NCBI GenBank assembly: GCA_018780035.1 | Contig: JADMKE010000003.1 | Coordinates: 210,753-274,752, forward strand | Direction: 5' to 3' | Length of the DNA: 64,000 nucleotides | Source of the DNA: Candidatus Sericytochromatia bacterium | GTDB lineage: Bacteria; Cyanobacteriota; Sericytochromatia; UBA7694 | In this document: positions 1 through 64,000 of the stretch, piece by piece | Layout: every line of letters begins with the position of its first letter | Numbering within the stretch: the stretch's first letter is position 1 | Notes under the pieces: generated by a model | Databases searched by the model: none | What the model was told of the DNA's origin: nothing | The model's input: the letters and a program-made list of their open reading frames with translations, nothing else | Program-made: the position numbers and the translations under genes

Positions 1-613
1 CCCCTTCCATCACAGCAGCAGCCCCTTCCAGCACCGCGCCAGGGGAACTTAACAGCACCTCGCCGGCAGCGGGCAAAATATCTCCTGCTGCGGGCAAAGC
101 GTCTGCCACTTGCACTCCCGCATGGATCAAATCGGGTCCGTACCAAAGAGCTGTTTGGGCGACATCTGAGGCCACTTCCCAGGCCAGGATTTCACCTGTC
201 GAATACTCTCGGCTTTCAAGTGAAATTCCCGGTTTGAGCACAGGCTTAACTTCGGGCAATTTTTCACCCTGTTTCATTTGTTCAGAAACCAACAGCAATT
301 CGCCAGCATCCAGCCAATAGCCCCCACAGCCAGGACAGACATCCAATTCAACCGGGTATTGCGTGCCCCATTGGAATGTTTTGAGTCCTGTGCCGACACA
401 GCGAGGACAGGCCCTGTGCGCTCCGGCAATGGGGTCTTTGACCTCCCAGCCTGTGCTGTTCATGAGTTGATCGACATCGGGAGATTTGTTTAGGACTTTT
501 TCCAATTCACCGCGATCAAACCAAATGCCTTTACAACCCTGTACACAGACATCCACCATCACAGGTGGAACAGATACTTCTTGCAAAACACCACTACAGC
601 TGGGGCAATACAT
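1..613 (-). CDS. Partial CDS (3' end off window): tandem Zn-ribbon protein with zf-TFIIB-like CxxC...CxxC repeats
   Basis: Not in the ORF track because it is open at the window edge. The reverse-strand translation reads MYCPSCSGVLQEVSVPPVMVDVCVQGCKGIWFDRGELEK...CPRCVGT...CPGCGGYWLDAGEL, which is two CxxC-x(n)-CxxC zinc-ribbon units. A GGAG sits about 9 nt upstream of the ATG at 613, and an alternative ATG lies at 658. Confidence 0.45.
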   Translation of the reverse strand, partial: MYCPSCSGVLQEVSVPPVMVDVCVQGCKGIWFDRGELEKVLNKSPDVDQLMNSTGWEVKDPIAGAHRACPRCVGTGLKTFQWGTQYPVELDVCPGCGGYWLDAGELLLVSEQMKQGEKLPEVKPVLKPGISLESREYSTGEILAWEVASDVAQTALWYGPDLIHAGVQVADALPAAGDILPAAGEVLLSSPGAVLEGAAAVMEG

Positions 614-783
614 GTCTTTAATCTCCACAGAAACGACTGGATTTGAAAACAAGAGCATAGTAACAGGTACAGGATTGAAATCCAATCACCTGAGCAGGCT
701 CAGTCAATTCTCTGATCCAGATCAACGCAGTTGAAAAGAAATCGCTTTAAAATGAATGGAGTGAATCACAAGAAAGTTGAGTT

Positions 784-1455
784 ATGCCCAACAATCCCAT
801 CTTAGAAACCATCCGGGCCCGTCACTGCAAGCGGGCCTATTTGCAAACCCCTGTTCCGCGTGAGCTGCTAGAAGAAATTCTTGCGGCAGCGGGAGAGGCG
901 CCTTCTTCCAAAAATACCCAGCCCTGGGGGGTGGCGGTGGTCAGTGGAAAGTCCCGTGACGCATTGTCTGATTTGATTTGTGCCAAATTTGACCAGGGTG
1001 AAAGTGAAGACCCCGATTATATTTACCACAACGAACCACTTTCTGCAGAATTCATGCAACGTGCCCGCGAATGTGGTTATGGCCTGTTTGAACTCAAAGG
1101 GATTGACCGCCACGACCGGCGCATGCGCTTGGCCCACAACCGCGAAAATTTTACCTTTTTTGGTGCGCCAGTGGCTCTGTTTTTTCATTTGCCCAGTGAT
1201 GCCGAACGTGGCAATTTTCTCGATCTGGGCTTTTTTATGCAAAATCTGATGCTGGGTTTGGTCGGTTGTGGTTTGGCCTCTTGCCCCCAATTCAGCGTGA
1301 CCAGTTACAGTCAGACGATTCGGGCTTTTTTGGGGCTACAAGGCCGAATTTTGGTCAGTGGGCTGACAGTGGGTTATCCCGATCCAGAGGCTTTGGTTAA
1401 TACCTATGTGCCTCCGCGGCTGCCTCTGGGGGATTTTGTCAGTTGGTTTGATTAA
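784..1455 (+). CDS. NAD(P)H nitroreductase family protein
   Basis: The N-terminal motif R..CKRAY.......ELLEEILAAAGEAPSSKNTQPWGVAVV is typical of the nitroreductase fold. Length is 223 aa. Confidence 0.8.
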   Translation: MPNNPILETIRARHCKRAYLQTPVPRELLEEILAAAGEAPSSKNTQPWGVAVVSGKSRDALSDLICAKFDQGESEDPDYIYHNEPLSAEFMQRARECGYGLFELKGIDRHDRRMRLAHNRENFTFFGAPVALFFHLPSDAERGNFLDLGFFMQNLMLGLVGCGLASCPQFSVTSYSQTIRAFLGLQGRILVSGLTVGYPDPEALVNTYVPPRLPLGDFVSWFD

Positions 1456-1458
1456 TTT

Positions 1459-1486
1459 TTGAAAAAAATTTTTTTGGGGCTATAAT
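1459..1486 (+). promoter_or_regulatory. Sigma70-like promoter upstream of the PEP carboxykinase gene (TTGAAA, 16-nt spacer, TATAAT)
   Basis: The -35 TTGAAA at 1459-1464 and -10 TATAAT at 1481-1486 are separated by a 16-nt spacer. The ATG lies about 45 nt downstream with a GAGAGG RBS. Confidence 0.45.
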
Positions 1487-1531
1487 GGCAGAGTTGCCAT
1501 ACCCCAAGCAACAAAAGAGAGGTTAGCGTTT

Positions 1532-3406
1532 ATGAGCATCGATCTTCAAGCTCCCGATTATGTCCGCAATGCCGAGGCTTTGGCCTGGATTCAAGAGGTG
1601 GTCAATCTCTGTCAGCCCGACGCCATTCACTGGTGTGACGGATCTCAAGAGGAATATGACAGTTTATGTCAAGAAATGGTGGAGAAAGGCACATTTAAGC
1701 GTCTAAATCCTGAAAAAAGACCCAATAGTTTTTTGGCCCTTTCTGACCCTGGGGATGTGGCGCGTGTCGAAGACAAAACCTATATCTGTAGCCGCCGCAA
1801 ACAAGATGCCGGTCCCACCAATAATTGGATGGACCCCAAAGAGATGAAAGGGATTCTCAATAAACTCTTTCATGGCTGTATGAAAGGCCGCACGCTTTAT
1901 GTGGTGCCTTTTAGTATGGGGCCACTGGGTTCGAATATTGCCCAAATTGGGATTGAAATCTCCGATTCCGCTTATGTGGCGGTCAATATGCGCATCATGA
2001 CCCGCATGGGTAAAAAAGTCTTTGATATCCTCGGTGAAGATGGCGAATTTGTGCCCTGTTTGCACTCGGTGGGTATGCCGCTCGCTGACGGTCAAGCTGA
2101 CGTGATGTGGCCCTGCAATAACCAAGAAAAATACATCGTCCATTTTCCAGAAGAGCGGGCGATTTGGTCGTATGGCAGTGGCTATGGCGGCAATGCCCTA
2201 CTCGGTAAAAAGTGTTTTGCTCTGCGCATTGCCTCTGCCATGGGCCAAGATGAAGGTTGGCTGGCAGAACATATGTTGATCATGGGGATTGAATCCCCCG
2301 ATCAGAAAAAAACCTATGTGGGCGCCGCTTTTCCGAGTGCCTGCGGTAAAACCAATTTTGCCATGTTGATTCCCCCCCCATCCTTCCTCGAAAAAGGCTG
2401 GAAAGTCACCACCATCGGTGACGATATCGCCTGGCTCAAACGCGGCGAAGATGGCAAACTTTACGCCATTAACCCCGAAGCGGGTTATTTTGGCGTGGCC
2501 CCAGGTACTTCGTACGGCTCCAACCCCAATGCGATGGATTCGATTCGTTCCAATTCAATTTTCACCAATGTGGCCCTCACTCCCGATGGCGATGTCTGGT
2601 GGGAAGGCATGACGGAAGAAGAACCTGCAGAATTGACCGATTGGCAGGGGCAGGCCTGGACCCCAGGTTGTGGCCGCAAAGCCGCTCATCCCAATGCCCG
2701 CTTTACCGCTCCGGCTCACCAATGTCCTTCGGTTGACCCAGAATGGGAAAACCCCCAAGGTGTGCCGATCAGTGCCTTCATCTTTGGCGGGCGCCGCGCC
2801 ACGGCTGTGCCGCTCATCTACCAAGCTTTTAATTGGAATTTTGGAGTCTATTTGGCCGCAACCATTGGTTCTGAGACCACTGCTGCCGCCCAAGGTGCTT
2901 CTATTGGTTTGGTGCGCCGTGACCCGATGGCCATGCTGCCTTTCTGCGGGTATCACATGGGTGATTATTTTAATCACTGGCTCGAAATGGGCCGCAACAC
3001 GCCCAATCCTCCCCGCATTTTCTGTGTCAATTGGTTCCGCAAGGGCCCCAATGGCGAGTTTCTCTGGCCCGGATTTGGCGAAAATATGCGCGTGCTGAAA
3101 TGGGTTGTTGAGCGTGTCCGCGGCAAAGCTTACGGGATCGAAAGTCCCTTGGGTTGGATGCCCAAATACGAAGACCTCGATTGGGAGGGGCTGGACTTCA
3201 GCCGCGAACAATTTAATGAAGTCATGTCGGTCAACCGCGAAATGTGGAAAGAAGAAGTGCTCTCCCATCAGAGCCTCTTCGACAAACTCTACGATCGCTT
3301 GCCCAAAGAGTTTTTGCTGATGCGTGAACTCCTGCTCTCCAGTCTCTGGCGTTCGCCTGAACGCTGGCGTATGGCGGATGAGCGCTATGTTGACATTAGC
3401 CATTAA
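1532..3406 (+). CDS. pckG: Phosphoenolpyruvate carboxykinase (GTP)
   Basis: This is a 624-aa ORF with full-length similarity to GTP-dependent PEPCK, including kinase-1a-like and GTP-binding regions (e.g. [42 protein letters not shown]). Confidence 0.93.
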
Positions 3407-3427
3407 CCCGAATTAGTCCAAACAGAA

Positions 3428-3456
3428 GGCCCCCTCTTTTGAGGGGGCCTTTGTTA
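3428..3456. terminator. Bidirectional rho-independent terminator between convergent genes
   Basis: GGCCCCCTC-TTTT-GAGGGGGCC is a perfect 9-bp GC-rich stem followed by TTTGTTATTT. On the other strand it gives an A-rich/T-rich flank too. Confidence 0.7.
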
Positions 3457-3472
3457 TTTACTCAGACCAATT

Positions 3473-4639
3473 TTAAGCTGCTGGATTGGCCGGAGGAGGA
3501 GATGCGGGTGGTTGATTCCCTGGTTGATTTCCTGGTTGATTCCCTGGTTGATTTCCAGGTTGTGCCATGGGTGGTTGTCCTGGTTGCATCATGGGCCCGC
3601 AGCGGTGCTGACCCATGGCTGAACCAGCAGGCATCATGCCGGGCTGGCCGGGCATCATGCTCGGTGGCTGTGCAGGCTCAGAGGTTTGGGCAATCCGCAT
3701 CCCAGCTGCTGGTACGGGTGGCTGTGGCTCGGTTTGACCGGGTCTGGGTGGTTGGCCGGGTTGCATCATGCCAGGTTGACCGGGTTGGCAACCCACGGGA
3801 ATGCGGGGACAGGCGGGTGGCATAATCACTTTGCCTGTATCGGGTTCACCGGCTTTGATAATTTTAAGTGCGCCTTGTAAGGTGATTTCAAATTCGCCTT
3901 TTATCAGGGTGCGGCTTTCACCATTGGGTTTGGCGAAGTCAAGCGAACCATCGGCTTTGGCCACAACTTTGCCACAGGCCAAACCCATTTTTGCACCCGC
4001 GCGCTGAGGCGGCTGGGGAATAAAAAACTTATCTCCTTGCAAAACTTCTTTGGGTGTCTGCTTAAAATTGGGGCGTTCACCGGGTTTGAATTCGAAGCGT
4101 TGGATGGTCTGTTTGTTCACATCATGAACGCTGACTTCCCCTTCACGGTGTACAAATTGGGGAGCACGTTCATCAAATTGACCATCGCGGTTAAAGTCAA
4201 AACCAGCGACATTTTCCTGAAAAGCCAATTTGCCTTCAGCATCTTTGCTAAAACGGGAGACACCGCGCATCAACATGCGTCCGTTTTGTCTTTGAGCGGG
4301 ATCGATTGGCATAATCACAGGTTCTGGGGCATCTTTGTATTGAACTTCAATTTCTGATGCATCAGCGGGCAAATCACTGAGTGTCATTTCACCATTGGCA
4401 TCAACGCTGTAGGTGAGCGTTTTGCCATTGGCGGAAACCTTCTGAATATCTGCTGCGGTGACGGCAGCGGTAGAACCATCAATTTCACGGTTGAGGTTTA
4501 ATTGCAATGATTGCAAAGCGGCCTGAACAGAGGGGTTGTTGAGCAGGGTGCTGAGATCTCCACAGGCACTTAAACTCAGAGACAAAACGAGGCCCAGGCC
4601 TCCCAACATTTTACGGGTCGCCAACTTTGAGTACTTCAT
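3473..4639 (-). CDS. Lipoprotein with C-terminal Pro/Gln/Gly-rich low-complexity tail ((NQPG)n repeats)
   Basis: Signal peptide with lipobox (LSLSAC). The C-terminal 120 aa is QPG-rich and ends in NQPGNQPGNQPGNQP, encoded by a 12-bp DNA tandem repeat. Confidence 0.7.
   Translation of the reverse strand: MKYSKLATRKMLGGLGLVLSLSLSACGDLSTLLNNPSVQAALQSLQLNLNREIDGSTAAVTAADIQKVSANGKTLTYSVDANGEMTLSDLPADASEIEVQYKDAPEPVIMPIDPAQRQNGRMLMRGVSRFSKDAEGKLAFQENVAGFDFNRDGQFDERAPQFVHREGEVSVHDVNKQTIQRFEFKPGERPNFKQTPKEVLQGDKFFIPQPPQRAGAKMGLACGKVVAKADGSLDFAKPNGESRTLIKGEFEITLQGALKIIKAGEPDTGKVIMPPACPRIPVGCQPGQPGMMQPGQPPRPGQTEPQPPVPAAGMRIAQTSEPAQPPSMMPGQPGMMPAGSAMGQHRCGPMMQPGQPPMAQPGNQPGNQPGNQPGNQPPASPPPANPAA
3510..3563. 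repeat. 12-bp in-frame tandem repeat (ggttgattyccw) x ~4.5 inside the lipoprotein CDS
   Basis: Directly visible as ggttgattccct ggttgatttcct ggttgattccct ggttgatttcca ggttg. It encodes (NQPG)n on the minus strand. Confidence 0.8.
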
Positions 4640-4875
4640 AACTTTCTCCTTGCCAATCTGACATGTTTTTTCTTAACAATATTACTTTAACATCTTTTGG
4701 GGGGGGCAATGTCTCTACCCTATCACAGTTAAAATGTGACTTTAATCAAAAAATTGAATTTCCAGGGCCAGATTGGATCTGTGGTAGAATGATGCAGAAT
4801 ATGAGCGGGATTTGACTTGTTTTCGACAAAAACCAGTACCCATTTGCAGACAGCCGTTCCAAGGAGATTTAACCC

Positions 4876-6051
4876 ATGCAGCAACCGATGCAGCAAAGGA
4901 TGAGCATACGCTCAGCCCGTCCTGTGTCTGCAAGTGACTCCCCTCCCACGGCTCCCAAACCACCTGCAACAACAGCTGTTCGGCCCTTACAAAGACCCGT
5001 TACTCAGGTTTCCAAAAGCCGTCCTCTGCGCATGCAATTGGAACAGCTCAAAGCCAAAGTGATAGGGCTCGAAAACAGGCGTCAACAAACCCTCTCTCCT
5101 GTCTTCAAGCAGGGGATTGAAAATCAAATCAAGGCCCTGCAAAAACAGGTCCAGACAACCACCATCTCTCTTTTACAAGCCCAAAGTCAAGAGCGTTTGT
5201 CCCATTGGCCCCCTTTATTGGGGCTGTTTAAGCTCACACCCAAGAGTCTTGAAAATTGGGAGAGTGTCAGTGATGTGTGGCATGGGCTCTATCCCCCAGA
5301 TTTACAGATATTTTTGGAGTCCGCTCGCAATCAGCGCTTTGCCCATTGGCAAAAACCCCTGTATGATGCTTTTCGCAATTTTGCACAGGGCTTGGCTCCT
5401 GCGCCCACCGATTGGGCTCTGCCCGAAGAACTCACACAAGCCACACCCGTGGTCATGCCTCAAGAGCAAAACTATTGGCAAGAAAGTCTCAGCCTCTTGT
5501 TGCCACTTTTGCCCGCATTAGAAGCGGTTGAACCCATTGTGGTTCCCAGCGAAACCTCAACACAGGTCTCTCCTCCCGTCGCAGACGGTTTTCAGGTCAT
5601 TGCCTTTGAACTTCCACCCAGCCGCAACGACCGCAGTGAAGAAACCGTGGATCAAGTCAGTTCGGCCCAAAAATCTGGGGCAGAATTGGAAGTTCGCTTT
5701 GATATGGGGGCGGGCAAGTCGTTGGTTCGCAACAGTATGGGCATTGTACTCAACCAGGAGAAAAAGACCTATCAGGAATACCTCGATTTGGGCTTTGCCT
5801 GCATCGACAAAGTTGTGGATTCGGGTTTTGTGAATACCAGCCCTCTGCAACAGGCGATTGAGGTCTTTTTAGAGGCCGTGAGCCTCCACAAAGAACGTCA
5901 CGAAGCCTATTTTGGTCTGGGTTATCTCTATAGCTTGGTGCGGGATCTCAACCACTCACTCTATTTTCTCAATTTGGCCTGGAAAATTTCGCGTAACCCC
6001 TCAATTGAGGCCTTTATGAAAAAGGTCAAAGAATCATACGGGTTGACTTGA
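4876..6051 (+). CDS. Hypothetical protein, Pro-rich N-terminus, TPR-like C-terminus
   Basis: 391-aa ORF with no recognisable catalytic motif. The C-terminus (HEAYFGLGYLYSLVRDLNHSLYFLNLAW) is TPR-like. Confidence 0.5.
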   Translation: MQQPMQQRMSIRSARPVSASDSPPTAPKPPATTAVRPLQRPVTQVSKSRPLRMQLEQLKAKVIGLENRRQQTLSPVFKQGIENQIKALQKQVQTTTISLLQAQSQERLSHWPPLLGLFKLTPKSLENWESVSDVWHGLYPPDLQIFLESARNQRFAHWQKPLYDAFRNFAQGLAPAPTDWALPEELTQATPVVMPQEQNYWQESLSLLLPLLPALEAVEPIVVPSETSTQVSPPVADGFQVIAFELPPSRNDRSEETVDQVSSAQKSGAELEVRFDMGAGKSLVRNSMGIVLNQEKKTYQEYLDLGFACIDKVVDSGFVNTSPLQQAIEVFLEAVSLHKERHEAYFGLGYLYSLVRDLNHSLYFLNLAWKISRNPSIEAFMKKVKESYGLT

Positions 6052-7998
6052 GGCCATTTCGGTGGGGTTTGCCTCAGGCGGCGCGCTGACGCGGCGCAAT
6101 TGCAAAAGCCCTTTGCGCGGGATTGCCTGAGAAATTTCCAGCCAAAATTCACTGCCTTCATGTAAATCCAAGGCATCTCCAGCGGGAAAGAGCGTGTCCA
6201 AACAAAAGTCGGGCAGGTGTACAAAGGTCTTTTCGGGTGAAATCGAGACCACCCGCGCTCTAAAAATGCGTGGCGTGGGCAAAGACTGAAAGTATTTATA
6301 CAGCCAATAGCGGTAGTTTTCGCGCTGGATAAAATTCGCGCTAAAAACAGCCTGATCGGAGAGGGCGATCAATTGCTGGATCTGTTCTTCGTTATACAAA
6401 TTGGTTTGGGTATGCAGCCAATGTTTGATCTGGCGGTGTAGGATGAGGTCATTGTAGCGCCGAATCGGTGAGGTAAATTGGGTATAAACGTCTAAACCCA
6501 AACCATAATGGGCTCCGGGACGGACGGTCATTTCAGCCCGTTTGAGCAAAGGACGGCCCTGGGCATTTTCTTCAGTGGGGGCATCTTGGGTTTTGTAAAT
6601 CAAAGGCACACGGGCCTCGGCCAAGAGTTTGGCAACCCAGTGATTGGCCAGAATCATCAGCTCAGAGACCAATAATTGGGCGGGTGAATCGCGTTCGACC
6701 TGTTTGAGTAGGATCTCTTTTTCGGCATTGACCTTGATCCGCAATTCGGGGCGGTTGAATTCGACAGCCCCGCGTGCCAAGCGCTGTTCGCGGTGATGTG
6801 TTGCCAATTGCAATAGGGTCTGCAGCAGTGGCTGAGCATCGAGATTTTGATCCACTTCATCGTAGCTCATGCGCTGTTTCACTTCGATCAGGGTTTCGTG
6901 GATGCTGGCTTTTTGGACTTCAAAGGATGGATTGAGTTCAAAGGCCACCGAAAGGGCCAAACGGGGCTCTCCAGCCACCAACGAGCAAATATTTTGCGAC
7001 AAATGCGGGGGCAGCATTTCAATTTTGCGTTCACACAGGTAGATCGAGGTAAAGCGACGCGAGGCCTCTTGATCCAAAGGGGTATCGGGAATGACGTAAG
7101 TGGATGCATCGGCAATATGCACCCAGAGCCGAAAGCCGGTTTCCGTATTTTCCCAACTCAGGGCATCGTCAATATCTGTGGTCTCAGCATCGTCGATGGT
7201 CAGGGTCTCAAGATAGCGTAGGTCTTTGCGGTTGTTGGGGCAATCTGCGCATACAGAAGCAATTTCTGCCACACTTTCGAGCAAATCCCGTGAAAATTGG
7301 AGTGGGACCTGCATTTCAATCAAACTCAGGTTGATATCTTCGTCCCAAATTCCGGAACGGGTCAACAGGCGCAAACAGCGATCTTCGAGCGAGGCCCCCC
7401 CCACACCCGCTTCGTCAAAAAATTGGCTGACCACCTGAAAATGGCCCGAACGGCGCCCCATTACGGCCACGTCTTGAATCAGCGGCAAAGTGGCTTGCGC
7501 ACCTTCTGGCGGGGGCCCCGGTGCTTTTTCGCACGTTGCGATCCAGCGAATCAAAGCCTGACGGCCCTGGCGCTTTTCTTCTTCGCGGCGCATCATGGCC
7601 TGAATTTGGTTCACATTCTCAGTCGTGCGCGGAATAAAACCCTCGTCACCGCCTTTGCGCTCAAAGTAAATCCGATCTGCTACCAAGGCCCGCAAAAGCG
7701 TTGAGCGGTCGAGATCGCTGGGGTCGGAAAAATACATGCTCGCCAGGGTCTCTAAATCCAGACTCTCGCGTTCATCTGCCAGCACTTCCCAGAGTGTGTG
7801 CAAATCGAGTTTGGGGGCATTTTCAAACTTGCCGGCCCACTCTTTGAGAGCCGCTACACGATCCATGCGGTTCATGCTGGGCGGCAGGGTGCGTTTGAGC
7901 ACGTGTAAAATTTTGCGCTCATGAAGATTGAGTTCTTTGTTGTTTTCTGCCAAAATGCGCACATGTTGGGGGTTGGTCAATATACAGACGCCCACCAT
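6034..7998 (-). CDS. rnr: RNase R / RNase II family 3'-5' exoribonuclease (RNB domain)
   Basis: RNB-domain motifs are present (FTSPIRRYNDLILHRQIKHWL, TIDDAETTDIDDAL). The ORF-track start at 8184 would overlap the upstream fadJ-like gene by 134 nt, so I place the start at the internal Met (MVGVC...). The exact start is uncertain. Confidence 0.8.
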   Translation of the reverse strand: MVGVCILTNPQHVRILAENNKELNLHERKILHVLKRTLPPSMNRMDRVAALKEWAGKFENAPKLDLHTLWEVLADERESLDLETLASMYFSDPSDLDRSTLLRALVADRIYFERKGGDEGFIPRTTENVNQIQAMMRREEEKRQGRQALIRWIATCEKAPGPPPEGAQATLPLIQDVAVMGRRSGHFQVVSQFFDEAGVGGASLEDRCLRLLTRSGIWDEDINLSLIEMQVPLQFSRDLLESVAEIASVCADCPNNRKDLRYLETLTIDDAETTDIDDALSWENTETGFRLWVHIADASTYVIPDTPLDQEASRRFTSIYLCERKIEMLPPHLSQNICSLVAGEPRLALSVAFELNPSFEVQKASIHETLIEVKQRMSYDEVDQNLDAQPLLQTLLQLATHHREQRLARGAVEFNRPELRIKVNAEKEILLKQVERDSPAQLLVSELMILANHWVAKLLAEARVPLIYKTQDAPTEENAQGRPLLKRAEMTVRPGAHYGLGLDVYTQFTSPIRRYNDLILHRQIKHWLHTQTNLYNEEQIQQLIALSDQAVFSANFIQRENYRYWLYKYFQSLPTPRIFRARVVSISPEKTFVHLPDFCLDTLFPAGDALDLHEGSEFWLEISQAIPRKGLLQLRRVSAPPEANPTEMASSQPV

Positions 7999-8050
7999 CA
8001 GGTCGCTTTTTTGTAAAAACTCGACTAGGGTTCCAGACTGCACGGCGAAA

Positions 8051-10480
8051 TCAGAACAAGGGGTAGAACTTCTTGCCAGTCTGCGCCATCTCTTTGAGCA
8101 GGGAGCAGGGGGCAAAACGTTCACCACGGGTTTCAGCGTAATATTCCAGCTGATTGACAATAAATTGAATACCCTGTTGATCAATCAGGCGCAAGGGACC
8201 ACCCCGGAAGGGGGGAAAGCCGGTGCCCATCAACATGGCCATGTCGATTTCTCCTGCCCGTGATACCAGACCTTCTTGCAAACAGAGCGCAGATTCATTC
8301 AGAATGCTGAGCACGAGACGGTCACGGATCTCTTCACCTGTCAATTGGCGGCGTTCGCTTTCGGGTTTGAGTTCGTTGACCAATTGCTGGATGTAGCGGT
8401 GGTCCGGCACGGCCTCTTTGCCTGAATGGATATAAAAGCCTTTGCCATTTTTCTGGCCCAGACGTTGATCGGTGTAGAGACGCTCCATGACTTTGCTCAT
8501 GGTAAAACCAGGGCGGGACTCAAACAGTGGGCGCACGCTCTGGGCGGTATGCCAAGCCACATCGACGCCTGCAAGATCAATCACTTCAAAAATGCCCATC
8601 GGCATACCGAAGTCGGTCATCAGGCGATCGATGGTGGTCATATCGCCTCCTTCTTCGAGCAAGAGACCGGCTTCGTTGCCGTAGATCGCCAAAATGCGGT
8701 TGACGACAAAACCCGGTGTGTCTTTGCGAATCACCACGGGGGTTTTGCCAATGCTGCGCACATATTGCAGAGCGGTGGCCAGGGTCTCGTCGCTGGTCTT
8801 TTCTCCCAAAATCACTTCAACCAGGGGCATCTTTTGCACAGGTCCAAAGAAATGCAGCCCAATAAAGCGGTCGGGACGGGCTGTGGCCGCCGCCATTTCG
8901 TTGATTGAAAGGGCTGAGGTATTGGTTGCCAAAATGGTGTTGGGGCCAATATGCTGTTCCAATTCACTAAAAACTGCTTTTTTGACCTCCATCTTTTCGA
9001 CCACAGCTTCGATGACCAGATCGGTGTGTTTAAAACCAGAATAGTCGATGGTGGGGGTTACCCGGCGCATTTTGTCAGCCACCTGTTTGGCGGTCAGACG
9101 GCGGCGTTTGAGCAGCGAACCATAGCCTTTTTGAATGGCTTTGATGCCAGCCAAGAGCGCGGGGTAATTCATGTCTTTGAGGCGGATATCGATGTCTTTG
9201 GCGTTGGAGACCTGGGCAATGCCCGCCCCCATATAACCGGCCCCCAAGACGCCCATCATTTTGACTTTGCGGGCTTTGATGTCTTTGCCTTCGAGTTCCG
9301 GCACTTTATTGAGGTCCTGATTAACGAAGAAGAGATTCATCAAATTGGCAGTTTCGCTGCGCTCAAGCAGGTATTTAAAGGCCTGGCCTTCCAGTTTAAA
9401 GGCTTCGTAAAGGGGCAGGTTGAGACTATTTTGCACCGTTTCAAGTATCTTGAGCGGTGAGGGATAAAAGCCTTTGCTTTTGTCGAGAACGCCTTTGCGG
9501 GCCTGTTTGAAGACCAAATTTTGTCCTACAGCCAAATTGCTCAGGGCCTTGTCAAGCAAACTGCTTTTGGGTTGTTTGGCGGTTAAATAGTCAATTTCTC
9601 CTGCCAGTACGTCTTTGGCCAATTTGCGGGCCGTCTGGTAGAGCACTTCTTGTGGGGGTGCCAGATGTACCAAGCCCAAGGAACGGGCTTTTTTGGCAGG
9701 CACCTGTTTGCCCGTCAACATCAAATCGAGGGCTGCTGGCAGGGGCAACATCCGCGGCAGGCGAGAAACACCGCCCCAGGCAGGCAAAATGCCGAGTTGC
9801 ACTTCGGGCAGACCCAATTTGGTTTTGGGGTGATTGGAGGCCAAGCGGTAATCGCAGGCCAGGGCCAATTCCAAACCACCACCTAGGCAAGAACCATGTA
9901 TGCAGGCAATGGTTGCCACTTCCAATTCTGCCAAGCGCTGAAAGACTTCGCGGCCGCGATTGCCAAAAGCCACTGCTTTGTCGAGGTCAAAATGGCCCGA
10001 AACCATGCTGGCCAAATCGGCACCCGCAATAAAATTATCCTCTTTACGGCTGGCAAAGATCACGGCTTTGATGGCAGGATTGGCTGAAATTTCATCCATC
10101 ACGGATTCAATGGCATCCAACATGGCCGGGGAGAGTAAATTCACTTTTTTGCCAGGGGTATCGAACCAGACCATGGCGACCCCGTCGCTCTCGAGTTCCA
10201 AGCTCAGGTATTGGCCTTCGGAGGTGCTGGCGGGTGCTTTTTCCTGAAGATCTGTGGTCATGGGCGGAACTTCCTTTGTCGGGGATGATGGGGGAGCTGA
10301 TGCTGATGACGACTCAGCACTAATTTCTGCGTCTTCAGCCACTTTTTTGGGACTTTTGCGCGGCGCAGCTTTGGGCTTTTTGGCAGGGGCTGCCGCCTCT
10401 TGGTCTGTCACGGTCTCTTCCTCAGCCTGTAAATCGACAGGATTTTCAGTCAACTCGGTGGGGGTGTTTTTTTCAGTCAT
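8051..10480 (-). CDS. fadJ: Fatty-acid oxidation complex alpha subunit (enoyl-CoA hydratase / 3-hydroxyacyl-CoA dehydrogenase) with Lys/Ala/Pro-rich N-terminal extension
   Basis: The crotonase fold (IAGADL..., GLPEVQLGILPAWGG) is followed by a 3-hydroxyacyl-CoA dehydrogenase NAD-binding region (GVLGAGYMGAGIA). An AGGAG RBS lies 7 nt upstream of the ATG at 10480. The N-terminal ~110 aa is an AKKPKAAPRKSPKK-type tail. Confidence 0.88.
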   Translation of the reverse strand: MTEKNTPTELTENPVDLQAEEETVTDQEAAAPAKKPKAAPRKSPKKVAEDAEISAESSSASAPPSSPTKEVPPMTTDLQEKAPASTSEGQYLSLELESDGVAMVWFDTPGKKVNLLSPAMLDAIESVMDEISANPAIKAVIFASRKEDNFIAGADLASMVSGHFDLDKAVAFGNRGREVFQRLAELEVATIACIHGSCLGGGLELALACDYRLASNHPKTKLGLPEVQLGILPAWGGVSRLPRMLPLPAALDLMLTGKQVPAKKARSLGLVHLAPPQEVLYQTARKLAKDVLAGEIDYLTAKQPKSSLLDKALSNLAVGQNLVFKQARKGVLDKSKGFYPSPLKILETVQNSLNLPLYEAFKLEGQAFKYLLERSETANLMNLFFVNQDLNKVPELEGKDIKARKVKMMGVLGAGYMGAGIAQVSNAKDIDIRLKDMNYPALLAGIKAIQKGYGSLLKRRRLTAKQVADKMRRVTPTIDYSGFKHTDLVIEAVVEKMEVKKAVFSELEQHIGPNTILATNTSALSINEMAAATARPDRFIGLHFFGPVQKMPLVEVILGEKTSDETLATALQYVRSIGKTPVVIRKDTPGFVVNRILAIYGNEAGLLLEEGGDMTTIDRLMTDFGMPMGIFEVIDLAGVDVAWHTAQSVRPLFESRPGFTMSKVMERLYTDQRLGQKNGKGFYIHSGKEAVPDHRYIQQLVNELKPESERRQLTGEEIRDRLVLSILNESALCLQEGLVSRAGEIDMAMLMGTGFPPFRGGPLRLIDQQGIQFIVNQLEYYAETRGERFAPCSLLKEMAQTGKKFYPLF

Positions 10481-10490
10481 GGGCTTGCTC

Positions 10491-11766
10491 CTATTTCCGC
10501 TCCAAAATAAAGGCTGCGCCTTGGCCGCCACCAATACAGAGCGACGCCAGGCCCATTGAAAGATCGCGCCGTCCCATTTCTTTGAGCAGGGTCAGCACCA
10601 ATCGAGCGCCAGAGGCCCCGAGGGGATGCCCCAGGGCAATGGCACCGCCATTGACATTCAAACGCTCGCGATCAATTTCACCGATTGGGGCTTTGAGCCC
10701 GAGCTTGCTTGCAAAGTCTTTTGAGGCGAAGGCCCGTTCGTTGGCGATTACTTGGGCGGCAAAAGCCTCGTTAAACTCATAGAGTTCGAGATCTGAGAAT
10801 TTTGCTTTGCCCAATTCCAAAGCCTTGGGTGTGGCATACGAAGGGCCCAGGCCCATGCGCTGGGCTTCGAGGCCGGCATAAGCAAAACTGCGGATATAAC
10901 CCAGCGGCTCCAGACCCATGGATTTGGCCAATTCAGCTTCCATCACCAGCACCACGGCAGCACCATCGGTGATCGGTGAGGCATTGCCTGCTGTGACCGA
11001 ACCAAACTCTTTGTCGAATGCCGGTTTGAGTTTGAGCAAACTTTCCAATTTGGCGTCTTCACGGGGGCCAATGTCTTCGGTCACGGCTGTGCCTTTGCCA
11101 TTGTCGGCGATCAAAATGGGCAGAATCTCTTCGGCCAATTTGGCTTTGGCTCCCACCGCGCGCAGGTGGCTGCGCAGGGCAAATTCGTCTTGTTCTTGAC
11201 GGGTGATGCCAAAGTCGCGCACCAGGATTTCAGCGGTTTGGCCCATGGTCATGTCAATCAAGGGATCGTTTTGGTTGATCACGTTGGGTTTGAGGAATTG
11301 GGGCCGCATTTGTGAGAGCAATTGCAGGCGTTGGGCCGGGGTTTTGGCTTTGGCGGCACCCACCAGGATATCTGTGAGTTCTGAGCTATAGCTGAAAACG
11401 GGAATGCTGCTCATGGACTCAGCGCCACCGGCCAGAATCACTTTGGCATGGCCATGGCGAATTTTGTCGAAAGCCTGGCTGATGGCCTCCATGCCAGAAG
11501 CGCAATTGCGGTTGACAGTATAAGCGGGCACGTGATTGGGCAGACCGCCCAAGATGGTCGAAATGCGCGCCATATTGGCGGTTTCTACGCCTTGGATGAC
11601 ATTGCCAATGATCACTTCTTCGATGGTATCAGTGGGAAAATCCAATCTGAGCATCATTTCGCGAATCAGCCGGGCGGTTAAATCATAGGCCGCCAAATCT
11701 TTAAATGCCCCACCTGCTTTGACAAAGGGAGTGCGCAGGCCGGCAACAATAACAACCTCTTTCATC
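10491..11766 (-). CDS. fadI: 3-ketoacyl-CoA thiolase / acetyl-CoA acetyltransferase
   Basis: Thiolase motifs are present, with the active-site Cys in NRNCASGMEAI and the C-terminal GGGQG. It lies immediately upstream of the fadJ-like gene, which is the fadIJ gene order. Confidence 0.9.
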
Positions 11767-11909
11767 TTTGAGCCTCTTTTAAAATCCATTTTCAGGTGAA
11801 TCATTCTACCATGAACCCCCTCGGGCAAGCAGAAATCAGACAAAGTAGCAAGCCATTAAAAATGGAAAAAAGCGTGTGAATAGATAGCTTCAGCCATTTA
11901 TGCAGTGCT

Positions 11910-12521
11910 TCAAAAACCTTGGCTGAATTCACGGGCAGCCAAGCGGTCTTTTAAGAGGGTTTCGAGTTTGACCCGCAGTGGACTGCCGACGGGCAGCAGA
12001 TCATCGTAATAGCCTGCTTGAAAATCTGTGAGCAAGAGATTGACATCCAATTTGGGGGTATTGCGAATCTGGATTTCAAAGGCCTGGGTCAAAGCGGGCT
12101 GTTGCTCTGGCGTTGCATAGGCCAAAGCAAAGAGCTCAAATACACGCGAGATCAGGTTTTCTCCCATGAGCCAATTGTAGCGCCAGGATGCCAATCGCAC
12201 CAATTTGGCGACGGGATGTTTGCGCGGATCGGGATCGGCAATTGGATGGTGAACCATGCTTTCTGCGGCTTGGGCCAAGATCTTTTTGAGGGATGGACGG
12301 GTTGAGCGGCTGATCTCAACTTGGAATGCCGCTTCGATCCGCGCATATTCTGGGGGCTGTGCATGAGCCATCTCTTCGATCAAAGCCAATGCGCCTGCGG
12401 TACTTTTCACAGAAACGGCAGATTGGGCCTGCAAACTTGACTGGGATGCGAGATTCAGCGGCAATTGGCTGGCACAGGCTGTCAGGAGCAGACATGAAAG
12501 GGGAGCAAGACGGCGAAGCAT
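11910..12521 (-). CDS. Hypothetical lipoprotein
   Basis: Signal peptide with lipobox (LLLTAC). There is no recognisable catalytic motif. It is co-directional with and upstream of fadI. Confidence 0.55.
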   Translation of the reverse strand: MLRRLAPLSCLLLTACASQLPLNLASQSSLQAQSAVSVKSTAGALALIEEMAHAQPPEYARIEAAFQVEISRSTRPSLKKILAQAAESMVHHPIADPDPRKHPVAKLVRLASWRYNWLMGENLISRVFELFALAYATPEQQPALTQAFEIQIRNTPKLDVNLLLTDFQAGYYDDLLPVGSPLRVKLETLLKDRLAAREFSQGF

Positions 12522-12696
12522 GGAACATGACCTCAGAAGATGATTTTAATATATCCTTAATCTTTGAAAGCTTGCCCTTTTCAGACTATTTTTTTAAGCC
12601 CCCACATCAGCTCTTTTTATCTGGCAGGCAAAAATGTATACTGGCGTATTGATTGGCAATCTGATTCAGAGAAGATTCACTTAAGGAGTTACAGCC

Positions 12697-13119
12697 ATGG
12701 CAGAACTCAAAACCCAAGCCACACAAAACTCAGTTGACGATTTTTTGGCTGCATTGCCAGATCCACAACAGCATGCAGACACATTGCAGCTCAAGCAAAT
12801 CATGTCCGAATTGTCGGGGCAGCCTGCCGTACTCTGGGGAAAAATGGTCGGATTTGGCGTGTATCATTACCGCTATGCAAGTGGTCACTCAGGCAATGCC
12901 TTTCGGGTGGGCTTTGCCCCCCAAAAGCAAAAATTGACCCTGTACATCATGCCCGGTTTTGAGCGCTTTGAACCCCTGATGCAAAAATTGGGCAAATACA
13001 AAACGGGCAAGTCTTGCCTCTATTTGCGCCGCCTTGCAGATGTCGATCTGGATGTTTTAACTGAGCTGATCCGGGAATCCTTGGCCTATATGGCCCAACA
13101 TTATCCAGAACAAGGGTAA
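12697..13119 (+). CDS. DUF1801/YdhG-like small protein
   Basis: 140-aa ORF with an AAGGAG RBS 8 nt upstream. The pattern resembles the DUF1801 family, on weak recognition. Confidence 0.5.
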   Translation: MAELKTQATQNSVDDFLAALPDPQQHADTLQLKQIMSELSGQPAVLWGKMVGFGVYHYRYASGHSGNAFRVGFAPQKQKLTLYIMPGFERFEPLMQKLGKYKTGKSCLYLRRLADVDLDVLTELIRESLAYMAQHYPEQG

Positions 13120-13124
13120 AGCAA

Positions 13125-14138
13125 ATGCAAAAAAAAGTCTTAATTTTAGGTGGCACCCAATTTGTCGGACGGCATCTCTGTGAACAGTTGGAACACCGCG
13201 AAGATCTCAATGTGACTCTCTTTCACAGGGGCAAAACCAACCCTGGCCTCTTTCCTGGATTTCGGCATGTGCATGGGGACCGCGAAGCGGAGGGGCTCTT
13301 GCCACTGGCCCAAGAAAATTGGGATGCCATTGTCGATTTTTCGGGCTATTATCCCCGTTCGCTGCGGGCTTTTTTAAATGCGCTGCGGGAAAATCACAAA
13401 CTCAATCAGGGAGAACTGAAATACCTCTTCGTCTCAACGATCTCTGTCTATGACTTGGACAACTTTGGCGCAAACGAAACAATCACGTCCCAAAGCCCGA
13501 TTTTGAGCTGGACCGAAGCGGATGAGACGGACACAAGTATGCTGACTTATGGCCAACGCAAAGCTGCCTGTGAAGCTGCAGTTCAGGCCTTTCCTGAATT
13601 TAACCCCGTGATCTTTCGTCCCGGCCTGATCTATGGCCCTTATGACCCCACTGATCGTGCCTATTATTGGCTGTGGCGCCAGAATCAGCGTAAGAAACTG
13701 CTTGTTCCCGAGACTCTCGACCTGCGTTCACAAATGACCTTTGCCTTGGACTTTGCCCGTATTCTCGAACACGCCCTCTTTCAGCCCAATTTGTCTGACG
13801 CGGTCTATTTGGCGCTGACCCATCCTGCTTTGAGCTTGGCTGAGATCTTTGAAGCCATGCGCGCCTCGGATGTTCCTGCTCCGCAGCTCTGCCCCGTTAG
13901 CGGCGACTGGCTGGAAAAGCAGGATATCCACTATTGGATGGATTTGCCCCTGACACTTCCTTTTGAGCGCCTGTTTGAAAGCACGCCATTAGAGCGGGAT
14001 TTTGCAGGCCTTTTTACCCCCTTTGCTGAGAGCATGTCCCTTTGCCGCGACTATTATGCGGCACTGGGGTGGCCGATTCCACAAACCGGCCTCTCTCCCG
14101 AGCGAGAAGATGCGTTTTTGGCAGCGTTAATGTCCTAA
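13125..14138 (+). CDS. NAD-dependent epimerase/dehydratase family protein
   Basis: N-terminal Rossmann motif VLILGGTQFVGRHL. Length is 337 aa. Confidence 0.75.
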   Translation: MQKKVLILGGTQFVGRHLCEQLEHREDLNVTLFHRGKTNPGLFPGFRHVHGDREAEGLLPLAQENWDAIVDFSGYYPRSLRAFLNALRENHKLNQGELKYLFVSTISVYDLDNFGANETITSQSPILSWTEADETDTSMLTYGQRKAACEAAVQAFPEFNPVIFRPGLIYGPYDPTDRAYYWLWRQNQRKKLLVPETLDLRSQMTFALDFARILEHALFQPNLSDAVYLALTHPALSLAEIFEAMRASDVPAPQLCPVSGDWLEKQDIHYWMDLPLTLPFERLFESTPLERDFAGLFTPFAESMSLCRDYYAALGWPIPQTGLSPEREDAFLAALMS

Positions 14139-14255
14139 ATGCTGCTTCAATGCGGCTGATTCTGCTTAAATAATCTATTTTTGCGCATATGGACAAGCCC
14201 CCTGCCCCCCGGTAAGATGAATAGGTGTAAATACATTAAAACGAGGGATTTCGAG

Positions 14256-15749
14256 ATGAATACCGAGCTAAAAAATGATCTGAAAACTGTACCGATGTAT
14301 ATTGGCGGCGAATTTACCACAGGCGCGGGCTCTGTGTTGATGGATATTATCAACCCCGCCAATGGAGAGGTGCTGGCCCAGGTTCCCCAAGCGACCCGCC
14401 AAGACATGCAATCTGCCATCAGGGCCGCCCGCACAGCGTTTGACTCAGGTGAGTGGCGGCAGGCCACAGGGATTCAACGTGCAACAGTGCTGTTTAAAAT
14501 CGCCGCCGCCCTGCGCGCAAAAGCTTCAGAACTGGCCGAACTCGAAACCCTGAATATGGGCAAACCCCTGTTTGAATCTGAATACGATCTCGGAGATGCA
14601 GCCACCTGTTTTGAGTATTTTGGCGGTTGGGCCACCAAAATCTACGGCGAAGTCAATCCGGTACCCGACAATGCTGTGAGCATGTCAATGAAAGAGCCCG
14701 TGGGTGTCTGCGGCTTGATTGTGCCCTGGAATTATCCGCTTTTGATGGCTGCCTGGAAATTGGCCCCGGCCCTGGCAGCGGGTTGTACCATGGTGCTTAA
14801 ACCCGCTGAAACCACCCCCTTGAGTGTGCTTGAACTGGCCAAAATCCTCGATGGCATTGAAGAATTGCCCAAAGGGGTGGTCAATATTGTCACAGGCCTC
14901 GGCGAAGAAGTCGGTGCAGAATTGGCTGAAAATCATCAGGTCGACAAAGTGGCGTTTACAGGCTCAACCGAGGTGGGCCGCTTGATCATGAAAGCGGCCG
15001 CAGACAGCAATTTAAAAAAGGTCAGCCTTGAACTTGGGGGCAAATCGCCCAATATCTTCTTTGAAGATTGTGACTTCGAAGCCGGTGTCGAAAACGCCCT
15101 CTTTGCCTGTTTTGTCAATCAGGGAGAGGTCTGTTCGGCGGGCTCACGGATTTTGGTGCAAAAATCCATTTACGAAAAATTTGTCACTGCCATGGTCGAA
15201 AAATGCAAGACCATCCAGGTTGGGCCAGGCATGAACCCCGAAAACAAACTCGGCGCACTGGTCAGCGAAGAACACCTCAACCGGGTCATGGAATATATCG
15301 CCAAAGGCAAAGCCGAAGGCGCTCAACTGGTCTTTGGCGGCGAACGCCTCGGTGGCGATTTGGCCAAGGGCTTTTTTGTCAGCCCCGCCATTTTTGCCCA
15401 GGTTAACAACCAGATGACCATTGCCCGTGAAGAGATCTTTGGGCCTGTGGCTGCCGTGATCCCCTTTGAAGACGAAGCAGAGGCCATTGCGATTGCCAAT
15501 GACACCCCTTATGGCTTGGCGGGGGCTGTCTGGACCCGCGATATCTTCAAAGCGATGCGTGTCTCCAAAGCCGTACGGGCTGGGATTTTCTGGGTCAACC
15601 ACATGCAGCCCACCTATTGCGAAGCACCTTGGGGCGGTTATAAACAGAGTGGCACGGGCCGTGAATTGGGCAAATATGGCGTCGAGAATTTTCTCGAAAC
15701 CAAACAGCTGCATATTAACCTGAACGAAGGGCCCATGGGCTGGTATTAG
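14256..15749 (+). CDS. NAD(P)+-dependent aldehyde dehydrogenase
   Basis: ALDH motifs are present: FTGSTEVG, ELGGKSP, and the catalytic Cys in NQGEVCSAGSR. I prefer the start at the internal ATG (MNTELKN) preceded by AGGGA. Confidence 0.88.
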   Translation: MNTELKNDLKTVPMYIGGEFTTGAGSVLMDIINPANGEVLAQVPQATRQDMQSAIRAARTAFDSGEWRQATGIQRATVLFKIAAALRAKASELAELETLNMGKPLFESEYDLGDAATCFEYFGGWATKIYGEVNPVPDNAVSMSMKEPVGVCGLIVPWNYPLLMAAWKLAPALAAGCTMVLKPAETTPLSVLELAKILDGIEELPKGVVNIVTGLGEEVGAELAENHQVDKVAFTGSTEVGRLIMKAAADSNLKKVSLELGGKSPNIFFEDCDFEAGVENALFACFVNQGEVCSAGSRILVQKSIYEKFVTAMVEKCKTIQVGPGMNPENKLGALVSEEHLNRVMEYIAKGKAEGAQLVFGGERLGGDLAKGFFVSPAIFAQVNNQMTIAREEIFGPVAAVIPFEDEAEAIAIANDTPYGLAGAVWTRDIFKAMRVSKAVRAGIFWVNHMQPTYCEAPWGGYKQSGTGRELGKYGVENFLETKQLHINLNEGPMGWY

Positions 15750-15756
15750 ACCCGCT

Positions 15757-16761
15757 ATGACAAATTCAATCTGGATGATCCCGGCGTTTATTACGCTCTT
15801 TCTCTATGGCTTTGGCCAGGGTTTGGTCAAAAAATGGAGCGAAGACGTTCCCCCTGCCAAATTCTGCCTCTTTCTCATTTTGGCCCGCACCGTGGTCAAT
15901 CTGGGCTATTTTATCTTCATGCCCCACCCACCATTGTTTACCGCAGAAGGCATGAGCTTTATGCTGGTGGGCATCTTGGCATATATTCTCGACGGGTTGG
16001 GCTGGATCCTCTATTTTGAGTCGATTGTACTTGGGCCGATCACGATTGTGGGCACACTCTCAGCGGCTTACCCGGCGTTGACACTGCTCTTTGCTCAGAT
16101 CTTTCTCAAAGAATCCTTGATTGGGCAGCAGTATATGGGGGTCGCGATGGTGATCTTTGGCTGTCTGGGCCTGTCTTATTCACCTCCCGATCCCGATGGC
16201 AAAGTCACCAATCGGCGCTGGATTCCGCTGGCTTTAACGGCTTTAACTTGTTGGGGCGCAGCTCAGACCCTGTTGCGCTATTCTTACTCCTTGCCCGGCG
16301 CAAGTGAGTCGAATATGGCCATATACGCCACCATGGGCGGTCTGATGACCCTGGGTCTGTATGGCATGCTCAAAGGTCACAGCAAAAAGTCAGCTGATGG
16401 CCAGGTGCAATTGGTGGCCAAGACGCCTTTTTTGCATTCGTTTTTGCCAATGGCCATGATGGCCGGGGGAGATTTGGGCGTGATTATTGCCTCCAGCACG
16501 GGTCCAGCCTCGCTTGTGGCTCCGATTACCGGCGCTTACCCGTTGGTGACTTTGGGCTTTGCTGCCATGATCTTAAAAGAGCATATCTCCAAATTACAGT
16601 GGACCTGTCTGGTGATTCTGCTGGTGGGAATCGGCTTTAGCACGATTATACCCGAGACTGCCAAAGAGGCCCCGGCTGCCCCGAATGCGAGCACGAGTAC
16701 CAGCTCTTCGGCCAAACCCACTGTCAAGCCGGATATGATTCCCCAACCCAGTCCCAGCTAA
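15757..16761 (+). CDS. Polytopic membrane protein (possible DMT/EamA-like transporter) with Ser/Thr/Pro-rich C-terminal tail
   Basis: About 10 hydrophobic segments. It starts 8 nt after the ALDH stop. The family assignment is tentative. Confidence 0.55.
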   Translation: MTNSIWMIPAFITLFLYGFGQGLVKKWSEDVPPAKFCLFLILARTVVNLGYFIFMPHPPLFTAEGMSFMLVGILAYILDGLGWILYFESIVLGPITIVGTLSAAYPALTLLFAQIFLKESLIGQQYMGVAMVIFGCLGLSYSPPDPDGKVTNRRWIPLALTALTCWGAAQTLLRYSYSLPGASESNMAIYATMGGLMTLGLYGMLKGHSKKSADGQVQLVAKTPFLHSFLPMAMMAGGDLGVIIASSTGPASLVAPITGAYPLVTLGFAAMILKEHISKLQWTCLVILLVGIGFSTIIPETAKEAPAAPNASTSTSSSAKPTVKPDMIPQPSPS

Positions 16762-16782
16762 ACAGGGATTAAATTGTCTTCG

Positions 16783-16815
16783 AGGCCCGTGAATTATTTC
16801 ACGGGCCTTGTCTTT
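16783..16815 (+). terminator. Rho-independent terminator
   Basis: The hairpin AGGCCCGTGAA-TTA-TTCACGGGCCT is followed by TGTCTTTT. Confidence 0.65.
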
Positions 16816-16892
16816 TAAACATAGATTTTGCCCTGGCAAAGTGCTAATATAATTATCAGTTGAATTAAATACAAAAAAGGGCACATACACAG

Positions 16893-17921
16893 ATGAGTCT
16901 CGTTTCTGGTACCCCCACTCCAGTTCCCCAGGCCCTCAACGTTTCAGCACCCCCTGCAATCAAACCGCCTTCTGGACCAGAAAAAACCGCTGCCCCTCTG
17001 GCCAATGCCAGCGAGCCCCCAGTGGCAAAAGCGAATCCCAAGGCCTTTTCAACGCCTGCTGTGGACCAGGACTCAGTGCCTGCAAACGCAGAAATTCACC
17101 ACAAAATCGAAAAAGCCTCTCCCAATAAAATACTTGAAAATGCCTCAACAATTCCCATTCCCAAAGGTTTGGCCCAAGTCATGGCAATCATCAGTGGGCG
17201 AGGCCCAACAGGGGGAGTGGCCCTCTCCAGTTTGAGTGACAAAGACCTGGTACATTCCCTGATGCGCAGTGAAGATGTACACGGCAACCGTTTTATAAAG
17301 ATCAACAGAAACGCGGCAGAAATTGAAAGAAGTGGTATTCTCTCGGATTTTAAGGCCCTGGCCGCACGCAATATTGCCGTTCCAGAATCGGAATTTGACC
17401 GCAGCCTGGCAGATGACGCCGTGTTGGTTATGACGGATTTTGCCAAAATGACGCCCCAAGAAATCCACACCTTAAAAGAAAACGCGTATAAACATCCAGA
17501 GGCTGTGCGCGATCTGCCCTTGGCCATCGAAAGGGGCTATTATGGCTGTAACCAGCACAAACAATATGGGGCGATTGTCGAAGCGCTGACGGGTGGCGTG
17601 ATTTCGGCCGAAGAGGCCATGGCCATGAATCCCACCGGGGGTATTCCCGGTCCCGGCGCAGACGAAGTGCCGCTCGTGGCCCGTTTTGATTCGGGGCTGC
17701 GCCATGCCATGCGCCATGATGCCACTGGGTTTTTGATCACCCGCTTTAATGTCGGACCGGGCTATGGCAGTGAAGAAGGGCTGGTTTCGCTGGGCAAACA
17801 CAACCCCCTTTCTGGCCAGGTCTTCGGGCTCTTGCGTGAAGCGATTGGGGAACCGAGTACCCTGCCCAATTTTGATTATGTGGCCCAATCTGGCAGATAC
17901 CAGCAAAGCGGTTTGGCCTAG
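16893..17921 (+). CDS. Hypothetical protein with Pro/Ala-rich disordered N-terminus and ~230-aa globular C-terminal domain
   Basis: 342-aa ORF with no signal peptide and no recognised motifs. Confidence 0.5.
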   Translation: MSLVSGTPTPVPQALNVSAPPAIKPPSGPEKTAAPLANASEPPVAKANPKAFSTPAVDQDSVPANAEIHHKIEKASPNKILENASTIPIPKGLAQVMAIISGRGPTGGVALSSLSDKDLVHSLMRSEDVHGNRFIKINRNAAEIERSGILSDFKALAARNIAVPESEFDRSLADDAVLVMTDFAKMTPQEIHTLKENAYKHPEAVRDLPLAIERGYYGCNQHKQYGAIVEALTGGVISAEEAMAMNPTGGIPGPGADEVPLVARFDSGLRHAMRHDATGFLITRFNVGPGYGSEEGLVSLGKHNPLSGQVFGLLREAIGEPSTLPNFDYVAQSGRYQQSGLA

Positions 17922-18024
17922 CAAAGATGGCATGTCGTTGGCAATTGGCTTCCCTTTTAGCTGAAGCAAGTGTTAGAACTCAAGCAGAGACCCAGATGCT
18001 CTAATACTGACCGAGGTCCCAATC

Positions 18025-18582
18025 ATGAAAAGAACCTTACAGACATTTGCCTGCCTATGCCTGACGCTTGGCTTACACTTTGGGCAGGCCGCCTCACCTG
18101 CGTTTGCCCAAAGTGTAGAATTGCAAACCGTTGAAAACGTAGATCTCTCCCTCTACCTCGGCCTCTGGTTCGAAATTGCCAGTATCTCTGCTCCTTTTCA
18201 GAGCCCCGATTGTGTGGGCACTACCGCCACCTACACCCTGAACACCGACCATTCGGTCAAGGTTTGGAACCAATGTTTTTTGCCAAAAGAAAATCGCCTC
18301 GACCGGATTGAAGGCCGGGCCACCGTTGTCGAGGCATCGAACCAAGCCAAACTCAAGGTTTCTTTCTTTGGGCCTTTTGCTGGGGATTATTGGGTGATCG
18401 ATCTCGACAGCAATTATAGCTATGCCGTGGTGGGGCACCCCAGCCGCAATTATCTCTGGATTCTCAGCCGCACGCCAGAGATGGACCCCGAGCAGTATTC
18501 AGCCATTCTCAGCCGAATTCAGGCCAAAGGGTATGATTTAACGCGAATAAAACGCACCGCCCAATGGTCTCAAAGCCTGTAA
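18025..18582 (+). CDS. blc: Bacterial lipocalin (Blc-like), secreted
   Basis: A signal peptide is followed by the lipocalin signature around LYLGLWFEIASI....F. Confidence 0.78.
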   Translation: MKRTLQTFACLCLTLGLHFGQAASPAFAQSVELQTVENVDLSLYLGLWFEIASISAPFQSPDCVGTTATYTLNTDHSVKVWNQCFLPKENRLDRIEGRATVVEASNQAKLKVSFFGPFAGDYWVIDLDSNYSYAVVGHPSRNYLWILSRTPEMDPEQYSAILSRIQAKGYDLTRIKRTAQWSQSL

Positions 18583-18702
18583 CCAAACTAAATTTTGACA
18601 AAAAATAATCCATTCTTAATGTCTTCTTAAGTCAGCTTTGGGCACCCAGGCCGTATATCTATACTAAGACTGCAACCAATATTTGACCAAAACACAGAGA
18701 CC

Positions 18703-19614
18703 ATGGGAAACATCACAAACAATTATTCAGAGCTGACCCAACTCCACCGCAGTGGAGCGCTCTTTCAACCTGTCAAAAACCTGCAGGCCCTGCCTGAAGA
18801 CAATCTCAAGGCCCTGAATGAAGCCAAAGCAGCCACCCAAAAAGTGCTGTCGAGTGGTGTGGCAGGTAGCGATGCCCAAGATGCCCTGGGCACTGTGGCC
18901 AAAATTGAACAGATCAGCCGCTTGAGCAAAGGGGATGTCAACGCGGCCAATCTCAAGGCTGCTGTGGATCTGGGCGAACAACTGACCCGTGGCCAAGTAC
19001 AACAGGTTTTGGGCAATGTCAGTGCGCCGCTTGGAGCCGTGGTTTCTGTTCAGTCCTTTGGCAGCAACCTGGATAAAAGCCTCGATAACCCCAATCCCGA
19101 AAACCTCAAAGGTCTGATCAACAGCACCAAGGGTGCCACCACCAGTGTGGGTACCTTGAGCAAATTGCTGGCTGAACATGTGGGCCAAGCTGGAACTGTT
19201 TTGACCCGTGGCAGCCAGGCCCTGAGTCATGTGGGTTCCGTTTTAAATATTGGCGTTGCCGCCATGGATGTTGCCATTGCCGGAAAAGACATTCACAATT
19301 TCTGGGTCGATCCCAATTTAAAGAGCTTTACCAAAATGGGTCTGGGACTCGTGGCTGCCAGTGCCTCCGTGATTGTGGCGGCCAAAGTGCCCGGTCTGGG
19401 CACCCAAGCAGTGGTGGTCGCCGCCTTGGCTGACGCCGGCAAAATGGGCGTGGATGTCAATTGGAAAGCGGTTTACAACGGCGTGAGCACAACGGTCACC
19501 ACCACTGCCCAAAGCCAAATGCAACAATACAAACGCGAAGTGCTGGAGTCCCGCTTGCCCGCTGGGGGCGACCCCACTTACCGCCGCATGGTTGTACTTT
19601 CGCCCTTAAACTAA
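18703..19614 (+). CDS. Hypothetical protein with helical N-terminal region and C-terminal hydrophobic hairpin
   Basis: 303 aa. Two adjacent hydrophobic segments (MGLGLVAASASVIVAAKVPGLGTQAVVVAALADAG) sit near residues 210-245. Confidence 0.5.
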   Translation: MGNITNNYSELTQLHRSGALFQPVKNLQALPEDNLKALNEAKAATQKVLSSGVAGSDAQDALGTVAKIEQISRLSKGDVNAANLKAAVDLGEQLTRGQVQQVLGNVSAPLGAVVSVQSFGSNLDKSLDNPNPENLKGLINSTKGATTSVGTLSKLLAEHVGQAGTVLTRGSQALSHVGSVLNIGVAAMDVAIAGKDIHNFWVDPNLKSFTKMGLGLVAASASVIVAAKVPGLGTQAVVVAALADAGKMGVDVNWKAVYNGVSTTVTTTAQSQMQQYKREVLESRLPAGGDPTYRRMVVLSPLN

Positions 19615-19634
19615 TTCTTTAACTAAAACGCAAA

Positions 19635-20978
19635 CTAAAACGCTTCGATCCGCATCTGCAGGCCGAATTTGGGCCGCAGGGTGATCAGCGGTTCTGGCTC
19701 CACCGGATGGCCCGGCACCAATCGAAAGCGCCATTTCTGAGCCAAAGTGGCAATCAACAGCATTCCTTCCATCCAGGCAAAGGCCTCGCCAATACAATTG
19801 CGCGGCCCTCCCCCAAAAGGGAAATAGGCAAATTTGGGCAATTGCTGGCGCAGATCGTCGTTCCAGCGTTCGGGTAAGAAACGCTCAGGGTCGCTAAACC
19901 AACGCGGGCTGCGGTGCACGATCTGTTGGCTGATCAGCACCACACAATTTGCGGGCAGGGTGTATGCGCCGATGGCATAGTCATTTAAGACGCGGCGGCC
20001 GAGAATCCAGGCCGGCGGATAGAGACGCATGACCTCGGTCATGATCTGGCGGGTATAAACCAAATGGGGCAGGTCATCAACCGTGGGTGGGCGATCGCCC
20101 AACACAGCTTGGAGTTCGCGCTGCAAAAGGGCCTCCACCCTGGGATGCTCCGAGAGCAGGTACCAGGTCCAGGCCAGGGCATTGGCGGTGGTCTCATGCC
20201 CTGCCATAAACAGCGTCAGGGCCTCGTGGCGGATTTGCAGATCCGACATGCCTTGGCCGTCACCCTCGGTGTCGCGGGCTTCAAGCAAAGTTCCGATCAG
20301 ATCATGGCGGGTGCTTTTGCCACTGCGGTGATCGGCAATGATGCCATCGATGGTGCTGTCCAAAAGGGTTTTGGCGGCCAAAAAACGCTGGCGGGTGGGG
20401 TTGGGGATATTGAGCTTGCGGGCCAGCAGAGCCAGGGGATTGCCCATCAGATTGATCATGTCGAGCACGGTGTGCATGGCTGCGCCGACCTCGGTGGCCT
20501 CCCCTTCGACATCGGCATCAAAGAGGGTCTGGCCGACAATTGCCAAGGTCAATTGCATCATGGTCTGCGCCATGTCCAGCACCTGACCCGCTTGCAGGCG
20601 CTCGCGCAGACGGCTCCCTTGCTCGACCATGGTCTCGCCATAGGCCCGAATCATCTGGCGGTGAAAAAGCGGTTGGATTATTCGGCGTTGGCGGGCATGA
20701 AACTCGCCTTCGCTGGTGAGCAGCCCTTCTCCCAACATGTCTTTGGCCAATTCCAGCAGGCGGCCTTTTTTAAATTGGCGGTGATCGACGGTCAAAATCT
20801 GTTTGATCAGGGCCGGGTCTGTCACCAGGCAAATGGGCTGTGTGCCCATATAATAATAGACCAGGTCTCCGTATTCGGCTGCCAGCGAGGAAAACAATTC
20901 AAGTCGGTTCCTGCGAAAGCGCTGCAGCGTCCGGGCCGATTCCCAAGCGGGTGGCCCAGGGGGACGCATGGTTTTCAT
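19635..20978 (-). CDS. Cytochrome P450
   Basis: Heme-binding loop FGGGPRNCIGEAFA, I-helix AGHETT and the ExxR motif are all present. Confidence 0.9.
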   Translation of the reverse strand: MKTMRPPGPPAWESARTLQRFRRNRLELFSSLAAEYGDLVYYYMGTQPICLVTDPALIKQILTVDHRQFKKGRLLELAKDMLGEGLLTSEGEFHARQRRIIQPLFHRQMIRAYGETMVEQGSRLRERLQAGQVLDMAQTMMQLTLAIVGQTLFDADVEGEATEVGAAMHTVLDMINLMGNPLALLARKLNIPNPTRQRFLAAKTLLDSTIDGIIADHRSGKSTRHDLIGTLLEARDTEGDGQGMSDLQIRHEALTLFMAGHETTANALAWTWYLLSEHPRVEALLQRELQAVLGDRPPTVDDLPHLVYTRQIMTEVMRLYPPAWILGRRVLNDYAIGAYTLPANCVVLISQQIVHRSPRWFSDPERFLPERWNDDLRQQLPKFAYFPFGGGPRNCIGEAFAWMEGMLLIATLAQKWRFRLVPGHPVEPEPLITLRPKFGLQMRIEAF

Positions 20979-21001
20979 GGGCGGGTTCTTTCAGGTTCTA
21001 A

Positions 21002-21472
21002 TTATTTAACCACGGGAAAGCCCACGGCCTGCCAAGCGAGAATGCCGCCGCGCACTTCGTAGACATTTTTAAAGCCCAGTGCGCGCATGATTTCCAGGGC
21101 CTGGCCGCTGCGATTGCCACTGCGGCAATACAAAATCGTGGGCTGGTGGCGGTTCATGTCTTCGAGTTTGGTTTTAAAATCCGGATCATAAAAATTCATC
21201 AAGGTGGCATTTTTGAGGTGGCCCTGGGCAAATTCATCGGGGGTACGCACATCCAGCACCAGCCATTGGGATTGGGGATCCATGACCCAATCATGGGCCT
21301 CTTGGGGAGAAATGGTGACCACGGCCTGGGGTTTAAAATTGGTCTGAGAACGTTGGGCCTGCAAAACGGCAGGCATGCGGATGGCTGAAGGCATCGACAT
21401 GGGTTGAGTTGCACAGGCAGTCAGGGCCAGAGTGGCCATTGCTGCAGAAAGGGTTTTGGCTAAAAGTGACAT
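21002..21472 (-). CDS. Periplasmic rhodanese-domain sulfurtransferase
   Basis: Signal peptide. Rhodanese active-site loop CRSGNRS. Confidence 0.82.
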   Translation of the reverse strand: MSLLAKTLSAAMATLALTACATQPMSMPSAIRMPAVLQAQRSQTNFKPQAVVTISPQEAHDWVMDPQSQWLVLDVRTPDEFAQGHLKNATLMNFYDPDFKTKLEDMNRHQPTILYCRSGNRSGQALEIMRALGFKNVYEVRGGILAWQAVGFPVVK

Positions 21473-21548
21473 GGGAACCTCGGATTAACTTGAATTTAAT
21501 ATAATTTTAACATTTAATCCGGTTTCTTGTAAAGGGTCCTCAAACTGT

Positions 21549-22163
21549 TTAGCCGCGCAATTGGGTGATCAGCGCATCCAGCTCAGCCTGGGTCTCTGCC
21601 TGGCAGAGGTGGCGGCGCAGGCCTTTGCTTTCGCTTTCGTCATCGGGGCCTTCGGGACCATTATTGCCGCCAGCGTAGATCAGCAATGTTGCGGATTCTT
21701 TGCGCCGCAGCCGCAGGTATTCTGGCGCTGGGCCAGACCAGCCTCTGCCGACCTCACTCTGGCAGGCCAAATCGGGGGCATTCAGGCGCTTTAGCCAGCT
21801 GTGATAGGTCTTTTCGTCCAGGGTTTTGCGGGCCTGGACATAGGTTGAGGGGTCGATCATCTTCTGGTAATGGTATTCGGCTTGAATCTGGCGCATTTCG
21901 TGGTCAAAGCGCAAAAAGAGTGAAAAAGCGGTCTGGTACTGCGGCGGCAATTCTGCCATCGCGGGGGGCATCAGGCTGTCGAAGATCGGGGGTAAAAAGC
22001 CGTATTTGGCCAAAAAATCTTGGCGATCCATGCGCTGAAAATACTCCAAACTCTCCAGATTTTCATGGGCCTGATCGGGTTTTAAGGCGCAGCCGGGAAG
22101 TGGGAGCAAAAGGCAAAGGAAAACAAAGCCCTTCAAGAGGGGGGAGCTAAGATGTTTTTTCAT
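21549..22163 (-). CDS. Hypothetical lipoprotein
   Basis: Signal peptide with lipobox (LPGC). The 4-nt overlap with the upstream gene (22160/22163) suggests an operon. Confidence 0.5.
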   Translation of the reverse strand: MKKHLSSPLLKGFVFLCLLLPLPGCALKPDQAHENLESLEYFQRMDRQDFLAKYGFLPPIFDSLMPPAMAELPPQYQTAFSLFLRFDHEMRQIQAEYHYQKMIDPSTYVQARKTLDEKTYHSWLKRLNAPDLACQSEVGRGWSGPAPEYLRLRRKESATLLIYAGGNNGPEGPDDESESKGLRRHLCQAETQAELDALITQLRG

Positions 22164-22906
22164 GGCTGATCTCGCAAAGCTTCAAAGTTGGGGGCCGGAT
22201 TTAAAGTCGGCAAAAAGGTCTCACGTGTGCCCGTGTGGGCCAAGAGCCAGAGCGGCAGGGTTGCGATCATGGCCCCTTCGCCATTGAGGGCGTAGAGTTT
22301 TTCTTGAAAGCGGTTCCAAACGGGCATGGCCAGGGTTTCTGTCCCTTGTGTGCGCAGGGAGTCGAGCAGGGTTTCTGCCGCCATTTGGCAGGCAAAGACC
22401 TGGCTGCCTTGGTCGGGGCCGCGGCGCCAGGTGAAATAGCCATAGGCCCTGCAAATCGCGGGTCTGACCGGATAAATGGTGCACATGCCTGCGACCAAAA
22501 ACGGGCATTGTGAGCAGCCAAAGGGCGGCAGGGGCAAGTCGGTCTTGGGCGCAGCAATCCTTGCCTGCTCTTGTAAAAACAGTTCCAATTGCGGGCGGTG
22601 CAGTGCCTCGTTTTGGGAGATGACCTGGGCGCGCAGACCCTCGGGCATGGTTTTAGCCATATAACCGTGAATATGTCGCCACTCCAAAGCGGTCACACGC
22701 GGCAAACCACTGTCGATACAGCATTGGCTGCAGCCAGCTTTGCAGGGAATGGCCGGGTATTCGTTTTCGACCAAAAAGACCAAAAATTCGATCAGGTAAT
22801 ACAGATCTTTGACATCATCACTTTCGCCGACATTGGTCGCGGCCTGTAAGAGGTTCCAGGTTTGTGAGATATTAATCTGTAGATTGGTGGTTGAATGCGA
22901 TGTCAC
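22160..22906 (-). CDS. YkgJ/UPF0153-family putative Fe-S/zinc-chelating protein (CxxCxxCC)
   Basis: The motif CKAGCSQCC is followed by additional Cys pairs (CSQCPF, CRAYGYF). Confidence 0.55.
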   Translation of the reverse strand: MTSHSTTNLQINISQTWNLLQAATNVGESDDVKDLYYLIEFLVFLVENEYPAIPCKAGCSQCCIDSGLPRVTALEWRHIHGYMAKTMPEGLRAQVISQNEALHRPQLELFLQEQARIAAPKTDLPLPPFGCSQCPFLVAGMCTIYPVRPAICRAYGYFTWRRGPDQGSQVFACQMAAETLLDSLRTQGTETLAMPVWNRFQEKLYALNGEGAMIATLPLWLLAHTGTRETFLPTLNPAPNFEALRDQP

Positions 22907-24290
22907 GGCGGCTTACCAGAGTTATTACGGCTAAAAAGAACCAGAACAAAAGTTGGATCGAGGGGCGGTAGAAGACCGTGTCCACCATGCCGTGGGCCAG
23001 CAGGCCGATCAGGCCAATCAGGCTGGCGGCCAAAAACAACCGAGCGGTATAGTCAATCTCCTGCACAATGCCCCAAACACAGCGGGCAGCGTGGCTGACC
23101 AGCATCCAGAGAAAGATGATAAAGCCGACCAGGCCCATTTCGACCCAGACCTCCAAAAAGACATTGTAGGTCGAGAGGGCTTGAAATCCGGTGACCATGT
23201 AATAGGTGTAGATCTTTTGAAAGACCTTATTGCCCATGCCAATGCCCGTCAGGCCGTATTCTTGAATGATCTTAAAGCTGCTCTGCCAGACATTGATGCG
23301 AAATTGATTGGAGGAATGATTGCCCCCACTGACCAGCGATTTGAGTCGCTCCAACAGGGCAGGGTTGTGAAGCACCATCCAGACCGCACCGGCCAAACCC
23401 AACAGCAGACCACCAATTAGCAGGCCTTTAAACAGAGCACTTTTGGCAAAGAGGTGCCAGAAAATGATCAGACAGGTCAAAAACGCCACGGCACTTCCCA
23501 CGACCAGGGCAATCCAGGCTCCCCGGCAATAGGTGAAATAGAGACAGGCCACTTGCAGGGGAAATGCCAAAAACAGCACCCATTTGCGCCAGCCCAAATT
23601 GCCGAAATAAAAGAAGACTGTCAGGGCCATCGGGGCCAAGAGATAGCCCCCGAGCAAATTGGGATTGCCCAAAAACGAATAGACGCGGGTCAATTTGTAT
23701 TCTGCAGTGGGATCGTCCCAAAGCGCCAGGGGCGGCACTTTGATCTGCCATTGGTAAAGCCCGTAGAGCGAGATCAGAATTGAAGAGAGAATGATCGCCC
23801 AGGCTGCCAAGCGCAAATGGGTCAAGGACTGCAAATTGGCGAGAAAACAGAAATAGGCGATCAGGTAGGTCAGGGTTTTGGCATAGCCGAGCAAAGAGAG
23901 CTTTAAAAACGGGGAGAACCCCGTCGAGACCAGTCCCCAGGCCACAAAGAGCAAGAGCAGGGCGCTGAGACTGCCCAAAGGCAATTCTTCCTCGCAGATC
24001 AAGAGGCGTACCAAAGTGAGCGCCCCCGCCAGAAACACCAATGCCCCGTTTAAACCGCTTTCGAGAAAGGGGGAGGCAAAGAGCAAAAAGAGGGTGGCAT
24101 AGAGGGCCATGCCGGGGATCCAGCGGGCCACCACACTGCCTTGGGCTGCGGGCATGAGTTTGCCGCGCACAAACAAGAGTGGGGCCAGCAAAAACAGCAC
24201 CAAGCGGCTCTGGCGCAGACCGTTCTGCAGCGAAGGTTCAATGGGATTGAGTCCGACCCATCCGGCCAGACGTTCAAGGGCCAAGAGCAT
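22872..24290 (-). CDS. O-antigen ligase-like polytopic membrane protein (Wzy_C-type)
   Basis: 472 aa with more than 10 TM segments and a large periplasmic loop, which is typical O-antigen ligase/polymerase topology. The start is uncertain because the ORF overlaps the neighbouring gene by 35 nt. Confidence 0.55.
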   Translation of the reverse strand: MLLALERLAGWVGLNPIEPSLQNGLRQSRLVLFLLAPLLFVRGKLMPAAQGSVVARWIPGMALYATLFLLFASPFLESGLNGALVFLAGALTLVRLLICEEELPLGSLSALLLLFVAWGLVSTGFSPFLKLSLLGYAKTLTYLIAYFCFLANLQSLTHLRLAAWAIILSSILISLYGLYQWQIKVPPLALWDDPTAEYKLTRVYSFLGNPNLLGGYLLAPMALTVFFYFGNLGWRKWVLFLAFPLQVACLYFTYCRGAWIALVVGSAVAFLTCLIIFWHLFAKSALFKGLLIGGLLLGLAGAVWMVLHNPALLERLKSLVSGGNHSSNQFRINVWQSSFKIIQEYGLTGIGMGNKVFQKIYTYYMVTGFQALSTYNVFLEVWVEMGLVGFIIFLWMLVSHAARCVWGIVQEIDYTARLFLAASLIGLIGLLAHGMVDTVFYRPSIQLLFWFFLAVITLVSRRDIAFNHQSTD

Positions 24291-24805
24291 CAGTTGCCCT
24301 GTTCATTCATTTTGACAAACATAATTGAGCCATTGAGCCGGTAGCCAAAGGCATCCAGTTCAACTGTATTGCCCACTTTGAGGTGATAACCGCCCATGAT
24401 CACGCCTTCGTCGGTGACTTCGGCCTGGTCTTTGAAGACCAGATCGACATCTTTGATCTCTGGCGCAGTGGGATCAGGCAAAGCCACCATTTGGTCTTTG
24501 GAATTGAGCAGGGGGATTTTGCGCTCACGCATCGTGGTTTTGATGACTTCAACCGGGGCATAGCGCTGGTTGCGGATCGTCAAAAAGGCCTTTTCACCCA
24601 CTTTAAAAATACTGGGGTCCAGCACGCGCACGCCGCGAATGGCAATTGTCACCTCGGCAGTGCCCCGGGCTTTGACCACTTTATTTAAAGGTGAGTTGCC
24701 CTTGGCCACCCAGCCGATGCCGGCCAACATGGCGACCAGAATAATCGCAAACGAAAAGTCGATAATATTGACTTTTCCAAAGAGTTTTCCTTGAGAATCA
24801 ATCAT
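24290..24805 (-). CDS. Membrane-anchored DUF4330-like protein
   Basis: N-terminal TM helix then a beta-rich domain. It overlaps the upstream kinase gene by 8 nt. Confidence 0.5.
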   Translation of the reverse strand: MIDSQGKLFGKVNIIDFSFAIILVAMLAGIGWVAKGNSPLNKVVKARGTAEVTIAIRGVRVLDPSIFKVGEKAFLTIRNQRYAPVEVIKTTMRERKIPLLNSKDQMVALPDPTAPEIKDVDLVFKDQAEVTDEGVIMGGYHLKVGNTVELDAFGYRLNGSIMFVKMNEQGN

Positions 24806-25820
24806 GGGGGGCCATTTCCTTCGGGTTAAATTGAAGCAGGGTCTCCCGCATCTCTGCGGGGGTGGTGGTACTTGAGCCCAGGCGGCGGATCACAATGCTG
24901 GCTGCAAGATTGGCCAATTGCATGGCTTCGGGCAGGGGAGATCCCGAGGCCATGGCGGTGGCCAAGGTGGCCACAACCGTATCTCCGGCGCCGGTGACAT
25001 CAAAAACTTCGGTTTTGTTGAGGGCGGGAACGTGGCTGATCGTGCCTGTACGTTCAAACAGGCTCATGCCTTCATCACCACAGGTGATCAAGACGGCTTC
25101 AGCGCCCGTCATTTCCAATAGGGTTTGACCTGCCGTGAGCAATTCTGAAGGGGTTTGAATTAAGGCCCCGAGATTGTTTTCGGCTTCGGGTTTGTTGGGC
25201 GTTAGCAGCGCTGCGCCGCGAAAGAGGCGCAGATCCTCTTGCGAATCGACTACCCAAGGTTTTGCATATTGCTGGCAAAAATGCCGTACCTGTTCAATGA
25301 TCTGGGGCACGACGACGCCATTGCCATAGTCGGAGATCACCACCAAATCTGCCTCGCTCACCACTTTTTCGAGGGTCTGACTCAAAGCCTCCAGGGTACT
25401 TGGGGCCAGGGGGGCTTGGGGCAATTGGTCGAGGCGCAGCACCTGCTGGGTGACCGATTGGCGACTGTGGGCCGAAATGCGGGTTTTGGTGGTGGTCGGT
25501 ACAATGGGGTCTACCAAAACGCCTTCGGTATCTATGCCGAGATGGGCCAATAAATTCACCAATTGGGGGCCCGAATGGTCTTGGCCGACCACGCCAACAG
25601 CCAGGGCTTTTGCGCCCAGGGTGGCCAGATTGGCCAAGGTATTGGCTGCGCCACCCGGTTTAAACGAACGGGCTTTTTGTTCGACAATCGGCACGGGGGC
25701 CTCGCGTGAGATGCGGCGCACCTCACCTTCGATATATTCGTCCAGAATCAGGTCCCCCACCACGGCAACGCGGGGAGATCTCAGACCATCAATTGCTTTG
25801 AGCAGTTCAGGAATTTTCAT
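24798..25820 (-). CDS. hldE: D-glycero-beta-D-manno-heptose-7-phosphate kinase (HldE/RfaE domain I, PfkB family)
   Basis: PfkB carbohydrate-kinase motifs are present (VGDLILDEY..., GGAANTLANL, DVTGAGDT). This is the kinase domain only, at 340 aa. Confidence 0.82.
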   Translation of the reverse strand: MKIPELLKAIDGLRSPRVAVVGDLILDEYIEGEVRRISREAPVPIVEQKARSFKPGGAANTLANLATLGAKALAVGVVGQDHSGPQLVNLLAHLGIDTEGVLVDPIVPTTTKTRISAHSRQSVTQQVLRLDQLPQAPLAPSTLEALSQTLEKVVSEADLVVISDYGNGVVVPQIIEQVRHFCQQYAKPWVVDSQEDLRLFRGAALLTPNKPEAENNLGALIQTPSELLTAGQTLLEMTGAEAVLITCGDEGMSLFERTGTISHVPALNKTEVFDVTGAGDTVVATLATAMASGSPLPEAMQLANLAASIVIRRLGSSTTTPAEMRETLLQFNPKEMAPHD

Positions 25821-25849
25821 AAAATTGATCCAAACATTACGTCCAAATA

Positions 25850-26410
25850 TTAGTCCAAATTTGGGATATGGGCGATTCCCAATTGTTTTTTCAACTCATC
25901 ATTATACTCTGCCACAAATCGTTCTGCCTGTGGCTGTTCCAGGATATGTGAAAATTCGTCGCCAATATTACCAGCCATCATTTCTCCTGTAATCGCCATG
26001 CCCGCGCCCAAGATAATCGCTGCCAATCCCACCCAAAACGAGCCATTAAATTTGATCACATTGCCCATCATCAGGCCCCCGGCCCCAGCCAGCCCCAATC
26101 CACCCAAAGCAACACCATTGCCAATCATTTGGCCGCGGTTAATTTCATCGAGGATCTCTGAATGGTTGACCATTTTGAGCAGGGTTAAGTCGTCGATCTT
26201 TTCATTGATGCCGCGCAGGATCAGCCAATAGCTCTGCATTTGTTTGATCCGCAGGCGCTGCAATTTGTATTTTTGGACCTGCAATTGCTCGTGATTGAGC
26301 TGTTGCACGTCACTGAAGGGAAAAGAGGGCTCAGCGTACATCGGCATGGCTGGGGTGAATACCAGACAACCGAGTAAAAATGTCAGGCTCAAACGTTTGA
26401 CTGTTTGCAT
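25850..26410 (-). CDS. Secreted/membrane protein with glycine-zipper segment
   Basis: Signal peptide. GxxxG-rich hydrophobic stretch GVALGGLGLAGAGGLMMG. Confidence 0.45.
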   Translation of the reverse strand: MQTVKRLSLTFLLGCLVFTPAMPMYAEPSFPFSDVQQLNHEQLQVQKYKLQRLRIKQMQSYWLILRGINEKIDDLTLLKMVNHSEILDEINRGQMIGNGVALGGLGLAGAGGLMMGNVIKFNGSFWVGLAAIILGAGMAITGEMMAGNIGDEFSHILEQPQAERFVAEYNDELKKQLGIAHIPNLD

Positions 26411-26413
26411 AAA

Positions 26414-27524
26414 CTACACCACCGCACCCATATTTTGCCGAAGCCAGGCCTCAATAAAACCATCAATTTCTCCATCCATCACCGCATTTAAATTGGAGGT
26501 TTCAAAATCTGTGCGGTGGTCTTTGACCATTTTATACGGATGAAAGACATAAGAGCGAATCTGGCTACCCATGCTGGCTGAAACCGGCCCACCTTTAATA
26601 TCTGCCAGTTTTTGCTGATGGGCCAGACGTTCGCGCTCATAGAGTTTTGCCTTGAGGATTTTCATGGCTGTGTCTTTGTTCATGAGCTGAGATCGTTCGT
26701 TTTGACAGGCCACAACAATCCCCGATGGCAAATGGGTGACGCGCACAGCCGTTTCTACTTTATTGACGTTCTGGCCACCGGCCCCACCTGAGCGAAACGT
26801 GTCGATTTTGAGATCGACTGGGTTAATTTCGACTTCGATTCGGTCGTCAATCACGGGCGTAATCTCAACTGAAGCAAATGAGGTTTGACGCTTGCCATTG
26901 GCATTAAACGGGGAGATTCTCACCAGACGGTGGGTGCCTTTTTCGGCATTGAGCAAACCATAGGCGTGGTTGCCCGTGGCCACAAAGGTGGCACTTTTGA
27001 TCCCCGCTTCATCGCCTTCGGTCCGGGAGATCAAATCCATTTTAAATTGGCGTTTTTCGCCCCAACGGGTATACATACGCAGGAGAATTTCTGCCCAATC
27101 CTGTGCGTCGGTACCGCCTTCGCCGGAAGTGATGGTGACAATGGCTGGGGATTGGTCGTAATCCCCACTCAACATGCGCTCAACTTCCCATTGACGCAAT
27201 TCATTGCCCAAACTTTCGAGTTGGGCGAAGAGATCTGGCAAAAGGGCGCTGTCATTTTCGGCCCGCGCCATTTCTAACAATTCTTGACTCTCTTGTAGGG
27301 TGCTCTCCCAGCGAACAATGCGGCCATATTCTGTTTGCAAGGCAGTGAGATCTTGGGAGCGGCGGGCGGCCTCTTCAGGATGGTCCCAAAAACCGGGCTG
27401 CTGGGTTTCTATTTCGAGGCTTTCGATTCGGGATTGTAATTCAGCGAGGTCAAAGCGACCTCCGGATGTCTTGATACTGCGCGCTTAACTGGCGCAGGGG
27501 CTCTTCAATCTCGTGAAATTCCAT
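26414..27524 (-). CDS. prfB: Peptide chain release factor 2, with programmed +1 ribosomal frameshift
   Basis: The SPF and GGQ motifs are present. The short frame-0 [27 protein letters not shown] ends in CTT TGA C and continues in the +1 frame into the 308-aa ORF. The +1 join is frame-consistent. Confidence 0.9.
27449..27463 (-). promoter_or_regulatory. prfB: RF2 autoregulatory +1 frameshift site (internal SD-like GGAGG, then CTT TGA C)
   Basis: The minus-strand sequence reads CC GGAGG TCG CTT TGA C. It has the canonical slippery CUU-UGA-C with an SD-like element 3 nt upstream. Confidence 0.85.
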
Positions 27525-27597
27525 GGCTTCCTCGTTCTAACAGACAGATTCTCAGGTCATGCTAACAGATGGGATCCGAGAATACAAGCAGTTGAGA

Positions 27598-28164
27598 TCA
27601 GTGTTTGAGCGGGGTAAGTCCCAAATCCAGGAGGCATTTTTGAAAAAGCGCTTCAGCGGAGATCTCAGGGCTGACCTCTAAGACAAGCTCTGGATTGAGG
27701 GGCCATTCTGGTTCAATATCTATTCCCACCACATTCTGAATTTCACCCGCAAGTCCGCGGCTGTAGAGTTGTTTGGGATTTCGCTGCAAGAGTACCTCAA
27801 ATGGGGGCTTTAAAACGATTTCGGCATACCCAGGCAAATGCTGCCGGTTCCAAGCTTGAACCTCGTGAAAGAGCGAGATCGTGGCGCAGACCACATTGAT
27901 CCCCTGAATGGCGAGCATATGACTAAGATGACTGTACCGCCAAGCCAAATCCAAGCGTTCAGTTCGGGAATAGCCAGTTTTGCCAAAGACTTCGCGTAAG
28001 ACATCCCCATCGAGGTAGACCACGGCTAGTCCTTGAGTGCGAACAAACTGAAAGAGCTGTCGTCCCAGGGTGCTTTTTCCCGAGCCGGCCAACCCAGTAA
28101 TCCAATACACAGTGGGAATTTCTGAGCGCGGTTCGGGACGCTGAAACGCTGATGAAAAGGGCAT
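27598..28164 (-). CDS. cysC: Adenylylsulfate (APS) kinase
   Basis: P-loop GLAGSGKST and overall APS-kinase length and pattern. There is no adjacent ATP sulfurylase. Confidence 0.88.
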   Translation of the reverse strand: MPFSSAFQRPEPRSEIPTVYWITGLAGSGKSTLGRQLFQFVRTQGLAVVYLDGDVLREVFGKTGYSRTERLDLAWRYSHLSHMLAIQGINVVCATISLFHEVQAWNRQHLPGYAEIVLKPPFEVLLQRNPKQLYSRGLAGEIQNVVGIDIEPEWPLNPELVLEVSPEISAEALFQKCLLDLGLTPLKH

Positions 28165-28258
28165 AATGATCTGAAGTATCCCAATTGAATCAATAATACA
28201 TACATGATATGATACCCCGAAATGCGTTTTTTGATAACTTCGATTTACATTAGGTTCA

Positions 28259-30043
28259 ATGAATATTAGTCAAGTTTTTGATCCCCGATTTACGCCTCCA
28301 CTCCATCTCGATACGGATCCACCACTGGCTACAGATGTTTTTTTAATTGTTTTAGATGCCCATTCTTCCATCCAAATTGCTTATCAATGGTGTTTGGCTT
28401 TTTTGCATCAGTTTACCCAATCCGATCAGGTAAGTTTATTGATACTGGCAGACCCTCTGCATATTGGTCATTTACTTGATCATTTAATGAACAAACTTGA
28501 ACAATTGGAATTGCCCAATTCCGCGCCAGATTTAGTGATCTGGTCAGAAGAAATTGCAGAAACAGATGAACCAGCTTTATATGCCCGCTGTTTGGCATAT
28601 TTGGATTGCAATTCAAGAGATGAAATTTCACTTCCATTACTCAAAGCTATTTTTATGAATAAGCAAGTGGTTTGTTTTAAAGGTAAAGCAACAGAAGAGT
28701 GGATAAAACCCGGATATGGGTATTTTTTAAATCACTTAACTGATACGGAAACGGCTTATCGTCAGGCGTTATTTGAGCTTTATCACCGTTTGCTCAAACT
28801 TTATCCGCGCAAACTGGCAAGCAATTATTTAGCAAAAAATCCACATTTTACTTTGCCGTTTGAGATCGAACTCAATATTCAATCATTCAGTCCCACAGAT
28901 TTTAGAACACAAACAATGGGGATCTATGAACAAGGCTATGTAAAAGAAGCTGCCATGCTTCTGGTCTATTGGGCCCAGAACCACCCGCTGGGTATCTCTG
29001 CGGTTATCGATAATAATAACTTCTGGTTGAAAATATTAAAAGATGCCAGATTATATGAACCATTAAAAATTATAAACAAACATATAAATGCAAATAATCC
29101 AGAAAATGAATTTCTTTTATTGGCAGAAATTCTTATTCAAGAAGGAAATATTGAAGAAGCGGTTCAAAATTATCACAAAGTATTAAGCATAAATCCTTAT
29201 GAAATGAATGCCAAAGTAGGATTTGAGAAAGCCAATTTAATCCTTAAGCGAAGATCAGAAATTCCGCCCATATTTCTAAATGGCATCGGTAACCCAGCAA
29301 GTGAGTATATTAGTATCTTACTCTCTCGGGGTCTGGATATCCCGCGAATGAGTATTTCATCGGGAATCGGAATCTTTGAACTGGTCGTTGATGTGTATTC
29401 TCTTGAAAAATTAGCGCAAGGGGGCTGCTTGGCCAAAGACCATTTATCGCCAAGTGATGTAAATCTTTTTGCGCTTACCCGTTATTTAGACAAAATGATT
29501 TTGGGGCTGAGAGATCCCCGTGGCAGTTTGGTTTCTTGTGTTGTCTATGAAAGTTTTTTGAACAGCGAAGACAAAGCGAGTAAAGACGAAAATCTATACA
29601 CTGCTCGCGCCATGTTTTCAGATAAAGCTGAGTGGATAGACCATTTTTTATCACTAAATTTTCATCAAAAATGCGATAAAATGATAGAAGATGGTACGTT
29701 TGAACATTATTTGAATGATGTTGTTAACTGGTTGGATGTTGCTCAATATTATCCTATTTTCATTTACACCTTTGAAGAGTTTAAACAGGATGAAATGGGG
29801 GTAATTCAAAATATTTTAAACTATTATGACCTCTCTTCAGATTATTTTCGATTTCCCTTTACACAGGCAGATCGCCAAGGTTCCGTCTTTAGCAGCACTC
29901 CTGATACGGCCTCTCCAAATTACACTTTGCGCCGGGGAAATCCCTATGAATGGCACAGTGTTTTGACACCTGCTCAATTAGAGAAAACCACTTCTCTCAT
30001 GCCCCATGGCCTCTGTAAGAAGATGGGGTGGTTAGAAATTTAA
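28259..30043 (+). CDS. Large fusion protein: N-terminal Rossmann-like/TPR-like region + C-terminal sulfotransferase-like domain
   Basis: The C-terminal half carries an RDPR (3'-phosphate-binding-like) motif and a terminal RRGNPYEWHSV resembling the sulfotransferase RKG..G.W motif. It is AT-rich and a paralogue of the next gene. Confidence 0.55.
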   Translation: MNISQVFDPRFTPPLHLDTDPPLATDVFLIVLDAHSSIQIAYQWCLAFLHQFTQSDQVSLLILADPLHIGHLLDHLMNKLEQLELPNSAPDLVIWSEEIAETDEPALYARCLAYLDCNSRDEISLPLLKAIFMNKQVVCFKGKATEEWIKPGYGYFLNHLTDTETAYRQALFELYHRLLKLYPRKLASNYLAKNPHFTLPFEIELNIQSFSPTDFRTQTMGIYEQGYVKEAAMLLVYWAQNHPLGISAVIDNNNFWLKILKDARLYEPLKIINKHINANNPENEFLLLAEILIQEGNIEEAVQNYHKVLSINPYEMNAKVGFEKANLILKRRSEIPPIFLNGIGNPASEYISILLSRGLDIPRMSISSGIGIFELVVDVYSLEKLAQGGCLAKDHLSPSDVNLFALTRYLDKMILGLRDPRGSLVSCVVYESFLNSEDKASKDENLYTARAMFSDKAEWIDHFLSLNFHQKCDKMIEDGTFEHYLNDVVNWLDVAQYYPIFIYTFEEFKQDEMGVIQNILNYYDLSSDYFRFPFTQADRQGSVFSSTPDTASPNYTLRRGNPYEWHSVLTPAQLEKTTSLMPHGLCKKMGWLEI

Positions 30044-31851
30044 TGACACAACAGTCACTTATTCAAGAAACTTCTGAATGGATTGAAAAATACCAACCTC
30101 TTTCTGTGCCCCCGATTGCAAAATGGGCAGAACAGTTCCAAAGTGTTTTTTTGGTTATTGACTCCTGTTTTGAATCCCTTGAATTGGCAGAACTGTGTCG
30201 CCAATTTCTTGAAACGCATCTGGAAAATAAGTCCACGGCACTCATCATCGCCCGAAGTGCGCGTGAAACAATGGATTTGACGATACCCATTCACACTTGT
30301 TTAATCCAAATTAATAATAGCCAAAATCCAACTGATTTTTTTAAGCTGCTTGCCAGTGTGCATGCCTTGATTTTGCCCAACTTAAGAGAAGAGATTCAAT
30401 CAGAGGCTCTTGCTGCCTTATTAATGAATCGTCCTGTGCTCTTGTATCAGATCCCCCAGACGCAATATGATTGGGGAGAAGGTCTTTTAATACCCACTCA
30501 GATCGGATTTAAAGGGCTCTTGAACAGCTTTATTTCGCGCAGAGAATTATTAAGACCCCGTCAGCTTTTGCTGGATGTTCCAAATCTTAAAGCCGCTGTC
30601 TTTGCTTCAGGATTATTGGCGTATTTTCCCAATCGACCCGATTTGGAAACCATTGAAGCCTATATGAACGCTGGATATTTTGAACAGGCAGGGGTTTTAG
30701 CCGTAACTTTGTTGCGCAATTTACATTGGTTAAATGAAGAGTGGCAGCCAGAAAAAGGGCTGAAAATTATGAAAGCCTGTCTTTTGGGGAAAAAATATTT
30801 TGAGGCAATTAAAATTGGTCGAAAAATACTTTCATTCATGCCTGAAAATAGTGCTTTGGCACTGTATTTGGCCGTCGCTTTTTGGGGGATAAAAGACTTT
30901 ATTCAGGCCCAACTATTTTTAGAGAGAAGTCTATCTGCTGAAGATAAAACAGAGACAAAGAAAGAATTTGAGAATATTATTTTAGTTGACGAATTAAATA
31001 TTAAAATAAATAAATCTATTTCAAAATGTCTTGAATTACCAATAATTATTTTTAACCCTATTTCCAGGTTGTCAGCGTCTCATTTTATCGCCCAAACCTT
31101 ATCTCAATCTTTATCATTGCCACTTGTTCATCTCTCTACTGGCTTGGAAATAGGAACTTCAAATACGCTTCATTTTGAACGTACAGCAGAGTTGATTTAT
31201 AAAAAGCAAGGTGCTCTGGCCTTTGACCGCTGGCCGGCAACAGAAACCAATCACTATTTTTTACTTAAATTTTTCAAAAGTATGGTTGTACATGTGCGAG
31301 ACCCACGCAGCATTTTGGTCTCTTTGGGTATTTACCTCCATCATCTCTTAGAGCTGGATAAAAAAGCAGAGCTTCCAACTCAGTTTCAGAGATCGCTCAA
31401 ATTGATTCATTGGGATCTGCGTTTGCGCAGTTTTTCAGCCATGGTTCCCGGCCCAAAACAGATAGAATATGGCTTGGAATCGGGTCTTTTCCAAGCTTAT
31501 TTAAATGAAATATTGGCTTGGCTAGAATTAGAAAAAACCTTTCCATCTAGCTTTAAAATCTTGATTACAAGCTATGAGCAATTGATAAAAAATCAGGCAT
31601 CTTACTTTAAACAAATCATTGATTTTTATCAAATTAACCCCGATTTTTTTGACTATCAGGTAGAATCAATTAATAGTTTGAATTCTGTTTTTGGTCCTAC
31701 TCCAAACCCTGATTCCCCCCATTATTTTTTTCGCAGGGGTGATCCAAATGAATGGACCCAATTTGTTTCTGAATCCCAAAAAAAGCAGATGACAAATGCA
31801 ATTCCCAATGCCTTGTTTGAACGCTTTGAATGGGATCCCGCGCCGAGATAA
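30043..31851 (+). CDS. Paralogous fusion protein with C-terminal sulfotransferase-like domain
   Basis: Motifs VHVRDPRSILVS and FFRRGDPNEWTQF match the upstream paralogue, and the N-terminal segments also align (SVFLVIDSCFESLE vs DVFLIVLDAHSSIQ). TAATG stop/start overlap. An alternative GTG start lies at 30028. Confidence 0.55.
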   Translation: MTQQSLIQETSEWIEKYQPLSVPPIAKWAEQFQSVFLVIDSCFESLELAELCRQFLETHLENKSTALIIARSARETMDLTIPIHTCLIQINNSQNPTDFFKLLASVHALILPNLREEIQSEALAALLMNRPVLLYQIPQTQYDWGEGLLIPTQIGFKGLLNSFISRRELLRPRQLLLDVPNLKAAVFASGLLAYFPNRPDLETIEAYMNAGYFEQAGVLAVTLLRNLHWLNEEWQPEKGLKIMKACLLGKKYFEAIKIGRKILSFMPENSALALYLAVAFWGIKDFIQAQLFLERSLSAEDKTETKKEFENIILVDELNIKINKSISKCLELPIIIFNPISRLSASHFIAQTLSQSLSLPLVHLSTGLEIGTSNTLHFERTAELIYKKQGALAFDRWPATETNHYFLLKFFKSMVVHVRDPRSILVSLGIYLHHLLELDKKAELPTQFQRSLKLIHWDLRLRSFSAMVPGPKQIEYGLESGLFQAYLNEILAWLELEKTFPSSFKILITSYEQLIKNQASYFKQIIDFYQINPDFFDYQVESINSLNSVFGPTPNPDSPHYFFRRGDPNEWTQFVSESQKKQMTNAIPNALFERFEWDPAPR

Positions 31852-31882
31852 TTAAAGCCAATTTTAAGCTGAGAAGGAAGAA

Positions 31883-32641
31883 TTGATGATGAAAACCGAA
31901 TGGAATTATACTGAACTCGCAGAATCTTATTTAGAGCGTCCTGATTATTCGGAAGCTGCAGTCCATGAAATGCTCGCCCAGATGCAATTGCCCGAAAAAG
32001 CCAAGGTCTGTGATGTGGGAGCCGGCGTTGCTCATTTGACCAAAGTTCTGGCTCGCAGCGGTTTGGTGGTTGATGCGGTTGAGCCCAACGACCGGATGCG
32101 TGAATTGGGCCAAGTTCAAACCCGCTCCTTTGATCAGGTTACCTGGTTTGAAGGTACGGGAGAGGTGACGGGGCGCCCAGATTCGACGTATCAACTGGTT
32201 ACTTTTGGTTCTTCTTTTAATGTCACAGATCGTTTGAAGGCCCTGGCTGAAACCCGTCGAATTTTGGTGCCCGCAGGTTGGTTTGCCTGTATGTGGAACC
32301 ACCGAAATCTCGAAGACCCCATCCAAAAGTCGATTGAAAATGTGATAATAAAGTCCATTCCCAATTATGCTTACGGAACCCGTCGGGAGGACCAGCGCCA
32401 ATTTCTCGAAGAGAGTGGCTTTTTTGACACAGTCTTCGCTTTAGAAGGCAATGTTATCCACCGTCAAAGCCGAGAAGCGTGTTTGACGGCTTGGCGTTCG
32501 CATGCCACTTTGCAAAGACAAGCGGGGGACCGTTTCTCTCAGGTCATTCAAGACATTGATGCGCATTTAGAAACATTGGGCCTAAAGGAGTTAGAAATTC
32601 CTTACACCACACGCATTTGGTTCGGCTCTGTAAAGGCTTAA
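31883..32641 (+). CDS. Class I SAM-dependent methyltransferase
   Basis: Motif I VCDVGAGVAHLT and motif post-I VVDAVEPN. Length is 252 aa. Confidence 0.78.
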   Translation: MMMKTEWNYTELAESYLERPDYSEAAVHEMLAQMQLPEKAKVCDVGAGVAHLTKVLARSGLVVDAVEPNDRMRELGQVQTRSFDQVTWFEGTGEVTGRPDSTYQLVTFGSSFNVTDRLKALAETRRILVPAGWFACMWNHRNLEDPIQKSIENVIIKSIPNYAYGTRREDQRQFLEESGFFDTVFALEGNVIHRQSREACLTAWRSHATLQRQAGDRFSQVIQDIDAHLETLGLKELEIPYTTRIWFGSVKA

Positions 32642-32649
32642 CTTCTTTC

Positions 32650-34953
32650 ATGCGTAGCAAAGCAGAAACGCTTCAATTTTTACACGGTCAACTCAGTTCA
32701 GCAACCGTTTTGCCGCTTTACTGTTTTAACCTAAATCAATGGCAAAACCAACGAGAACAGATTTGGCTTGACTTGGCCGAGTTAACTTGGACCAAGTTGC
32801 CTGTGATCGTTCGCAGCAGTGCTCTTAACGAAGACAGTGAGCTCACGTCTATGGCGGGACATTATTGTTCAGTTTTAAATGTCTCTGGAAAATATGCCTT
32901 GGAACAGGCGATTGAGCAGGTTGCAGCTGGCTTTCAAGGTCGCACGGATGCCGACCAAATTTTTATTCAACCCATGTTGAGTCAAATCGCTTTAAGTGGG
33001 GTGGCTTTTAGTCAGGAGCCCAGTACGGGCATTCCCTGTTTGGTCTTTAATTACCAGGAATGTAGCCAAGATACGACGGCGGTTACAGGGGGGCATTCAA
33101 ATGAACTCAATACCTGGCATTATTACCTTCACAACAATCCCACTCCTCCCCAATCCAGGTTCAGGCCTCTGCTGGATTTGGTCAGCGAATTACAGCTAAA
33201 ACTGGGAATTTCTGCCCTGGATTTGGAAGTGGCTTTGCTGCAAAATGGCCAATGGGTACTTTTGCAAGTCCGACCCTTGGTGCTAGAAAACAGCTTGGAT
33301 GGCAGTCAGCACCTCAACCACATGCTTGAATTACAGGGTTTTCTCAAACCGATGCAGTCCCCCCATCCTTTTTTATATGGCCAGCACACAGTTTATGGTG
33401 TGATGCCTGATTGGAATCCTGCTGAGATCATCGGGATTCGGCCACGACCTTTGGCCCGCAGTTTATACCAAGAGTTGATTACCGATAGTATTTGGGCCTA
33501 TCAACGTCACAATTATGGCTACCGCAATTTGCGCAGTTTCCCCTTGATGGTTGATTTGGGGGGCTGTCCTTATATTGATGTGAGGGTCAGCTTTAACTCA
33601 TTTATTCCAGCCACTTTGCCACCAGCATTGGCTGAAAAATTGGCCGATTATTATCTCAAGCGTTTGGTCGAAACACCCAGTTACCACGACAAAGTTGAGT
33701 TTGAAATTATTTATTCTTGTTATACCCTGGATTTGCCCCAACGCCTAAAAGCCCTTCAGGATCATGGATTTAGCCAGGAGGAATCTGATTTATTGGCAGA
33801 AAGTTTGCGACTTTTAACCAATAAAATTTTGCATCAAGAAACCGGACTTTGGCAAAAAGATATCGCCAAACTCGAGATCTTGACCCAACGGCGAGAAACT
33901 ATCTGCTCTGCAGATCTTGGGCCGATTGATCGCATTTATTGGTTGCTCGAAGATGGCAAACGTTATGGCACTTTGCCTTTTGCCGGCCTCGCACGGGCAG
34001 GATTTATTGCTGTTCAAATGCTCAATTCGTTGGTGCAAATTGGTGCCTTGGACCCTTCCGAACGCTCGCTATTTATGCAAAGTTTGGATACCGTCAGCAG
34101 CCGGATTCAACGCGATTTTCAAGCAATGAACCGCAGCGATTTTTTAAAGATCTATGGCCATCTTCGGCCAGGCACCTATGATATTCTCTCAGAGCGCTAT
34201 GATCAGGCGCCAGATCGCTATTTTGGCGAAGCCATACAACCCACCGTTCACCCCCCATTTAGCCTGCGGCTCGAACAGCTCAAGCTGATCCGTTCTCATC
34301 TCCAAGAACATGGTTTAAATTTAGATGTTTTGGAGCTCTTCGACTTTATGAAAGCGGCAATTGAAGGCCGTGAATACGCCAAATTTTTATTTACCCGCAA
34401 TCTCAGCGATGTTTTGGAAGAAATTGCAGGGCTCGGCAGACAAGCTGGGATGAGCAGAGAAGATTGTTCTTTTTTGGATATTCAATCCCTGCTGCGTTTG
34501 TTAAATACCAGTGGCGATCTCAACCAAGCGATTAAACACAGTGTGGAAGCAGGCAAAGCCCAGTACAGCTTAACCCAATCCCTGTTATTGCCCCCTCTGA
34601 TTACCCAACCTGAAGATATCTGGCAATTTGAACTTCAGCCAGGTGAGCCCAATTTTATTACGCTCAAACGGGCCAAAGGCCCTGTCTGCTTTGTGGGCGC
34701 TGCGCCTGAAAGCCTGAAGGGAACGATCTTGCTCATACCCAGTGCCGATCCTGGTTACGATTGGATTTTTGGCTATGGGATTGCGGGTTTGATCACGCTT
34801 TATGGCGGAGTCAATTCACATATGGCGATACGGGCAGGTGAAATGGGCATTCCCGCCGTGATCGGCGCAGGCGAAGTGCTCTATTCCCAATGGCAAAAAG
34901 CCCGTGAATTGGAGCTGGATTGTGCCACGCGGCAGGTCAGGGTTTTAGCATGA
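32650..34953 (+). CDS. PEP-synthase/pyruvate-phosphate-dikinase-like His-phosphotransferase lacking the C-terminal PEP/pyruvate TIM-barrel domain
   Basis: The N-terminal PPDK_N-type ATP-grasp region (LPVIVRSSALNEDSELTSMAGHYCSVLNV) is paired with a C-terminal PEP-utilisers mobile His domain (GGVNSHMAIRAGEMGIPAVIGAG). There is no PEP-utilizers_C TIM barrel. Confidence 0.78.
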   Translation: MRSKAETLQFLHGQLSSATVLPLYCFNLNQWQNQREQIWLDLAELTWTKLPVIVRSSALNEDSELTSMAGHYCSVLNVSGKYALEQAIEQVAAGFQGRTDADQIFIQPMLSQIALSGVAFSQEPSTGIPCLVFNYQECSQDTTAVTGGHSNELNTWHYYLHNNPTPPQSRFRPLLDLVSELQLKLGISALDLEVALLQNGQWVLLQVRPLVLENSLDGSQHLNHMLELQGFLKPMQSPHPFLYGQHTVYGVMPDWNPAEIIGIRPRPLARSLYQELITDSIWAYQRHNYGYRNLRSFPLMVDLGGCPYIDVRVSFNSFIPATLPPALAEKLADYYLKRLVETPSYHDKVEFEIIYSCYTLDLPQRLKALQDHGFSQEESDLLAESLRLLTNKILHQETGLWQKDIAKLEILTQRRETICSADLGPIDRIYWLLEDGKRYGTLPFAGLARAGFIAVQMLNSLVQIGALDPSERSLFMQSLDTVSSRIQRDFQAMNRSDFLKIYGHLRPGTYDILSERYDQAPDRYFGEAIQPTVHPPFSLRLEQLKLIRSHLQEHGLNLDVLELFDFMKAAIEGREYAKFLFTRNLSDVLEEIAGLGRQAGMSREDCSFLDIQSLLRLLNTSGDLNQAIKHSVEAGKAQYSLTQSLLLPPLITQPEDIWQFELQPGEPNFITLKRAKGPVCFVGAAPESLKGTILLIPSADPGYDWIFGYGIAGLITLYGGVNSHMAIRAGEMGIPAVIGAGEVLYSQWQKARELELDCATRQVRVLA

Positions 34954-35570
34954 CTTCCAGTTTAAACCAACACCCTTGGCTGGCAATCACCCAACGCGTT
35001 GAGATCGATGCCAAAACGGGTGAACGGCGAGATGCGCTTGATCAGCGCTGGGTTGATTTTATTTTGCTTGCAGGATTTTTGCCTTTGCTTTTACCCAACT
35101 CGCTTGCTGCTGCTCAAGCCCTTTTAGCGGCGTGTCGGGTTCAAGGTATTGTGTTAACTGGCGGCAATAGTCTGCAGAGCTGTGGTGGCAATGCACCTGA
35201 GCGAGATGAATTGGAGTTTTGGCTTCTGAATCAGGCTCCAAAACAGCATTGGCCACTGCTGGGCGTCTGCCGAGGAATGCAAGTCATTCAGAGCCATTTG
35301 GGCGTTGCCTTGGAGCCTGTCAGTGACCAGATTTTAGCCCTGCAAACGATTCAGATCTCAGGAAAAAACCAAGTCGTGAATAGTTATCACAGTTGGGGGA
35401 CGCGTGTAGAACACCCCGAACTCAAGACCTGGGCTCAAACGGAGGATGGGATGATTAAAGCGATTAAACATATCGAGCGACCCTGGTGGGGGATTATGTG
35501 GCATCCCGAACGCCTGACCCCCTTTCGCAGCGAAGATTTGACCTTGTTTCGTGAAATCTTTAAGCCATGA
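34950..35570 (+). CDS. Class I glutamine amidotransferase-like / peptidase C26 gamma-glutamyl hydrolase family protein
   Basis: Nucleophile elbow GVCRGMQ and the His in WHPE are present. The ATGA start/stop overlap with the upstream gene suggests translational coupling. Confidence 0.75.
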   Translation: MTSSLNQHPWLAITQRVEIDAKTGERRDALDQRWVDFILLAGFLPLLLPNSLAAAQALLAACRVQGIVLTGGNSLQSCGGNAPERDELEFWLLNQAPKQHWPLLGVCRGMQVIQSHLGVALEPVSDQILALQTIQISGKNQVVNSYHSWGTRVEHPELKTWAQTEDGMIKAIKHIERPWWGIMWHPERLTPFRSEDLTLFREIFKP

Positions 35571-36343
35571 GCCCCGTTCAACATGGCATCATTCTGGCTG
35601 CTGGCAGGGGCAGCCGCTTGGGAGCGATGACAGAAGCCCTGCCGAAGGGGCTGGTTGAATTGGGGGGGCGCCCACTTTTAAACTGGCAAATCGACGCTCT
35701 GCGCCACTCGGGATTGAAAGATTTGGGGATTGTGCGGGGATACCGGGCCGAGGCCTTGTCCTTCCTCGGTTTGCAAACATTTGAGAACCCCCGCTGGCAA
35801 CAGACCCAGATGGTCAGGTCTTTGGCCTGTGCAGGTGATTGGTTGCAGCAATACCCGTGTTTGCTGAGCTATTCTGATATTTTGACTTCAGCAGCCTGTT
35901 TGCGGGCTTTGGCTGATTGTCCCGGTGAATTGGTGATCAGTTCAAATCAGGGCTGGCGCGCCCTTTGGCAGGCCCGTTTTGCCGATCCTCTGGCAGATGC
36001 TGAGAGCTTTAAAACCAATGGACAAGGACAATTGCGTGAAATCGGTGCCCGTGCCAAGACCTTGGATGAGATCGAAGGACAGTATATGGGCCTGCTCAAA
36101 ATCACCCCCCAGGCCTGGAAATGGATTTCAAATTTATTGGCAGAAATGGAGCCGGAGCAGGCCGACCGCTTGGATATGACCAGTTTATTACAAACTTTGC
36201 TTCAGCGGGGATATCCCATTCAGGTTTTGCCCGTAAATGCACCTTGGCTGGAAATAGATACCTGCGAAGATCTGGCGTATTACCAACATTGTTTAAAAAT
36301 TGGCAAGCTGACACTGCCCATGCAAGACCCGGTGCTGTGGTAA
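35567..36343 (+). CDS. LicC-like nucleotidyltransferase (cytidylyltransferase for a phospho-headgroup)
   Basis: N-terminal GIILAAGRGSRLG and C-terminal W.EIDT.EDL are characteristic of phosphocholine/aminoethylphosphonate cytidylyltransferase-type NTP transferases. ATGA overlap with the upstream gene. Confidence 0.72.
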   Translation: MSPVQHGIILAAGRGSRLGAMTEALPKGLVELGGRPLLNWQIDALRHSGLKDLGIVRGYRAEALSFLGLQTFENPRWQQTQMVRSLACAGDWLQQYPCLLSYSDILTSAACLRALADCPGELVISSNQGWRALWQARFADPLADAESFKTNGQGQLREIGARAKTLDEIEGQYMGLLKITPQAWKWISNLLAEMEPEQADRLDMTSLLQTLLQRGYPIQVLPVNAPWLEIDTCEDLAYYQHCLKIGKLTLPMQDPVLW

Positions 36344-36379
36344 GATGGATTCCTTAAATCCCGTCTTTCGGAGGCACCC

Positions 36380-36997
36380 ATGAAAATCCTGGCCGTTTGT
36401 GGTACTACCCACCACGAAAGCAATTCAGGCCAAATCACTGAAATCATTGCCGCCGCGGCACGCTCGGCTGGGGCTGAAGTGGATGTGTTGGATTTATTGG
36501 CTTCGCCCTTGCCGCTTTTTCGCACAGATCAGAGTTATGAAAATGACCAGATTGTGACCGAGGTTCGCCAAGCCTGCCAAGCAGCAGATGCCTTTATCTT
36601 GGTCTCTCCGGAGTACCACGGTTGTATGACTGGTTGGATGAAAAATTTTCTCGATTTTCACTACCATGAATTTGCGGGCAAACTCTTTGTCCTGGCCGCT
36701 ACCACAGGCGGTAGCTTGGGAGTGAGCTGTATTACTCAAATGCGTGTGGCAGTTCAGCATTGCCATGGTTGGTCCTTGCCTTATCAAGCGGCCGCCCGCG
36801 AAGCGGATTTTGACAGCAAAGGGCAATTGGCCAATGATTCAGTGCGTGAGCGTTTGGAGCGCATGGGCCGCGATTTGGTGATCTATGGAAAACTCTTGCG
36901 CGACCAATTCACAATTGACCGCCAGGGGGCCCTTGAAACCCATGACACCCCCCATGAGTGGGGCTTTGCTGGCTGGTATTCCCGCGGTTCAGATTAA
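36380..36997 (+). CDS. NAD(P)H-dependent FMN reductase (flavodoxin-like fold)
   Basis: Pattern MKIL.V.GT....S......I.......G.E....L. and LVSPEYHG. GGAGG RBS. Confidence 0.75.
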   Translation: MKILAVCGTTHHESNSGQITEIIAAAARSAGAEVDVLDLLASPLPLFRTDQSYENDQIVTEVRQACQAADAFILVSPEYHGCMTGWMKNFLDFHYHEFAGKLFVLAATTGGSLGVSCITQMRVAVQHCHGWSLPYQAAAREADFDSKGQLANDSVRERLERMGRDLVIYGKLLRDQFTIDRQGALETHDTPHEWGFAGWYSRGSD

Positions 36998-37015
36998 ACA
37001 GCGGTCATCCAGCGC

Positions 37016-38644
37016 GTGTGGGAATTCGGCTGGTTAAAAAAACACCCTTGGACGCTGGTATTAGCGATTCTGGGGCTTTGCATACATTTGGGGCTGACCC
37101 TACAATTAATCCCGCTCGCAAGGCAATTGGAGCCTTTGCTTCGCGAATTTCAACTTTCAGCTTTTGTCTCTTTTATTGCGCTTTTGTTGGGGATTTATGC
37201 CGCCAAAGGGCTTTTTGATTGGCTCCAACGGGTTGCCTGGAGCCAGTTGGTCTTGCAGCGCAGCATGGAGCGCCGCTTGGACCTTTACAGCTATTTATTG
37301 CAAATGCCACTGAGCCGTTGGCAAAATGAGCAAAGTGGCGATCTTCAAGCCCGACTGACTGTGGATCTGCAAGAGCTTGAAAATGCCAGTTTAAACCAAC
37401 TCAGCCGATTTTTTCCCAATTTGCTGCAGGTAATTGTGCTCATATTCTATCTGATCTGGCTCAATCCGATTCTGACTTTGGTGACAGCCTTGCTATTGCC
37501 TTTGGGATCCCTCAGTTTGAATTTAACCAGCTTGCGATTGCGGCACTGGTCCGAAACTTTGCAAACGGAGCGGGGACAACTCTTTGCTGAAATCGCTGAC
37601 AGTTTACAGGCCTTGCCCAGTCTTTGGCCCTTGCAGGTCAGCTCATGGCTCGAAAACAGGCTGAATCAGATCCAAAAAAAATTAATGCTCGCCCAACGCA
37701 AACAAGTCGCTTGGCGGGCCCTGCAAGGACCCCTGCTGGGTTGGGTTCAAGCTTTGGCTCTGGGTTTGGTGCTGCTAAGTGGGGCTTGGCAGGTGCAAAG
37801 TGGCAGGGCGAGCGTCGCCGATTTGCTGGCCTTTGGCACAGCTTTGGCGCTGAGCATTGATCCTGTCTTGGCCTGTGTCGAAGCCTGGGGTCTGGTTCAA
37901 AGTGCTCTGCCTGCTCAAAAGAGACTGGCGGAGCTCTTGCCAACACAGCGACAGCCCTCTGCCTCCGTCTTCACTCTGATGCCCCAAGAAAGTCCCCATT
38001 TACTTGAAATCAGATCGGTTGATTATCGCTATCCTGGCCAGCCTGCCCTGTTTCAAAACCTCAATCTGGTCTTGCCTGCCCATAAATGGAGCGCATTACT
38101 TGGAGCTTCGGGGGGGGGCAAATCCACCCTTTTGCATCTTTTGGCTGATGTTTTGCCGATGCAAACAGGCCAGCGATTGATACGAGAGGATCTTCACAAG
38201 GCCGTCTTGGTGCCCCAAAAATCGGCCTTCCTCAATTTAAGTGTGGGGGAAAATCTCTGTTTGGGTCGAGACATTAACGCCGATGACTTGGATGAAGTCT
38301 TGGAAATCTGTCAAATCAACACCTTTCTCAATAATTTGCAGTTGGGGTTGGCCAGCCCGATGGGCAATCAGGGCAGCCTCTTTTCTGGGGGTGAGCGACA
38401 GCGCATCGCTCTGGCAAGGGCTTTATTGGCCAAGCCCCAGCTTTTGCTATTAGACGAAGCCACCTCTGAATTGGACCCACTGACAGAGGGCAATTTGCTG
38501 AAAGCCCTTAAACGAATGCGGCCGGATTTGACCTGCCTGTGGGTGAGCCACCGCCCTGAGAGTTTGCAAGAAGTCGAATACTTTCTCTCGCTCACACATG
38601 GTACAATCAGCGTAATCGACAGCAGAGACGGATCACATGTTTGA
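37016..38644 (+). CDS. ABC exporter, fused permease-ATPase
   Basis: An N-terminal 6-TM exporter domain is followed by an NBD with Walker A GASGGGKST, signature FSGGERQRIALARAL and Walker B LLLLDEATS. It has a GTG start. Confidence 0.82.
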   Translation: MWEFGWLKKHPWTLVLAILGLCIHLGLTLQLIPLARQLEPLLREFQLSAFVSFIALLLGIYAAKGLFDWLQRVAWSQLVLQRSMERRLDLYSYLLQMPLSRWQNEQSGDLQARLTVDLQELENASLNQLSRFFPNLLQVIVLIFYLIWLNPILTLVTALLLPLGSLSLNLTSLRLRHWSETLQTERGQLFAEIADSLQALPSLWPLQVSSWLENRLNQIQKKLMLAQRKQVAWRALQGPLLGWVQALALGLVLLSGAWQVQSGRASVADLLAFGTALALSIDPVLACVEAWGLVQSALPAQKRLAELLPTQRQPSASVFTLMPQESPHLLEIRSVDYRYPGQPALFQNLNLVLPAHKWSALLGASGGGKSTLLHLLADVLPMQTGQRLIREDLHKAVLVPQKSAFLNLSVGENLCLGRDINADDLDEVLEICQINTFLNNLQLGLASPMGNQGSLFSGGERQRIALARALLAKPQLLLLDEATSELDPLTEGNLLKALKRMRPDLTCLWVSHRPESLQEVEYFLSLTHGTISVIDSRDGSHV

Positions 38645-38930
38645 ATCGGATTTTTCGCAATTGCCTGTACAGGGGTTCATACCCAGGCCAAAAGCATGGC
38701 CCCAAAACTTTCCCCAAGAACTCGTAAGCCCTGAAAAAAGCTTGCGAACTCGGGCATTGGGAGAATTGGCCGAAAGCAAGTCAACGCATAAAATCGCTGT
38801 GCTGGTAGAATTGCTCAAACACGAACAAGATCCAGACTTATACCTTCAGGCCAAAGCACTTTTATTGCAATTGTCAGACTCTGCCAAGACCCATTCCCGT
38901 TGGGACCCCTATGGCCAATTTCGGATCTGA
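38637..38930 (+). CDS. Small HEAT-repeat-like protein
   Basis: 97 aa. An ATGTTTGA overlap with the ABC gene stop suggests coupling. The HEAT-like motif is LRTRALGELAESKSTHKIAVLVELLKHEQDPDLYLQA. Confidence 0.4.
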   Translation: MFESDFSQLPVQGFIPRPKAWPQNFPQELVSPEKSLRTRALGELAESKSTHKIAVLVELLKHEQDPDLYLQAKALLLQLSDSAKTHSRWDPYGQFRI

Positions 38931-38947
38931 GAAACAGGCCCAGAGAA

Positions 38948-41002
38948 ATGCCTAAAAATACCTCTTTGATGGCACGCAGGCACCTGCGCGAGGCAGATGC
39001 CTTGAAACATTTGGGCCAATTTGATGCCGCAGAACGCCTTTACCGGCGGATTTTGCGCCTGGATCCCCAGTCTTTTGAAGCTGCTTACCAATTGGGTTTG
39101 GTCGCAGAAAAAAAAGGATTCCCAGATCGGGCAGCCCACTTTCACCGCCGTGCCATTGTTCACAATCGTCGCTATGCCCCACCTTATCTCCGACTGGGCC
39201 AGATTTACGAGCTTAACAATGATTTTTACAAGGCCTTGATGGCGTATGGTGAATATTTATTGCGAATTCCCAAAAGTGTAAGTGGTGATGCCTATCTGCG
39301 GTTTGCCCGAATGTTGACACTTTTGGAACAAGACGAAATGGCATTGCCCTTTTATCTGCAATCGCTGGAATTTATGCCTGCAGATGCCACCACCTATTTT
39401 TTGTTGGCAGAGACCTTGCAAAACCGGGGGGATTTGGATGGGGCACTTGAATGTTTTATGGCCTTGGGTAAAATCAACCCGATTGCATTGCCGCTGATTT
39501 CTTTTTTTATGGGCTATTTGCTCGAAAAAAATGGCGAATATACCGCCGCCCTTAAATGTTATGATCAGGCCCTGGAACATCCTGGGCAATTACAGATCTG
39601 GAAACTCAAACGGGATTTGGCCTACCCGCTGATTATGCAAAGCCGCGAAGAAATTGAAGCCTTTGAGAAAAAACTCAAAAAAGTCCTTTTCGATTTCCGC
39701 TTTGCCCTCTTAAAAAACCCTTTGAGCCCCAACAACCAAAATCACTATTATTTCAGCATGTTGCAGTTGAATATTGTACATATTGCCTACCATCACTACA
39801 ATCCTTTGCCTTTGCGGCGTGAATTTGCCGAGTTATTGCCTCAGTTTTTGCCACCTGTCAATTTGCCTGCTTGGCAACCGCGCAGCCATGCTGGTCATTT
39901 GATTCATCTCGGCCTGATCTGTGCTCCGAAAAGCCTAAATATGGCCTTTGCCTATGCGGGTGCGCTCTTTAATGAATTGGACCCTTCCCGCTACCGGATC
40001 ACCGTCTTTTGTCATTCGCCCAAAGTCAGCCAGATTTTTAACCCCCAGAACCGCTATTGCTTTAACCATCCCAATGCCAGTTATCGGGTGATCTCGCGGG
40101 ATTATGCTGAAGCAGCCAAACAGATTCGGGCAGAAGAATTGGATTTGCTGATGTTTACCGAACCCAGCTGGGACTCGTTTCAATATTCGCTCTCCTCTCT
40201 GCGCTTGGCCCGCGCCCAGGGCACGTCTTGGATGAATCCCGGCACCACCGGCATGCCCGAGATGGACTATTTTTTCTCTAGCGAATTAATGGAGCGCCCA
40301 GGCGCTGAAAGTGATTATTCAGAAACCCTGGTCAAATTTAAAACCCTGCCCTCTCATTTGCCGCTCTATCCCTTTCCAGAGGATCCTGTTTCCCGTTCGG
40401 ATTATGGCTTGGAAGGGGTTAAACGCCTCTATAGCTGTCCTCAGACTTTGCTCAAATTCCACCCGGATTTTGATCCGATTGTGGCTGAAATCTTGCGCCG
40501 TGACCCCGAGGGCCATCTCGCGCTGTTGGCGACCAAACAGCAGGGACAGCTCTGCGATATTTTGCTCAAACGCTTTCAAACAACCATTCCAGACGTGATG
40601 GATCGCATTTGGGTTTTACCCGAAATGCCCGTGCCAGACTTTTTGGGACTCTTGCGCGTCAGTGATGTGGTCCTTGATCCGCTTTATTATGGTGGGGGCA
40701 CCACCACTTACCAGGCCATGGCTTATGGTATTCCGATCATCACCCTGCCCACCGAACGGATGGTCGGACGAATCACGTCTGCCCTTTACAAAAAGATGGG
40801 GCTCACCGACACCGTCGCCACAGATCCCGAAAACTATATCCAATTGGCCAATCGCTATGCCATGAACCCCGAATTGCGGGCCGGCATTGTCGAAGGGACT
40901 TTGGCTCAGAGCATTTTATTTGAAGACCGGGCGATCATTGCTGAATTTTCAGAATTTATGGAAGATGTTGTCGCGGGGCGGCGCACCCCCAGATCCAATT
41001 AA
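38948..41002 (+). CDS. TPR-repeat glycosyltransferase, GT41 (O-GlcNAc-transferase/SPINDLY-like) C-terminal domain
   Basis: N-terminal TPRs. The C-terminal LDPLYYGGGTTTYQAMAYGIPIITLP matches the OGT-family catalytic region. The start could also be 38900. Confidence 0.68.
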   Translation: MPKNTSLMARRHLREADALKHLGQFDAAERLYRRILRLDPQSFEAAYQLGLVAEKKGFPDRAAHFHRRAIVHNRRYAPPYLRLGQIYELNNDFYKALMAYGEYLLRIPKSVSGDAYLRFARMLTLLEQDEMALPFYLQSLEFMPADATTYFLLAETLQNRGDLDGALECFMALGKINPIALPLISFFMGYLLEKNGEYTAALKCYDQALEHPGQLQIWKLKRDLAYPLIMQSREEIEAFEKKLKKVLFDFRFALLKNPLSPNNQNHYYFSMLQLNIVHIAYHHYNPLPLRREFAELLPQFLPPVNLPAWQPRSHAGHLIHLGLICAPKSLNMAFAYAGALFNELDPSRYRITVFCHSPKVSQIFNPQNRYCFNHPNASYRVISRDYAEAAKQIRAEELDLLMFTEPSWDSFQYSLSSLRLARAQGTSWMNPGTTGMPEMDYFFSSELMERPGAESDYSETLVKFKTLPSHLPLYPFPEDPVSRSDYGLEGVKRLYSCPQTLLKFHPDFDPIVAEILRRDPEGHLALLATKQQGQLCDILLKRFQTTIPDVMDRIWVLPEMPVPDFLGLLRVSDVVLDPLYYGGGTTTYQAMAYGIPIITLPTERMVGRITSALYKKMGLTDTVATDPENYIQLANRYAMNPELRAGIVEGTLAQSILFEDRAIIAEFSEFMEDVVAGRRTPRSN

Positions 41003-41041
41003 AACGGAACACCCCGTTTGAGCTTTGGGTTGGGCCTTACA

Positions 41042-43948
41042 CTATTTTGGCAAAGTTAGAAAAACGGCTTCCAATTGCCCTGTTTCGAGTGCGATCAGGG
41101 CCTCAGGCGCTGCCTGACTTAGGTGTTTAAAGGGGGTTAAAACCTGTATCCCCCGTTCTGGATCTGGCCAGTCGGCCATAAAACCCTGGGTCAAAAGAGG
41201 CACTCCCGAGGCCATTATTCTTGCCAGAAGCGCCTCTTGGCCCCAAAGCCGTCTGAGGGGGAAAACAATCAGACTGGCGGAGGCAAACAGGGCTTGCTCT
41301 TCGGTCTCTGAGAGACCTCCCCCCACCACAGCCAATTCGGGGATTTGTTCGGGATCGTGGCCCAAATCTTCTATTTGTTCCAGCAATTCCTGCTCAATTG
41401 GGTCCATATTTTCATTTTCATCAGGCAAATAAAGACTCAGCCGCGCGGAGCTGCCCGCCCCAAACACCTTTAAAAAAGCAGCAATGATCTCAGTATGACC
41501 ATACAGACCTTGAGGGTGGTAGAGACAGAGCAGATGTACCTCTTGCAAAGTTTCAGACCTCAGTAGCTGCTTTGAGGGGGATTCGGTTGCACTCAATAGC
41601 GGCAAGACCTTTATCCGCTGAAACCCTCTCGCTTGCAGGTGGGCCTGAGCCAAATCGCTGTAGACTTCAAAAGACTGCTGCCGAAAGGCTTCTAGCTGCT
41701 CAATCTTCAAATCCCAGATCGGACTGAGATCTGTCAGCCGGTAAAGCCTGTCTAAACCGGGCTTGGGATTGGGTGATTCCAAAACCGTTTCAAGTTCCCA
41801 CATGCGTCCTGCTTGCCAAACGAGTTGAACCCCCTTTTGGCGTGGGGACATCTGCCTCACTGCGGCAAAGACCTGTTTGAGGTCTGCCGCCATCTGCTCC
41901 CAGGTACAGGAGCCTTTTACCAAGGCCCTGGCCGATTCAATTCTTTGGCTGTTATCGGCATGCCAGGCTGTTTCAATCACATTTTTAAGCGCTTTGGGGT
42001 CGAGTGGATCGACGCTGTAAAAGAGATCTTGAAAGAATTCTCCCTGCACTGAATTTTGGCTCAACACCACTGGACAACCTGCCCAGGCCGCTTCCAAGGT
42101 GCTCAGCGGAAAACTTTCACTTGCACTGGGCAATACAAAGAGCCGAGCCGCCGCATAAGCCGAAGCCAACATTGCGTCAGAGAGATCCCTTAAAACATGA
42201 ATCCGGCCATTGCCGAGATATGTGCAAAGATCCAGATAGTCCTGAAACAGGTCTGAACTCTCTTTGCCCACCAAGACAATCGGAATATCCGTTTCACGCA
42301 GGGCGTAACAGAGCAGCAATTGGTTTTTATTCGGTTCAATCCTGCCGACACAGAGCAAAAAATCTCTGAGATCATGGGTTTGTTCGAACAGGGTGGGGTC
42401 TGCCTGGGTGTAAAGTTCGGGGTCACAGCCATTGGGCAAGAGGCGGAAATGGGGCAAACGTTCAGTGCAATGGCGCTTTAAATAATCCATTTCAGACATA
42501 GCCTGAGGGAGCAAAAAATCACAAACACCTGCAAACTGCCCGGAAATCTTGTCGATTTTGGTTTTCATGCCTGTTTTCTGCCAGTCGCCCTGAATTTTTC
42601 TCCACAGTGGATCCAGACGCCAATTTTCCAGCCATTGCAAAAGATGCGCTGAAACGGCAGAGGCTTGCTTTAAATGGCTTCCGACTTGCAGATGGATTTG
42701 GCTGTAAATTTCTTCGGCCAGGGCTGATTCGAGATAAAAGAGGGTGGAAATAGGCATGCCCACCACAGGTTTGGCTGTAGATTTAAGCAGGCGAAACTGG
42801 TATTGCTCGTGTAAATAACCCACTGCGTAAATCAGATCATAGTCTTCAAAATCGAGGCGGCAGGCCAGAGAAATATCTGTTTGCACTCCCAATTTGCGCA
42901 ACCGGGCCCGCGAGCGAAACATTTGCAGATCAGCCCCTCCAAAACTCAGGGCTGAGTCTGGTCGCATCAGAATTAAGACCCGCATTTCAATAGGCACTTG
43001 GGCTTTTTTCCAGATCACCACCACCAGCCGATCGCAAAAGCTCTCGCGGTCAATCAAATCAACACTGGCGCCGGTGAGCTCAGCCAAAGCGCTGCGCAAT
43101 TCTGAAGGTTCAACCTGTGAGCGGGAAAAAGCGGCAAGCAGCAGGCCCTCCGCATTTAAACCTTGCCAGGCCTTTTTGATCTGGTTTTGGGCTGCGTCAT
43201 CAAAACAGGTCAAATGCCAGAGCGTGACAAGATTTGATGCAAGTTCTGATGCGGGGTCTGTTTGGCCAGTTTGCCCACTTTTTTCTGACGCCATCAGCAT
43301 TTGAATCAGGCCTGTGCGCCAGCTCATTTGATCAGTCAGTTGTGGGTTATCTCCCAATAAGAGGCTGATTCGTGCTGCAAATGCCTGGGCGTTTTGTGCC
43401 GCAGTAAGCGGTTGTTTCAGGAGCTCAAACAAAGGAAACGCTGGCAATGGGAGCTCAAAGCCAAAACGATCACGCAAGGGGGGATCCTGTTTTAAAGCCA
43501 TAATGATTGGCTGATACAAGCCCACTGAAAGGCTTTGGGCTCTTTGCAAAAACGCTTTTGGTCGGCTGGGGTCTGTGGGAAAAGCGGGTATCTGTGCCAT
43601 TTTTTGCAAAGCTGATTGTTGGGTTTCTGGTTGTGGGGCTAAAAGCCACTTCACGAGCCAAGAACTGTATTGAGCCGCAGAATGGTTGGGCTCGATGGAC
43701 AAAGCCTGTTCCAAGGCCGCTTGAGCCTGGATTAAAAATTGAATTTCAGGGTTGGCTTGCCTCGGTACGAGACAATCCGAATACTCATGGATTTCACCCA
43801 AGCGGTAAAAATAACACCGGCCTTCAAAACAGTGCATCCAGGCCGCCAGCAGGCATTGACGGGCCAAATCCAACCAGGCTTCCAAACACATTCGCTTGGA
43901 AGCCTCGGGCATCGTCAATTCTGGGTAGAGTTCGGCAATTTGAATCAC
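41042..43948 (-). CDS. 968-aa multidomain glycosyltransferase (central GT4 domain plus second GT-B-like C-terminal domain)
   Basis: GT4 motif SESFPLSTLEAAWAGCPVV. The C-terminal region has a GT-B-like pattern (GGGLSETEE...ASGVPLL). It has a GTG start. Confidence 0.65.
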   Translation of the reverse strand: MIQIAELYPELTMPEASKRMCLEAWLDLARQCLLAAWMHCFEGRCYFYRLGEIHEYSDCLVPRQANPEIQFLIQAQAALEQALSIEPNHSAAQYSSWLVKWLLAPQPETQQSALQKMAQIPAFPTDPSRPKAFLQRAQSLSVGLYQPIIMALKQDPPLRDRFGFELPLPAFPLFELLKQPLTAAQNAQAFAARISLLLGDNPQLTDQMSWRTGLIQMLMASEKSGQTGQTDPASELASNLVTLWHLTCFDDAAQNQIKKAWQGLNAEGLLLAAFSRSQVEPSELRSALAELTGASVDLIDRESFCDRLVVVIWKKAQVPIEMRVLILMRPDSALSFGGADLQMFRSRARLRKLGVQTDISLACRLDFEDYDLIYAVGYLHEQYQFRLLKSTAKPVVGMPISTLFYLESALAEEIYSQIHLQVGSHLKQASAVSAHLLQWLENWRLDPLWRKIQGDWQKTGMKTKIDKISGQFAGVCDFLLPQAMSEMDYLKRHCTERLPHFRLLPNGCDPELYTQADPTLFEQTHDLRDFLLCVGRIEPNKNQLLLCYALRETDIPIVLVGKESSDLFQDYLDLCTYLGNGRIHVLRDLSDAMLASAYAAARLFVLPSASESFPLSTLEAAWAGCPVVLSQNSVQGEFFQDLFYSVDPLDPKALKNVIETAWHADNSQRIESARALVKGSCTWEQMAADLKQVFAAVRQMSPRQKGVQLVWQAGRMWELETVLESPNPKPGLDRLYRLTDLSPIWDLKIEQLEAFRQQSFEVYSDLAQAHLQARGFQRIKVLPLLSATESPSKQLLRSETLQEVHLLCLYHPQGLYGHTEIIAAFLKVFGAGSSARLSLYLPDENENMDPIEQELLEQIEDLGHDPEQIPELAVVGGGLSETEEQALFASASLIVFPLRRLWGQEALLARIMASGVPLLTQGFMADWPDPERGIQVLTPFKHLSQAAPEALIALETGQLEAVFLTLPK

Positions 43949-43969
43949 GCTAGGAGCTCTTTGGATTGC

Positions 43970-44506
43970 TCAATTTTGTTTTGAACCACACCATTGAGAT
44001 TCGCAGGGAATACCATCATTGTCTCCATCTGTTTTGGGATTGGGACAATTTTTTAGGTAGAAAAGGGCTTCTTGACAGGAGGTCATCTGAGAACAATATT
44101 CTTTGCCTTCACAGCGGTAAGGGCTCTCCCCAAGAGGTGTGGGTGTGGCGATTGGAAGCGTTGAGGTGGGGCTTGGTTTTGCACTTGGCGTGGGAGAAGG
44201 GGTGGATAAGGGAATTGTCGGAGAGGGCTGTGACGGAGAGGGTGTGGACAATTGAGAGGGTACAGCCGAGGCAGAAGGTTGCAAGCTGGGCGAAAATGAA
44301 GGGGTTGGCTGTGTGCTTGCAATTACTTGAGGAGAAGGTGTGTGGTCTGTTTGGGGGGGGGTAAAAGCACCAAGCGATGAGAGTGATGTGGATTCTGACG
44401 GGCCAGAACAGGCGCTCAAACTCAGATTTAGGCAAAATAGACCAGGCAGAACAAGCAACGTTAAATTGCGAAGCAAGGGCAAAAATTGGATGAGCATGGG
44501 CTTCAT
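43970..44506 (-). CDS. Secreted Pro/Ser/Thr-rich protein with C-terminal Excalibur calcium-binding domain
   Basis: Signal peptide with lipobox (LSLSAC), a PS(T)-rich linker, and the C-terminal DGDNDGIPCESQWC (Excalibur DxDxDGxxCE). It sits 21 nt upstream of the large GT on the same strand. Confidence 0.62.
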   Translation of the reverse strand: MKPMLIQFLPLLRNLTLLVLPGLFCLNLSLSACSGPSESTSLSSLGAFTPPQTDHTPSPQVIASTQPTPSFSPSLQPSASAVPSQLSTPSPSQPSPTIPLSTPSPTPSAKPSPTSTLPIATPTPLGESPYRCEGKEYCSQMTSCQEALFYLKNCPNPKTDGDNDGIPCESQWCGSKQN

Positions 44507-44756
44507 TTTAAACATATCGCCAGATCTTGCATAGTCTTTTTTGAACAAAAATGATTCAGCGATCTCCAATTTTGGGGTGAAAAATTGCATAAGAAATGGT
44601 TAAGATTAGATTAAATTTAAAAAAGATGGGAACTTAATTTTGCCCCTTGCGTCGCCCCCGTGTATGGCAGCAATAGTCTAAAAAAATGCTGATTGATTCG
44701 GTGGTATAAGCGCTGAGGCTTTATCCTGATAGCAGGTTCAAGACTGAGTCAAGGGG

Positions 44757-44784
44757 GTGACACTTCGCACACCCGTGATATAAT
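44757..44784 (+). promoter_or_regulatory. Sigma70-like promoter with extended -10 (GTGACA, 16-nt spacer, TG-n-TATAAT)
   Basis: It lies in the 300-bp divergent intergenic region, about 110 nt upstream of the M23 peptidase ORF. Confidence 0.4.
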
Positions 44785-44894
44785 GCCTGAGTTAATGTGA
44801 TTTGAATCACGCTGTTTTTCGTTTTCGTTTTAACTGAAACACAAACCAAGAACACACCACAACTTTCAACCTGGAAAGGATCGTTGCAAAGTCT

Positions 44895-46163
44895 ATGCAG
44901 ACTAACTTTCCCCAACAAACACCCCTTTTTCCCGAACTCGACCAACTTTTTGATGAGATTCATTCCCAATGGGAATCTGAAATTCAAGATCTCAACCACC
45001 GCATTCCTGTAGCCCCGATGGTCACTGCGCCCGCAGTCACACCGCTGGCGACATCCCGTTCAGCCCGGTCTTCGCGCAAACCCCTGTTCAACCCTGCTCA
45101 GAGCAAGAGCATTCGCTCAAAGAGACAGCTCCAAGGCTTTGGCTTGCCGCAGCTTCTTCAACTGGCTTTAAAACTCCCCCGTGGGCTCTCGTTGCCCAAA
45201 CCTGCCGTATTGGTAAAAACCGCAGCTGTTTGCGCCACGCTCGCGGGTACCGTCTCTGGTTATCACCTGATTCAAACGGCCACTGCTTCAGCACCTACAC
45301 CCAAAATTCGCAAAGTTATGGCTCAAAATACCCAGACCAAGGTCGCTGCCTTCCGCAAAGAAGTGGCTGAAGGCAATCACTTTGTCGTCGACAGTGATAA
45401 ACCGATTCAATACGTGGTCCAAGACGGTGATACTGTCTCCAAATTGGCAAATAAGTTCCACGTCAGCCCCAATACGATTATCAAGAACAACGATCGCAAA
45501 AAGCTCAAAGCGGATCGCATGAGACCTGGGACCCGGTTGACGATTCTGCCCATGGATGGCATCTCTCACCCGGTAGAAAAAGGTGAAACCATTGCTGAAT
45601 TGGCCAAACGCTACAAAAAACCTGTAGACGAAATTATTGAAGTCAACGATCTCGACAATCCCCATATGATTGTTGAAAACCAGAAATTGATCATTCCCAA
45701 TGCGGCTGATTTGCGTCGCCGTCCCGTGAACAAGCCCCGCGTGGCCAGTCACAAACCCGCCAATAAAAATGGTTCAACCTCTGCCCATGCCCCCTCAGGC
45801 AACCGCCTGTCTTGGCCTTCAGCTGGAATTGTGACCTCCAATTATGGTTGGCGCTGGTTCCGCATGCATGCCGGCATGGACGTCGCTGCCCCCATTGGCA
45901 CCCCGATTCGCTCGGCCAAAGAGGGCCGTGTGGTCTACAGCGGCTGGATGGGTGGCTATGGTTATGCGGTCGATGTCGAACATCCCAATGGGGTTGTCAC
46001 CCGCTATGCCCATTGCTCTGAACTGCATGTCCGTGTTGGCCAAACCGTTCAAAGGGGTCAAGTATTGGCTGCCATGGGTTCCACAGGCCATTCGACTGGA
46101 CCTCACTTGCATTTTGAAGTGCATGTCAACGGCGAAGCTGTGAACCCCCGCAACCATTTTTAA
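44895..46163 (+). CDS. LysM-domain M23 family metallo-endopeptidase
   Basis: TM anchor, two LysM repeats (DGDTVSKLA..., GETIAELAK...), and the M23 motifs HAGMD and GSTGHSTGPHLHFE. Confidence 0.85.
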   Translation: MQTNFPQQTPLFPELDQLFDEIHSQWESEIQDLNHRIPVAPMVTAPAVTPLATSRSARSSRKPLFNPAQSKSIRSKRQLQGFGLPQLLQLALKLPRGLSLPKPAVLVKTAAVCATLAGTVSGYHLIQTATASAPTPKIRKVMAQNTQTKVAAFRKEVAEGNHFVVDSDKPIQYVVQDGDTVSKLANKFHVSPNTIIKNNDRKKLKADRMRPGTRLTILPMDGISHPVEKGETIAELAKRYKKPVDEIIEVNDLDNPHMIVENQKLIIPNAADLRRRPVNKPRVASHKPANKNGSTSAHAPSGNRLSWPSAGIVTSNYGWRWFRMHAGMDVAAPIGTPIRSAKEGRVVYSGWMGGYGYAVDVEHPNGVVTRYAHCSELHVRVGQTVQRGQVLAAMGSTGHSTGPHLHFEVHVNGEAVNPRNHF

Positions 46164-46243
46164 ACACACTGCCTGCTTGCCGGTTTTGCGTATATAATGC
46201 CTGTAGATTAATAGAGAGTTACGCACCATTGCAGGGAGTTTCC

Positions 46244-47635
46244 ATGAAAGCAAATCCATCCCGCGAAACACTGCTGCAGATTGCCGCTTCGGTCTGTCTG
46301 CTGCTCTGTGCCGCCGTTCTTCAACTGCTGTCGATCCCTTTCGGAGCCTTGGTACTGGGGGTGATTGGTATCGCTTTGCTGGCCACTCAAGCCAAGTTTT
46401 TGTTGCGGCAAACCCGCACGGGAGCCGCGCAATTGGAGATGGTTTTACAGCAGGTTCTCAGCAATCAAGACCCCGATTTTGAAAGCCTGCCCGAACAGTG
46501 GCAATTGGTCGGAAAAAAACTTAAATCGATCACGACCTATCTTTCTGTCATGAAACAAAGCATGGAAGATCGCATTGCTTTGCTCGAAGAAAAAAACCAA
46601 GAACTCAAAGAGCAAAAGAGCAAAATCCAAGAGTCTTTTTTGGCTCTTCAGCATTATCACACCATTCAAGACAAGTTCCGTGGAATTTTGGATATCGACG
46701 AAATCCTGAGCGAAGCGATGGAATTGCTGGTACAAGAAGTCTCCCCCAACAAAGCTTTTTTTCTGCAATTTGATCTCGACACCGAACATGTGCGGGTTCA
46801 CAGCCCCGTCGGTGTTCCTTTGCAAGCCAATCAAATGTTGACCCGTGGCGAAATCTCAGGCTATTTAAGGCGCTTTGAAGATGACCAACAGAGCGTCTTA
46901 GAAATGAGTGAAGAAGAGGGCAAAGGGGCCTTATACGGCATTCCCTTTAGCTCCTGTCTGCTGGCCCGTGTGGTGATCGATGGCGAGGTCTGGGGTGTGA
47001 TTTGCGTTCTCGACAAAGAGAGTCGCCAAGGAACCGAGATATTTGGTGAAAAAGACCGGATTATCCTTGGTAATATGGCCTCTATTTTGCAAAAAGATCT
47101 TAAAAGTGCCCATCTTTTTGAATTGGCAACGACTGATAGCCTTTCTAAACTCTGTGTCCGCCGCTATTTTGAACGGCGCATGGAAGAAGAAATCCGCCGC
47201 TCTCAGCGCCATCAATTTGAATTCTGTCTACTCATGATAGATATCGATTTTTTCAAGCGCTTCAACGATACCTATGGGCATCTTGTCGGCGACGAAGTGA
47301 TCCGTGAAGTCTCCCAGCAGGTCAAAAACCAGGTCCGCAACGGTGTGGATATTGTCTCGCGCTATGGTGGTGAGGAAATTGTCGTGCTTTTGCCGCAAAC
47401 CCCCCAAGAACCTGGAGAGATGGTTGCCGAGCGCATCCGTCAGGCGATTGAAAGCCTGGACGTGCCCTCTTTGAGCAATACCAAAAACAGCCCGCATGTG
47501 ACGATCAGTGTTGGTATGGCGGCTTTCCCACAGCATGGCCGCGATATGAAAGAATTGTTGGAGCACGCCGATTCCAGCATGTACAAGGCCAAAGAGTCCG
47601 GTCGCAACCGGGTGATGGTGTATCAAGAATCGTAA
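46244..47635 (+). CDS. GAF-domain diguanylate cyclase (GGDEF, GGEEI variant)
   Basis: N-terminal TM helices, a GAF-like region, and the motifs RYGGEEIVVLL and DSSMYKAKESGRN. AGGGAG RBS 7 nt upstream of the ATG at 46244. Confidence 0.83.
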   Translation: MKANPSRETLLQIAASVCLLLCAAVLQLLSIPFGALVLGVIGIALLATQAKFLLRQTRTGAAQLEMVLQQVLSNQDPDFESLPEQWQLVGKKLKSITTYLSVMKQSMEDRIALLEEKNQELKEQKSKIQESFLALQHYHTIQDKFRGILDIDEILSEAMELLVQEVSPNKAFFLQFDLDTEHVRVHSPVGVPLQANQMLTRGEISGYLRRFEDDQQSVLEMSEEEGKGALYGIPFSSCLLARVVIDGEVWGVICVLDKESRQGTEIFGEKDRIILGNMASILQKDLKSAHLFELATTDSLSKLCVRRYFERRMEEEIRRSQRHQFEFCLLMIDIDFFKRFNDTYGHLVGDEVIREVSQQVKNQVRNGVDIVSRYGGEEIVVLLPQTPQEPGEMVAERIRQAIESLDVPSLSNTKNSPHVTISVGMAAFPQHGRDMKELLEHADSSMYKAKESGRNRVMVYQES

Positions 47636-47649
47636 GTCTGGTATAAATC

Positions 47650-49740
47650 ATGTCCCGTCCCCCCAAACGTCCACCGCTCAGACCCTTGGCTCAACCTGGC
47701 CCGAAAGAACCCTCGCAGCTGCGTAAACTGTTTTTGCGTGGCTTGGTGATCTTGCTCATTATTGGCATGGCTTTGGGGGTCGGGGGCGGTATTGCTTTGG
47801 CGGTGCTCTACAATCGCCTGCCTGATGTGCGCCAACTTGAAAAATTCACCTTGCCCCAGGCCAACGAAATTTATACCCGTTCTGGCCGCCTGCTGACGCG
47901 GATTTCTTCTCAGGGACGCTATGATCCGATTCCTCTGGAGCAAATCCCCAAACATATGCAAGATGCGATCACCTCTGCTGAAGATCGGCGTTTTTGGGAG
48001 CATACCGGCGTGGATTTACTCGGCTTGGCCCGTGCTGCATTTGTAAATATTCGCAAAGGTGGCACTGTGGGTGGGGCCAGTACCCTGACTCAGCAATTGA
48101 TTAAAAATCTGTTTTTGACCTCCGAACGCACAGCCAAACGCAAAATTGCCGAGGCCCTGCTGGCGATTCAGCTCGAAAGTAAATACTCCAAACCCCAGAT
48201 TTTGGAAATGTATCTCAATTTGGTCTTTCTTGGCCACAATGTCTATGGGGTTGAAGCCGCCTCTCAGGTCTATTTCGGCAAATCCGTGCGTCAGGTGACG
48301 ATTGCGGAGGCTGCTATGCTGGCGGGCATTATTCGCAGCCCTGAATACCTCTCGCCCTATCACCGCATGGAAGGGGCCAAAAAAGTTCAGGCGATTGTGC
48401 TCAATCAAATGGCCAAAGATCAACGCATTACCGAAAAACAAAAAGAAGAGGCACTCAAACAGCCGATCCATTTGGCGGGTCTGCGTACAAGTTATCCCCA
48501 CCCCTATTTTCTGGATTATGTGCTCTATTCACTCAGGGAAAAAGTGGGAGAAGGCCTGTTTCGCAGGGGTGGCTGGAAGGTCTATACCACGATTGATCCC
48601 GAGGCCCAGGCTTATGCTGAGCGTGTCTTGCGTGAGCAAGCGCCCCGGATAATGCGCTATGGTGCCAAACAGGCGGCTTTGGTCTCGTTGGACCCCCGTA
48701 CCGGTTTTATTCACGCCATGGTGGGTGGGGTCGATTATTCCAAAAGTCAGTTTAATCGCGCTTTTCAGGCCCAACGCCAGGTGGGCTCAACCTTTAAACC
48801 CTTTGTCTATTTAAGTGCCTTTGAACAGGGCAAAGATCTTAAATCGACCCTTCAAGATGGCCCTGTCAGCTTTGGCGGCTACCGCCCCCGCAATTGGGAT
48901 CGCCGCTACCACGGCCAAGTGAACCTTTTGCAGGCCCTGACGATGTCGATGAATATTCCCACCGTCAAATTGGCCAATGAATTGGGGATGGATCGGGTGA
49001 TTGATGTTGCCCGCCGGGCAGGGGTGAGCAGTGAGATCGCCAACGATCTGACCTCAGCTTTGGGATCTTCAGAAATGAACTTGCTTGAATTGACTGCGGC
49101 TTATGGCAGCTTTGCCAACGGCGGAATGCGTGTGCAGCCCACTGCTATTGCCAAGGTTGTAGACGTCGAAGGCAACGTGCTGTTTGATTATTACCCACCC
49201 CAACAACGCGTCTTTCCTTTGGCTGCGGTTAGCCAACTCAATATTGCACTGCAAAACGTGGTCAATAAAGGCACGGGCACGGGCGCCAATCTTGGCCGTC
49301 CGGCCGCGGGCAAAACAGGTACCACAGATCAGAGTTATGATACTTGGTTTGTGGGATATGTGCCCCAATTGGTGACAGGGGTCTGGGCCGGTAACGATAC
49401 CCCCAGCGCAACCCGAGGTGGCGGAGGCTCTGTCTGTGCGCCTGTTTGGCGCCAATACATGCGTTTTGCAACCCGTGGCTTACCTGCCGAGGGCTTTGAA
49501 GTGGTCCAACCCGAAAGCTCAGCCTCTCCCAGCAGCAGCGATGCCTCGGCTTCGCCCAGCCCGACTCCGACGGGACCTGCCATTGAAATTTCGGAAATTC
49601 CCCCGCAAACGCCCCCCCCAGTGGAGAGCACTCCCAGCCCTGCACCCACCCCTGAGGTCACTGAACCGCCTGCCGAAGAGACGCCCACCCCCATTGAAGA
49701 GACACCTGTGGAGCAACCCAGCGAAGAGCCCATGCTCTAA
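47650..49740 (+). CDS. mrcA: Class A penicillin-binding protein 1A (glycosyltransferase + transpeptidase) with Pro/Glu/Thr-rich C-terminal tail
   Basis: GT51 motif EDRRFWEH. Transpeptidase motifs STFKP, SMN and KTGTT. Confidence 0.9.
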   Translation: MSRPPKRPPLRPLAQPGPKEPSQLRKLFLRGLVILLIIGMALGVGGGIALAVLYNRLPDVRQLEKFTLPQANEIYTRSGRLLTRISSQGRYDPIPLEQIPKHMQDAITSAEDRRFWEHTGVDLLGLARAAFVNIRKGGTVGGASTLTQQLIKNLFLTSERTAKRKIAEALLAIQLESKYSKPQILEMYLNLVFLGHNVYGVEAASQVYFGKSVRQVTIAEAAMLAGIIRSPEYLSPYHRMEGAKKVQAIVLNQMAKDQRITEKQKEEALKQPIHLAGLRTSYPHPYFLDYVLYSLREKVGEGLFRRGGWKVYTTIDPEAQAYAERVLREQAPRIMRYGAKQAALVSLDPRTGFIHAMVGGVDYSKSQFNRAFQAQRQVGSTFKPFVYLSAFEQGKDLKSTLQDGPVSFGGYRPRNWDRRYHGQVNLLQALTMSMNIPTVKLANELGMDRVIDVARRAGVSSEIANDLTSALGSSEMNLLELTAAYGSFANGGMRVQPTAIAKVVDVEGNVLFDYYPPQQRVFPLAAVSQLNIALQNVVNKGTGTGANLGRPAAGKTGTTDQSYDTWFVGYVPQLVTGVWAGNDTPSATRGGGGSVCAPVWRQYMRFATRGLPAEGFEVVQPESSASPSSSDASASPSPTPTGPAIEISEIPPQTPPPVESTPSPAPTPEVTEPPAEETPTPIEETPVEQPSEEPML

Positions 49741-49795
49741 AACTGAACGATTTTCAGATCTTGTTCGCTGCACATAAAAAGGACTAAATAGCACA

Positions 49796-49824
49796 AAAGC
49801 ACCCTTTTCAATGGGTGCTTTTAT
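49796..49824 (+). terminator. Rho-independent terminator after mrcA
   Basis: AAGCACCC-ttttcaat-GGGTGCTT is a perfect 8-bp stem followed by TTAT. Confidence 0.6.
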
Positions 49825-49937
49825 ACTTAGAAACGGAACAATAGAAATCGAAACGAGTCGGAGGTAAAAACTTGGAAGCTAAAACATTTGGAAACTAAAA
49901 CATTTGGAAACGAATTCGAAACTAAATTTTTTAGAAT

Positions 49938-50105
49938 TAAACGCCTGGAGCTTGCAGAGTCTTCCTTTCTAAAGGGGTTTCAAAGACCTTGGGAACAAAA
50001 CGCTTGGAACTTACAGTGTCTTCCTTTCTAAAAGGATTTCAAAGACCTTGGGAACAAAACGCTTGGAGCTTACAGAGTCTTCCTTTCTGAAAAGGGTTCA
50101 ATGAG
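49938..50105. repeat. Tandem direct repeat, 59-60 bp unit x ~2.8, in convergent intergenic region
   Basis: The unit aaacgcYtggaRcttRcagWgtcttcctttctaaaRggRtttcaaagaccttgggaaca occurs twice fully and a third time partially. Short 16-bp repeats (ctaaaacatttggaaa x2) lie just upstream at 49877-49910. Confidence 0.85.
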
Positions 50106-50293
50106 AACAAAAACTATCTTGCCAAAATCATTCAATAACCTACCTGAGTACGAAGATTGTTAGATATTTTTCTGCTTGGATTTTTGTGCTTTTTGCACAA
50201 TGCATCAGGCACTCAAGTACAATAACCAATCCGTTTTACAGGAATATATCAGTCAGGTTAAGCTCGGGATAATCTTGGCACAAAAGCTCGAAA

Positions 50294-51172
50294 TTAAGCC
50301 CCAAAATTGCATTTGCCCATTTCTTGGAGGCAATTGAACTCCATATTTTTCCCGGCCTGCAGAGACTCTGCGCGATTTTTAAGGGATTGAATTTCAAGCG
50401 GGCTCAAGCCTTTTGCCTTTAAAAACAGGTTTAATTCGCTCAATACTTGGCTTTGGGGCCGACAAAATGAGCGGGTTACCAAAATATCTTCAAGCAGTTC
50501 GCTGCGCAAGGACTTCAGTTCAGATGCAAAGAGTGGGGCCCATTGTTGCAGGCGCAATTGCTCTTGCCAAAGTTGCAGATGTAAACCACTGCCCAAATGG
50601 GTGCAACCGCCATAATCCCAGGTTTGGGCTGACCACTGTGGCCAATTGGTCGAATACTCACCCCAGGCCTTTTGTAGCAGGGCCATCAGCTGATCGTCGC
50701 TTGTTTCGGGGGTGAGTTTTGCCAATTTGGCAAATGTCGGGTAATGCAATGCCAGGATTAATTCGGTGCCTTCGGCCACCAATCGCGGCTTTAAACCGGG
50801 TGTAAGGGGCTCCAACCAGCTAAAATCGAGCTGTTTGCTCAACGGCCTGTTCCAAGCTGCTTGATGCAATTGACTCAAAGGCGGGGAGAGCTTGGGGCTC
50901 AGGTTGCGGGCAGATTGCAGGGATTTGTACCAATCGTCTTGGGTTTTGACTGCTTGAAACTGCTTGCGATAGCTTAGTAGCTCTGAATAAGCGATTGAAC
51001 CGACTATCTTTTTGAGTTTGTCGTCAGCCTCTAAAGGGGGATTGTTGCCCCAGGCCCAAGCAGAAAAAGTGGCGCCGAGACCCATCAGTCCCCAACAGCT
51101 CAAACCGAGTGTCAAACCTACCAAACCCACTGCGGGTCGAGCATGAGCCCGCAGCTTGATTCGGAATTCCAT
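50294..51172 (-). CDS. Hypothetical membrane-anchored periplasmic protein
   Basis: N-terminal TM/signal anchor. It lies 3 nt downstream of the transporter gene stop. Confidence 0.5.
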   Translation of the reverse strand: MEFRIKLRAHARPAVGLVGLTLGLSCWGLMGLGATFSAWAWGNNPPLEADDKLKKIVGSIAYSELLSYRKQFQAVKTQDDWYKSLQSARNLSPKLSPPLSQLHQAAWNRPLSKQLDFSWLEPLTPGLKPRLVAEGTELILALHYPTFAKLAKLTPETSDDQLMALLQKAWGEYSTNWPQWSAQTWDYGGCTHLGSGLHLQLWQEQLRLQQWAPLFASELKSLRSELLEDILVTRSFCRPQSQVLSELNLFLKAKGLSPLEIQSLKNRAESLQAGKNMEFNCLQEMGKCNFGA

Positions 51173-51175
51173 CCT

Positions 51176-52489
51176 TTAGGCTCCTCCTGCGGTTTTCTGT
51201 TCAGGCAAACGCCCTTCCAAACGACTGACCACCACCACAGCGGTAATATCACCAGTGACGTTCAGAACTGTGCGACACATATCCAAGAGGCGATCGACGC
51301 CATAGATAATGGCAATGCTCTCACCGGGCACGCCGAGCGAGATCAGAATGCTGACAATTAAAGGCAGCGAGCCTCCGGGCACGCCCGCTGTGCCCACTCC
51401 TGCCAAAATGGAGAGGAAGACCACCAATATCTGTTGCATCAAGTTGAGTTCCACCCCAAAACACTGGGCCAAGAAGAGCAAGGTAATGCCTTCAAACAGG
51501 GCTGTGCCATTCTGATTGGCGGTGCTGCCAACGGTCAAAACAAAGCGCGAAATATCTGAGGGCATGTGCAGCTCGTCTTGGGTCACACGCAGGGCAGTGG
51601 GCAAAGTGGCATTGCTGGAACTGGTTGAAAAGGCTGTCAGCATTACTTCGCGGATCGCCTTAAAAAAGACCTTGGGCGAAAAGCCTGCCAATTTGAGAAT
51701 GGCTGAATAGACAATAAATTGCTGGATCGCTAAAGCTGCCAGCACCACCAGCACGTAATTAAGCACCAGGTGTAAAATCGCAAAACCCGTATTGGCAACC
51801 AAAATAAACAAAAGCGCAGCCACCCCAAAAGGCGCCAGGGACATGCCAAAGCCAATCCCTTTCATCACAATTTCATAGACCCCTTCGAGAAAGGCTTTGA
51901 CTGGAGCCACTTTTTCGGGATCGGAGGCTGAGAGTGCCAGGCCCAGCACCACCGCAAAGAACATTACCGCCAGCAGGCCACCACCGGTATAGGTGGGATC
52001 GAAGGCCCTTGCCATGTCTTCGACCGGGTTTTTGGGAATCAGCGAAACCAGCAATTCACTCACGGTGCGGTCGGGAATATCTGCTGCTTTGGCCTGTAAA
52101 CCTGCTGCAGAGTCAGAAAATTTCTCAATTAAATATTGACGATCAGCGGCTTTGATTCCTTTGGCTGGTTGAACCAGATTAAACAAAGTCAAGCCTACAA
52201 TCACCGATATGCCCGAAGCCACCAGGGTATAGACCAATGTTTTGAGTCCAATCCTGCCAATTTTTTTCAAATCGCCAAGTTCAGCCACCCCCAGAATCAA
52301 GGCCGAAAGCAAGAGAGGAATAACCAACATAAAGATCATGCGCAAAAACAGATCGCCGATCGGCTTGATCCATTTAATGAGTTCAGCTACCGTTTCGGGG
52401 GAAAGGCCAAGCAGGTGTACCAGCGCACCGCCGAGTATCCCCACAATCATGCCAATAAAAATCCGGGTATGCAGGGGAATTGATTTCAT
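51176..52489 (-). CDS. Dicarboxylate/amino acid:cation symporter (DAACS, GltP/DctA-like)
   Basis: 437 aa with 8-10 TM segments and hairpin-loop regions, typical of the sodium:dicarboxylate symporter family. Confidence 0.8.
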   Translation of the reverse strand: MKSIPLHTRIFIGMIVGILGGALVHLLGLSPETVAELIKWIKPIGDLFLRMIFMLVIPLLLSALILGVAELGDLKKIGRIGLKTLVYTLVASGISVIVGLTLFNLVQPAKGIKAADRQYLIEKFSDSAAGLQAKAADIPDRTVSELLVSLIPKNPVEDMARAFDPTYTGGGLLAVMFFAVVLGLALSASDPEKVAPVKAFLEGVYEIVMKGIGFGMSLAPFGVAALLFILVANTGFAILHLVLNYVLVVLAALAIQQFIVYSAILKLAGFSPKVFFKAIREVMLTAFSTSSSNATLPTALRVTQDELHMPSDISRFVLTVGSTANQNGTALFEGITLLFLAQCFGVELNLMQQILVVFLSILAGVGTAGVPGGSLPLIVSILISLGVPGESIAIIYGVDRLLDMCRTVLNVTGDITAVVVVSRLEGRLPEQKTAGGA

Positions 52490-52642
52490 CGGGGTTTGTC
52501 CTGTCTGGTGATCATGCGCAAGTACTAATTGCTCTATTGTATGCGGATTTTGGCCCAGACAAAAGGGACTAGACCCGAATCAGCGTGACGACGATCCTGT
52601 CACTACTGCGAAAATAGGGGTCAGAATGGGGTTTGTTATGAG

Positions 52643-53485
52643 TTAATAAACGGGTTTAAAAAATTGCTGGGCCCGGATTGCCAGCTTTTGTGAACAGAGC
52701 AGGGCAAAAGGTTCGCTTTTGAGATAGATCTGAAAGTCCAGCTCTTGAAAAGACTGAGCCAATTGACTCAGGCCCGCCATCAAAATGGCTTGTTCTTCCA
52801 TGCCGTATTTGTCGCGGGGCAATAGTTTGCGTGCGGCACTGTGCACTTCGTCGGCGATCTGGGCTTTGACTTCGGCCATACGTGATTGTAAAAGGGCCTG
52901 TTGTTCTTGGCTCGCTTTTAACTCTTCGGCTGCAGAGGCATAGGCCTCCAGCATCCAGTAAAAAGGCACATCTTTGAGTTTGTTGAGCATGGCTTCACTC
53001 AGTTCCAATTGCCAGAGTCCAAGAAACTCTTCGAGTTCCAGGCAGTCTTCCCAGGCTTCTGGGCGTCCTTGAAAGAGAATGCCGCCTGTGAGGTCATCCC
53101 AGCGTTCTTGCAGCGCATCTTCCCAACTCAGGGCGTACATACCCGTACCCGATTCAAAGGTTGGACGCGTATCTCCTGAGGGTTCAGTCAAAAAATCGCC
53201 AAGTAATTGGTAGTCTTCGGGTTGAAAGTGCTCGCTGCTTGGCTCGGAGAATATGGAATAGTCATAACCTGTATCACGGTGAACATATTCATATTTTTGT
53301 CCATATTTAACTGTATGGGTTAATTCTGTTAGAACCTGATGGAAAAACAAGGTCTGGACAATTTCCAGCTCTTCGGTGCATTTGAGCCAAAAATGCTGGA
53401 GTTCACTTTGGTAAAGGAGTAGAAATTGATCACTCAGACCCGCAGTCATGTCCTGAAAGCGCATTTTTACCTCGCCTTTGTCCAA
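52643..53485 (-). CDS. Hypothetical acidic cytoplasmic protein
   Basis: 280 aa, Asp/Glu-rich, with no recognisable motifs. Confidence 0.45.
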   Translation of the reverse strand: MDKGEVKMRFQDMTAGLSDQFLLLYQSELQHFWLKCTEELEIVQTLFFHQVLTELTHTVKYGQKYEYVHRDTGYDYSIFSEPSSEHFQPEDYQLLGDFLTEPSGDTRPTFESGTGMYALSWEDALQERWDDLTGGILFQGRPEAWEDCLELEEFLGLWQLELSEAMLNKLKDVPFYWMLEAYASAAEELKASQEQQALLQSRMAEVKAQIADEVHSAARKLLPRDKYGMEEQAILMAGLSQLAQSFQELDFQIYLKSEPFALLCSQKLAIRAQQFFKPVY

Positions 53486-53554
53486 ATTTTTGGCCCAATT
53501 ATGTGTAATAAAACATCAGAATACAATTAGTATACATAATTGAAACAAAAATCT

Positions 53555-54736
53555 CTAGCGAACGTGCCAAAGAACCTTTAAAAATTCATCCCAATGGGTG
53601 CGTTGAGCAAAGACACTCTGCAGATAGTCAACGCGATCGGGATTGTCGGGTGCCAAAACTGAAATGGAGATTCCATTGGCCTCGGGATAATCAAACCGGT
53701 GCCAAGCGTGTAACAGGCTGGCCTGAGCAGTGGCTTCAACCTGGGCAGAGGTTTCTCGAATCTTGGCATCGGGCAGATTGAGTTTGAAGAGTTGGGCCAG
53801 ATGAATCAGATCTTTTTCGTCTTCAGCTTCTTCAAAATGCTGGGCTTGTTTCAAAGCCCATAAGATTTCAGTCTTATACTTCGGCAAGCCAGACATCAGA
53901 GCGATACTCCACTGGTCGACAGCCTTCATCAGCGCTTCAAAACGCTCATCCAGCACCACTGCTGAGCCTGTCCGCTCTTGGTTATAGCTGGCACTTAAGG
54001 CACTGAGAATTGCCATTTCTTCAGCTTGGATTTGGGGTTTGGCATTCAGAACTTTTAAAATTCGGTCGTATTCCAGGCCATCCCAATCGACAAATTCTTG
54101 GGAGTGAACCAAGGTTTTGGCAAAGCCCTGCCAAAGCGCTTCCACTTCAATTGAGGCCATATTGCAGCCATCATAGCCCACCACATCCCACATGCCCAAT
54201 TGGGGCAGAATCGCTTGCAATTCGTGGGGGTCGAGGGCATCTTGGCTGCTGCTGTCTTCCATAATATACCCCGGATGCCAATTCCAGCCATGGCCCCAAA
54301 AATAAAGGGCATAATGTTCAGCCGGATGGTTTTTACGCGCCCAAGTGACAAATTCAAGCAGGGTACGCGGATCGCCGAGGTTGCGCTCCCCCCAATTGGC
54401 CAAAGCCTGGATGGGAGTGGCCTTTAAACCAGGTAAGACCTCAAACAAGAGGGTCTCGCTCCACGTTGGGTTGGGGGCCCGATCCGCCAAGGCCACGACT
54501 TTGACCCGGCCATTGGAACCAGGGACTGCAAGCTCGTTCTCGAGATCTTTGACGATGTATTCATCCAGATCATTGTCGCCAGACATATACAGCAATACAG
54601 TCCAGGCAGCTTTGGGGGACCCGGTATTTTCTGAGGAAGGTGGCTGAGCCAAAGCTGGGCAGATACTTAAACACATGCAGTAGAGAAAAAGGACTGCGCT
54701 CCCAAATAACGGTAATTTTATGCTGTTGCGGGTCAT
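53555..54736 (-). CDS. Secreted clostripain-like cysteine peptidase (family C11)
   Basis: Signal peptide. His in YFWGHGWNWHPGY and Cys in VGYDGCNMASIE. The ATG overlaps the NRPS-PKS stop (TGATG). Confidence 0.65.
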   Translation of the reverse strand: MTRNSIKLPLFGSAVLFLYCMCLSICPALAQPPSSENTGSPKAAWTVLLYMSGDNDLDEYIVKDLENELAVPGSNGRVKVVALADRAPNPTWSETLLFEVLPGLKATPIQALANWGERNLGDPRTLLEFVTWARKNHPAEHYALYFWGHGWNWHPGYIMEDSSSQDALDPHELQAILPQLGMWDVVGYDGCNMASIEVEALWQGFAKTLVHSQEFVDWDGLEYDRILKVLNAKPQIQAEEMAILSALSASYNQERTGSAVVLDERFEALMKAVDQWSIALMSGLPKYKTEILWALKQAQHFEEAEDEKDLIHLAQLFKLNLPDAKIRETSAQVEATAQASLLHAWHRFDYPEANGISISVLAPDNPDRVDYLQSVFAQRTHWDEFLKVLWHVR

Positions 54737-57700
54737 CAATCAAGCCCAGATCCCTTCACGGGATTTTGCAGACTTCCACACAAACGGGCCAAGTCCATTG
54801 CTCCCTGACCTTCGAGCATAGAGTAGTGGTCGCCGGGCACCGTCAGCAATGTCAGCGGAGCCAAATAATCCCCCCAGCCCTTGCCTGGTCGGGAATCTGT
54901 CTGTGCCAAACCGGCTTCGGCCACGACCAAAGTGGCTGGCAAGTGAAGTGCTGTCGGTTTAAAGGTTCTAGCGGCGTGTAAATTGGCCTCAAAGACAGCA
55001 TAAAGTAATTCGCGCGTCTGTTTCCTGCTTGCTTGCCTGTTTTCCTGCCTGCTTTCAGGTCTATTTATTTGAGTGCTAGCAGATATGCTAGCATCGGCGC
55101 TAGCATGAATGATTTCTTCAGATAATCCCAACTTTTGCATCTCCAGATCAAAACGCATGCGCACCAGGGATTCTGCATGCACCCGACCCGGTGGGGGCAG
55201 GGGCAGGTCTATCAAGACCAAATGAGAGACAGCGCGGCCGCGTGCCAAGGCCTGACGTGCCATTTCGAATGCCACCAAGGCCCCAAACGACCAACCAGCG
55301 AGCAATAAAGGCCCCTCGGGTTGGACGTGCATGACTAAGTCCAAATAGGCGGCGGCCATGGCTTCCAAGCTCAAATGGGGACTCTGGCCCGTCAGACCTT
55401 GGGATTGCAGGGCAAAAAATGGACCCGATAAGTGGCGGGCCAGAGTTTGGAAGGGAAAAACAGTTCCCGAAATGGCATGAACACAGAAGAGGGTTTGTCC
55501 TGTGCCCTCACGACGCAGAGGCACCAGCAGTGACGGCACCCGTTCATTTTGCAAGGTTTCTGCCAATGAGGCCACCGTCGAACCCTGAAAGAGCAAAGCG
55601 GGAGAAACAGGCCTCTTTAGCGACTCCGCCAGACGTTCTCGCACCTGCAATGCGAGCAAGGAGTCGCCGCCGAGTTGCTGCCAACTCTCTTCTCTGCCTA
55701 TATTTGCGACGCCCAGGGCCTCACCCCAGATTTTTGCGATCTCTGACTCCAGGGGGCTTTGAGGCAAGTCTTCCGAAGGGATTTCACGGGCTTGAAGCAG
55801 GGGATGCGTGCCAGCAAGCGAAGTTTGCAAGTGGGATTTCGCTGTACTCAAGTATTGGCGGCTGAGACGAAGTAAATCAGTGGGTTTGAGGGGGCTAACG
55901 GCCAGATTTGGGTGTTTGAGGTTGTAAATCCAACTCAAACTGGCTTTGCCACTTTCCCGGTCGATGCCCTGTGCCAATAGCGCTGTCTGCAACTGTCTCA
56001 TGTGGTGAGGCAAAGTTGCCACTGCTTGCTTGGCCATGCCTCCCTCTTTCCAGGCTCCCCAGGCGATACTTTGGACAGGCAAACCCGCTTGCCAATTCGC
56101 CCCTGCCAAGGCGTTTAAAGCTGCGTTGGCAGCTGTATAGGCCCATTGACCAGGCTGACCGCTGAAACTGCTCAGGGCTGAACAGAAGAGAATCAAGCGG
56201 GGAGTCAGTTTTGATGTTTGCAAAGCCTGCAGCAGGTGTTTGGCCCCCAGCCATTTGGCAAAGACGGGCCAATCTTGGAGCCAATTTTGCAGCCCATCAG
56301 GGGACGTTTCTATCTCAGCCAAACTCTCCAATAGCCAATGCTGATCAGGGCTGCCTCCAGCGTGGAGCACCCCTGTCAGTTCTCCGGTTTGCGCTTGAAT
56401 TGCTGCCAGGGCCCGATCCCAACTCTGCCTGTCGGCCATATCCCCAGCAATCCAATTCACACTTGCCGCTCTTTCAAAAAGGGTTGCCAGATCCACTGGC
56501 GCCTCTCGACCCAAGAAAAACAGCTTTGATCCAGCTGGCAGGGCCTGCGCCAATTGGCCTCCAATTTCGCCACTCCCACCCGTGATCAAATACGTGCCCA
56601 TAGGCAAAGGCTCTGTTCTAACAGGCCCGTGTACAGGCTTGGGCAAAACTTGTGGCAAAATTTGCGGCAAAAGCTGGGGTTCCCAGAGCCAGCGGTTACG
56701 CAAAGCCAGTTCGGCATGAGCTTCATCTAACAGGGTTTTGAGTAATTCCTCAGACAGGGGCAATGAACCATCGGACTCCAGCCAGAGGCAATGCACAGCA
56801 GGCCTTTCACTCGGTAAAACTCTGGCAAGACCTAACAATAACGCCAAATCTGGGGCCAGATTCTGCTCTGCACCCGTTACAACCTGTACCGCTGGCATCA
56901 AAAAACAAAGCTGTGTCAAGCCGAGTTTTAACAGCTCAGCCAAACTTGCCAGGGCCCATTTGAGCAATGCGTCAGGGGGAGCGTCTGTTTGCCAGTTGCG
57001 GCAGTCAAACACAACTTTGATATGTTTCTCCTCGCCGAGTTTGAACGCTTGACCGGCAATCAGCCAAATCAAATTTTCGGTCTCGCGGGCGGCACTGTGG
57101 GGTATATCTGGAGCGGCTAAAGGTACTTTCCGCCGTTGCCATTCCAGAGAATAGAACCAGTTTTCCAAGTTCTGGCGCACAGGCAGTGCCCCAGCACCCT
57201 CTGACTCCGTGGGGCTGAACCAATAATTTTCTCTTTCAAAGGGTGTGCCGGGCAGGACCCGTTTTGCATAGCGCTGCTCAAACAGGACCTTGCGCTCCAG
57301 ACGAAAGCCCCTTTGCCACAGCTGTCCCAGGCAATTTAAAAAAGTGGTTCGGCTCTCAGAGGCTTCTGTGCCCAAGCCCCAAAGAGGTGTATATTCGCCC
57401 TTTCCACGCAATAAAGCACTCAGAGCCCGGCCAGGTCCCGTTTCGAGGGGCAAAAAAGTTTCCTGCTGATCAGTGAAAAGCAATTGATTTAAACTGCGCT
57501 TAAAGGGCACAGGTTCGAGGGTTTGGGCCCGCCAATAGTCTGGGTCGCTCAATTCTTTGACACTCAAAACTTGGCTACGCAGTGCAGAATACACCTGCCA
57601 TGTCCCTTTTTGCCAGGGTTGGCTGGAACAAAGTTGGCTGAGTTCGTCCAGAATCGGCTCCAGCAGCGGGTGATGCACAGCATGGGGAATGGGTAATTCA

Positions 57701-60700
57701 ATCCAACGCAATCCGGCCAAATGCAAAGCATCCCGCAGGGGATCGCGGGCAGCCAGTGGGCCAGCGACCGTGACCTGTTCTTCTGCATTGTCAGCGGCAA
57801 TACAAACCCCATCAGGCAAAATTGCCTTAACCCGTTCACAGGCGCCCTGTACGGCCCATGTAAAACCTGGCACGCTAGCAAAAAGCTCTCCCCGGCGGCA
57901 AACCAGTTCCAACATTTCAGGCAGGGCCAAATGGCCGCCCAGACACAATGCTGCATATTCACCAAAACTGTGACCGAGTAGCAGTGCAGGCTGTAACCCC
58001 AATGCCAACCAGGTCTGTCCCAGGGCATATGAAAGCAAGAAGATCAGTGGTTGCATCAAACGCGGATCTGCCAATTCGGCAGCGGAAAGCCCGCCCGAAG
58101 TTGATCCATACAGGGCGATTTTCAATCGCTCCGCCAATTCAAATCGGTGGGTCTGAATCAGTGCCAGGCAGGTTTCGATGCTTTGGGCGAAAACTGACAG
58201 CGATGCCATTTTCTCTGCCAATCCAGACACCTGACTGCCCAGACCAGGCAAAAGCCAAAGTAAAGGGGGGGGGAACTCCGAAGATTGGCCTTTTACCAAA
58301 CCCTGAACGGGCGCATTCGCCAGACTTTGAAGCAATTTCTGACCGAGATCTTCGCTGTCGTGTGCAGTGAAAGCCAGGCGCCAGGGAAAAGACTGCCTCC
58401 CGAGAGCAAGGTTTAAAGCCATTTCAGATATATTGATTGGCATTTGTTGAGACGCTAACCAGTCGATCCATCTATTTTGCAATTGCTGCAAAGCCCGCTC
58501 TGAGCGGGCAGAAAATAGAAAGAGCTCCGGTTGAGGTATGTAAGTCGTTTTTTCAGATTCAGACATGTGCTCCGCCCCTTGGGCCTCAGGTGCACCCGCT
58601 AAAATGGCATGGGCGTTGGTTCCACCTATCCCAAAGCTGCTGACTGCAGCGCAAAGCGGGCCTGATGTTTGAGATAAATCCTCAGCTAACCTAGCGGGAT
58701 AGACAGGTGCGTGCTGCCAGCTGATGCGCGGACTGGGCTGGGTAAATCCGGGTTGGGGTGGAATTTTTTTGTGCAAAAGCACCAGCAGCGCCTTGATCAG
58801 GCCCGCCACCCCTGCAGCGGCATCAAGATGGCCCAGGTTCGCTTTAAGCGAGCCGATGGCGGCATGGGGCGTGGCTTGCCCCTGCCTTTCTGTCCAGGCC
58901 TCGGTCAAGGCCTGAATTTCAACACTGTCCCCCAAAGCGGTGCCCGTGCCGTGGGCTTCGAGATAGCGAATCTGTGTGGGCCGGATGCCCGAACGGGCCA
59001 AGGCTTTGCGCAGCACCGCGACTTGACCTGCAATTCCAGGCGCAGTGAAACCCAGTTTTTGTTTGCCATCGTTGTTGATGGCCGAACTGAGGATTTGTCC
59101 CAAAATGAGATCACCGTCAGCCTGGGCTTGGGCCAAGGGTTTGAGCACCACCAGCGCCACGCCACTGCCACCGACGATTCCTGTGGCATCGGCTTCAAAG
59201 GGGCGACAGGCCCCATCAGCAGAATAAATCCCACCAGGCAAGTGAAGATAGCCTTGGGGATCGGGATCGAGGCTCACACCGCCTGCCAGGGCCAGTTCAC
59301 ACTCGCCCCTGCGCAGGCTTTCACAGGCCAAATGAACAGCCACCAAGGAGGTCGAACAGGCAGTCTGTACTGCCAGAGCAGGGCCGGTCAAATTGAGGTG
59401 GTAAGCCACCCGTGTGGCGAGATAATCTTTGTCATTGGCCAGCAGGGCCTGCATGGGATTAACGGCCTCTGTCAGATTGGCGCCCTGAATATTATGCCCC
59501 AGATGCATTAACAAATAGCGGCTGATCCCTGACCCCGCGAAGACCCCAAATGGCCGGGACTCTGAACAATCGCCATAACCGGCCTGTTCCAAGGCCTGCC
59601 AAGCAGTTTCCAGCATCAGGCGCTGCTGGGGATCCAATAGTCGGGCTTCGGCAGCAGAAAGCTGAAAGAGTTCGCGGTCAAAAGCTGCGATATCTGGGAG
59701 TACCCCAGTGATGGGCACATAGTGGGGATGATCGAGCTGCAGTTCAGACACCCCTTGGGACAATAGTTCTTCTCGGCTGAAGTGTTTTAAGCCGGTCTCT
59801 CCTTTGCAGAGCAATTCCCACAAGGCTTCCACTGAATCTGCCCCTGGAAAGCGACCAACCATCCCGATCACAGCAATTGGGGCATCTGATGCTAATGTGC
59901 TGGGCTTGGCCAGGGGCTGCGATGCTGCAGCGGTTTCTGTCGCCATATCCGGTTCTTGCAATTTCTGGGCCAATTGGCGCAGGGTTGGAGCTGCAAAGAG
60001 ATCCATCAATGTGAGAGGCATGCCAAATTCAGCCTCAATGCGGTATTGAGCTTCGACCAAAAGCAGTGAATGCAAGCCCTGGTCCATAAAATTTTGCTCG
60101 GGGTCGAGAGGCAAACCGCCGTTGAGATCTTGCAAGAGCTGATGCAGGCGCTTTTCGATTTGATTCAAACTGGCTGAACGTGTTTCAGCCTGGGGCAGCG
60201 GCAGTGCTTTGAGATCAAGTTTGCCATTTAAGGTCAGGGGCAGCGCAGGAACCCAGACAAAATGGTCTGGAATCCAAGCTGGGGGCAAAATAGCCTGCAG
60301 GGCCTGTCGCAAATCTGCCACTGTGGGCTTGGGGACTTCGTTCTCACCGATCAGATAGGCGATCAAAACATGCTGGCCCGGTCTCAGCTCGCGCAAGGCC
60401 ACGCGGGCATCTATGACCGCAGGCAGTTGTAATAGGGCGGCTTCAATTTCTGCCGCTTCCAAACGATAACCGCGAATTTTAAGCTGGGCATCGCGCCGGG
60501 CCAGGTAATGAATTCGGCCATCAAGATCTTGACGGGCATAATCCCCGCTAAAATAAACCCGCCCCAAGAACGGGTGCATTGAAAAGCGCTGCTTGGTCAA
60601 TTTGGGGTTATTAAAATAGCCCCGGGCCAGCCCTGCTCCAGTGACTGTGATTTCACCTGCAACACCTACAGGCACAGGACATAGATCTTTGCCGAGTAGG

Positions 60701-63285
60701 GCCAATCCCAGATCTTGCAAGGGGTGGCCAAGGGGGCTTTGTTTTCCAGCCGCCTGAACCATTTCTGGCAAGATCCGTTCAAAGGTCACAAAGACCGTGG
60801 TCTCGGTAATCCCATAGCTGTTATACACAGCGACCTGCTCACCAAAACAGGCAAACCAAGGCTTTAAACTCCCCAACTCCAATTTTTCACCGCTTAAGAT
60901 CAGCCAGCGCAAGGGTGGCAAAGGGGGAGCTGTTTGCAATGTGCTCTGCAAAACACCCTGCAAGGCGCGCAAAGCCGAAGGAGTCAGATTGAGGACTGTC
61001 ACAGGGGTTTCGATCAGGGTTTGCCAAAATTGTCTGCTGTCGCGGGCCAAAAGGCGGGGGATCAGCAAAAGTTGGGCCCCCGCATAAAAGGCCCCCCAAA
61101 TCTCCCAAACGGAATAATCAAAGGCCAGTGAGTGAAAGAGCACCCAGGTATCTTCGGGGCTGAGATCCAATTCGCGGGCCGCAGCGGGGAAGAGGCGCGC
61201 CACTTGAGCATGGGTAATTTCAACCCCGTTGGGCTCGCCGGTGCTGCCAGAGGTGAAGATCATGTATGCCAAGTCATCGGGGGAGATCGGCAAGTCCAGG
61301 TTGATTTCGTCGCCCATTTCGACTGGCGCTTGAAACAGGGCATGGGGATCGAGGCAATTCCAGGCCTGTTTCTGCGGGCTATCTGGCAATGTCTGTTGCA
61401 AAGTTGCTGCTGCCAATAAAAAATGGGGCTGGGCAAAGTTTAAGATTTTCGCTGCGCGCAGGGGGGGCTGGTCTTGGTCGATAGGCAGATAAAGTGCCCC
61501 TGCTTTGAGTATCGCCAAGAGACAAATCAGGGCCTCTGGGCCCACTTCAAGCCACACCGCAGCCCGCATACCCGGCTCCAGTCCCTGGCGGCGCAAGACT
61601 CTCGCCAACAGATTTGACCGCCGATTCAACTCACCATAGCTCATGGCTTGCCCTTGCCAGAGCAAGGCTGGGCGCTCAGGGGCCTGCGCTGCCTGGCGCT
61701 CCACAAATTGGTGAATCAACCCTTCAATGGGAATCTCAGCCAAGGGCGTGCCTGCTTTTAAGTTTAAGCTCTGTGCCTCGGGGAGCAAAAGTCGAATTTC
61801 GCTCAGGGGCTGCTCGGGCTGGGCCAATAATCGGGACAAGAGGCTGAGATAATCCCTCAAGATCTGTCTGAGCATGTCAGGCCCGAGTTGGGCCAAAGCA
61901 CTCGACAATCGCACCCGCAGTCGGCCAGGCTCCAAAGTCAGGGTCAAGGGAAAAGGGGGCGGTTGCTGGGGCAGATCTTTCCACTGCACCTCAAAATCCA
62001 GCGGGGGTATATTGAGTGGGCTGTTCTGAAAGACAAAATAGATTTCAGGCAGCGGGTGCTCACTTTTAGGCAAAGCTGCCACTGCTTTTTCGAAAGGCAA
62101 ATCCTGCCAGAGCAAATGCACTTGAAATTGCCTCGCATGTAGACCACAGTTTTGGGCAAAGTTCAATTCAGGCATCACTTCCAGGGGCAGCAGAAGGGTG
62201 TTGATCAGACAGCCGATTAGGTTTTCCAAACGCAGATCCGACCGCCCCGAAACCGGTGTGCCGATGATCATCCGCTCTTGAATGCCATAGCGCGAGAGCA
62301 AGACCGTCCAGGCTGTTAAACAAATCTGAAAAGGCGTCAGGGCTGTGGCTTTGCCAAAAGCCACAATCTGATCCCAGAGTGTTTCTGGCAGGTCTAATTC
62401 CACTTCCGCTGGGCCAGATTCACGCGGACAGGTTTCTCCTGGCAAGTCCAACCCCGTTGGAAACCCAGCCAAAGCTTGGCGATAAAAGGCCAGAGCCTGC
62501 TCAGACCAGGGAGTTTCATTGAATGCCTGCTGCGCCAAATCCAAGCCCGTAATCACCGGCAATGGCAGCTCAATTCCGTGATAAGCGGCCAGCAGTTCCC
62601 GCAACAGCACCCCTGTGGACCAGCCATCGGAAATCAGGTGGTGCAGTGACCAGGCCAAGATTCCCCTCTGCTCACCGAGAGGCCACCAACCCATACGCAT
62701 GAGCGGACCCTGTGACAGGTCAAAGGGCTGAGCACACCAGCTTTTGATTTCAGTGAGCGCTTGTGTCTCTGCGCTTTGGGCGTTATTTTGGGGCATAACC
62801 TCCAGTTGCAGCGCGGATTTGGGCAGGATCTCTTGGTAAGCTTTGCCTGCTATTTCGGGAAAAACCGTACGCAGCGCACTTTGGCGTTGGCCCAAAGTCT
62901 GTAAAGCCACTTGCAAGCGTTGTAAATCTAAAGGGCCAGTTATTTGACAGGCCCCGCTTAAATTGAGCAGATCGCTGTTGGGGTGCAATTTTTGCAGAAA
63001 CCACATGCGGCTTTGCGGGGGCGTCAGTGGGCCCGTTGTTTGGGAAATATTGGCTTGGCTGTTGTTGGTCTGTAAGGGGGGGCGTTGTTCCAATTGCAAC
63101 AGGGCCAATAGCTGTGTTTTTAAGCCACTTAAGGCTTCTCGCAGCGATTCGGAAATGGCTCCTTTGGGTGCGCTTAAACTGAGCTGCCCGTCTTTGATTC
63201 CCAGCAAAGCCCCGCTTTGGCGCAATTCAAGCAGCAGAGCGCTGGCCTCTAACCAGGCTGAATAATGACGTGGAAGCTCAGGCAT
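54736..63285 (-). CDS. Hybrid NRPS-PKS megasynthase, one NRPS module + one PKS module: C-A-T-KS-AT-KR-ACP-TE
   Basis: C domain HHLISDGWS. A domain FTSGSTGEPNG, NSYGITETT, YFSGDYARQDLDGRIHYLARRDAQLKIRGYRLE. T domain FMDQGLHSL. KS domain TACSTS, EAHGTGT, KANLGHL. AT domain GHSFGEYAA with a HAVH (HAFH-like) specificity region. KR domain TGGSGEIG...YTAANAALNAL. ACP LGGDSL. TE domain GWSFG...GDHYSML. Confidence 0.93.
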   Translation of the reverse strand: MPELPRHYSAWLEASALLLELRQSGALLGIKDGQLSLSAPKGAISESLREALSGLKTQLLALLQLEQRPPLQTNNSQANISQTTGPLTPPQSRMWFLQKLHPNSDLLNLSGACQITGPLDLQRLQVALQTLGQRQSALRTVFPEIAGKAYQEILPKSALQLEVMPQNNAQSAETQALTEIKSWCAQPFDLSQGPLMRMGWWPLGEQRGILAWSLHHLISDGWSTGVLLRELLAAYHGIELPLPVITGLDLAQQAFNETPWSEQALAFYRQALAGFPTGLDLPGETCPRESGPAEVELDLPETLWDQIVAFGKATALTPFQICLTAWTVLLSRYGIQERMIIGTPVSGRSDLRLENLIGCLINTLLLPLEVMPELNFAQNCGLHARQFQVHLLWQDLPFEKAVAALPKSEHPLPEIYFVFQNSPLNIPPLDFEVQWKDLPQQPPPFPLTLTLEPGRLRVRLSSALAQLGPDMLRQILRDYLSLLSRLLAQPEQPLSEIRLLLPEAQSLNLKAGTPLAEIPIEGLIHQFVERQAAQAPERPALLWQGQAMSYGELNRRSNLLARVLRRQGLEPGMRAAVWLEVGPEALICLLAILKAGALYLPIDQDQPPLRAAKILNFAQPHFLLAAATLQQTLPDSPQKQAWNCLDPHALFQAPVEMGDEINLDLPISPDDLAYMIFTSGSTGEPNGVEITHAQVARLFPAAARELDLSPEDTWVLFHSLAFDYSVWEIWGAFYAGAQLLLIPRLLARDSRQFWQTLIETPVTVLNLTPSALRALQGVLQSTLQTAPPLPPLRWLILSGEKLELGSLKPWFACFGEQVAVYNSYGITETTVFVTFERILPEMVQAAGKQSPLGHPLQDLGLALLGKDLCPVPVGVAGEITVTGAGLARGYFNNPKLTKQRFSMHPFLGRVYFSGDYARQDLDGRIHYLARRDAQLKIRGYRLEAAEIEAALLQLPAVIDARVALRELRPGQHVLIAYLIGENEVPKPTVADLRQALQAILPPAWIPDHFVWVPALPLTLNGKLDLKALPLPQAETRSASLNQIEKRLHQLLQDLNGGLPLDPEQNFMDQGLHSLLLVEAQYRIEAEFGMPLTLMDLFAAPTLRQLAQKLQEPDMATETAAASQPLAKPSTLASDAPIAVIGMVGRFPGADSVEALWELLCKGETGLKHFSREELLSQGVSELQLDHPHYVPITGVLPDIAAFDRELFQLSAAEARLLDPQQRLMLETAWQALEQAGYGDCSESRPFGVFAGSGISRYLLMHLGHNIQGANLTEAVNPMQALLANDKDYLATRVAYHLNLTGPALAVQTACSTSLVAVHLACESLRRGECELALAGGVSLDPDPQGYLHLPGGIYSADGACRPFEADATGIVGGSGVALVVLKPLAQAQADGDLILGQILSSAINNDGKQKLGFTAPGIAGQVAVLRKALARSGIRPTQIRYLEAHGTGTALGDSVEIQALTEAWTERQGQATPHAAIGSLKANLGHLDAAAGVAGLIKALLVLLHKKIPPQPGFTQPSPRISWQHAPVYPARLAEDLSQTSGPLCAAVSSFGIGGTNAHAILAGAPEAQGAEHMSESEKTTYIPQPELFLFSARSERALQQLQNRWIDWLASQQMPINISEMALNLALGRQSFPWRLAFTAHDSEDLGQKLLQSLANAPVQGLVKGQSSEFPPPLLWLLPGLGSQVSGLAEKMASLSVFAQSIETCLALIQTHRFELAERLKIALYGSTSGGLSAAELADPRLMQPLIFLLSYALGQTWLALGLQPALLLGHSFGEYAALCLGGHLALPEMLELVCRRGELFASVPGFTWAVQGACERVKAILPDGVCIAADNAEEQVTVAGPLAARDPLRDALHLAGLRWIELPIPHAVHHPLLEPILDELSQLCSSQPWQKGTWQVYSALRSQVLSVKELSDPDYWRAQTLEPVPFKRSLNQLLFTDQQETFLPLETGPGRALSALLRGKGEYTPLWGLGTEASESRTTFLNCLGQLWQRGFRLERKVLFEQRYAKRVLPGTPFERENYWFSPTESEGAGALPVRQNLENWFYSLEWQRRKVPLAAPDIPHSAARETENLIWLIAGQAFKLGEEKHIKVVFDCRNWQTDAPPDALLKWALASLAELLKLGLTQLCFLMPAVQVVTGAEQNLAPDLALLLGLARVLPSERPAVHCLWLESDGSLPLSEELLKTLLDEAHAELALRNRWLWEPQLLPQILPQVLPKPVHGPVRTEPLPMGTYLITGGSGEIGGQLAQALPAGSKLFFLGREAPVDLATLFERAASVNWIAGDMADRQSWDRALAAIQAQTGELTGVLHAGGSPDQHWLLESLAEIETSPDGLQNWLQDWPVFAKWLGAKHLLQALQTSKLTPRLILFCSALSSFSGQPGQWAYTAANAALNALAGANWQAGLPVQSIAWGAWKEGGMAKQAVATLPHHMRQLQTALLAQGIDRESGKASLSWIYNLKHPNLAVSPLKPTDLLRLSRQYLSTAKSHLQTSLAGTHPLLQAREIPSEDLPQSPLESEIAKIWGEALGVANIGREESWQQLGGDSLLALQVRERLAESLKRPVSPALLFQGSTVASLAETLQNERVPSLLVPLRREGTGQTLFCVHAISGTVFPFQTLARHLSGPFFALQSQGLTGQSPHLSLEAMAAAYLDLVMHVQPEGPLLLAGWSFGALVAFEMARQALARGRAVSHLVLIDLPLPPPGRVHAESLVRMRFDLEMQKLGLSEEIIHASADASISASTQINRPESRQENRQASRKQTRELLYAVFEANLHAARTFKPTALHLPATLVVAEAGLAQTDSRPGKGWGDYLAPLTLLTVPGDHYSMLEGQGAMDLARLCGSLQNPVKGSGLD

Positions 63286-63312
63286 GAAAAAACGACTTTC
63301 CCCAGTTAAAAT

Positions 63313-63801
63313 TTAACGCAGGACTGCAATTAGAATATGCACAGCCAGGGCCAAATTAACCAGCAGTCCCCCCGCGAATGCCAATGAGCGCCAGGGTTGT
63401 AAGCCTTTGAGATAAAAGAAGGTATGGCCCAAACGGGCGGCTGTAAACACCCCAAAATAGACGGGGGCCAAGCCATCTGCCGCATGCAGAAACAATGCAG
63501 CCCAGGCCAAGCCCAAAAAGATTGGAATATTTTCCAAGTCGTTGCGGTAGGCATTGCTGGCACGGATATAGTCAGGATGCTCGGCTTCGGCTTGGGCCGT
63601 TTTACCAATCAGAGCCGCATCTTCGGGATTGGTATAGACCTTGTTTTTGTTGCGAACCAACCCTTGGGTGAGGCCAATGGCAAACATTTTGAAAAAGAGC
63701 ACAGCTGTGCTGACGCCCAGTACTTTGAGAGCCAGGGGATGGAGTCCCATTGTCTGTGTGAGCGTTTGAGAGAGCGTTTGGGCCAGTTCAGGGGTGGGCA
63801 T
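63313..63801 (-). CDS. MAPEG-family membrane protein (microsomal GST / membrane-associated eicosanoid-glutathione metabolism superfamily)
   Basis: Four TM helices and the MAPEG signature R..NAYRNDLENIPIFL. An AAGGA RBS lies 8 nt upstream of the ATG at 63801. Confidence 0.6.
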   Translation of the reverse strand: MPTPELAQTLSQTLTQTMGLHPLALKVLGVSTAVLFFKMFAIGLTQGLVRNKNKVYTNPEDAALIGKTAQAEAEHPDYIRASNAYRNDLENIPIFLGLAWAALFLHAADGLAPVYFGVFTAARLGHTFFYLKGLQPWRSLAFAGGLLVNLALAVHILIAVLR

Positions 63802-63921
63802 GGTCATTATCCTTGTATGGGGCTGAATGGCTTCATTATAGCGGGCTGAAGGAGCAAAGCCCAAATAGGAGAGACTTTCACCCGTTGATTTTGTCAGGGG
63901 CCCTGAAAGATAATTAAATCT

Positions 63922-64000
63922 ATGGGAAAAATACCAAGCTGGAAAAAAAGCGCACGGATTGGACTGTTGTTTTGGGCTATGGTAGTTGTTTTTGAGTTTT
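63922..64000 (+). CDS. Possible 5' end of a membrane protein ORF running off the window
   Basis: ATG followed by MGKIPSWKKSARIGLLFWAMVVVFEF. It is very short and speculative. Confidence 0.2.
   Translation, partial: MGKIPSWKKSARIGLLFWAMVVVFEF

Follow-up and report, generated by a model that had tools for sequence, protein, structure and literature searches.

Introduction

The closest described counterparts of the locus reported here are the sponge RNAs of the CsrB, RsmZ and RsmY type. These are non-coding RNAs that end at an intrinsic terminator and repeat a short GGA-containing purine motif, carried by short dispersed hairpins, whose number differs between species. The repeat consensus of CsrB is CAGGA(U/C/A)G, and in CsrB and RsmZ the GGA lies in the loop. 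A second group, the 3′UTR-derived small RNAs (CpxQ, SroC, DapZ), is found directly 3′ of an operon on the same strand, where they use the only terminator of the operon and may have an internal promoter of their own. Arrays of repeats are found in ToxI-type antitoxins, head-to-tail RNA repeats of tens of nucleotides and variable copy number that precede the gene of an endoribonuclease toxin, and in the NsiR1 array of heterocystous cyanobacteria, made of tandem non-coding units of ~60 nt, each with its own promoter and terminator. At the DNA level, the sopC centromere of the F plasmid consists of 40-60 bp tandem repeats containing a short inverted repeat each. Finally, 6S RNA, a near-universal RNA, is rod-shaped.

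We report here a repeat locus of the Sericytochromatia, uncultured non-photosynthetic relatives of cyanobacteria which, to our knowledge, are known only from metagenome-assembled genomes (MAGs). A full-text literature search for regulatory RNAs of this group found nothing. The locus lies in a 64-kb stretch of DNA analysed as a whole (the window), for which a first-pass annotation had pointed to an unusually long non-coding gap at convergent gene ends, and to a tandem repeat inside it. The gap was confirmed, at 553 bp. Two things had been missed: a 166-nt block adjoining the repeats (hereafter the core block), and the fact that the entire locus is conserved between species.

Compared with the CsrB group, the locus has the intrinsic terminator, the repeated purine motif (AAGGAAG in its units, and CAGGAAG, the CsrB consensus, in the related loci L015 and L021) and a motif number that differs between species. 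It is unlike these RNAs in that the motif is part of long, exact 59-nt tandem units, that its GGA is predicted to be in a stem (in a fold devoid of covariation), and that a large conserved non-repetitive 5′ block is present only here; moreover, no sequence or covariance-model match to them was obtained, at the Rfam gathering score or at E≤10. As for the 3′UTR-derived small RNAs, it follows a same-strand operon and its only terminator, with a possible internal promoter, but the RNA would be far longer (about 300-500 nt), contains tandem repeats, and is kept in one lineage (L021) that lacks the adjacent gene. ToxI-type arrays share the head-to-tail design and the variable copy number, whereas here the array follows the neighbouring gene instead of preceding it, no toxin gene comes after it, and the neighbour is a secreted protein without family match rather than an endoribonuclease. 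With NsiR1 it shares unit size and the wider cyanobacterial phylum, but its units have neither promoter nor terminator, and no Rfam match. The core block resembles 6S RNA in size and predicted rod shape; in contrast to it, the block fails the Rfam 6S models, is narrowly distributed, and is joined to conserved repeats. The sopC repeats are similar in length and in their inverted repeats, but the present context is chromosomal, with one to four copies and no partition genes nearby, and the boundaries of conservation fit a transcript.

Results

A syntenic locus kept nearly unchanged between close relatives

The gap separates the gene of a PBP1A-type penicillin-binding protein, of which an identical copy is annotated as PBP1A in an NCBI Sericytochromatia MAG, from that of a 292-aa signal-peptide protein, for which no match was found in Pfam, NCBIfam or the PDB (Table 1). 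The latter gene and that of an SDF-family symporter make up an operon (50294..52489, minus strand) upstream of the proposed RNA and on the same strand. A syntenic locus with the same gene order was found in at least 9 Sericytochromatia/Blackallbacteria lineages (loci designated by L numbers). In one of them, L021, the 292-aa gene is absent and the non-coding element is kept.

Table 1. Features of the locus, in window coordinates
Feature	Positions	Strand	Basis or remark
PBP1A-type penicillin-binding protein gene, 696 aa	47650..49740	+	ORF; Pfam Transgly 1.3e-64, Transpeptidase 1.1e-35
Intergenic gap of the convergent genes	49741-50293 (553 bp)		between the PBP1A and 292-aa secreted protein ORFs
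Non-conserved spacer, PBP1A stop to terminator	49741..49785	.	internal neutral control
Bidirectional intrinsic terminator	49786..49830	.	hairpin 49791-49826, A-tract on one side, T-tract on the other
16-nt repeat segment, GUUUC/UUCCAA-rich	49831..49933	-	conserved 3′ segment; TRF repeat at 49872-49911
59-nt tandem array	49934..50110	-	TRF and repeat search; three units, the promoter-proximal one partial
Core block, 166 nt	50113..50279	-	near-invariant in the close clade
RBS-like site and mini-ORF	50114..50146	-	read from the multi-lineage alignment
3′ arm of core block	50146-50122	-	
Hairpin UUGUGC-AAAAA-GCACAA of core block	50200-50184	-	
Promoter-like hexamers of core block	TTAACC 50261-50256; TGATATATT 50251-50243; TAAAAC 50238-50233	-	
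5′ arm of core block	50279-50250	-	
292-aa signal-peptide protein gene	50294-51172	-	ORF; N-terminal hydrophobic segment
SDF-family symporter gene	51176-52489	-	Pfam SDF 1.4e-107

Between the window and L007, ~490 nt are ~97.5% identical, repeats included. In close relatives, the conserved stretch starts just past the stop codon of the 292-aa gene and extends to the end of the bidirectional terminator; similarity collapses directly past the terminator tail in the window/L007 and window/L011 alignments, and in a further alignment as well. All similarity is lost in the neutral spacer 45 nt away. The PBP1A gene, which is outside the element, was used as a yardstick for neutral divergence: its four-fold degenerate sites are 65-72% identical to those of L007, L011 and L004 (71.6% for L007). 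Coding sequences are only 66-92% identical in comparisons where the core block reaches 95-100%. Given a non-coding identity of ~97.5%, against a divergence of ~30% at neighbouring synonymous sites, the alignments indicate that the locus is under purifying selection, and that the array is old. A recent local duplication, which the first-pass annotation had envisaged as a sufficient explanation of the repeat, does not account for it. The other deflating outcome it had envisaged, a repeat confined to a single locus and without structure, does correspond to what was found, namely one locus and no significant fold (see below).

Among 185,579 species genomes, the 59-nt unit was detected only at this syntenic locus, in four Sericytochromatia MAGs. 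No second copy was present in the 64-kb window, nor elsewhere in the 252 kb of compared loci. The search for dispersed copies proposed at first reading was thus negative in both the window and the genome scan, and a REP/BIME-type element, one of the candidates then put forward, loses its basis. A mobile-element origin was looked for in 72,556 plasmids and 50,697 phage records, and no similarity was found; likewise, invariant 23-mers of the core block had no match in metagenome scans.

A tandem array with a period of exactly 59 nt

TRF reported a 59-bp repeat at 49939-50098 (2.7 copies, 90% matches, no indels, score 269), and a repeat search gave three in-register 59-nt copies at 49934-50110, with 100, 86 and 75% identity to the first. 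The array had initially been read as units of 59, 60 and 49 bp with ~90% identity: the tandem repeat and the level of identity hold, and the period is corrected to exactly 59 by both methods. Sub-patterns of the unit had 2-3 matches in the window, compared to 0.00 expected in shuffles. On the minus strand, each unit contains the purine core UUUAGAAAGGAAGAC (50089-50077, 50030-50018 and 49971-49959), which is invariant in nearly all of the 18 units collected from 8 lineages (unit table). In terms of GGA motifs, this makes one AAGGAAG per unit, plus a CAGG(U/A)AG in the core block.

The number of units is three in the window, L007 and L011, two in L006, four in L005 and one in L009, while L010, L015 and L021 have one degenerate unit each. 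Copy number therefore varies from about 1 to 4 among relatives, always with the 59-nt period. None of the species compared departs from a spacing of exactly 59 nt, so that units are gained or lost as a whole, and internal indels are not tolerated. Orthologous units are 95-100% identical between species and paralogous ones 75-90%; since the former are more alike, the array predates speciation and is not homogenised. Arrays of the same design are spanned in independent assemblies of relatives (L005, L006, L007, L011 and L012), so that an assembly artefact is not involved. Short-read assemblies often break within the array, meaning that the locus is readily missed or split in MAGs.

The imperfect palindrome noted earlier in each unit exists (GTCTT...AAGAC around CCTT...AAGG). 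Of its cells, 91% are able to pair, with 0 covarying pairs. The folding of the array on both strands, suggested in the first-pass annotation, was unrewarding: on neither strand did the array RNA fold better than shuffles.

The 16-bp direct repeats reported at first reading were recovered by TRF (2.5 copies, 95% matches). They correspond to GUUUCCAAAUGUUUUA on the minus strand, and each copy contains AUG UUU UAG. The segment is near-invariant in the window, L004, L006, L007 and L011, expanded or variant in L005 and L009, and absent from L010, L015 and L021.

The core block, its complementary arms and a five-codon ORF

The core block is present in a single copy per locus, and nowhere else in the 252 kb of compared loci. 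Compared with the window, the block has 98.8-100% identity in L004-L007 and L011 and 95% in L009; in L021 and L015 the value is about 75%, and islands of conservation remain. Its two arms are predicted to pair on the minus strand, in a duplex of -25.8 kcal/mol, compared to -11.7±3.2 in shuffles (0/500). The duplex was also significant in L010 and L015, not in L009 and L021, and in all five lineage types it was weaker on the plus than on the minus strand. Within the arms, 89.8% of cells pair, one pair is compensatory, and three one-sided changes all yield G-U pairs on the minus strand.

RNAalifold, run on both strands of the core block, found zero compensatory pairs, a result due to the near identity of the close sequences. 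Fold z-scores were inconsistent between lineages (-0.2 to -3.0). A layout with closing stem, bubble and apical stem is the minimum free energy (MFE) structure or close to it in the window, L010 and L015, not in L009 and L021. Just past the putative start, helix P2 seemed by eye to covary (L021, L009, L015); it was dropped, because in a duplex test L021 alone gave significance, and because the 3′ partners fall in non-homologous columns. Covariation supports none of the folds.

An RBS-like site, CAGGUAGG, is located at 50146-50139 on the minus strand and is followed, after a 6-7 nt spacer, by the five-codon mini-ORF AUG AUU UUG GCA AGA UAG (50131-50114, Met-Ile-Leu-Ala-Arg). The AGG(U/A)AGG and the AUG are invariant in 9 lineages, and the spacer between them varies in sequence, its length staying at 6-7 nt. 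The only changes within the mini-ORF are UUG/CUG (synonymous), GCA/GUA (Ala/Val) and UAG/UAA. Such a pattern is consistent with a mini-ORF that may be translated.

Terminator, strand and promoters

The terminator first attributed to mrcA (the PBP1A gene) is real, and is a strong hairpin. On the minus strand it has 15 bp, with -23.6 kcal/mol and a z-score of -7.4; on the plus strand, 10 bp and -16.0 kcal/mol. The difference of 7.6 kcal/mol in favour of the minus strand comes from two G-U pairs. The GC-rich hairpin, AAAAGCACCC-loop-GGGUGCUUUU, ends in a U run on both strands, as a bidirectional intrinsic terminator does. A simple terminator scan did not list this hairpin, probably because the U run was counted within the stem. 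All lineages retain the hairpin, the loop and the upper stem differing in sequence, and even L010, L015 and L021 have conserved the tail GGGUGCUUUUGU (minus strand). The terminator scan and inspection of the sequence revealed no other terminator-like site on the minus strand between 50293 and 49830. We therefore favour the minus strand, since the operon has no other terminator, and hairpin and arms are more stable on that strand, with their G-U pairs. We propose that the bidirectional terminator forms the 3′ end of a minus-strand RNA as well as that of the PBP1A mRNA.

On the minus strand, the promoter scan picked out a promoter-like TTAACC-17-TAAAAT in each of L010, L015 and L021. The best hexamer of the window's clade is TAAAAC, without the key final T. 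An alternative extended -10 overlaps the 5′ arm, so that the promoter and the arm-pairing models conflict unless two forms of the transcript exist. Promoter-like hexamers are found on both strands of the AT-rich core block.

Coding potential and known families

The description of the gap as non-coding was borne out. On the plus strand, ORFs of 45-47 aa (MHQALKYNN..., METKTFGN...), and on the minus strand one of 29 aa (MVIVLECLMHC...), were rejected, as was an opposite-strand ORF of 28 aa: in each case, changes between species were mostly non-synonymous or the frame was broken by indels. The element is thus conserved, bounded by a terminator, under apparent purifying selection and without coding signal, the generic attributes of a non-coding RNA.

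The Rfam search proposed at first reading matched no family, whether with the whole window at the gathering score or with 851-, 201- and 401-nt pieces at E≤10, which gave only chance-level matches. Among these were SAM-V (18 bits for a threshold of 41, absent in L015) and CRISPR-DR16 (12.9 bits, E 3.8). No tRNA or tmRNA was found. The absence of Cas domains in the six flanking ORFs, and the conservation of whole units with no spacer-like part, agree with the earlier judgement that the array is not CRISPR-like. Inspected by eye, the locus sequence showed neither a cluster of DnaA boxes nor a site resembling parS or dif, and a replication origin or terminus was discarded on this ground and because the genes converge. 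A ToxI-like organisation was looked for, and there is no toxin gene 3′ of the array on either strand: downstream of it are the terminator and then antisense PBP1A on the minus strand, and antisense to the 292-aa gene on the plus strand. Neither promoter- nor terminator-like sites exist inside the 59-nt units on either strand. Of the small RNA gene family initially suggested, one half survives, as the array is probably RNA; the other does not, the units having no promoters and terminators of their own. The 292-aa neighbour was considered as an RNA-binding partner and rejected, because it carries a signal peptide and matches neither a known family nor a PDB entry, and because the element persists without it in L021.

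Discussion

A candidate minus-strand RNA

Our best reading of these data is a new, lineage-specific non-coding RNA, or a long 3′UTR, transcribed from the minus strand. We give a probability of about 50% to the proposal that the locus encodes a functional minus-strand RNA in which the repeats are functional modules. The transcription unit, of ~0.3-0.5 kb, would start at ~50282, after the SDF-292aa operon, and end at ~49786, at the terminator common with PBP1A, with the core block first, then the 59-nt array, the 16-nt repeats and the terminator. The RNA may be produced by read-through of the operon, from a promoter inside the core block, or both. Within this larger, conserved transcription unit, the 59-nt repeats would be modules of the 3′ half. 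The ancestral RNA may have resembled that of L010, L015 and L021, with one purine-rich GAAAGGA module between core and terminator; in the window's clade, this module would have been tandemly duplicated to 1-4 copies, each of them subsequently retained.

Such an RNA would act by sequence-specific recognition and not by a stable fold. The repeats would multiply a binding site, the purine core, similar to a Shine-Dalgarno sequence as well as to the A/CAGGAAG motif of the CsrB type. Candidate partners are the 3′ tail of 16S rRNA (30S subunit) and a CsrA-like RNA-binding protein, and copy number would set the titration capacity. A tblastn search with the CsrA of E. coli and B. subtilis returned noise in the 252 kb of loci, a result uninformative for the whole genome. 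Taken alone, this specific sponge mechanism is doubtful. The near-total conservation over 490 nt exceeds what a simple sponge needs. Among the genes of the window, Shine-Dalgarno use is only moderate, an observation that also counts against our reading.

Pairing of the arms would bury the RBS-like site and the start of the five-codon ORF, and this model suggests that access of the ribosome to the RNA is regulated. If both parts are combined, one may imagine a new class of ribosome- or RNA-binding-protein-engaging RNA, in which the core would gate an RBS and a minimal ORF by long-range pairing, and the Shine-Dalgarno-like UAGAAAGGAAG array, with the AUG-UUU-UAG ORFs, would be a tunable sponge for the 30S subunit or for a translational repressor, its capacity being set by the gain or loss of whole 59-nt units. 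We regard this wider proposal as speculative and rather unlikely.

Alternative explanations

Recognition could also take place on DNA, the region being made of operator, enhancer or centromere-like (sopC-style) sites for a regulator, a nucleoid protein or a partition protein, in which case no transcript would be required. The conservation of sequence without detectable RNA fold is what such sites would produce, and candidate sites abound: YTTGGRA recurs about 8 times on the plus strand, often 16 bp apart, every unit has its imperfect palindrome, CAAGAT(T)A is present at both ends of the core block, TTGTGC-N5-GCACAA is palindromic, and promoter-like hexamers occur on both strands. However, conservation stops right after the terminator tail, as expected for the end of a transcript, and the region should be transcribed on the minus strand anyway, the operon having no other terminator. 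Both the pairing energies and the wobble pairs point to one of the two strands. Moreover, 59 bp represents 5.6 helical turns and 16 bp 1.5, so that the sites are not phased on one face of the DNA, and between convergent gene ends there is nothing for an array of promoter sites to regulate. We favour binding at the RNA level, and consider the DNA-level alternative unlikely.

A small RNA from the plus strand is more improbable still. It would arise by read-through from PBP1A or from a later promoter, and its units would expose CUUCCUUUCUAAA, a mimic of the anti-Shine-Dalgarno able to pair with the RBSs of target mRNAs, in the manner of the C/U-rich seeds of RsaE or RNAIII. The plus-strand motif CUUCCUUUCUA of the units indeed resembles what we take to be the 16S rRNA tail, CCUCCUUUCUA; a good -10 hexamer of that strand, TACAAT, is invariant in all lineages, and the terminator is bidirectional. 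Past the array or the core block, though, this strand has no terminator, the sole candidate (50358) being inside the 292-aa gene and not conserved in L006. Nor does the interval from the PBP1A terminator to the array contain a conserved promoter, TAGAAT being lost in L009, and both the hairpin and the arm pairing are weaker on this strand.

We also considered that the 166-nt block might be a divergent 6S-like RNA, a rod that would bind RNA polymerase and have a large internal bubble between its closing stem and its apical hairpin, the repeats being a 3′ trailer removed by processing. Its size of ~166 nt, its pairing ends, a layout of this kind at or near the MFE in the window, L010 and L015, and a -10-like sequence on the bubble strand would all suit such a model. 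But its placement, on the 5′ side of the bubble facing the apical loop, is the reverse of that in E. coli 6S RNA. The 201- and 401-nt queries gave no Rfam 6S match at E≤10, fold z-scores are weak and inconsistent, and the element is limited to one small clade, unlike 6S RNA. A mere trailer, besides, would not show 95-100% identity for each orthologous unit. A 6S-like RNA is thus very unlikely.

Even less credit can be given to a functionless product of slippage, that is, to a duplication in tandem within an AT-rich spacer, preserved by chance or by hitch-hiking. The variable copy number, the single locus and the lack of fold are compatible with it, but orthologous units have kept their identity where neutral sites are about 30% diverged, the neutral spacer 45 nt off has no similarity left, and nearly all of the 18 units share an unchanged core motif. 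As for a known repeat class (CRISPR, REP/BIME or MITE, type III ToxI-like antitoxin, NsiR1-like small RNA genes), it can practically be dismissed, since despite a 59-nt period within the CRISPR range, an AT-rich conserved block placed as a CRISPR leader would be, and a palindrome in each unit, the array has no unique spacers (each whole unit being conserved between species), no meaningful Rfam CRISPR-DR match, no dispersed copies, no toxin gene downstream, and no promoters or terminators in its units.

Significance for the Sericytochromatia

Since the non-coding stretch that holds it is kept almost unchanged by a small group of relatives, the array most probably belongs to a regulatory RNA not described before. 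The locus provides a concrete regulatory RNA candidate for the Sericytochromatia, with ~0.5 kb of non-coding DNA kept nearly base for base. In it, evolution may be said to use tandem duplication as a dial for a conserved RNA, set at 1 to 4 whole 59-nt units depending on the species. If the repeats are binding sites, these copy numbers would constitute a natural dose series for a sponge function.

Gene context and distribution of the element

The PBP1A gene and the convergent 292-aa gene are separated by 553 bp of non-coding DNA (between the gene ends at 49740 and 50294), AT-rich (36-38% GC, vs 52-54% in the flanking genes). The long convergent gap, its tandem array and the 16-bp direct repeats described in the first-pass annotation were confirmed by ORF and Tandem Repeats Finder analyses; the period of the array is exactly 59, not 59, 60 and 49 nt. 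Unit sub-patterns gave 2-3 matches in the 64-kb window, all of them at the array, against 0.00 in shuffled sequence. On the - strand, every 16-nt copy contains a minimal ORF, AUG UUU UAG, a string also retained in variant 16-mers of L009 and L005 (L001-L021 denote loci or contigs compared with the window).

Features of the intergenic gap and its surroundings, in window positions
Feature	Position	Strand	Description
12/24-nt tandem repeat	3509-3586		TGGTTGATTCCC, 4.5 copies
388-aa ORF containing it	3473-4639	-	
PBP1A gene	ends 49740	+	696-aa ORF, Transgly and Transpeptidase domains
Terminator hairpin	49791-49826		
Period-16 array	49872-49911		Tandem Repeats Finder: 2.5 copies, 95%
Period-59 array	49939-50098		Tandem Repeats Finder: 2.7 copies, 90% matches, no indels
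Three in-register 59-nt copies	49934-50110		repeat search of the window
Core block	50113-50279	-	166 nt
RBS-like site and mini-ORF	50114-50146	-	AGGNAGG (window AGGUAGG), spacer, AUG AUU YUG GYA AGA UAR
3' arm		-	CAGG(U/A)AGGU...AUGAUUYUGG
Apical hairpin		-	position retained, sequence differs in L015
Promoter-like hexamers		-	TTAACC-17-TAAAAY; promoter scan, in L010, L015, L021
Promoter-like TGnTATAYT		-	read by eye
5' arm	50250-50279	-	GCCAAGAUUAU...ACCUGACUG
Facing sigma-70-like hexamer pairs	50184-50261	both	TGCACA-18-TACAAT (+), TTAACC-17-TAAAAY (-), TTTACA-18-TAARCT (+)
292-aa gene	50294-51172	-	ORF, signal-peptide protein
NRPS/PKS and Peptidase_C11 genes	53555-63285	-	

Related loci were recovered with a 23-mer scan of the unit, and from contigs that carry a homologue of PBP1A or of the 292-aa protein. 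The region was found in at least nine lineages; the window itself comes from an NCBI MAG that bears the label Candidatus Sericytochromatia bacterium. Gene order is the same in all carriers: M23 peptidase - GGDEF - PBP1A -> <- (292-aa) - SDF symporter. In L016 and L017 (PBP1A 62-67% identity) and in Blackallbacteria CG17 (L019, L020), different genes follow PBP1A and the element is absent at that position. Assemblies break systematically at the array: Logan short-read contigs end inside it from both sides (ends of L001, L002, L003), and one MAG carries a 100-N gap there (L004 3706-3805). Five independent assemblies cross arrays of the same design.

The 292-aa protein had no family or PDB match and evolves fast (48-83% identity where PBP1A shows 77-92%); its gene is missing in L021 (L021 5420-5701) and truncated or frameshifted in L015 (L015 6075-6421). 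Upstream of the SDF operon lie a 2849-aa hybrid NRPS/PKS gene, then a Peptidase_C11 gene, an arrangement also kept in L008 and L011. Elsewhere in the window, the 12/24-nt repeat of the 388-aa ORF presumably encodes a short peptide repeat close to the C-terminus.

Selection on the element and history of the array

In the window-L007 comparison, PBP1A is 98.8, 99.0 and 78.4% identical at first, second and third codon positions, and its four-fold degenerate sites match the window at 71.6% in L007, 69.8% in L011 and 65.2% in L004. For the same pair, a stretch of about 490 nt shows about 97.5% identity; it starts just past the 292-aa stop, takes in the repeats and reaches as far as the end of the terminator tail. 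Between the terminator and the PBP1A stop, 45 nt are unalignable and constitute an internal neutral control. This sharp boundary falls exactly at the predicted end of a - strand transcript. The region is single-locus, syntenic and strongly constrained non-coding DNA.

Identity between orthologous units is 95-100%, and unit 3 matches at 59/59 positions among the window, L007 and L011, whereas units of one genome differ by 10-25%. The array is therefore old and not homogenised, and every unit has been retained. Copy number, which the first-pass annotation proposed to compare, varies from 1 to 4 across lineages in whole 59-nt units: three in the window, L007 and L011, two in L006, four in L005, one in L009, and one degenerate copy each in L010, L015 and L021. 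Spacing is exactly 59 nt in every lineage with more than one copy. Nearly all of 18 units carry the - strand core UUUAGAAAGGAAGAC unchanged, and GAAAGGA is retained in single-copy lineages. A repeat module has expanded in whole units, with one invariant purine motif per unit.

The core block

The core block, adjoining the array and not flagged in the first pass, is the most conserved part of the region: its identity between species is 95-100%, compared with 66-92% for the neighbouring genes. Identity to the window reaches 98.8-100% in L004-L007 and L011 (coding sequences 71-92%), 95% in L009, and about 75% in L021 and L015, with invariant islands. On the - strand, the 5' arm is followed by the promoter-like hexamers, the apical hairpin and the 3' arm. 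The arms are complementary (- strand duplex of -25.8 kcal/mol vs -11.7±3.2 in shuffles, 0/500), significantly so also in L010 (11/500) and L015 (3/500), though in L009 and L021 pairing was not significant; the duplex is more stable on the - than on the + strand in every case. In the alignment, 89.8% of arm cells pair, vs 24-57% with the partner slid. A compensatory change is seen at one pair, where L015 has U-A in place of G-U, and three one-sided changes all yield G-U on the - strand. This alignment support for arm pairing is suggestive, not proof.

All nine lineages retain the RBS-like site and the five-codon ORF (Met-Ile-Leu-Ala/Val-Arg), with synonymous or conservative ORF changes only, and with a 6-7 nt spacer of variable sequence and constant length. 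Arm pairing would bury the RBS-like site and AUG, which the 5' arm could occlude. No larger ORF on either strand was accepted as coding. The facing hexamer pairs are all conserved because the whole core block is. In L010 (6985-7011), a U7 run that the other lineages lack is inserted after the conserved hairpin UUGUGCAAAAAGCACAA; at this predicted terminator-like site a short transcript, about 55 nt long, could be released.

Strand and transcript ends

Since the SDF-292aa operon has no terminator ahead of the gap hairpin, the operon transcript must run through the repeats. This hairpin forms 15 bp (-23.6 kcal/mol) on the - strand vs 10 bp (-16.0) on the + strand, the extra pairs being G-U, and its tail, GGGUGCUUUUGU, is retained in every lineage (UUUUGUUUUU in L015). 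Since L021 retains the element without the 292-aa gene, the element is not merely that gene's 3'UTR. These lines all favour the - strand. With an internal promoter the RNA would lack the 5' arm, which a read-through transcript would contain; the two forms may both occur.

Comparison with known classes

The locus failed defining tests of every named family that was tested, and fits only the generic "lineage-specific bacterial non-coding RNA". It is not a CRISPR array, as already noted in the first pass, because unique spacers are absent; not ToxI-like, because no toxin gene follows the array; and not NsiR1-like, because units have neither promoters nor terminators. A REP/BIME-type dispersed element had been proposed, but the degenerate 23-mer of the unit matched only 4 contigs among 185,579 species (one genome each), all Sericytochromatia/Blackallbacteria MAGs and all at this locus, and HMMs of unit and core block found one locus per contig (252 kb of compared loci). 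Plasmid and phage collections held nothing similar. The Rfam search and folding suggested earlier were also negative: no family matched the region at gathering score or E<=10, and on neither strand did the array fold better than shuffles (z +1.45 and +0.79). No tRNA or tmRNA was found in the region. The imperfect palindrome of each unit can pair in 91% of cells, though with zero covarying pairs. The suggested small RNA family survives as a conserved putative RNA locus, not as units with their own promoters and terminators. Among known systems, its nearest counterparts are CsrB/Rsm sponges, 3'UTR-derived sRNAs, ToxI arrays, NsiR1 arrays, 6S RNA and sopC centromeres.

Proposed function

Neither a coding signal nor a stable fold was found in the region. 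We infer that it works as a - strand RNA, whose repeats would multiply one recognition site; we give a functional - strand RNA with repeats as functional modules a probability of roughly one half. The unit site resembles a Shine-Dalgarno sequence, with 9 nt of complementarity to a 16S tail of the form ...UCCUUUCUA. A likeness to the CsrB repeat CAGGA(U/C/A)G is seen in L015 and L021 (CAGGAAG) and in the units (AAGGAAG). Binding capacity for 30S subunits or for a CsrA-like protein would then depend on copy number, and arm pairing in the core block would control ribosome access. We consider this specific sponge idea unlikely. Against it, and against the RNA reading, no fold is supported, the predicted folds place the unit GGA in a stem, Shine-Dalgarno use is moderate in this genome, no CsrA gene was seen in the 252 kb of compared loci, and the near-total conservation over 490 nt exceeds what a sponge requires. 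The locus is a well-defined, strongly selected and undescribed RNA candidate from an uncultured lineage, and its history of repeat expansion is unusual.

Follow-up and report, generated by a model that had tools for sequence, protein, structure and literature searches.

Gene organization of the locus

The DNA analysed here (the window, 64 kb) comes from an uncultured relative of cyanobacteria, a Blackallbacteria-like member of the Sericytochromatia. A block of minus-strand genes encodes a MAPEG membrane protein, a hybrid NRPS-PKS synthetase, a secreted C11 peptidase, an acidic protein (hyp273), an SDF/DAACS-family transporter and hyp292, which closes the block, the next genes (PBP1, GGDEF and M23) lying on the opposite strand (Table 1). 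Apart from hyp292, these genes had been placed in this order by an earlier sequence-only reading, and the open reading frames agree with that placement, including the acidic protein and transporter downstream of C11. The MAPEG gene lies immediately upstream of the synthetase, as also proposed, with a gap of 27 nt; its open reading frame spans 63313-63864, and the likely ATG at 63801 matches the gene call on an identical public contig. For C11, the open reading frame list gives a TTG start at 54739, but at 54736 there is an ATG whose A is also the last base of the synthetase TGA. The TGATG stop/start overlap described previously is therefore real, as read directly from the junction.

Table 1 Features of the synthetase locus and domains of the synthetase
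Feature	Position	Strand	Basis
NRPS-PKS synthetase, 2849 aa, dock-C-A-T-KS-AT-KR-ACP-TE	54736-63285	-	Pfam domain table, translation, 8 aligned orthologues
TubC_N-type N-terminal docking domain, aa 16-64	63094..63240	-	PF18563 35.6 bits, cut-off 26
Condensation domain, aa 82-504, probable LCL elongation type, HHLISDG	61774..63042	-	PDB/GrsB scores, motif
Adenylation domain, aa 529-1022, code DYWNISSVFK	60220..61701	-	alignment with GrsB Orn code
Peptidyl carrier domain, aa 1047-1107, Ser in GLHSL	59965..60147	-	PF00550, motif
Ketosynthase, aa 1135-1514, Cys TACSTS, His EAHGTGT, His NLGHL	58744..59883	-	PF00109 + PF02801, motifs
Acyltransferase, aa 1677-1945, GHSFGE, HAVH	57451..58257	-	PF00698, aligned solved ATs
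Ketoreductase, aa 2230-2414, GGSGEIG, Lys, Ser, Tyr (YTAAN)	56044..56598	-	PF08659, motifs
Acyl carrier protein domain, about aa 2506-2580, Ser in GGDSL	55546..55770	-	second PP-binding stretch, motif
Thioesterase, aa 2598-2849, Ser GWSFG, Asp, His GDHY	54739..55494	-	PF00975 99.5 bits
MAPEG membrane protein, 162 aa, mPGES-1/MGST1 type	63313..63801	-	PF01124 88 bits
Secreted C11 (clostripain-family) cysteine peptidase, 393 aa	53555..54736	-	PF03415 88 bits
Intergenic block 3' of the C11 stop	53465..53554	-	conservation in the window, L002 and L003
Acidic cytoplasmic protein hyp273, 273 aa	52643..53464	-	pI 4.5
SDF/DAACS-family transporter, 437 aa	51176..52489	-	PF00375 360 bits
hyp292, 292 aa, hydrophobic N-terminus	50294..51172	-	ORF; start sequence read

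Behind C11, the intergenic block is probably where a separate transcription unit, hyp273-SDF-hyp292, begins. Its first ~50 nt, counted from the C11 stop, hardly differ between the window and two related loci (L002 and L003), where the flanking proteins are just 72-88% identical. This block contains a weak hairpin/T-run and a promoter-like TAGAGA-17-TATACT, a kind of match that is not enriched over shuffled sequences. Both hyp273 and the transporter were found only in loci of clade A, a single group of close Sericytochromatia relatives with full synteny, to which the window belongs. The hyp273 family is small (45 representatives) and has no Pfam or NCBIfam match; its AlphaFold model (pLDDT 94.9) has no fold match in the PDB. 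The nearest NCBIfam model of the transporter is GltP-like, with a score under that model's cut-off, and hyp292 matched no family in Pfam or NCBIfam.

Domain architecture and conservation of the synthetase

The Condensation, AMP-binding (with AMP-binding_C), two PP-binding, N- and C-terminal KS, Acyl_transf_1, KR and Thioesterase domains all scored far above their Pfam cut-offs, and the same search found neither DH nor ER in the synthetase. The catalytic order C-A-T-KS-AT-KR-ACP-TE and the absence of DH and ER given by the sequence-only reading were thus borne out, whereas its domain list had missed the TubC_N docking domain and had labelled the C domain as starter type, which did not hold. Catalytic motifs are intact throughout, including the KR Tyr and the TE Ser-Asp-His triad, and the TE motifs are invariant across the eight orthologues aligned. 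All nine domains are conserved in diverged lineages, in which the linkers fall to 0-35% identity. The C domain retains 47-57% and the docking domain 41-57% identity, while the linker adjacent to the latter drops to 0-21%. Judged from this alignment, selection acts on every domain of the synthetase. By its sequence, the synthetase is a hybrid NRPS-PKS module of ordinary type, orphan, chain-terminating and with intact catalytic sites.

Condensation domain and donor supply

The best PDB matches of the C domain were the LCL elongation domains 5u89 and TycC 2jgp (138-140 bits), and against GrsB it scored 132-140 bits with the LCL domains and 85 bits with the DCL domain. Solved starter C domains gave 32-75 bits, and among the starter and lipo-initiation domains RzmA reached 42, CDA-C1 32 and a 461-aa surfactin synthetase domain 75 bits. 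These comparisons, made by score against a small panel of solved or known domains, assign the C domain, at the level of sequence similarity, to the elongation (LCL) type and not to the starter type. The TubC_N docking domain directly precedes it in the window and in all orthologues, and the PDB match to EpoB (5t7z) spans residues 15-380 of the synthetase, covering the dock and the C-like domain. These features speak against the starter C domain with an N-acyl cap that had been proposed.

Docking domains of the TubC_N class mediate hand-over between subunits (PMC6195595). With an LCL-type C domain behind such a dock, the donor is probably delivered to the synthetase in trans. No further NRPS/PKS domain or gene occurs in the window, which covers ~54 kb downstream of the synthetase, or in the 10 kb upstream. 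Nor was a donor-supplying partner gene found in the loci read, which extend up to 10 kb either side in lineages A and B but in lineage C stop about 0.7 kb upstream and 1.6 kb downstream of the synthetase; the trans partner is therefore postulated.

Substrate selection and expected product

The FDYSVWEIW string cited earlier from the adenylation domain is present at residue 722, and the specificity code was extracted as DYWNISSVFK from an alignment that also recovers the GrsB Orn code DVGEIGSIDK. No known code is identical to it, and the P-loop is atypical (TSGSTGEPNG, with EPNG replacing xPKG). Among solved relatives, CytC1 is nearest in the pocket region (115 bits), followed by Thr1 (104 bits); their substrates are Val/2-aminobutyrate and Thr, respectively (PMC11253843). 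The predicted substrate is a small, C4-size L-amino acid. The acyltransferase is probably malonyl-specific; its nearest aligned solved counterparts, 11sz and 8xjy, carry HAFH, and CurL (4mz0) is also among the top matches. By motif reading, the ketoreductase lacks the A-type Trp and has a degenerate LDD motif (SPDQ). The earlier proposal that one amino acid, one malonate and one ketoreduction give a 4-amino-3-hydroxy unit follows the standard reading of NRPS-PKS(KR) pairs (PMC12081711). Because all motifs are intact and DH and ER are absent, such a statine-type unit would be expected at the chain end of the product.

Conserved and lineage-specific neighbours

The MAPEG protein, small and glutathione-transferase-like, aligns over its full length with human mPGES-1 (4al0) and MGST1 (E about 9e-15) and keeps the RNDxE, HTxxY and R-S residues of the glutathione site. 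In L047 and L005, too, the gene next upstream of the synthetase encodes a MAPEG protein (69% and 63% identical to that of the window). No other neighbour is shared by all three synthetase lineages, which differ in the rest of their surroundings. As judged by comparison of the loci, MAPEG and the synthetase form the conserved functional unit, a two-gene pair. MAPEG most likely acts on the product at the membrane, by tailoring, detoxifying or handling it. Homologues of MAPEG with 56-63% identity also occur without the synthetase, and the adjacency could in part stem from shared descent within one class.

The description of C11 as a secreted clostripain-family peptidase was substantiated by a signal peptide (...CPALA/QPP) and by a His (WGHGW) and a Cys (YDGCNM) at the positions of the catalytic residues in solved C11 enzymes; both activity and secretion are predicted for it. 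The TGATG overlap was seen in four of the five clade A junctions read (the window and three related genomes), and this tight coupling suggests co-expression with the synthetase in that clade. However, C11 follows the synthetase in clade A only. Because the neighbourhood there is syntenic as a whole, the linkage carries no independent weight. Beside the orthologous synthetases of two diverged lineages (55% and 48% identity), C11 is replaced by a Tll0287-like gene or an MDR reductase. Its compact subfamily (about 390 aa) comprises over 1400 members, spread widely among Anaerolineales, Phycisphaerae and other groups, and no synthetase of this kind was found near the four C11 homologues (50-55% identity) examined in other genomic contexts. 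C11 is thus a lineage-specific, co-transcribed neighbour in one clade and no conserved pathway component.

Proposed mechanism and alternatives

On balance we lean, if only slightly, towards an orphan module with a trans-fed donor, a statine-type chain end and MAPEG as its partner, to whose pathway C11 does not belong. The TubC-type docking domain would recruit a carrier-protein-bound donor from a protein encoded elsewhere, and the LCL-type C domain would couple it to the small C4-size L-amino acid. The KS would then elongate the chain by the malonate that the AT loads, the KR would reduce the beta-ketone, and the Ser-Asp-His TE would free a product ending in a 4-amino-3-hydroxy acid, or a derived lactone or lactam, for MAPEG to act on.

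A self-contained lipo-amino-acid synthetase is a rather unlikely alternative. Its C domain, though LCL-like in sequence, would take fatty acyl-ACP or acyl-CoA from primary metabolism, its docking domain would serve only as a dimerisation or ACP-recruitment element, and its product would be an N-acyl-4-amino-3-hydroxy acid lipid handled by MAPEG in the membrane. The N-terminal position of the C domain, the lack of a partner NRPS/PKS at any locus, the conserved membrane-embedded MAPEG, whose family acts on lipophilic substrates, and the acceptance from ACP by EpoB-type docking domains, such as that of the 5t7z match, are all consistent with it. It conflicts with the far lower C-domain scores against lipo-initiation than against LCL domains, and no FAAL or ACP gene is linked. 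The absent partner gene would also suit an iterative, self-feeding module, a use to which single-module NRPSs with this docking class can be put (PMC6195595). In a PKS-type homodimer, the C domain, which as an LCL type expects an L-aminoacyl donor, would join two aminoacyl units from the same A domain before KS extension, yielding a free-amine dipeptidyl-hydroxy acid. However, the protein terminates in a TE, where the N-terminal dock would need a T domain carrying a C-terminal docking tail to bind. We also know of no precedent in a hybrid ending in KS-AT-KR-ACP-TE, and we rate this reading very improbable.

Two further readings give C11 a role, and both appear very improbable. The sequence-only reading had a starter-C synthetase make an N-acyl statine-like inhibitor paired with C11 for self-protection or timed activation. 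The TGATG overlap, the predicted activity and secretion of C11 and the gamma-amino-beta-hydroxy unit expected from domain logic agree with it, whereas the LCL-like C domain with its dock and the distribution of C11 described above do not. Moreover, statine is a warhead for aspartic proteases (PMC12081711), and C11 is a Cys/His clan CD cysteine peptidase. By analogy with colibactin and xenocoumacin precursors, C11 might instead act in clade A as a prodrug-type maturation peptidase in the periplasm, trimming the product after its export; it is secreted, co-transcribed and directly follows the synthetase, and a peptide donor, if used, would provide a cleavable amide. Against this, C11 is not conserved with the synthetase, and the module lacks the E domain and Asn-type A code typical of known prodrug motifs. 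The activating peptidases known so far are, to our knowledge, S12 enzymes anchored in the membrane rather than C11 enzymes.

Comparison with known systems

The MAPEG protein resembles human mPGES-1 and MGST1 in its full-length alignment and glutathione-site residues, but it is bacterial and paired with an assembly-line synthetase. C11 shares the Pfam match, His/Cys dyad and secretion signal of PmC11 and other secreted clostripain-family peptidases, and differs from PmC11 in belonging to the compact ~390-aa subfamily. Statine-type (3-hydroxy-4-amino) units arise from NRPS and KR-PKS pairs in the didemnin, burkholdac, hapalosin, thalassospiramide and nosperin clusters (PMC12081711). The synthetase has the same C-A-T then KS-AT-KR-ACP order, without DH or ER and with catalytic motifs present. 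In contrast to those pairs, it is one stand-alone gene fused to a TE, with MAPEG as its conserved partner, no other assembly-line gene within the ~54 kb downstream or 10 kb upstream, and an uncultured Sericytochromatia bacterium as host. The TubC_N match directly before the C domain is like the TubC/EpoB/rhabdopeptide-type docks of non-initiating NRPS subunits, although no gene close by encodes an upstream subunit with a C-terminal docking tail. The A domain shares FD(F/Y)SVWEIWGA and YGITETTV with CytC1 and Thr1, and 7 of the 10 code positions with CytC1. Unlike these free-standing A (A-T) enzymes of halogenation pathways, it is embedded in a module and carries Ser at 301 and 322 and Tyr at 236.

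Domain composition and gene layout of the synthetase locus

The gene layout described by the sequence-only reading was real with respect to its ORFs, Pfam domains and start-stop overlap. ORF listing of the window gave six co-oriented ORFs on the minus strand at 50.3-63.9 kb, led by a MAPEG membrane protein gene and the 2849-aa hybrid NRPS-PKS gene, and a single base was common to the synthetase TGA and the ATG of the secreted clostripain-family (C11) peptidase (TGATG). Pfam assigned Condensation, AMP-binding, two PP-binding, KS, AT, KR and Thioesterase domains to the synthetase, all at very high scores, and found neither DH nor ER (E <= 0.01). It also detected a docking domain of the TubC_N type, occupying residues 16-64, that the earlier description lacks.

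The proposed domain order and the catalytic signatures were all found intact by Pfam and motif reading, and inactivity of a listed domain was not seen. The signatures included HHLISDG in the C domain, FDYSVWEIW and NGK in the A domain, the carrier-domain serines in GLHSL (T) and GGDSL (ACP), the Cys-His-His motifs TACSTS, EAHGTGT and NLGHL of the KS, GHSFGE and HAVH of the AT directly after it, GGSGEIG (NADPH) and the Tyr of YTAAN in the KR, and GWSFG and GDHY in the TE. These motifs were kept in eight aligned orthologues and in the L047 synthetase, with one exception, the AT of the orthologue P0007, which carried HLVH instead of HAVH. The P-loop of the A domain is unusual yet conserved in all orthologues (TSGSTGEPNG, the usual form being TSGxTGxPKG). 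In a domain-by-domain comparison, each of the nine domains was 37-70% identical to the diverged lineages and the linkers 0-35%; because the domains stay conserved while the linkers do not, the docking and C domains are under selection and are not relics. The synthetase is a real, intact and so far uncharacterised hybrid of a well-known kind.

Features of the synthetase locus, its orthologues and neighbouring regions (window coordinates unless a locus handle is given)
Feature	Position	Strand	Remarks
MAPEG protein	63313-63801	minus	162 aa; ORF open to 63864, ATG 63801 is the public gene call on the identical contig
Synthetase	54736-63285	minus	2849 aa
A-domain P-loop	61225-61254	minus	aa 678-687 of synthetase; TSGSTGEPNG; QPNG in lineage C
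C11 peptidase	53555-54736	minus	
Conserved intergenic block	53465-53554		contains TGTATACTAATTGTATTC and promoter-like TAGAGA-17-TATACT
Acidic 273-aa protein	52643-53464	minus	pI 4.5
SDF/DAACS transporter	51176-52489	minus	
292-aa protein	50294-51172	minus	
Low-GC island	28259-31851		
Lineage C locus	L047		55% identity; MAPEG-synthetase-Tll0287-like
Lineage B loci	P0007; L005/L011		48% identity; MAPEG-synthetase-MDR/CCR-like reductase
Cystatin-like lipoprotein	L001:3157-3564	minus	~5.9 kb upstream of MAPEG, past window end
Cystatin-like lipoprotein	L002:8889-9308; L003:8961-9368		
Three-gene insertion	L001:3613-9307		
Flanking enzymes, lineage B	L005:4879-8988 and 18225-19403		
C11 homologue context	L051:4059-9216		

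Module type, substrates and predicted product core

The C domain scored 138-140 bits against the solved LCL elongation domains 5u89 and TycC 2jgp, and 117-125 bits against the C domains of teixobactin Txo1/Txo2. It scored 75 bits against a 461-aa surfactin synthetase domain, presumably the starter C of SrfA-A, and 42 and 32 bits against the starter C domains of RzmA and CDA-C1. Against GrsB, the three LCL domains reached 132-140 bits and the DCL domain 85 bits. The starter-type C domain proposed earlier, and with it the N-acyl cap, was therefore not borne out, since the domain is closer to LCL elongation domains and is preceded by a TubC_N dock that was kept in all orthologues. TubC/EpoB-type N-terminal docking domains serve the hand-over from an upstream subunit (PMC6195595). 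Judged from sequence, a C domain of this type behind a docking domain suggests a module that terminates a chain and does not initiate one; the donor would reach it on a carrier domain of another protein. No other NRPS/PKS domains were found in the 64-kb window (tblastn with each domain, self-hits only), in a further 10 kb upstream of it, or around the orthologues (up to 10 kb on each side in lineages A and B; ~0.7 kb upstream and ~1.6 kb downstream in lineage C). The donor partner, if existing, is unlinked to the synthetase gene.

The A-domain specificity code was read off an alignment with the four GrsB A domains, in which the published GrsB Orn code, DVGEIGSIDK, was recovered at the expected columns. 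The code obtained was DYWNISSVFK, with both the Asp235 and the Lys517 of the alpha-amino-acid type (D...K) present; it was the same in lineage C, and lineage B had Ser at position 278. Among solved enzymes, the specificity-conferring region was closest to those of CytC1 (115 bits), which uses Val and 2-aminobutyrate, and Thr1 (104 bits), which uses Thr (PMC11253843). Because of this resemblance of the pocket region, our best guess for the substrate is a small, C4-size L-amino acid. A Gly-type A domain was considered and dropped, as the 504-bit match to LgrA was the sum of two A-domain matches (232 + 270). The nearest solved relatives aligned with the AT were 11sz and 8xjy, which have an HAFH motif, and CurL was among the top matches too; the KR had no A-type Trp and its LDD motif was degenerate.

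The accepted route to 3-hydroxy-4-amino (statine-type) units is a KR-containing PKS module placed after an NRPS module (PMC12081711), and the product core predicted before, a 4-amino-3-hydroxy acid, is therefore reasonable for this domain set. The chain end that the synthetase is predicted to build onto its donor is of the statine type.

Conservation of the MAPEG-synthetase pair

Orthologues of the synthetase formed three lineages, designated clade A, lineage B and lineage C. Clade A (72-100% identity) comprised the window and locus L001, the Blackallbacteria MAG loci L002/L008, the Sericytochromatia MAG loci L003/L009, and L006, L007 and L050. The gene order MAPEG-synthetase-C11-273aa-SDF-292aa was found wherever the contig sufficed, and shorter loci agreed as far as they reached; the flanks were syntenic, with PBP1, GGDEF and M23 genes at one end and those for UvrB and TatA at the other. 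The lineage B genome was Blackallbacteria CG17, as indicated by its MAPEG protein. A metagenome scan with the synthetase alignment returned 33 loci, of which one was an orthologue (L011, a duplicate of L005). The other loci (~22-38% identity) were rejected as orthologues, the eight longest examined being ordinary multi-module NRPSs, and no MAPEG or C11 gene was found nearby in the 33 metagenome loci.

The MAPEG gene was the single neighbour conserved in the three lineages, its product being 63-69% identical and the gene lying 15-27 nt upstream of the synthetase. Comparison of flanking genes gave no further gene common to the three lineages, and a 167-aa GNAT seen in both the lineage B and the lineage C loci represented two unrelated proteins and so is no shared partner; the B and C loci had no further flanking gene in common. 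In a MAPEG genome scan that found five loci, the UBA7694 homologue (56% identity) had no adjacent synthetase, and the same held for the HGW-Melainabacteria-1 homologue (63% identity). Since MAPEG homologues of 56-63% identity occur without the synthetase, the pairing is specific to synthetase-carrying genomes. MAPEG and the synthetase are conserved as a pair in Sericytochromatia.

The MAPEG protein matched PF01124 at 88 bits, gave full-length alignments to human mPGES-1 and MGST1 (E about 9e-15), and in comparison with 4al0 and 5i9k kept VR, RNDxE, HTxxY and R-S, which, from the mPGES-1 structure, we take to be glutathione-site residues. Its conserved adjacency suggests a role alongside the synthetase. 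The two genes might make up a pathway of their own, with a glutathione-dependent membrane enzyme of mPGES-1/MGST1 type acting on the assembly-line product; in clade A the pathway would also be wired to C11 and a nearby cystatin-like lipoprotein. We regard this reading as improbable. The substrate could be, for example, a reactive lactone or a lipophilic amino-hydroxy acid, which the enzyme would conjugate or isomerise. If true, this would be the first link of MAPEG enzymes with NRPS/PKS biosynthesis; no paper describing the pair was found in the searchable literature, and searches on Sericytochromatia BGCs, MAPEG with NRPS/PKS and clostripain with BGCs gave nothing relevant.

At L005, the most diverged locus, an MDR/crotonyl-CoA-reductase-like gene follows the synthetase, and CN-hydrolase, class III aminotransferase, biotin carboxylase and BCCP genes lie before it on the opposite strand. 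These flanking enzymes may serve precursor supply or product tailoring in lineage B.

The C11 peptidase and its neighbourhood

The C11 protein has a signal peptide and matched PF03415 at 88 bits (cut-off 25.8). Its catalytic His (WGHGW) and Cys (YDGCNM) correspond in the alignment to WSHG.GW and FDACYM in solved C11 enzymes. The TGATG overlap was present in four of the five clade A junctions read, the fifth having a 5-nt gap, and the synthetase and C11 are likely co-transcribed in clade A. Gene-level GC and GC3 gave no sign of a foreign origin of C11.

The sequence-only reading had proposed that the synthetase product is an inhibitor paired with this protease, and the evidence does not support it. 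The C11-synthetase linkage was confined to clade A and not seen in lineages B and C, where no C11 gene stood next to the synthetase and an MDR/CCR-like reductase or Tll0287-like gene was found instead; inside clade A the linkage has no independent support, because the whole neighbourhood is syntenic. Relatives of C11 also occur elsewhere: more than 1400 homologues (~390 aa, 45-60% identity) were found in Anaerolineales, Phycisphaerae and others, and four genomic contexts of homologues with 50-55% identity had no comparable synthetase nearby. The pairing is chemically weak as well, since statine is an aspartic-protease warhead while C11 is a Cys/His enzyme. Locus L051 represents a different small biosynthetic context without relation to the synthetase: here a 53%-identical C11 homologue lies close to an 82-aa ORF and to genes for three enzymes, one a free-standing AMP-binding protein, one a GAPDH-like reductase and one of the B12/radical-SAM type.

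A more plausible candidate for an inhibitor neighbour is a cystatin-like lipoprotein of 135-139 aa, encoded divergently upstream of MAPEG in clade A only. Its sequence shows a lipobox (LSAC) and the QVVAG loop canonical for cystatins; Pfam Cystatin matched three orthologues below the cut-off (E 6e-4 to 6e-3), and cystatins made up three of its six weak PDB profile matches (ranks 1, 4 and 5; E 0.13-1.5). Neither lineages B and C nor the other C11 contexts examined contained the gene. L001, from the window's organism, differs from L002, L003, L006 and L007 by an insertion of three genes (890, 538 and 470 aa) that separates MAPEG from the cystatin-like gene; the last of the three (470 aa) encodes a PQQ-like beta-propeller.

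Downstream, ~50 nt directly 3' of the C11 stop were almost invariant across clade A, and the proteins there differ by 12-28%. Because a near-invariant block with a promoter-like match follows the C11 stop, the data suggest that the three genes downstream of it (273-aa, SDF, 292-aa) are transcribed as a separate unit. Promoter and terminator matches in the window showed no enrichment over shuffles, and an Rfam scan of the window returned zero matches.

Elsewhere in the window, a low-GC island (38.6% versus about 51%) carries a pair of neighbouring paralogous ORFs (594 and 607 aa); both have a sulfotransferase domain at the C-terminus, and the first shows a weak TPR match as well. Behind them come genes for a methyltransferase, a PEP-utilising/PPDK_N enzyme, an ABC exporter and glycosyltransferases, and the region is possibly a modification or glycan cluster in its own right.

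Significance and comparison with known systems

Sericytochromatia are a non-photosynthetic sister group of cyanobacteria, and the pathway, if expressed, would be among the first natural-product pathways described from them. It is compact, with one synthetase gene and one small membrane gene, and the steady MAPEG pairing could indicate a new tailoring or self-protection step; this pairing and the missing donor are the main points of interest. Because the protease-inhibitor idea lacks support, the value of the locus is that of an orphan cluster and not of a new regulatory principle.

Prodrug-activation systems use an N-acyl-D-Asn motif, a starter module that combines an E domain with an Asn-specific A domain, and a periplasmic membrane-bound S12 peptidase. 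The locus differs from these in having no E domain, an A code (DYWNISSVFK) that is not Asn-like, and a peptidase of family C11 instead of S12. The synthetase matched statine-type NRPS-PKS(KR) pairs, the route used in the didemnin, burkholdac, hapalosin and related clusters (PMC12081711), in all features compared, namely A-T with its Ser, KS-AT, KR and no DH/ER.
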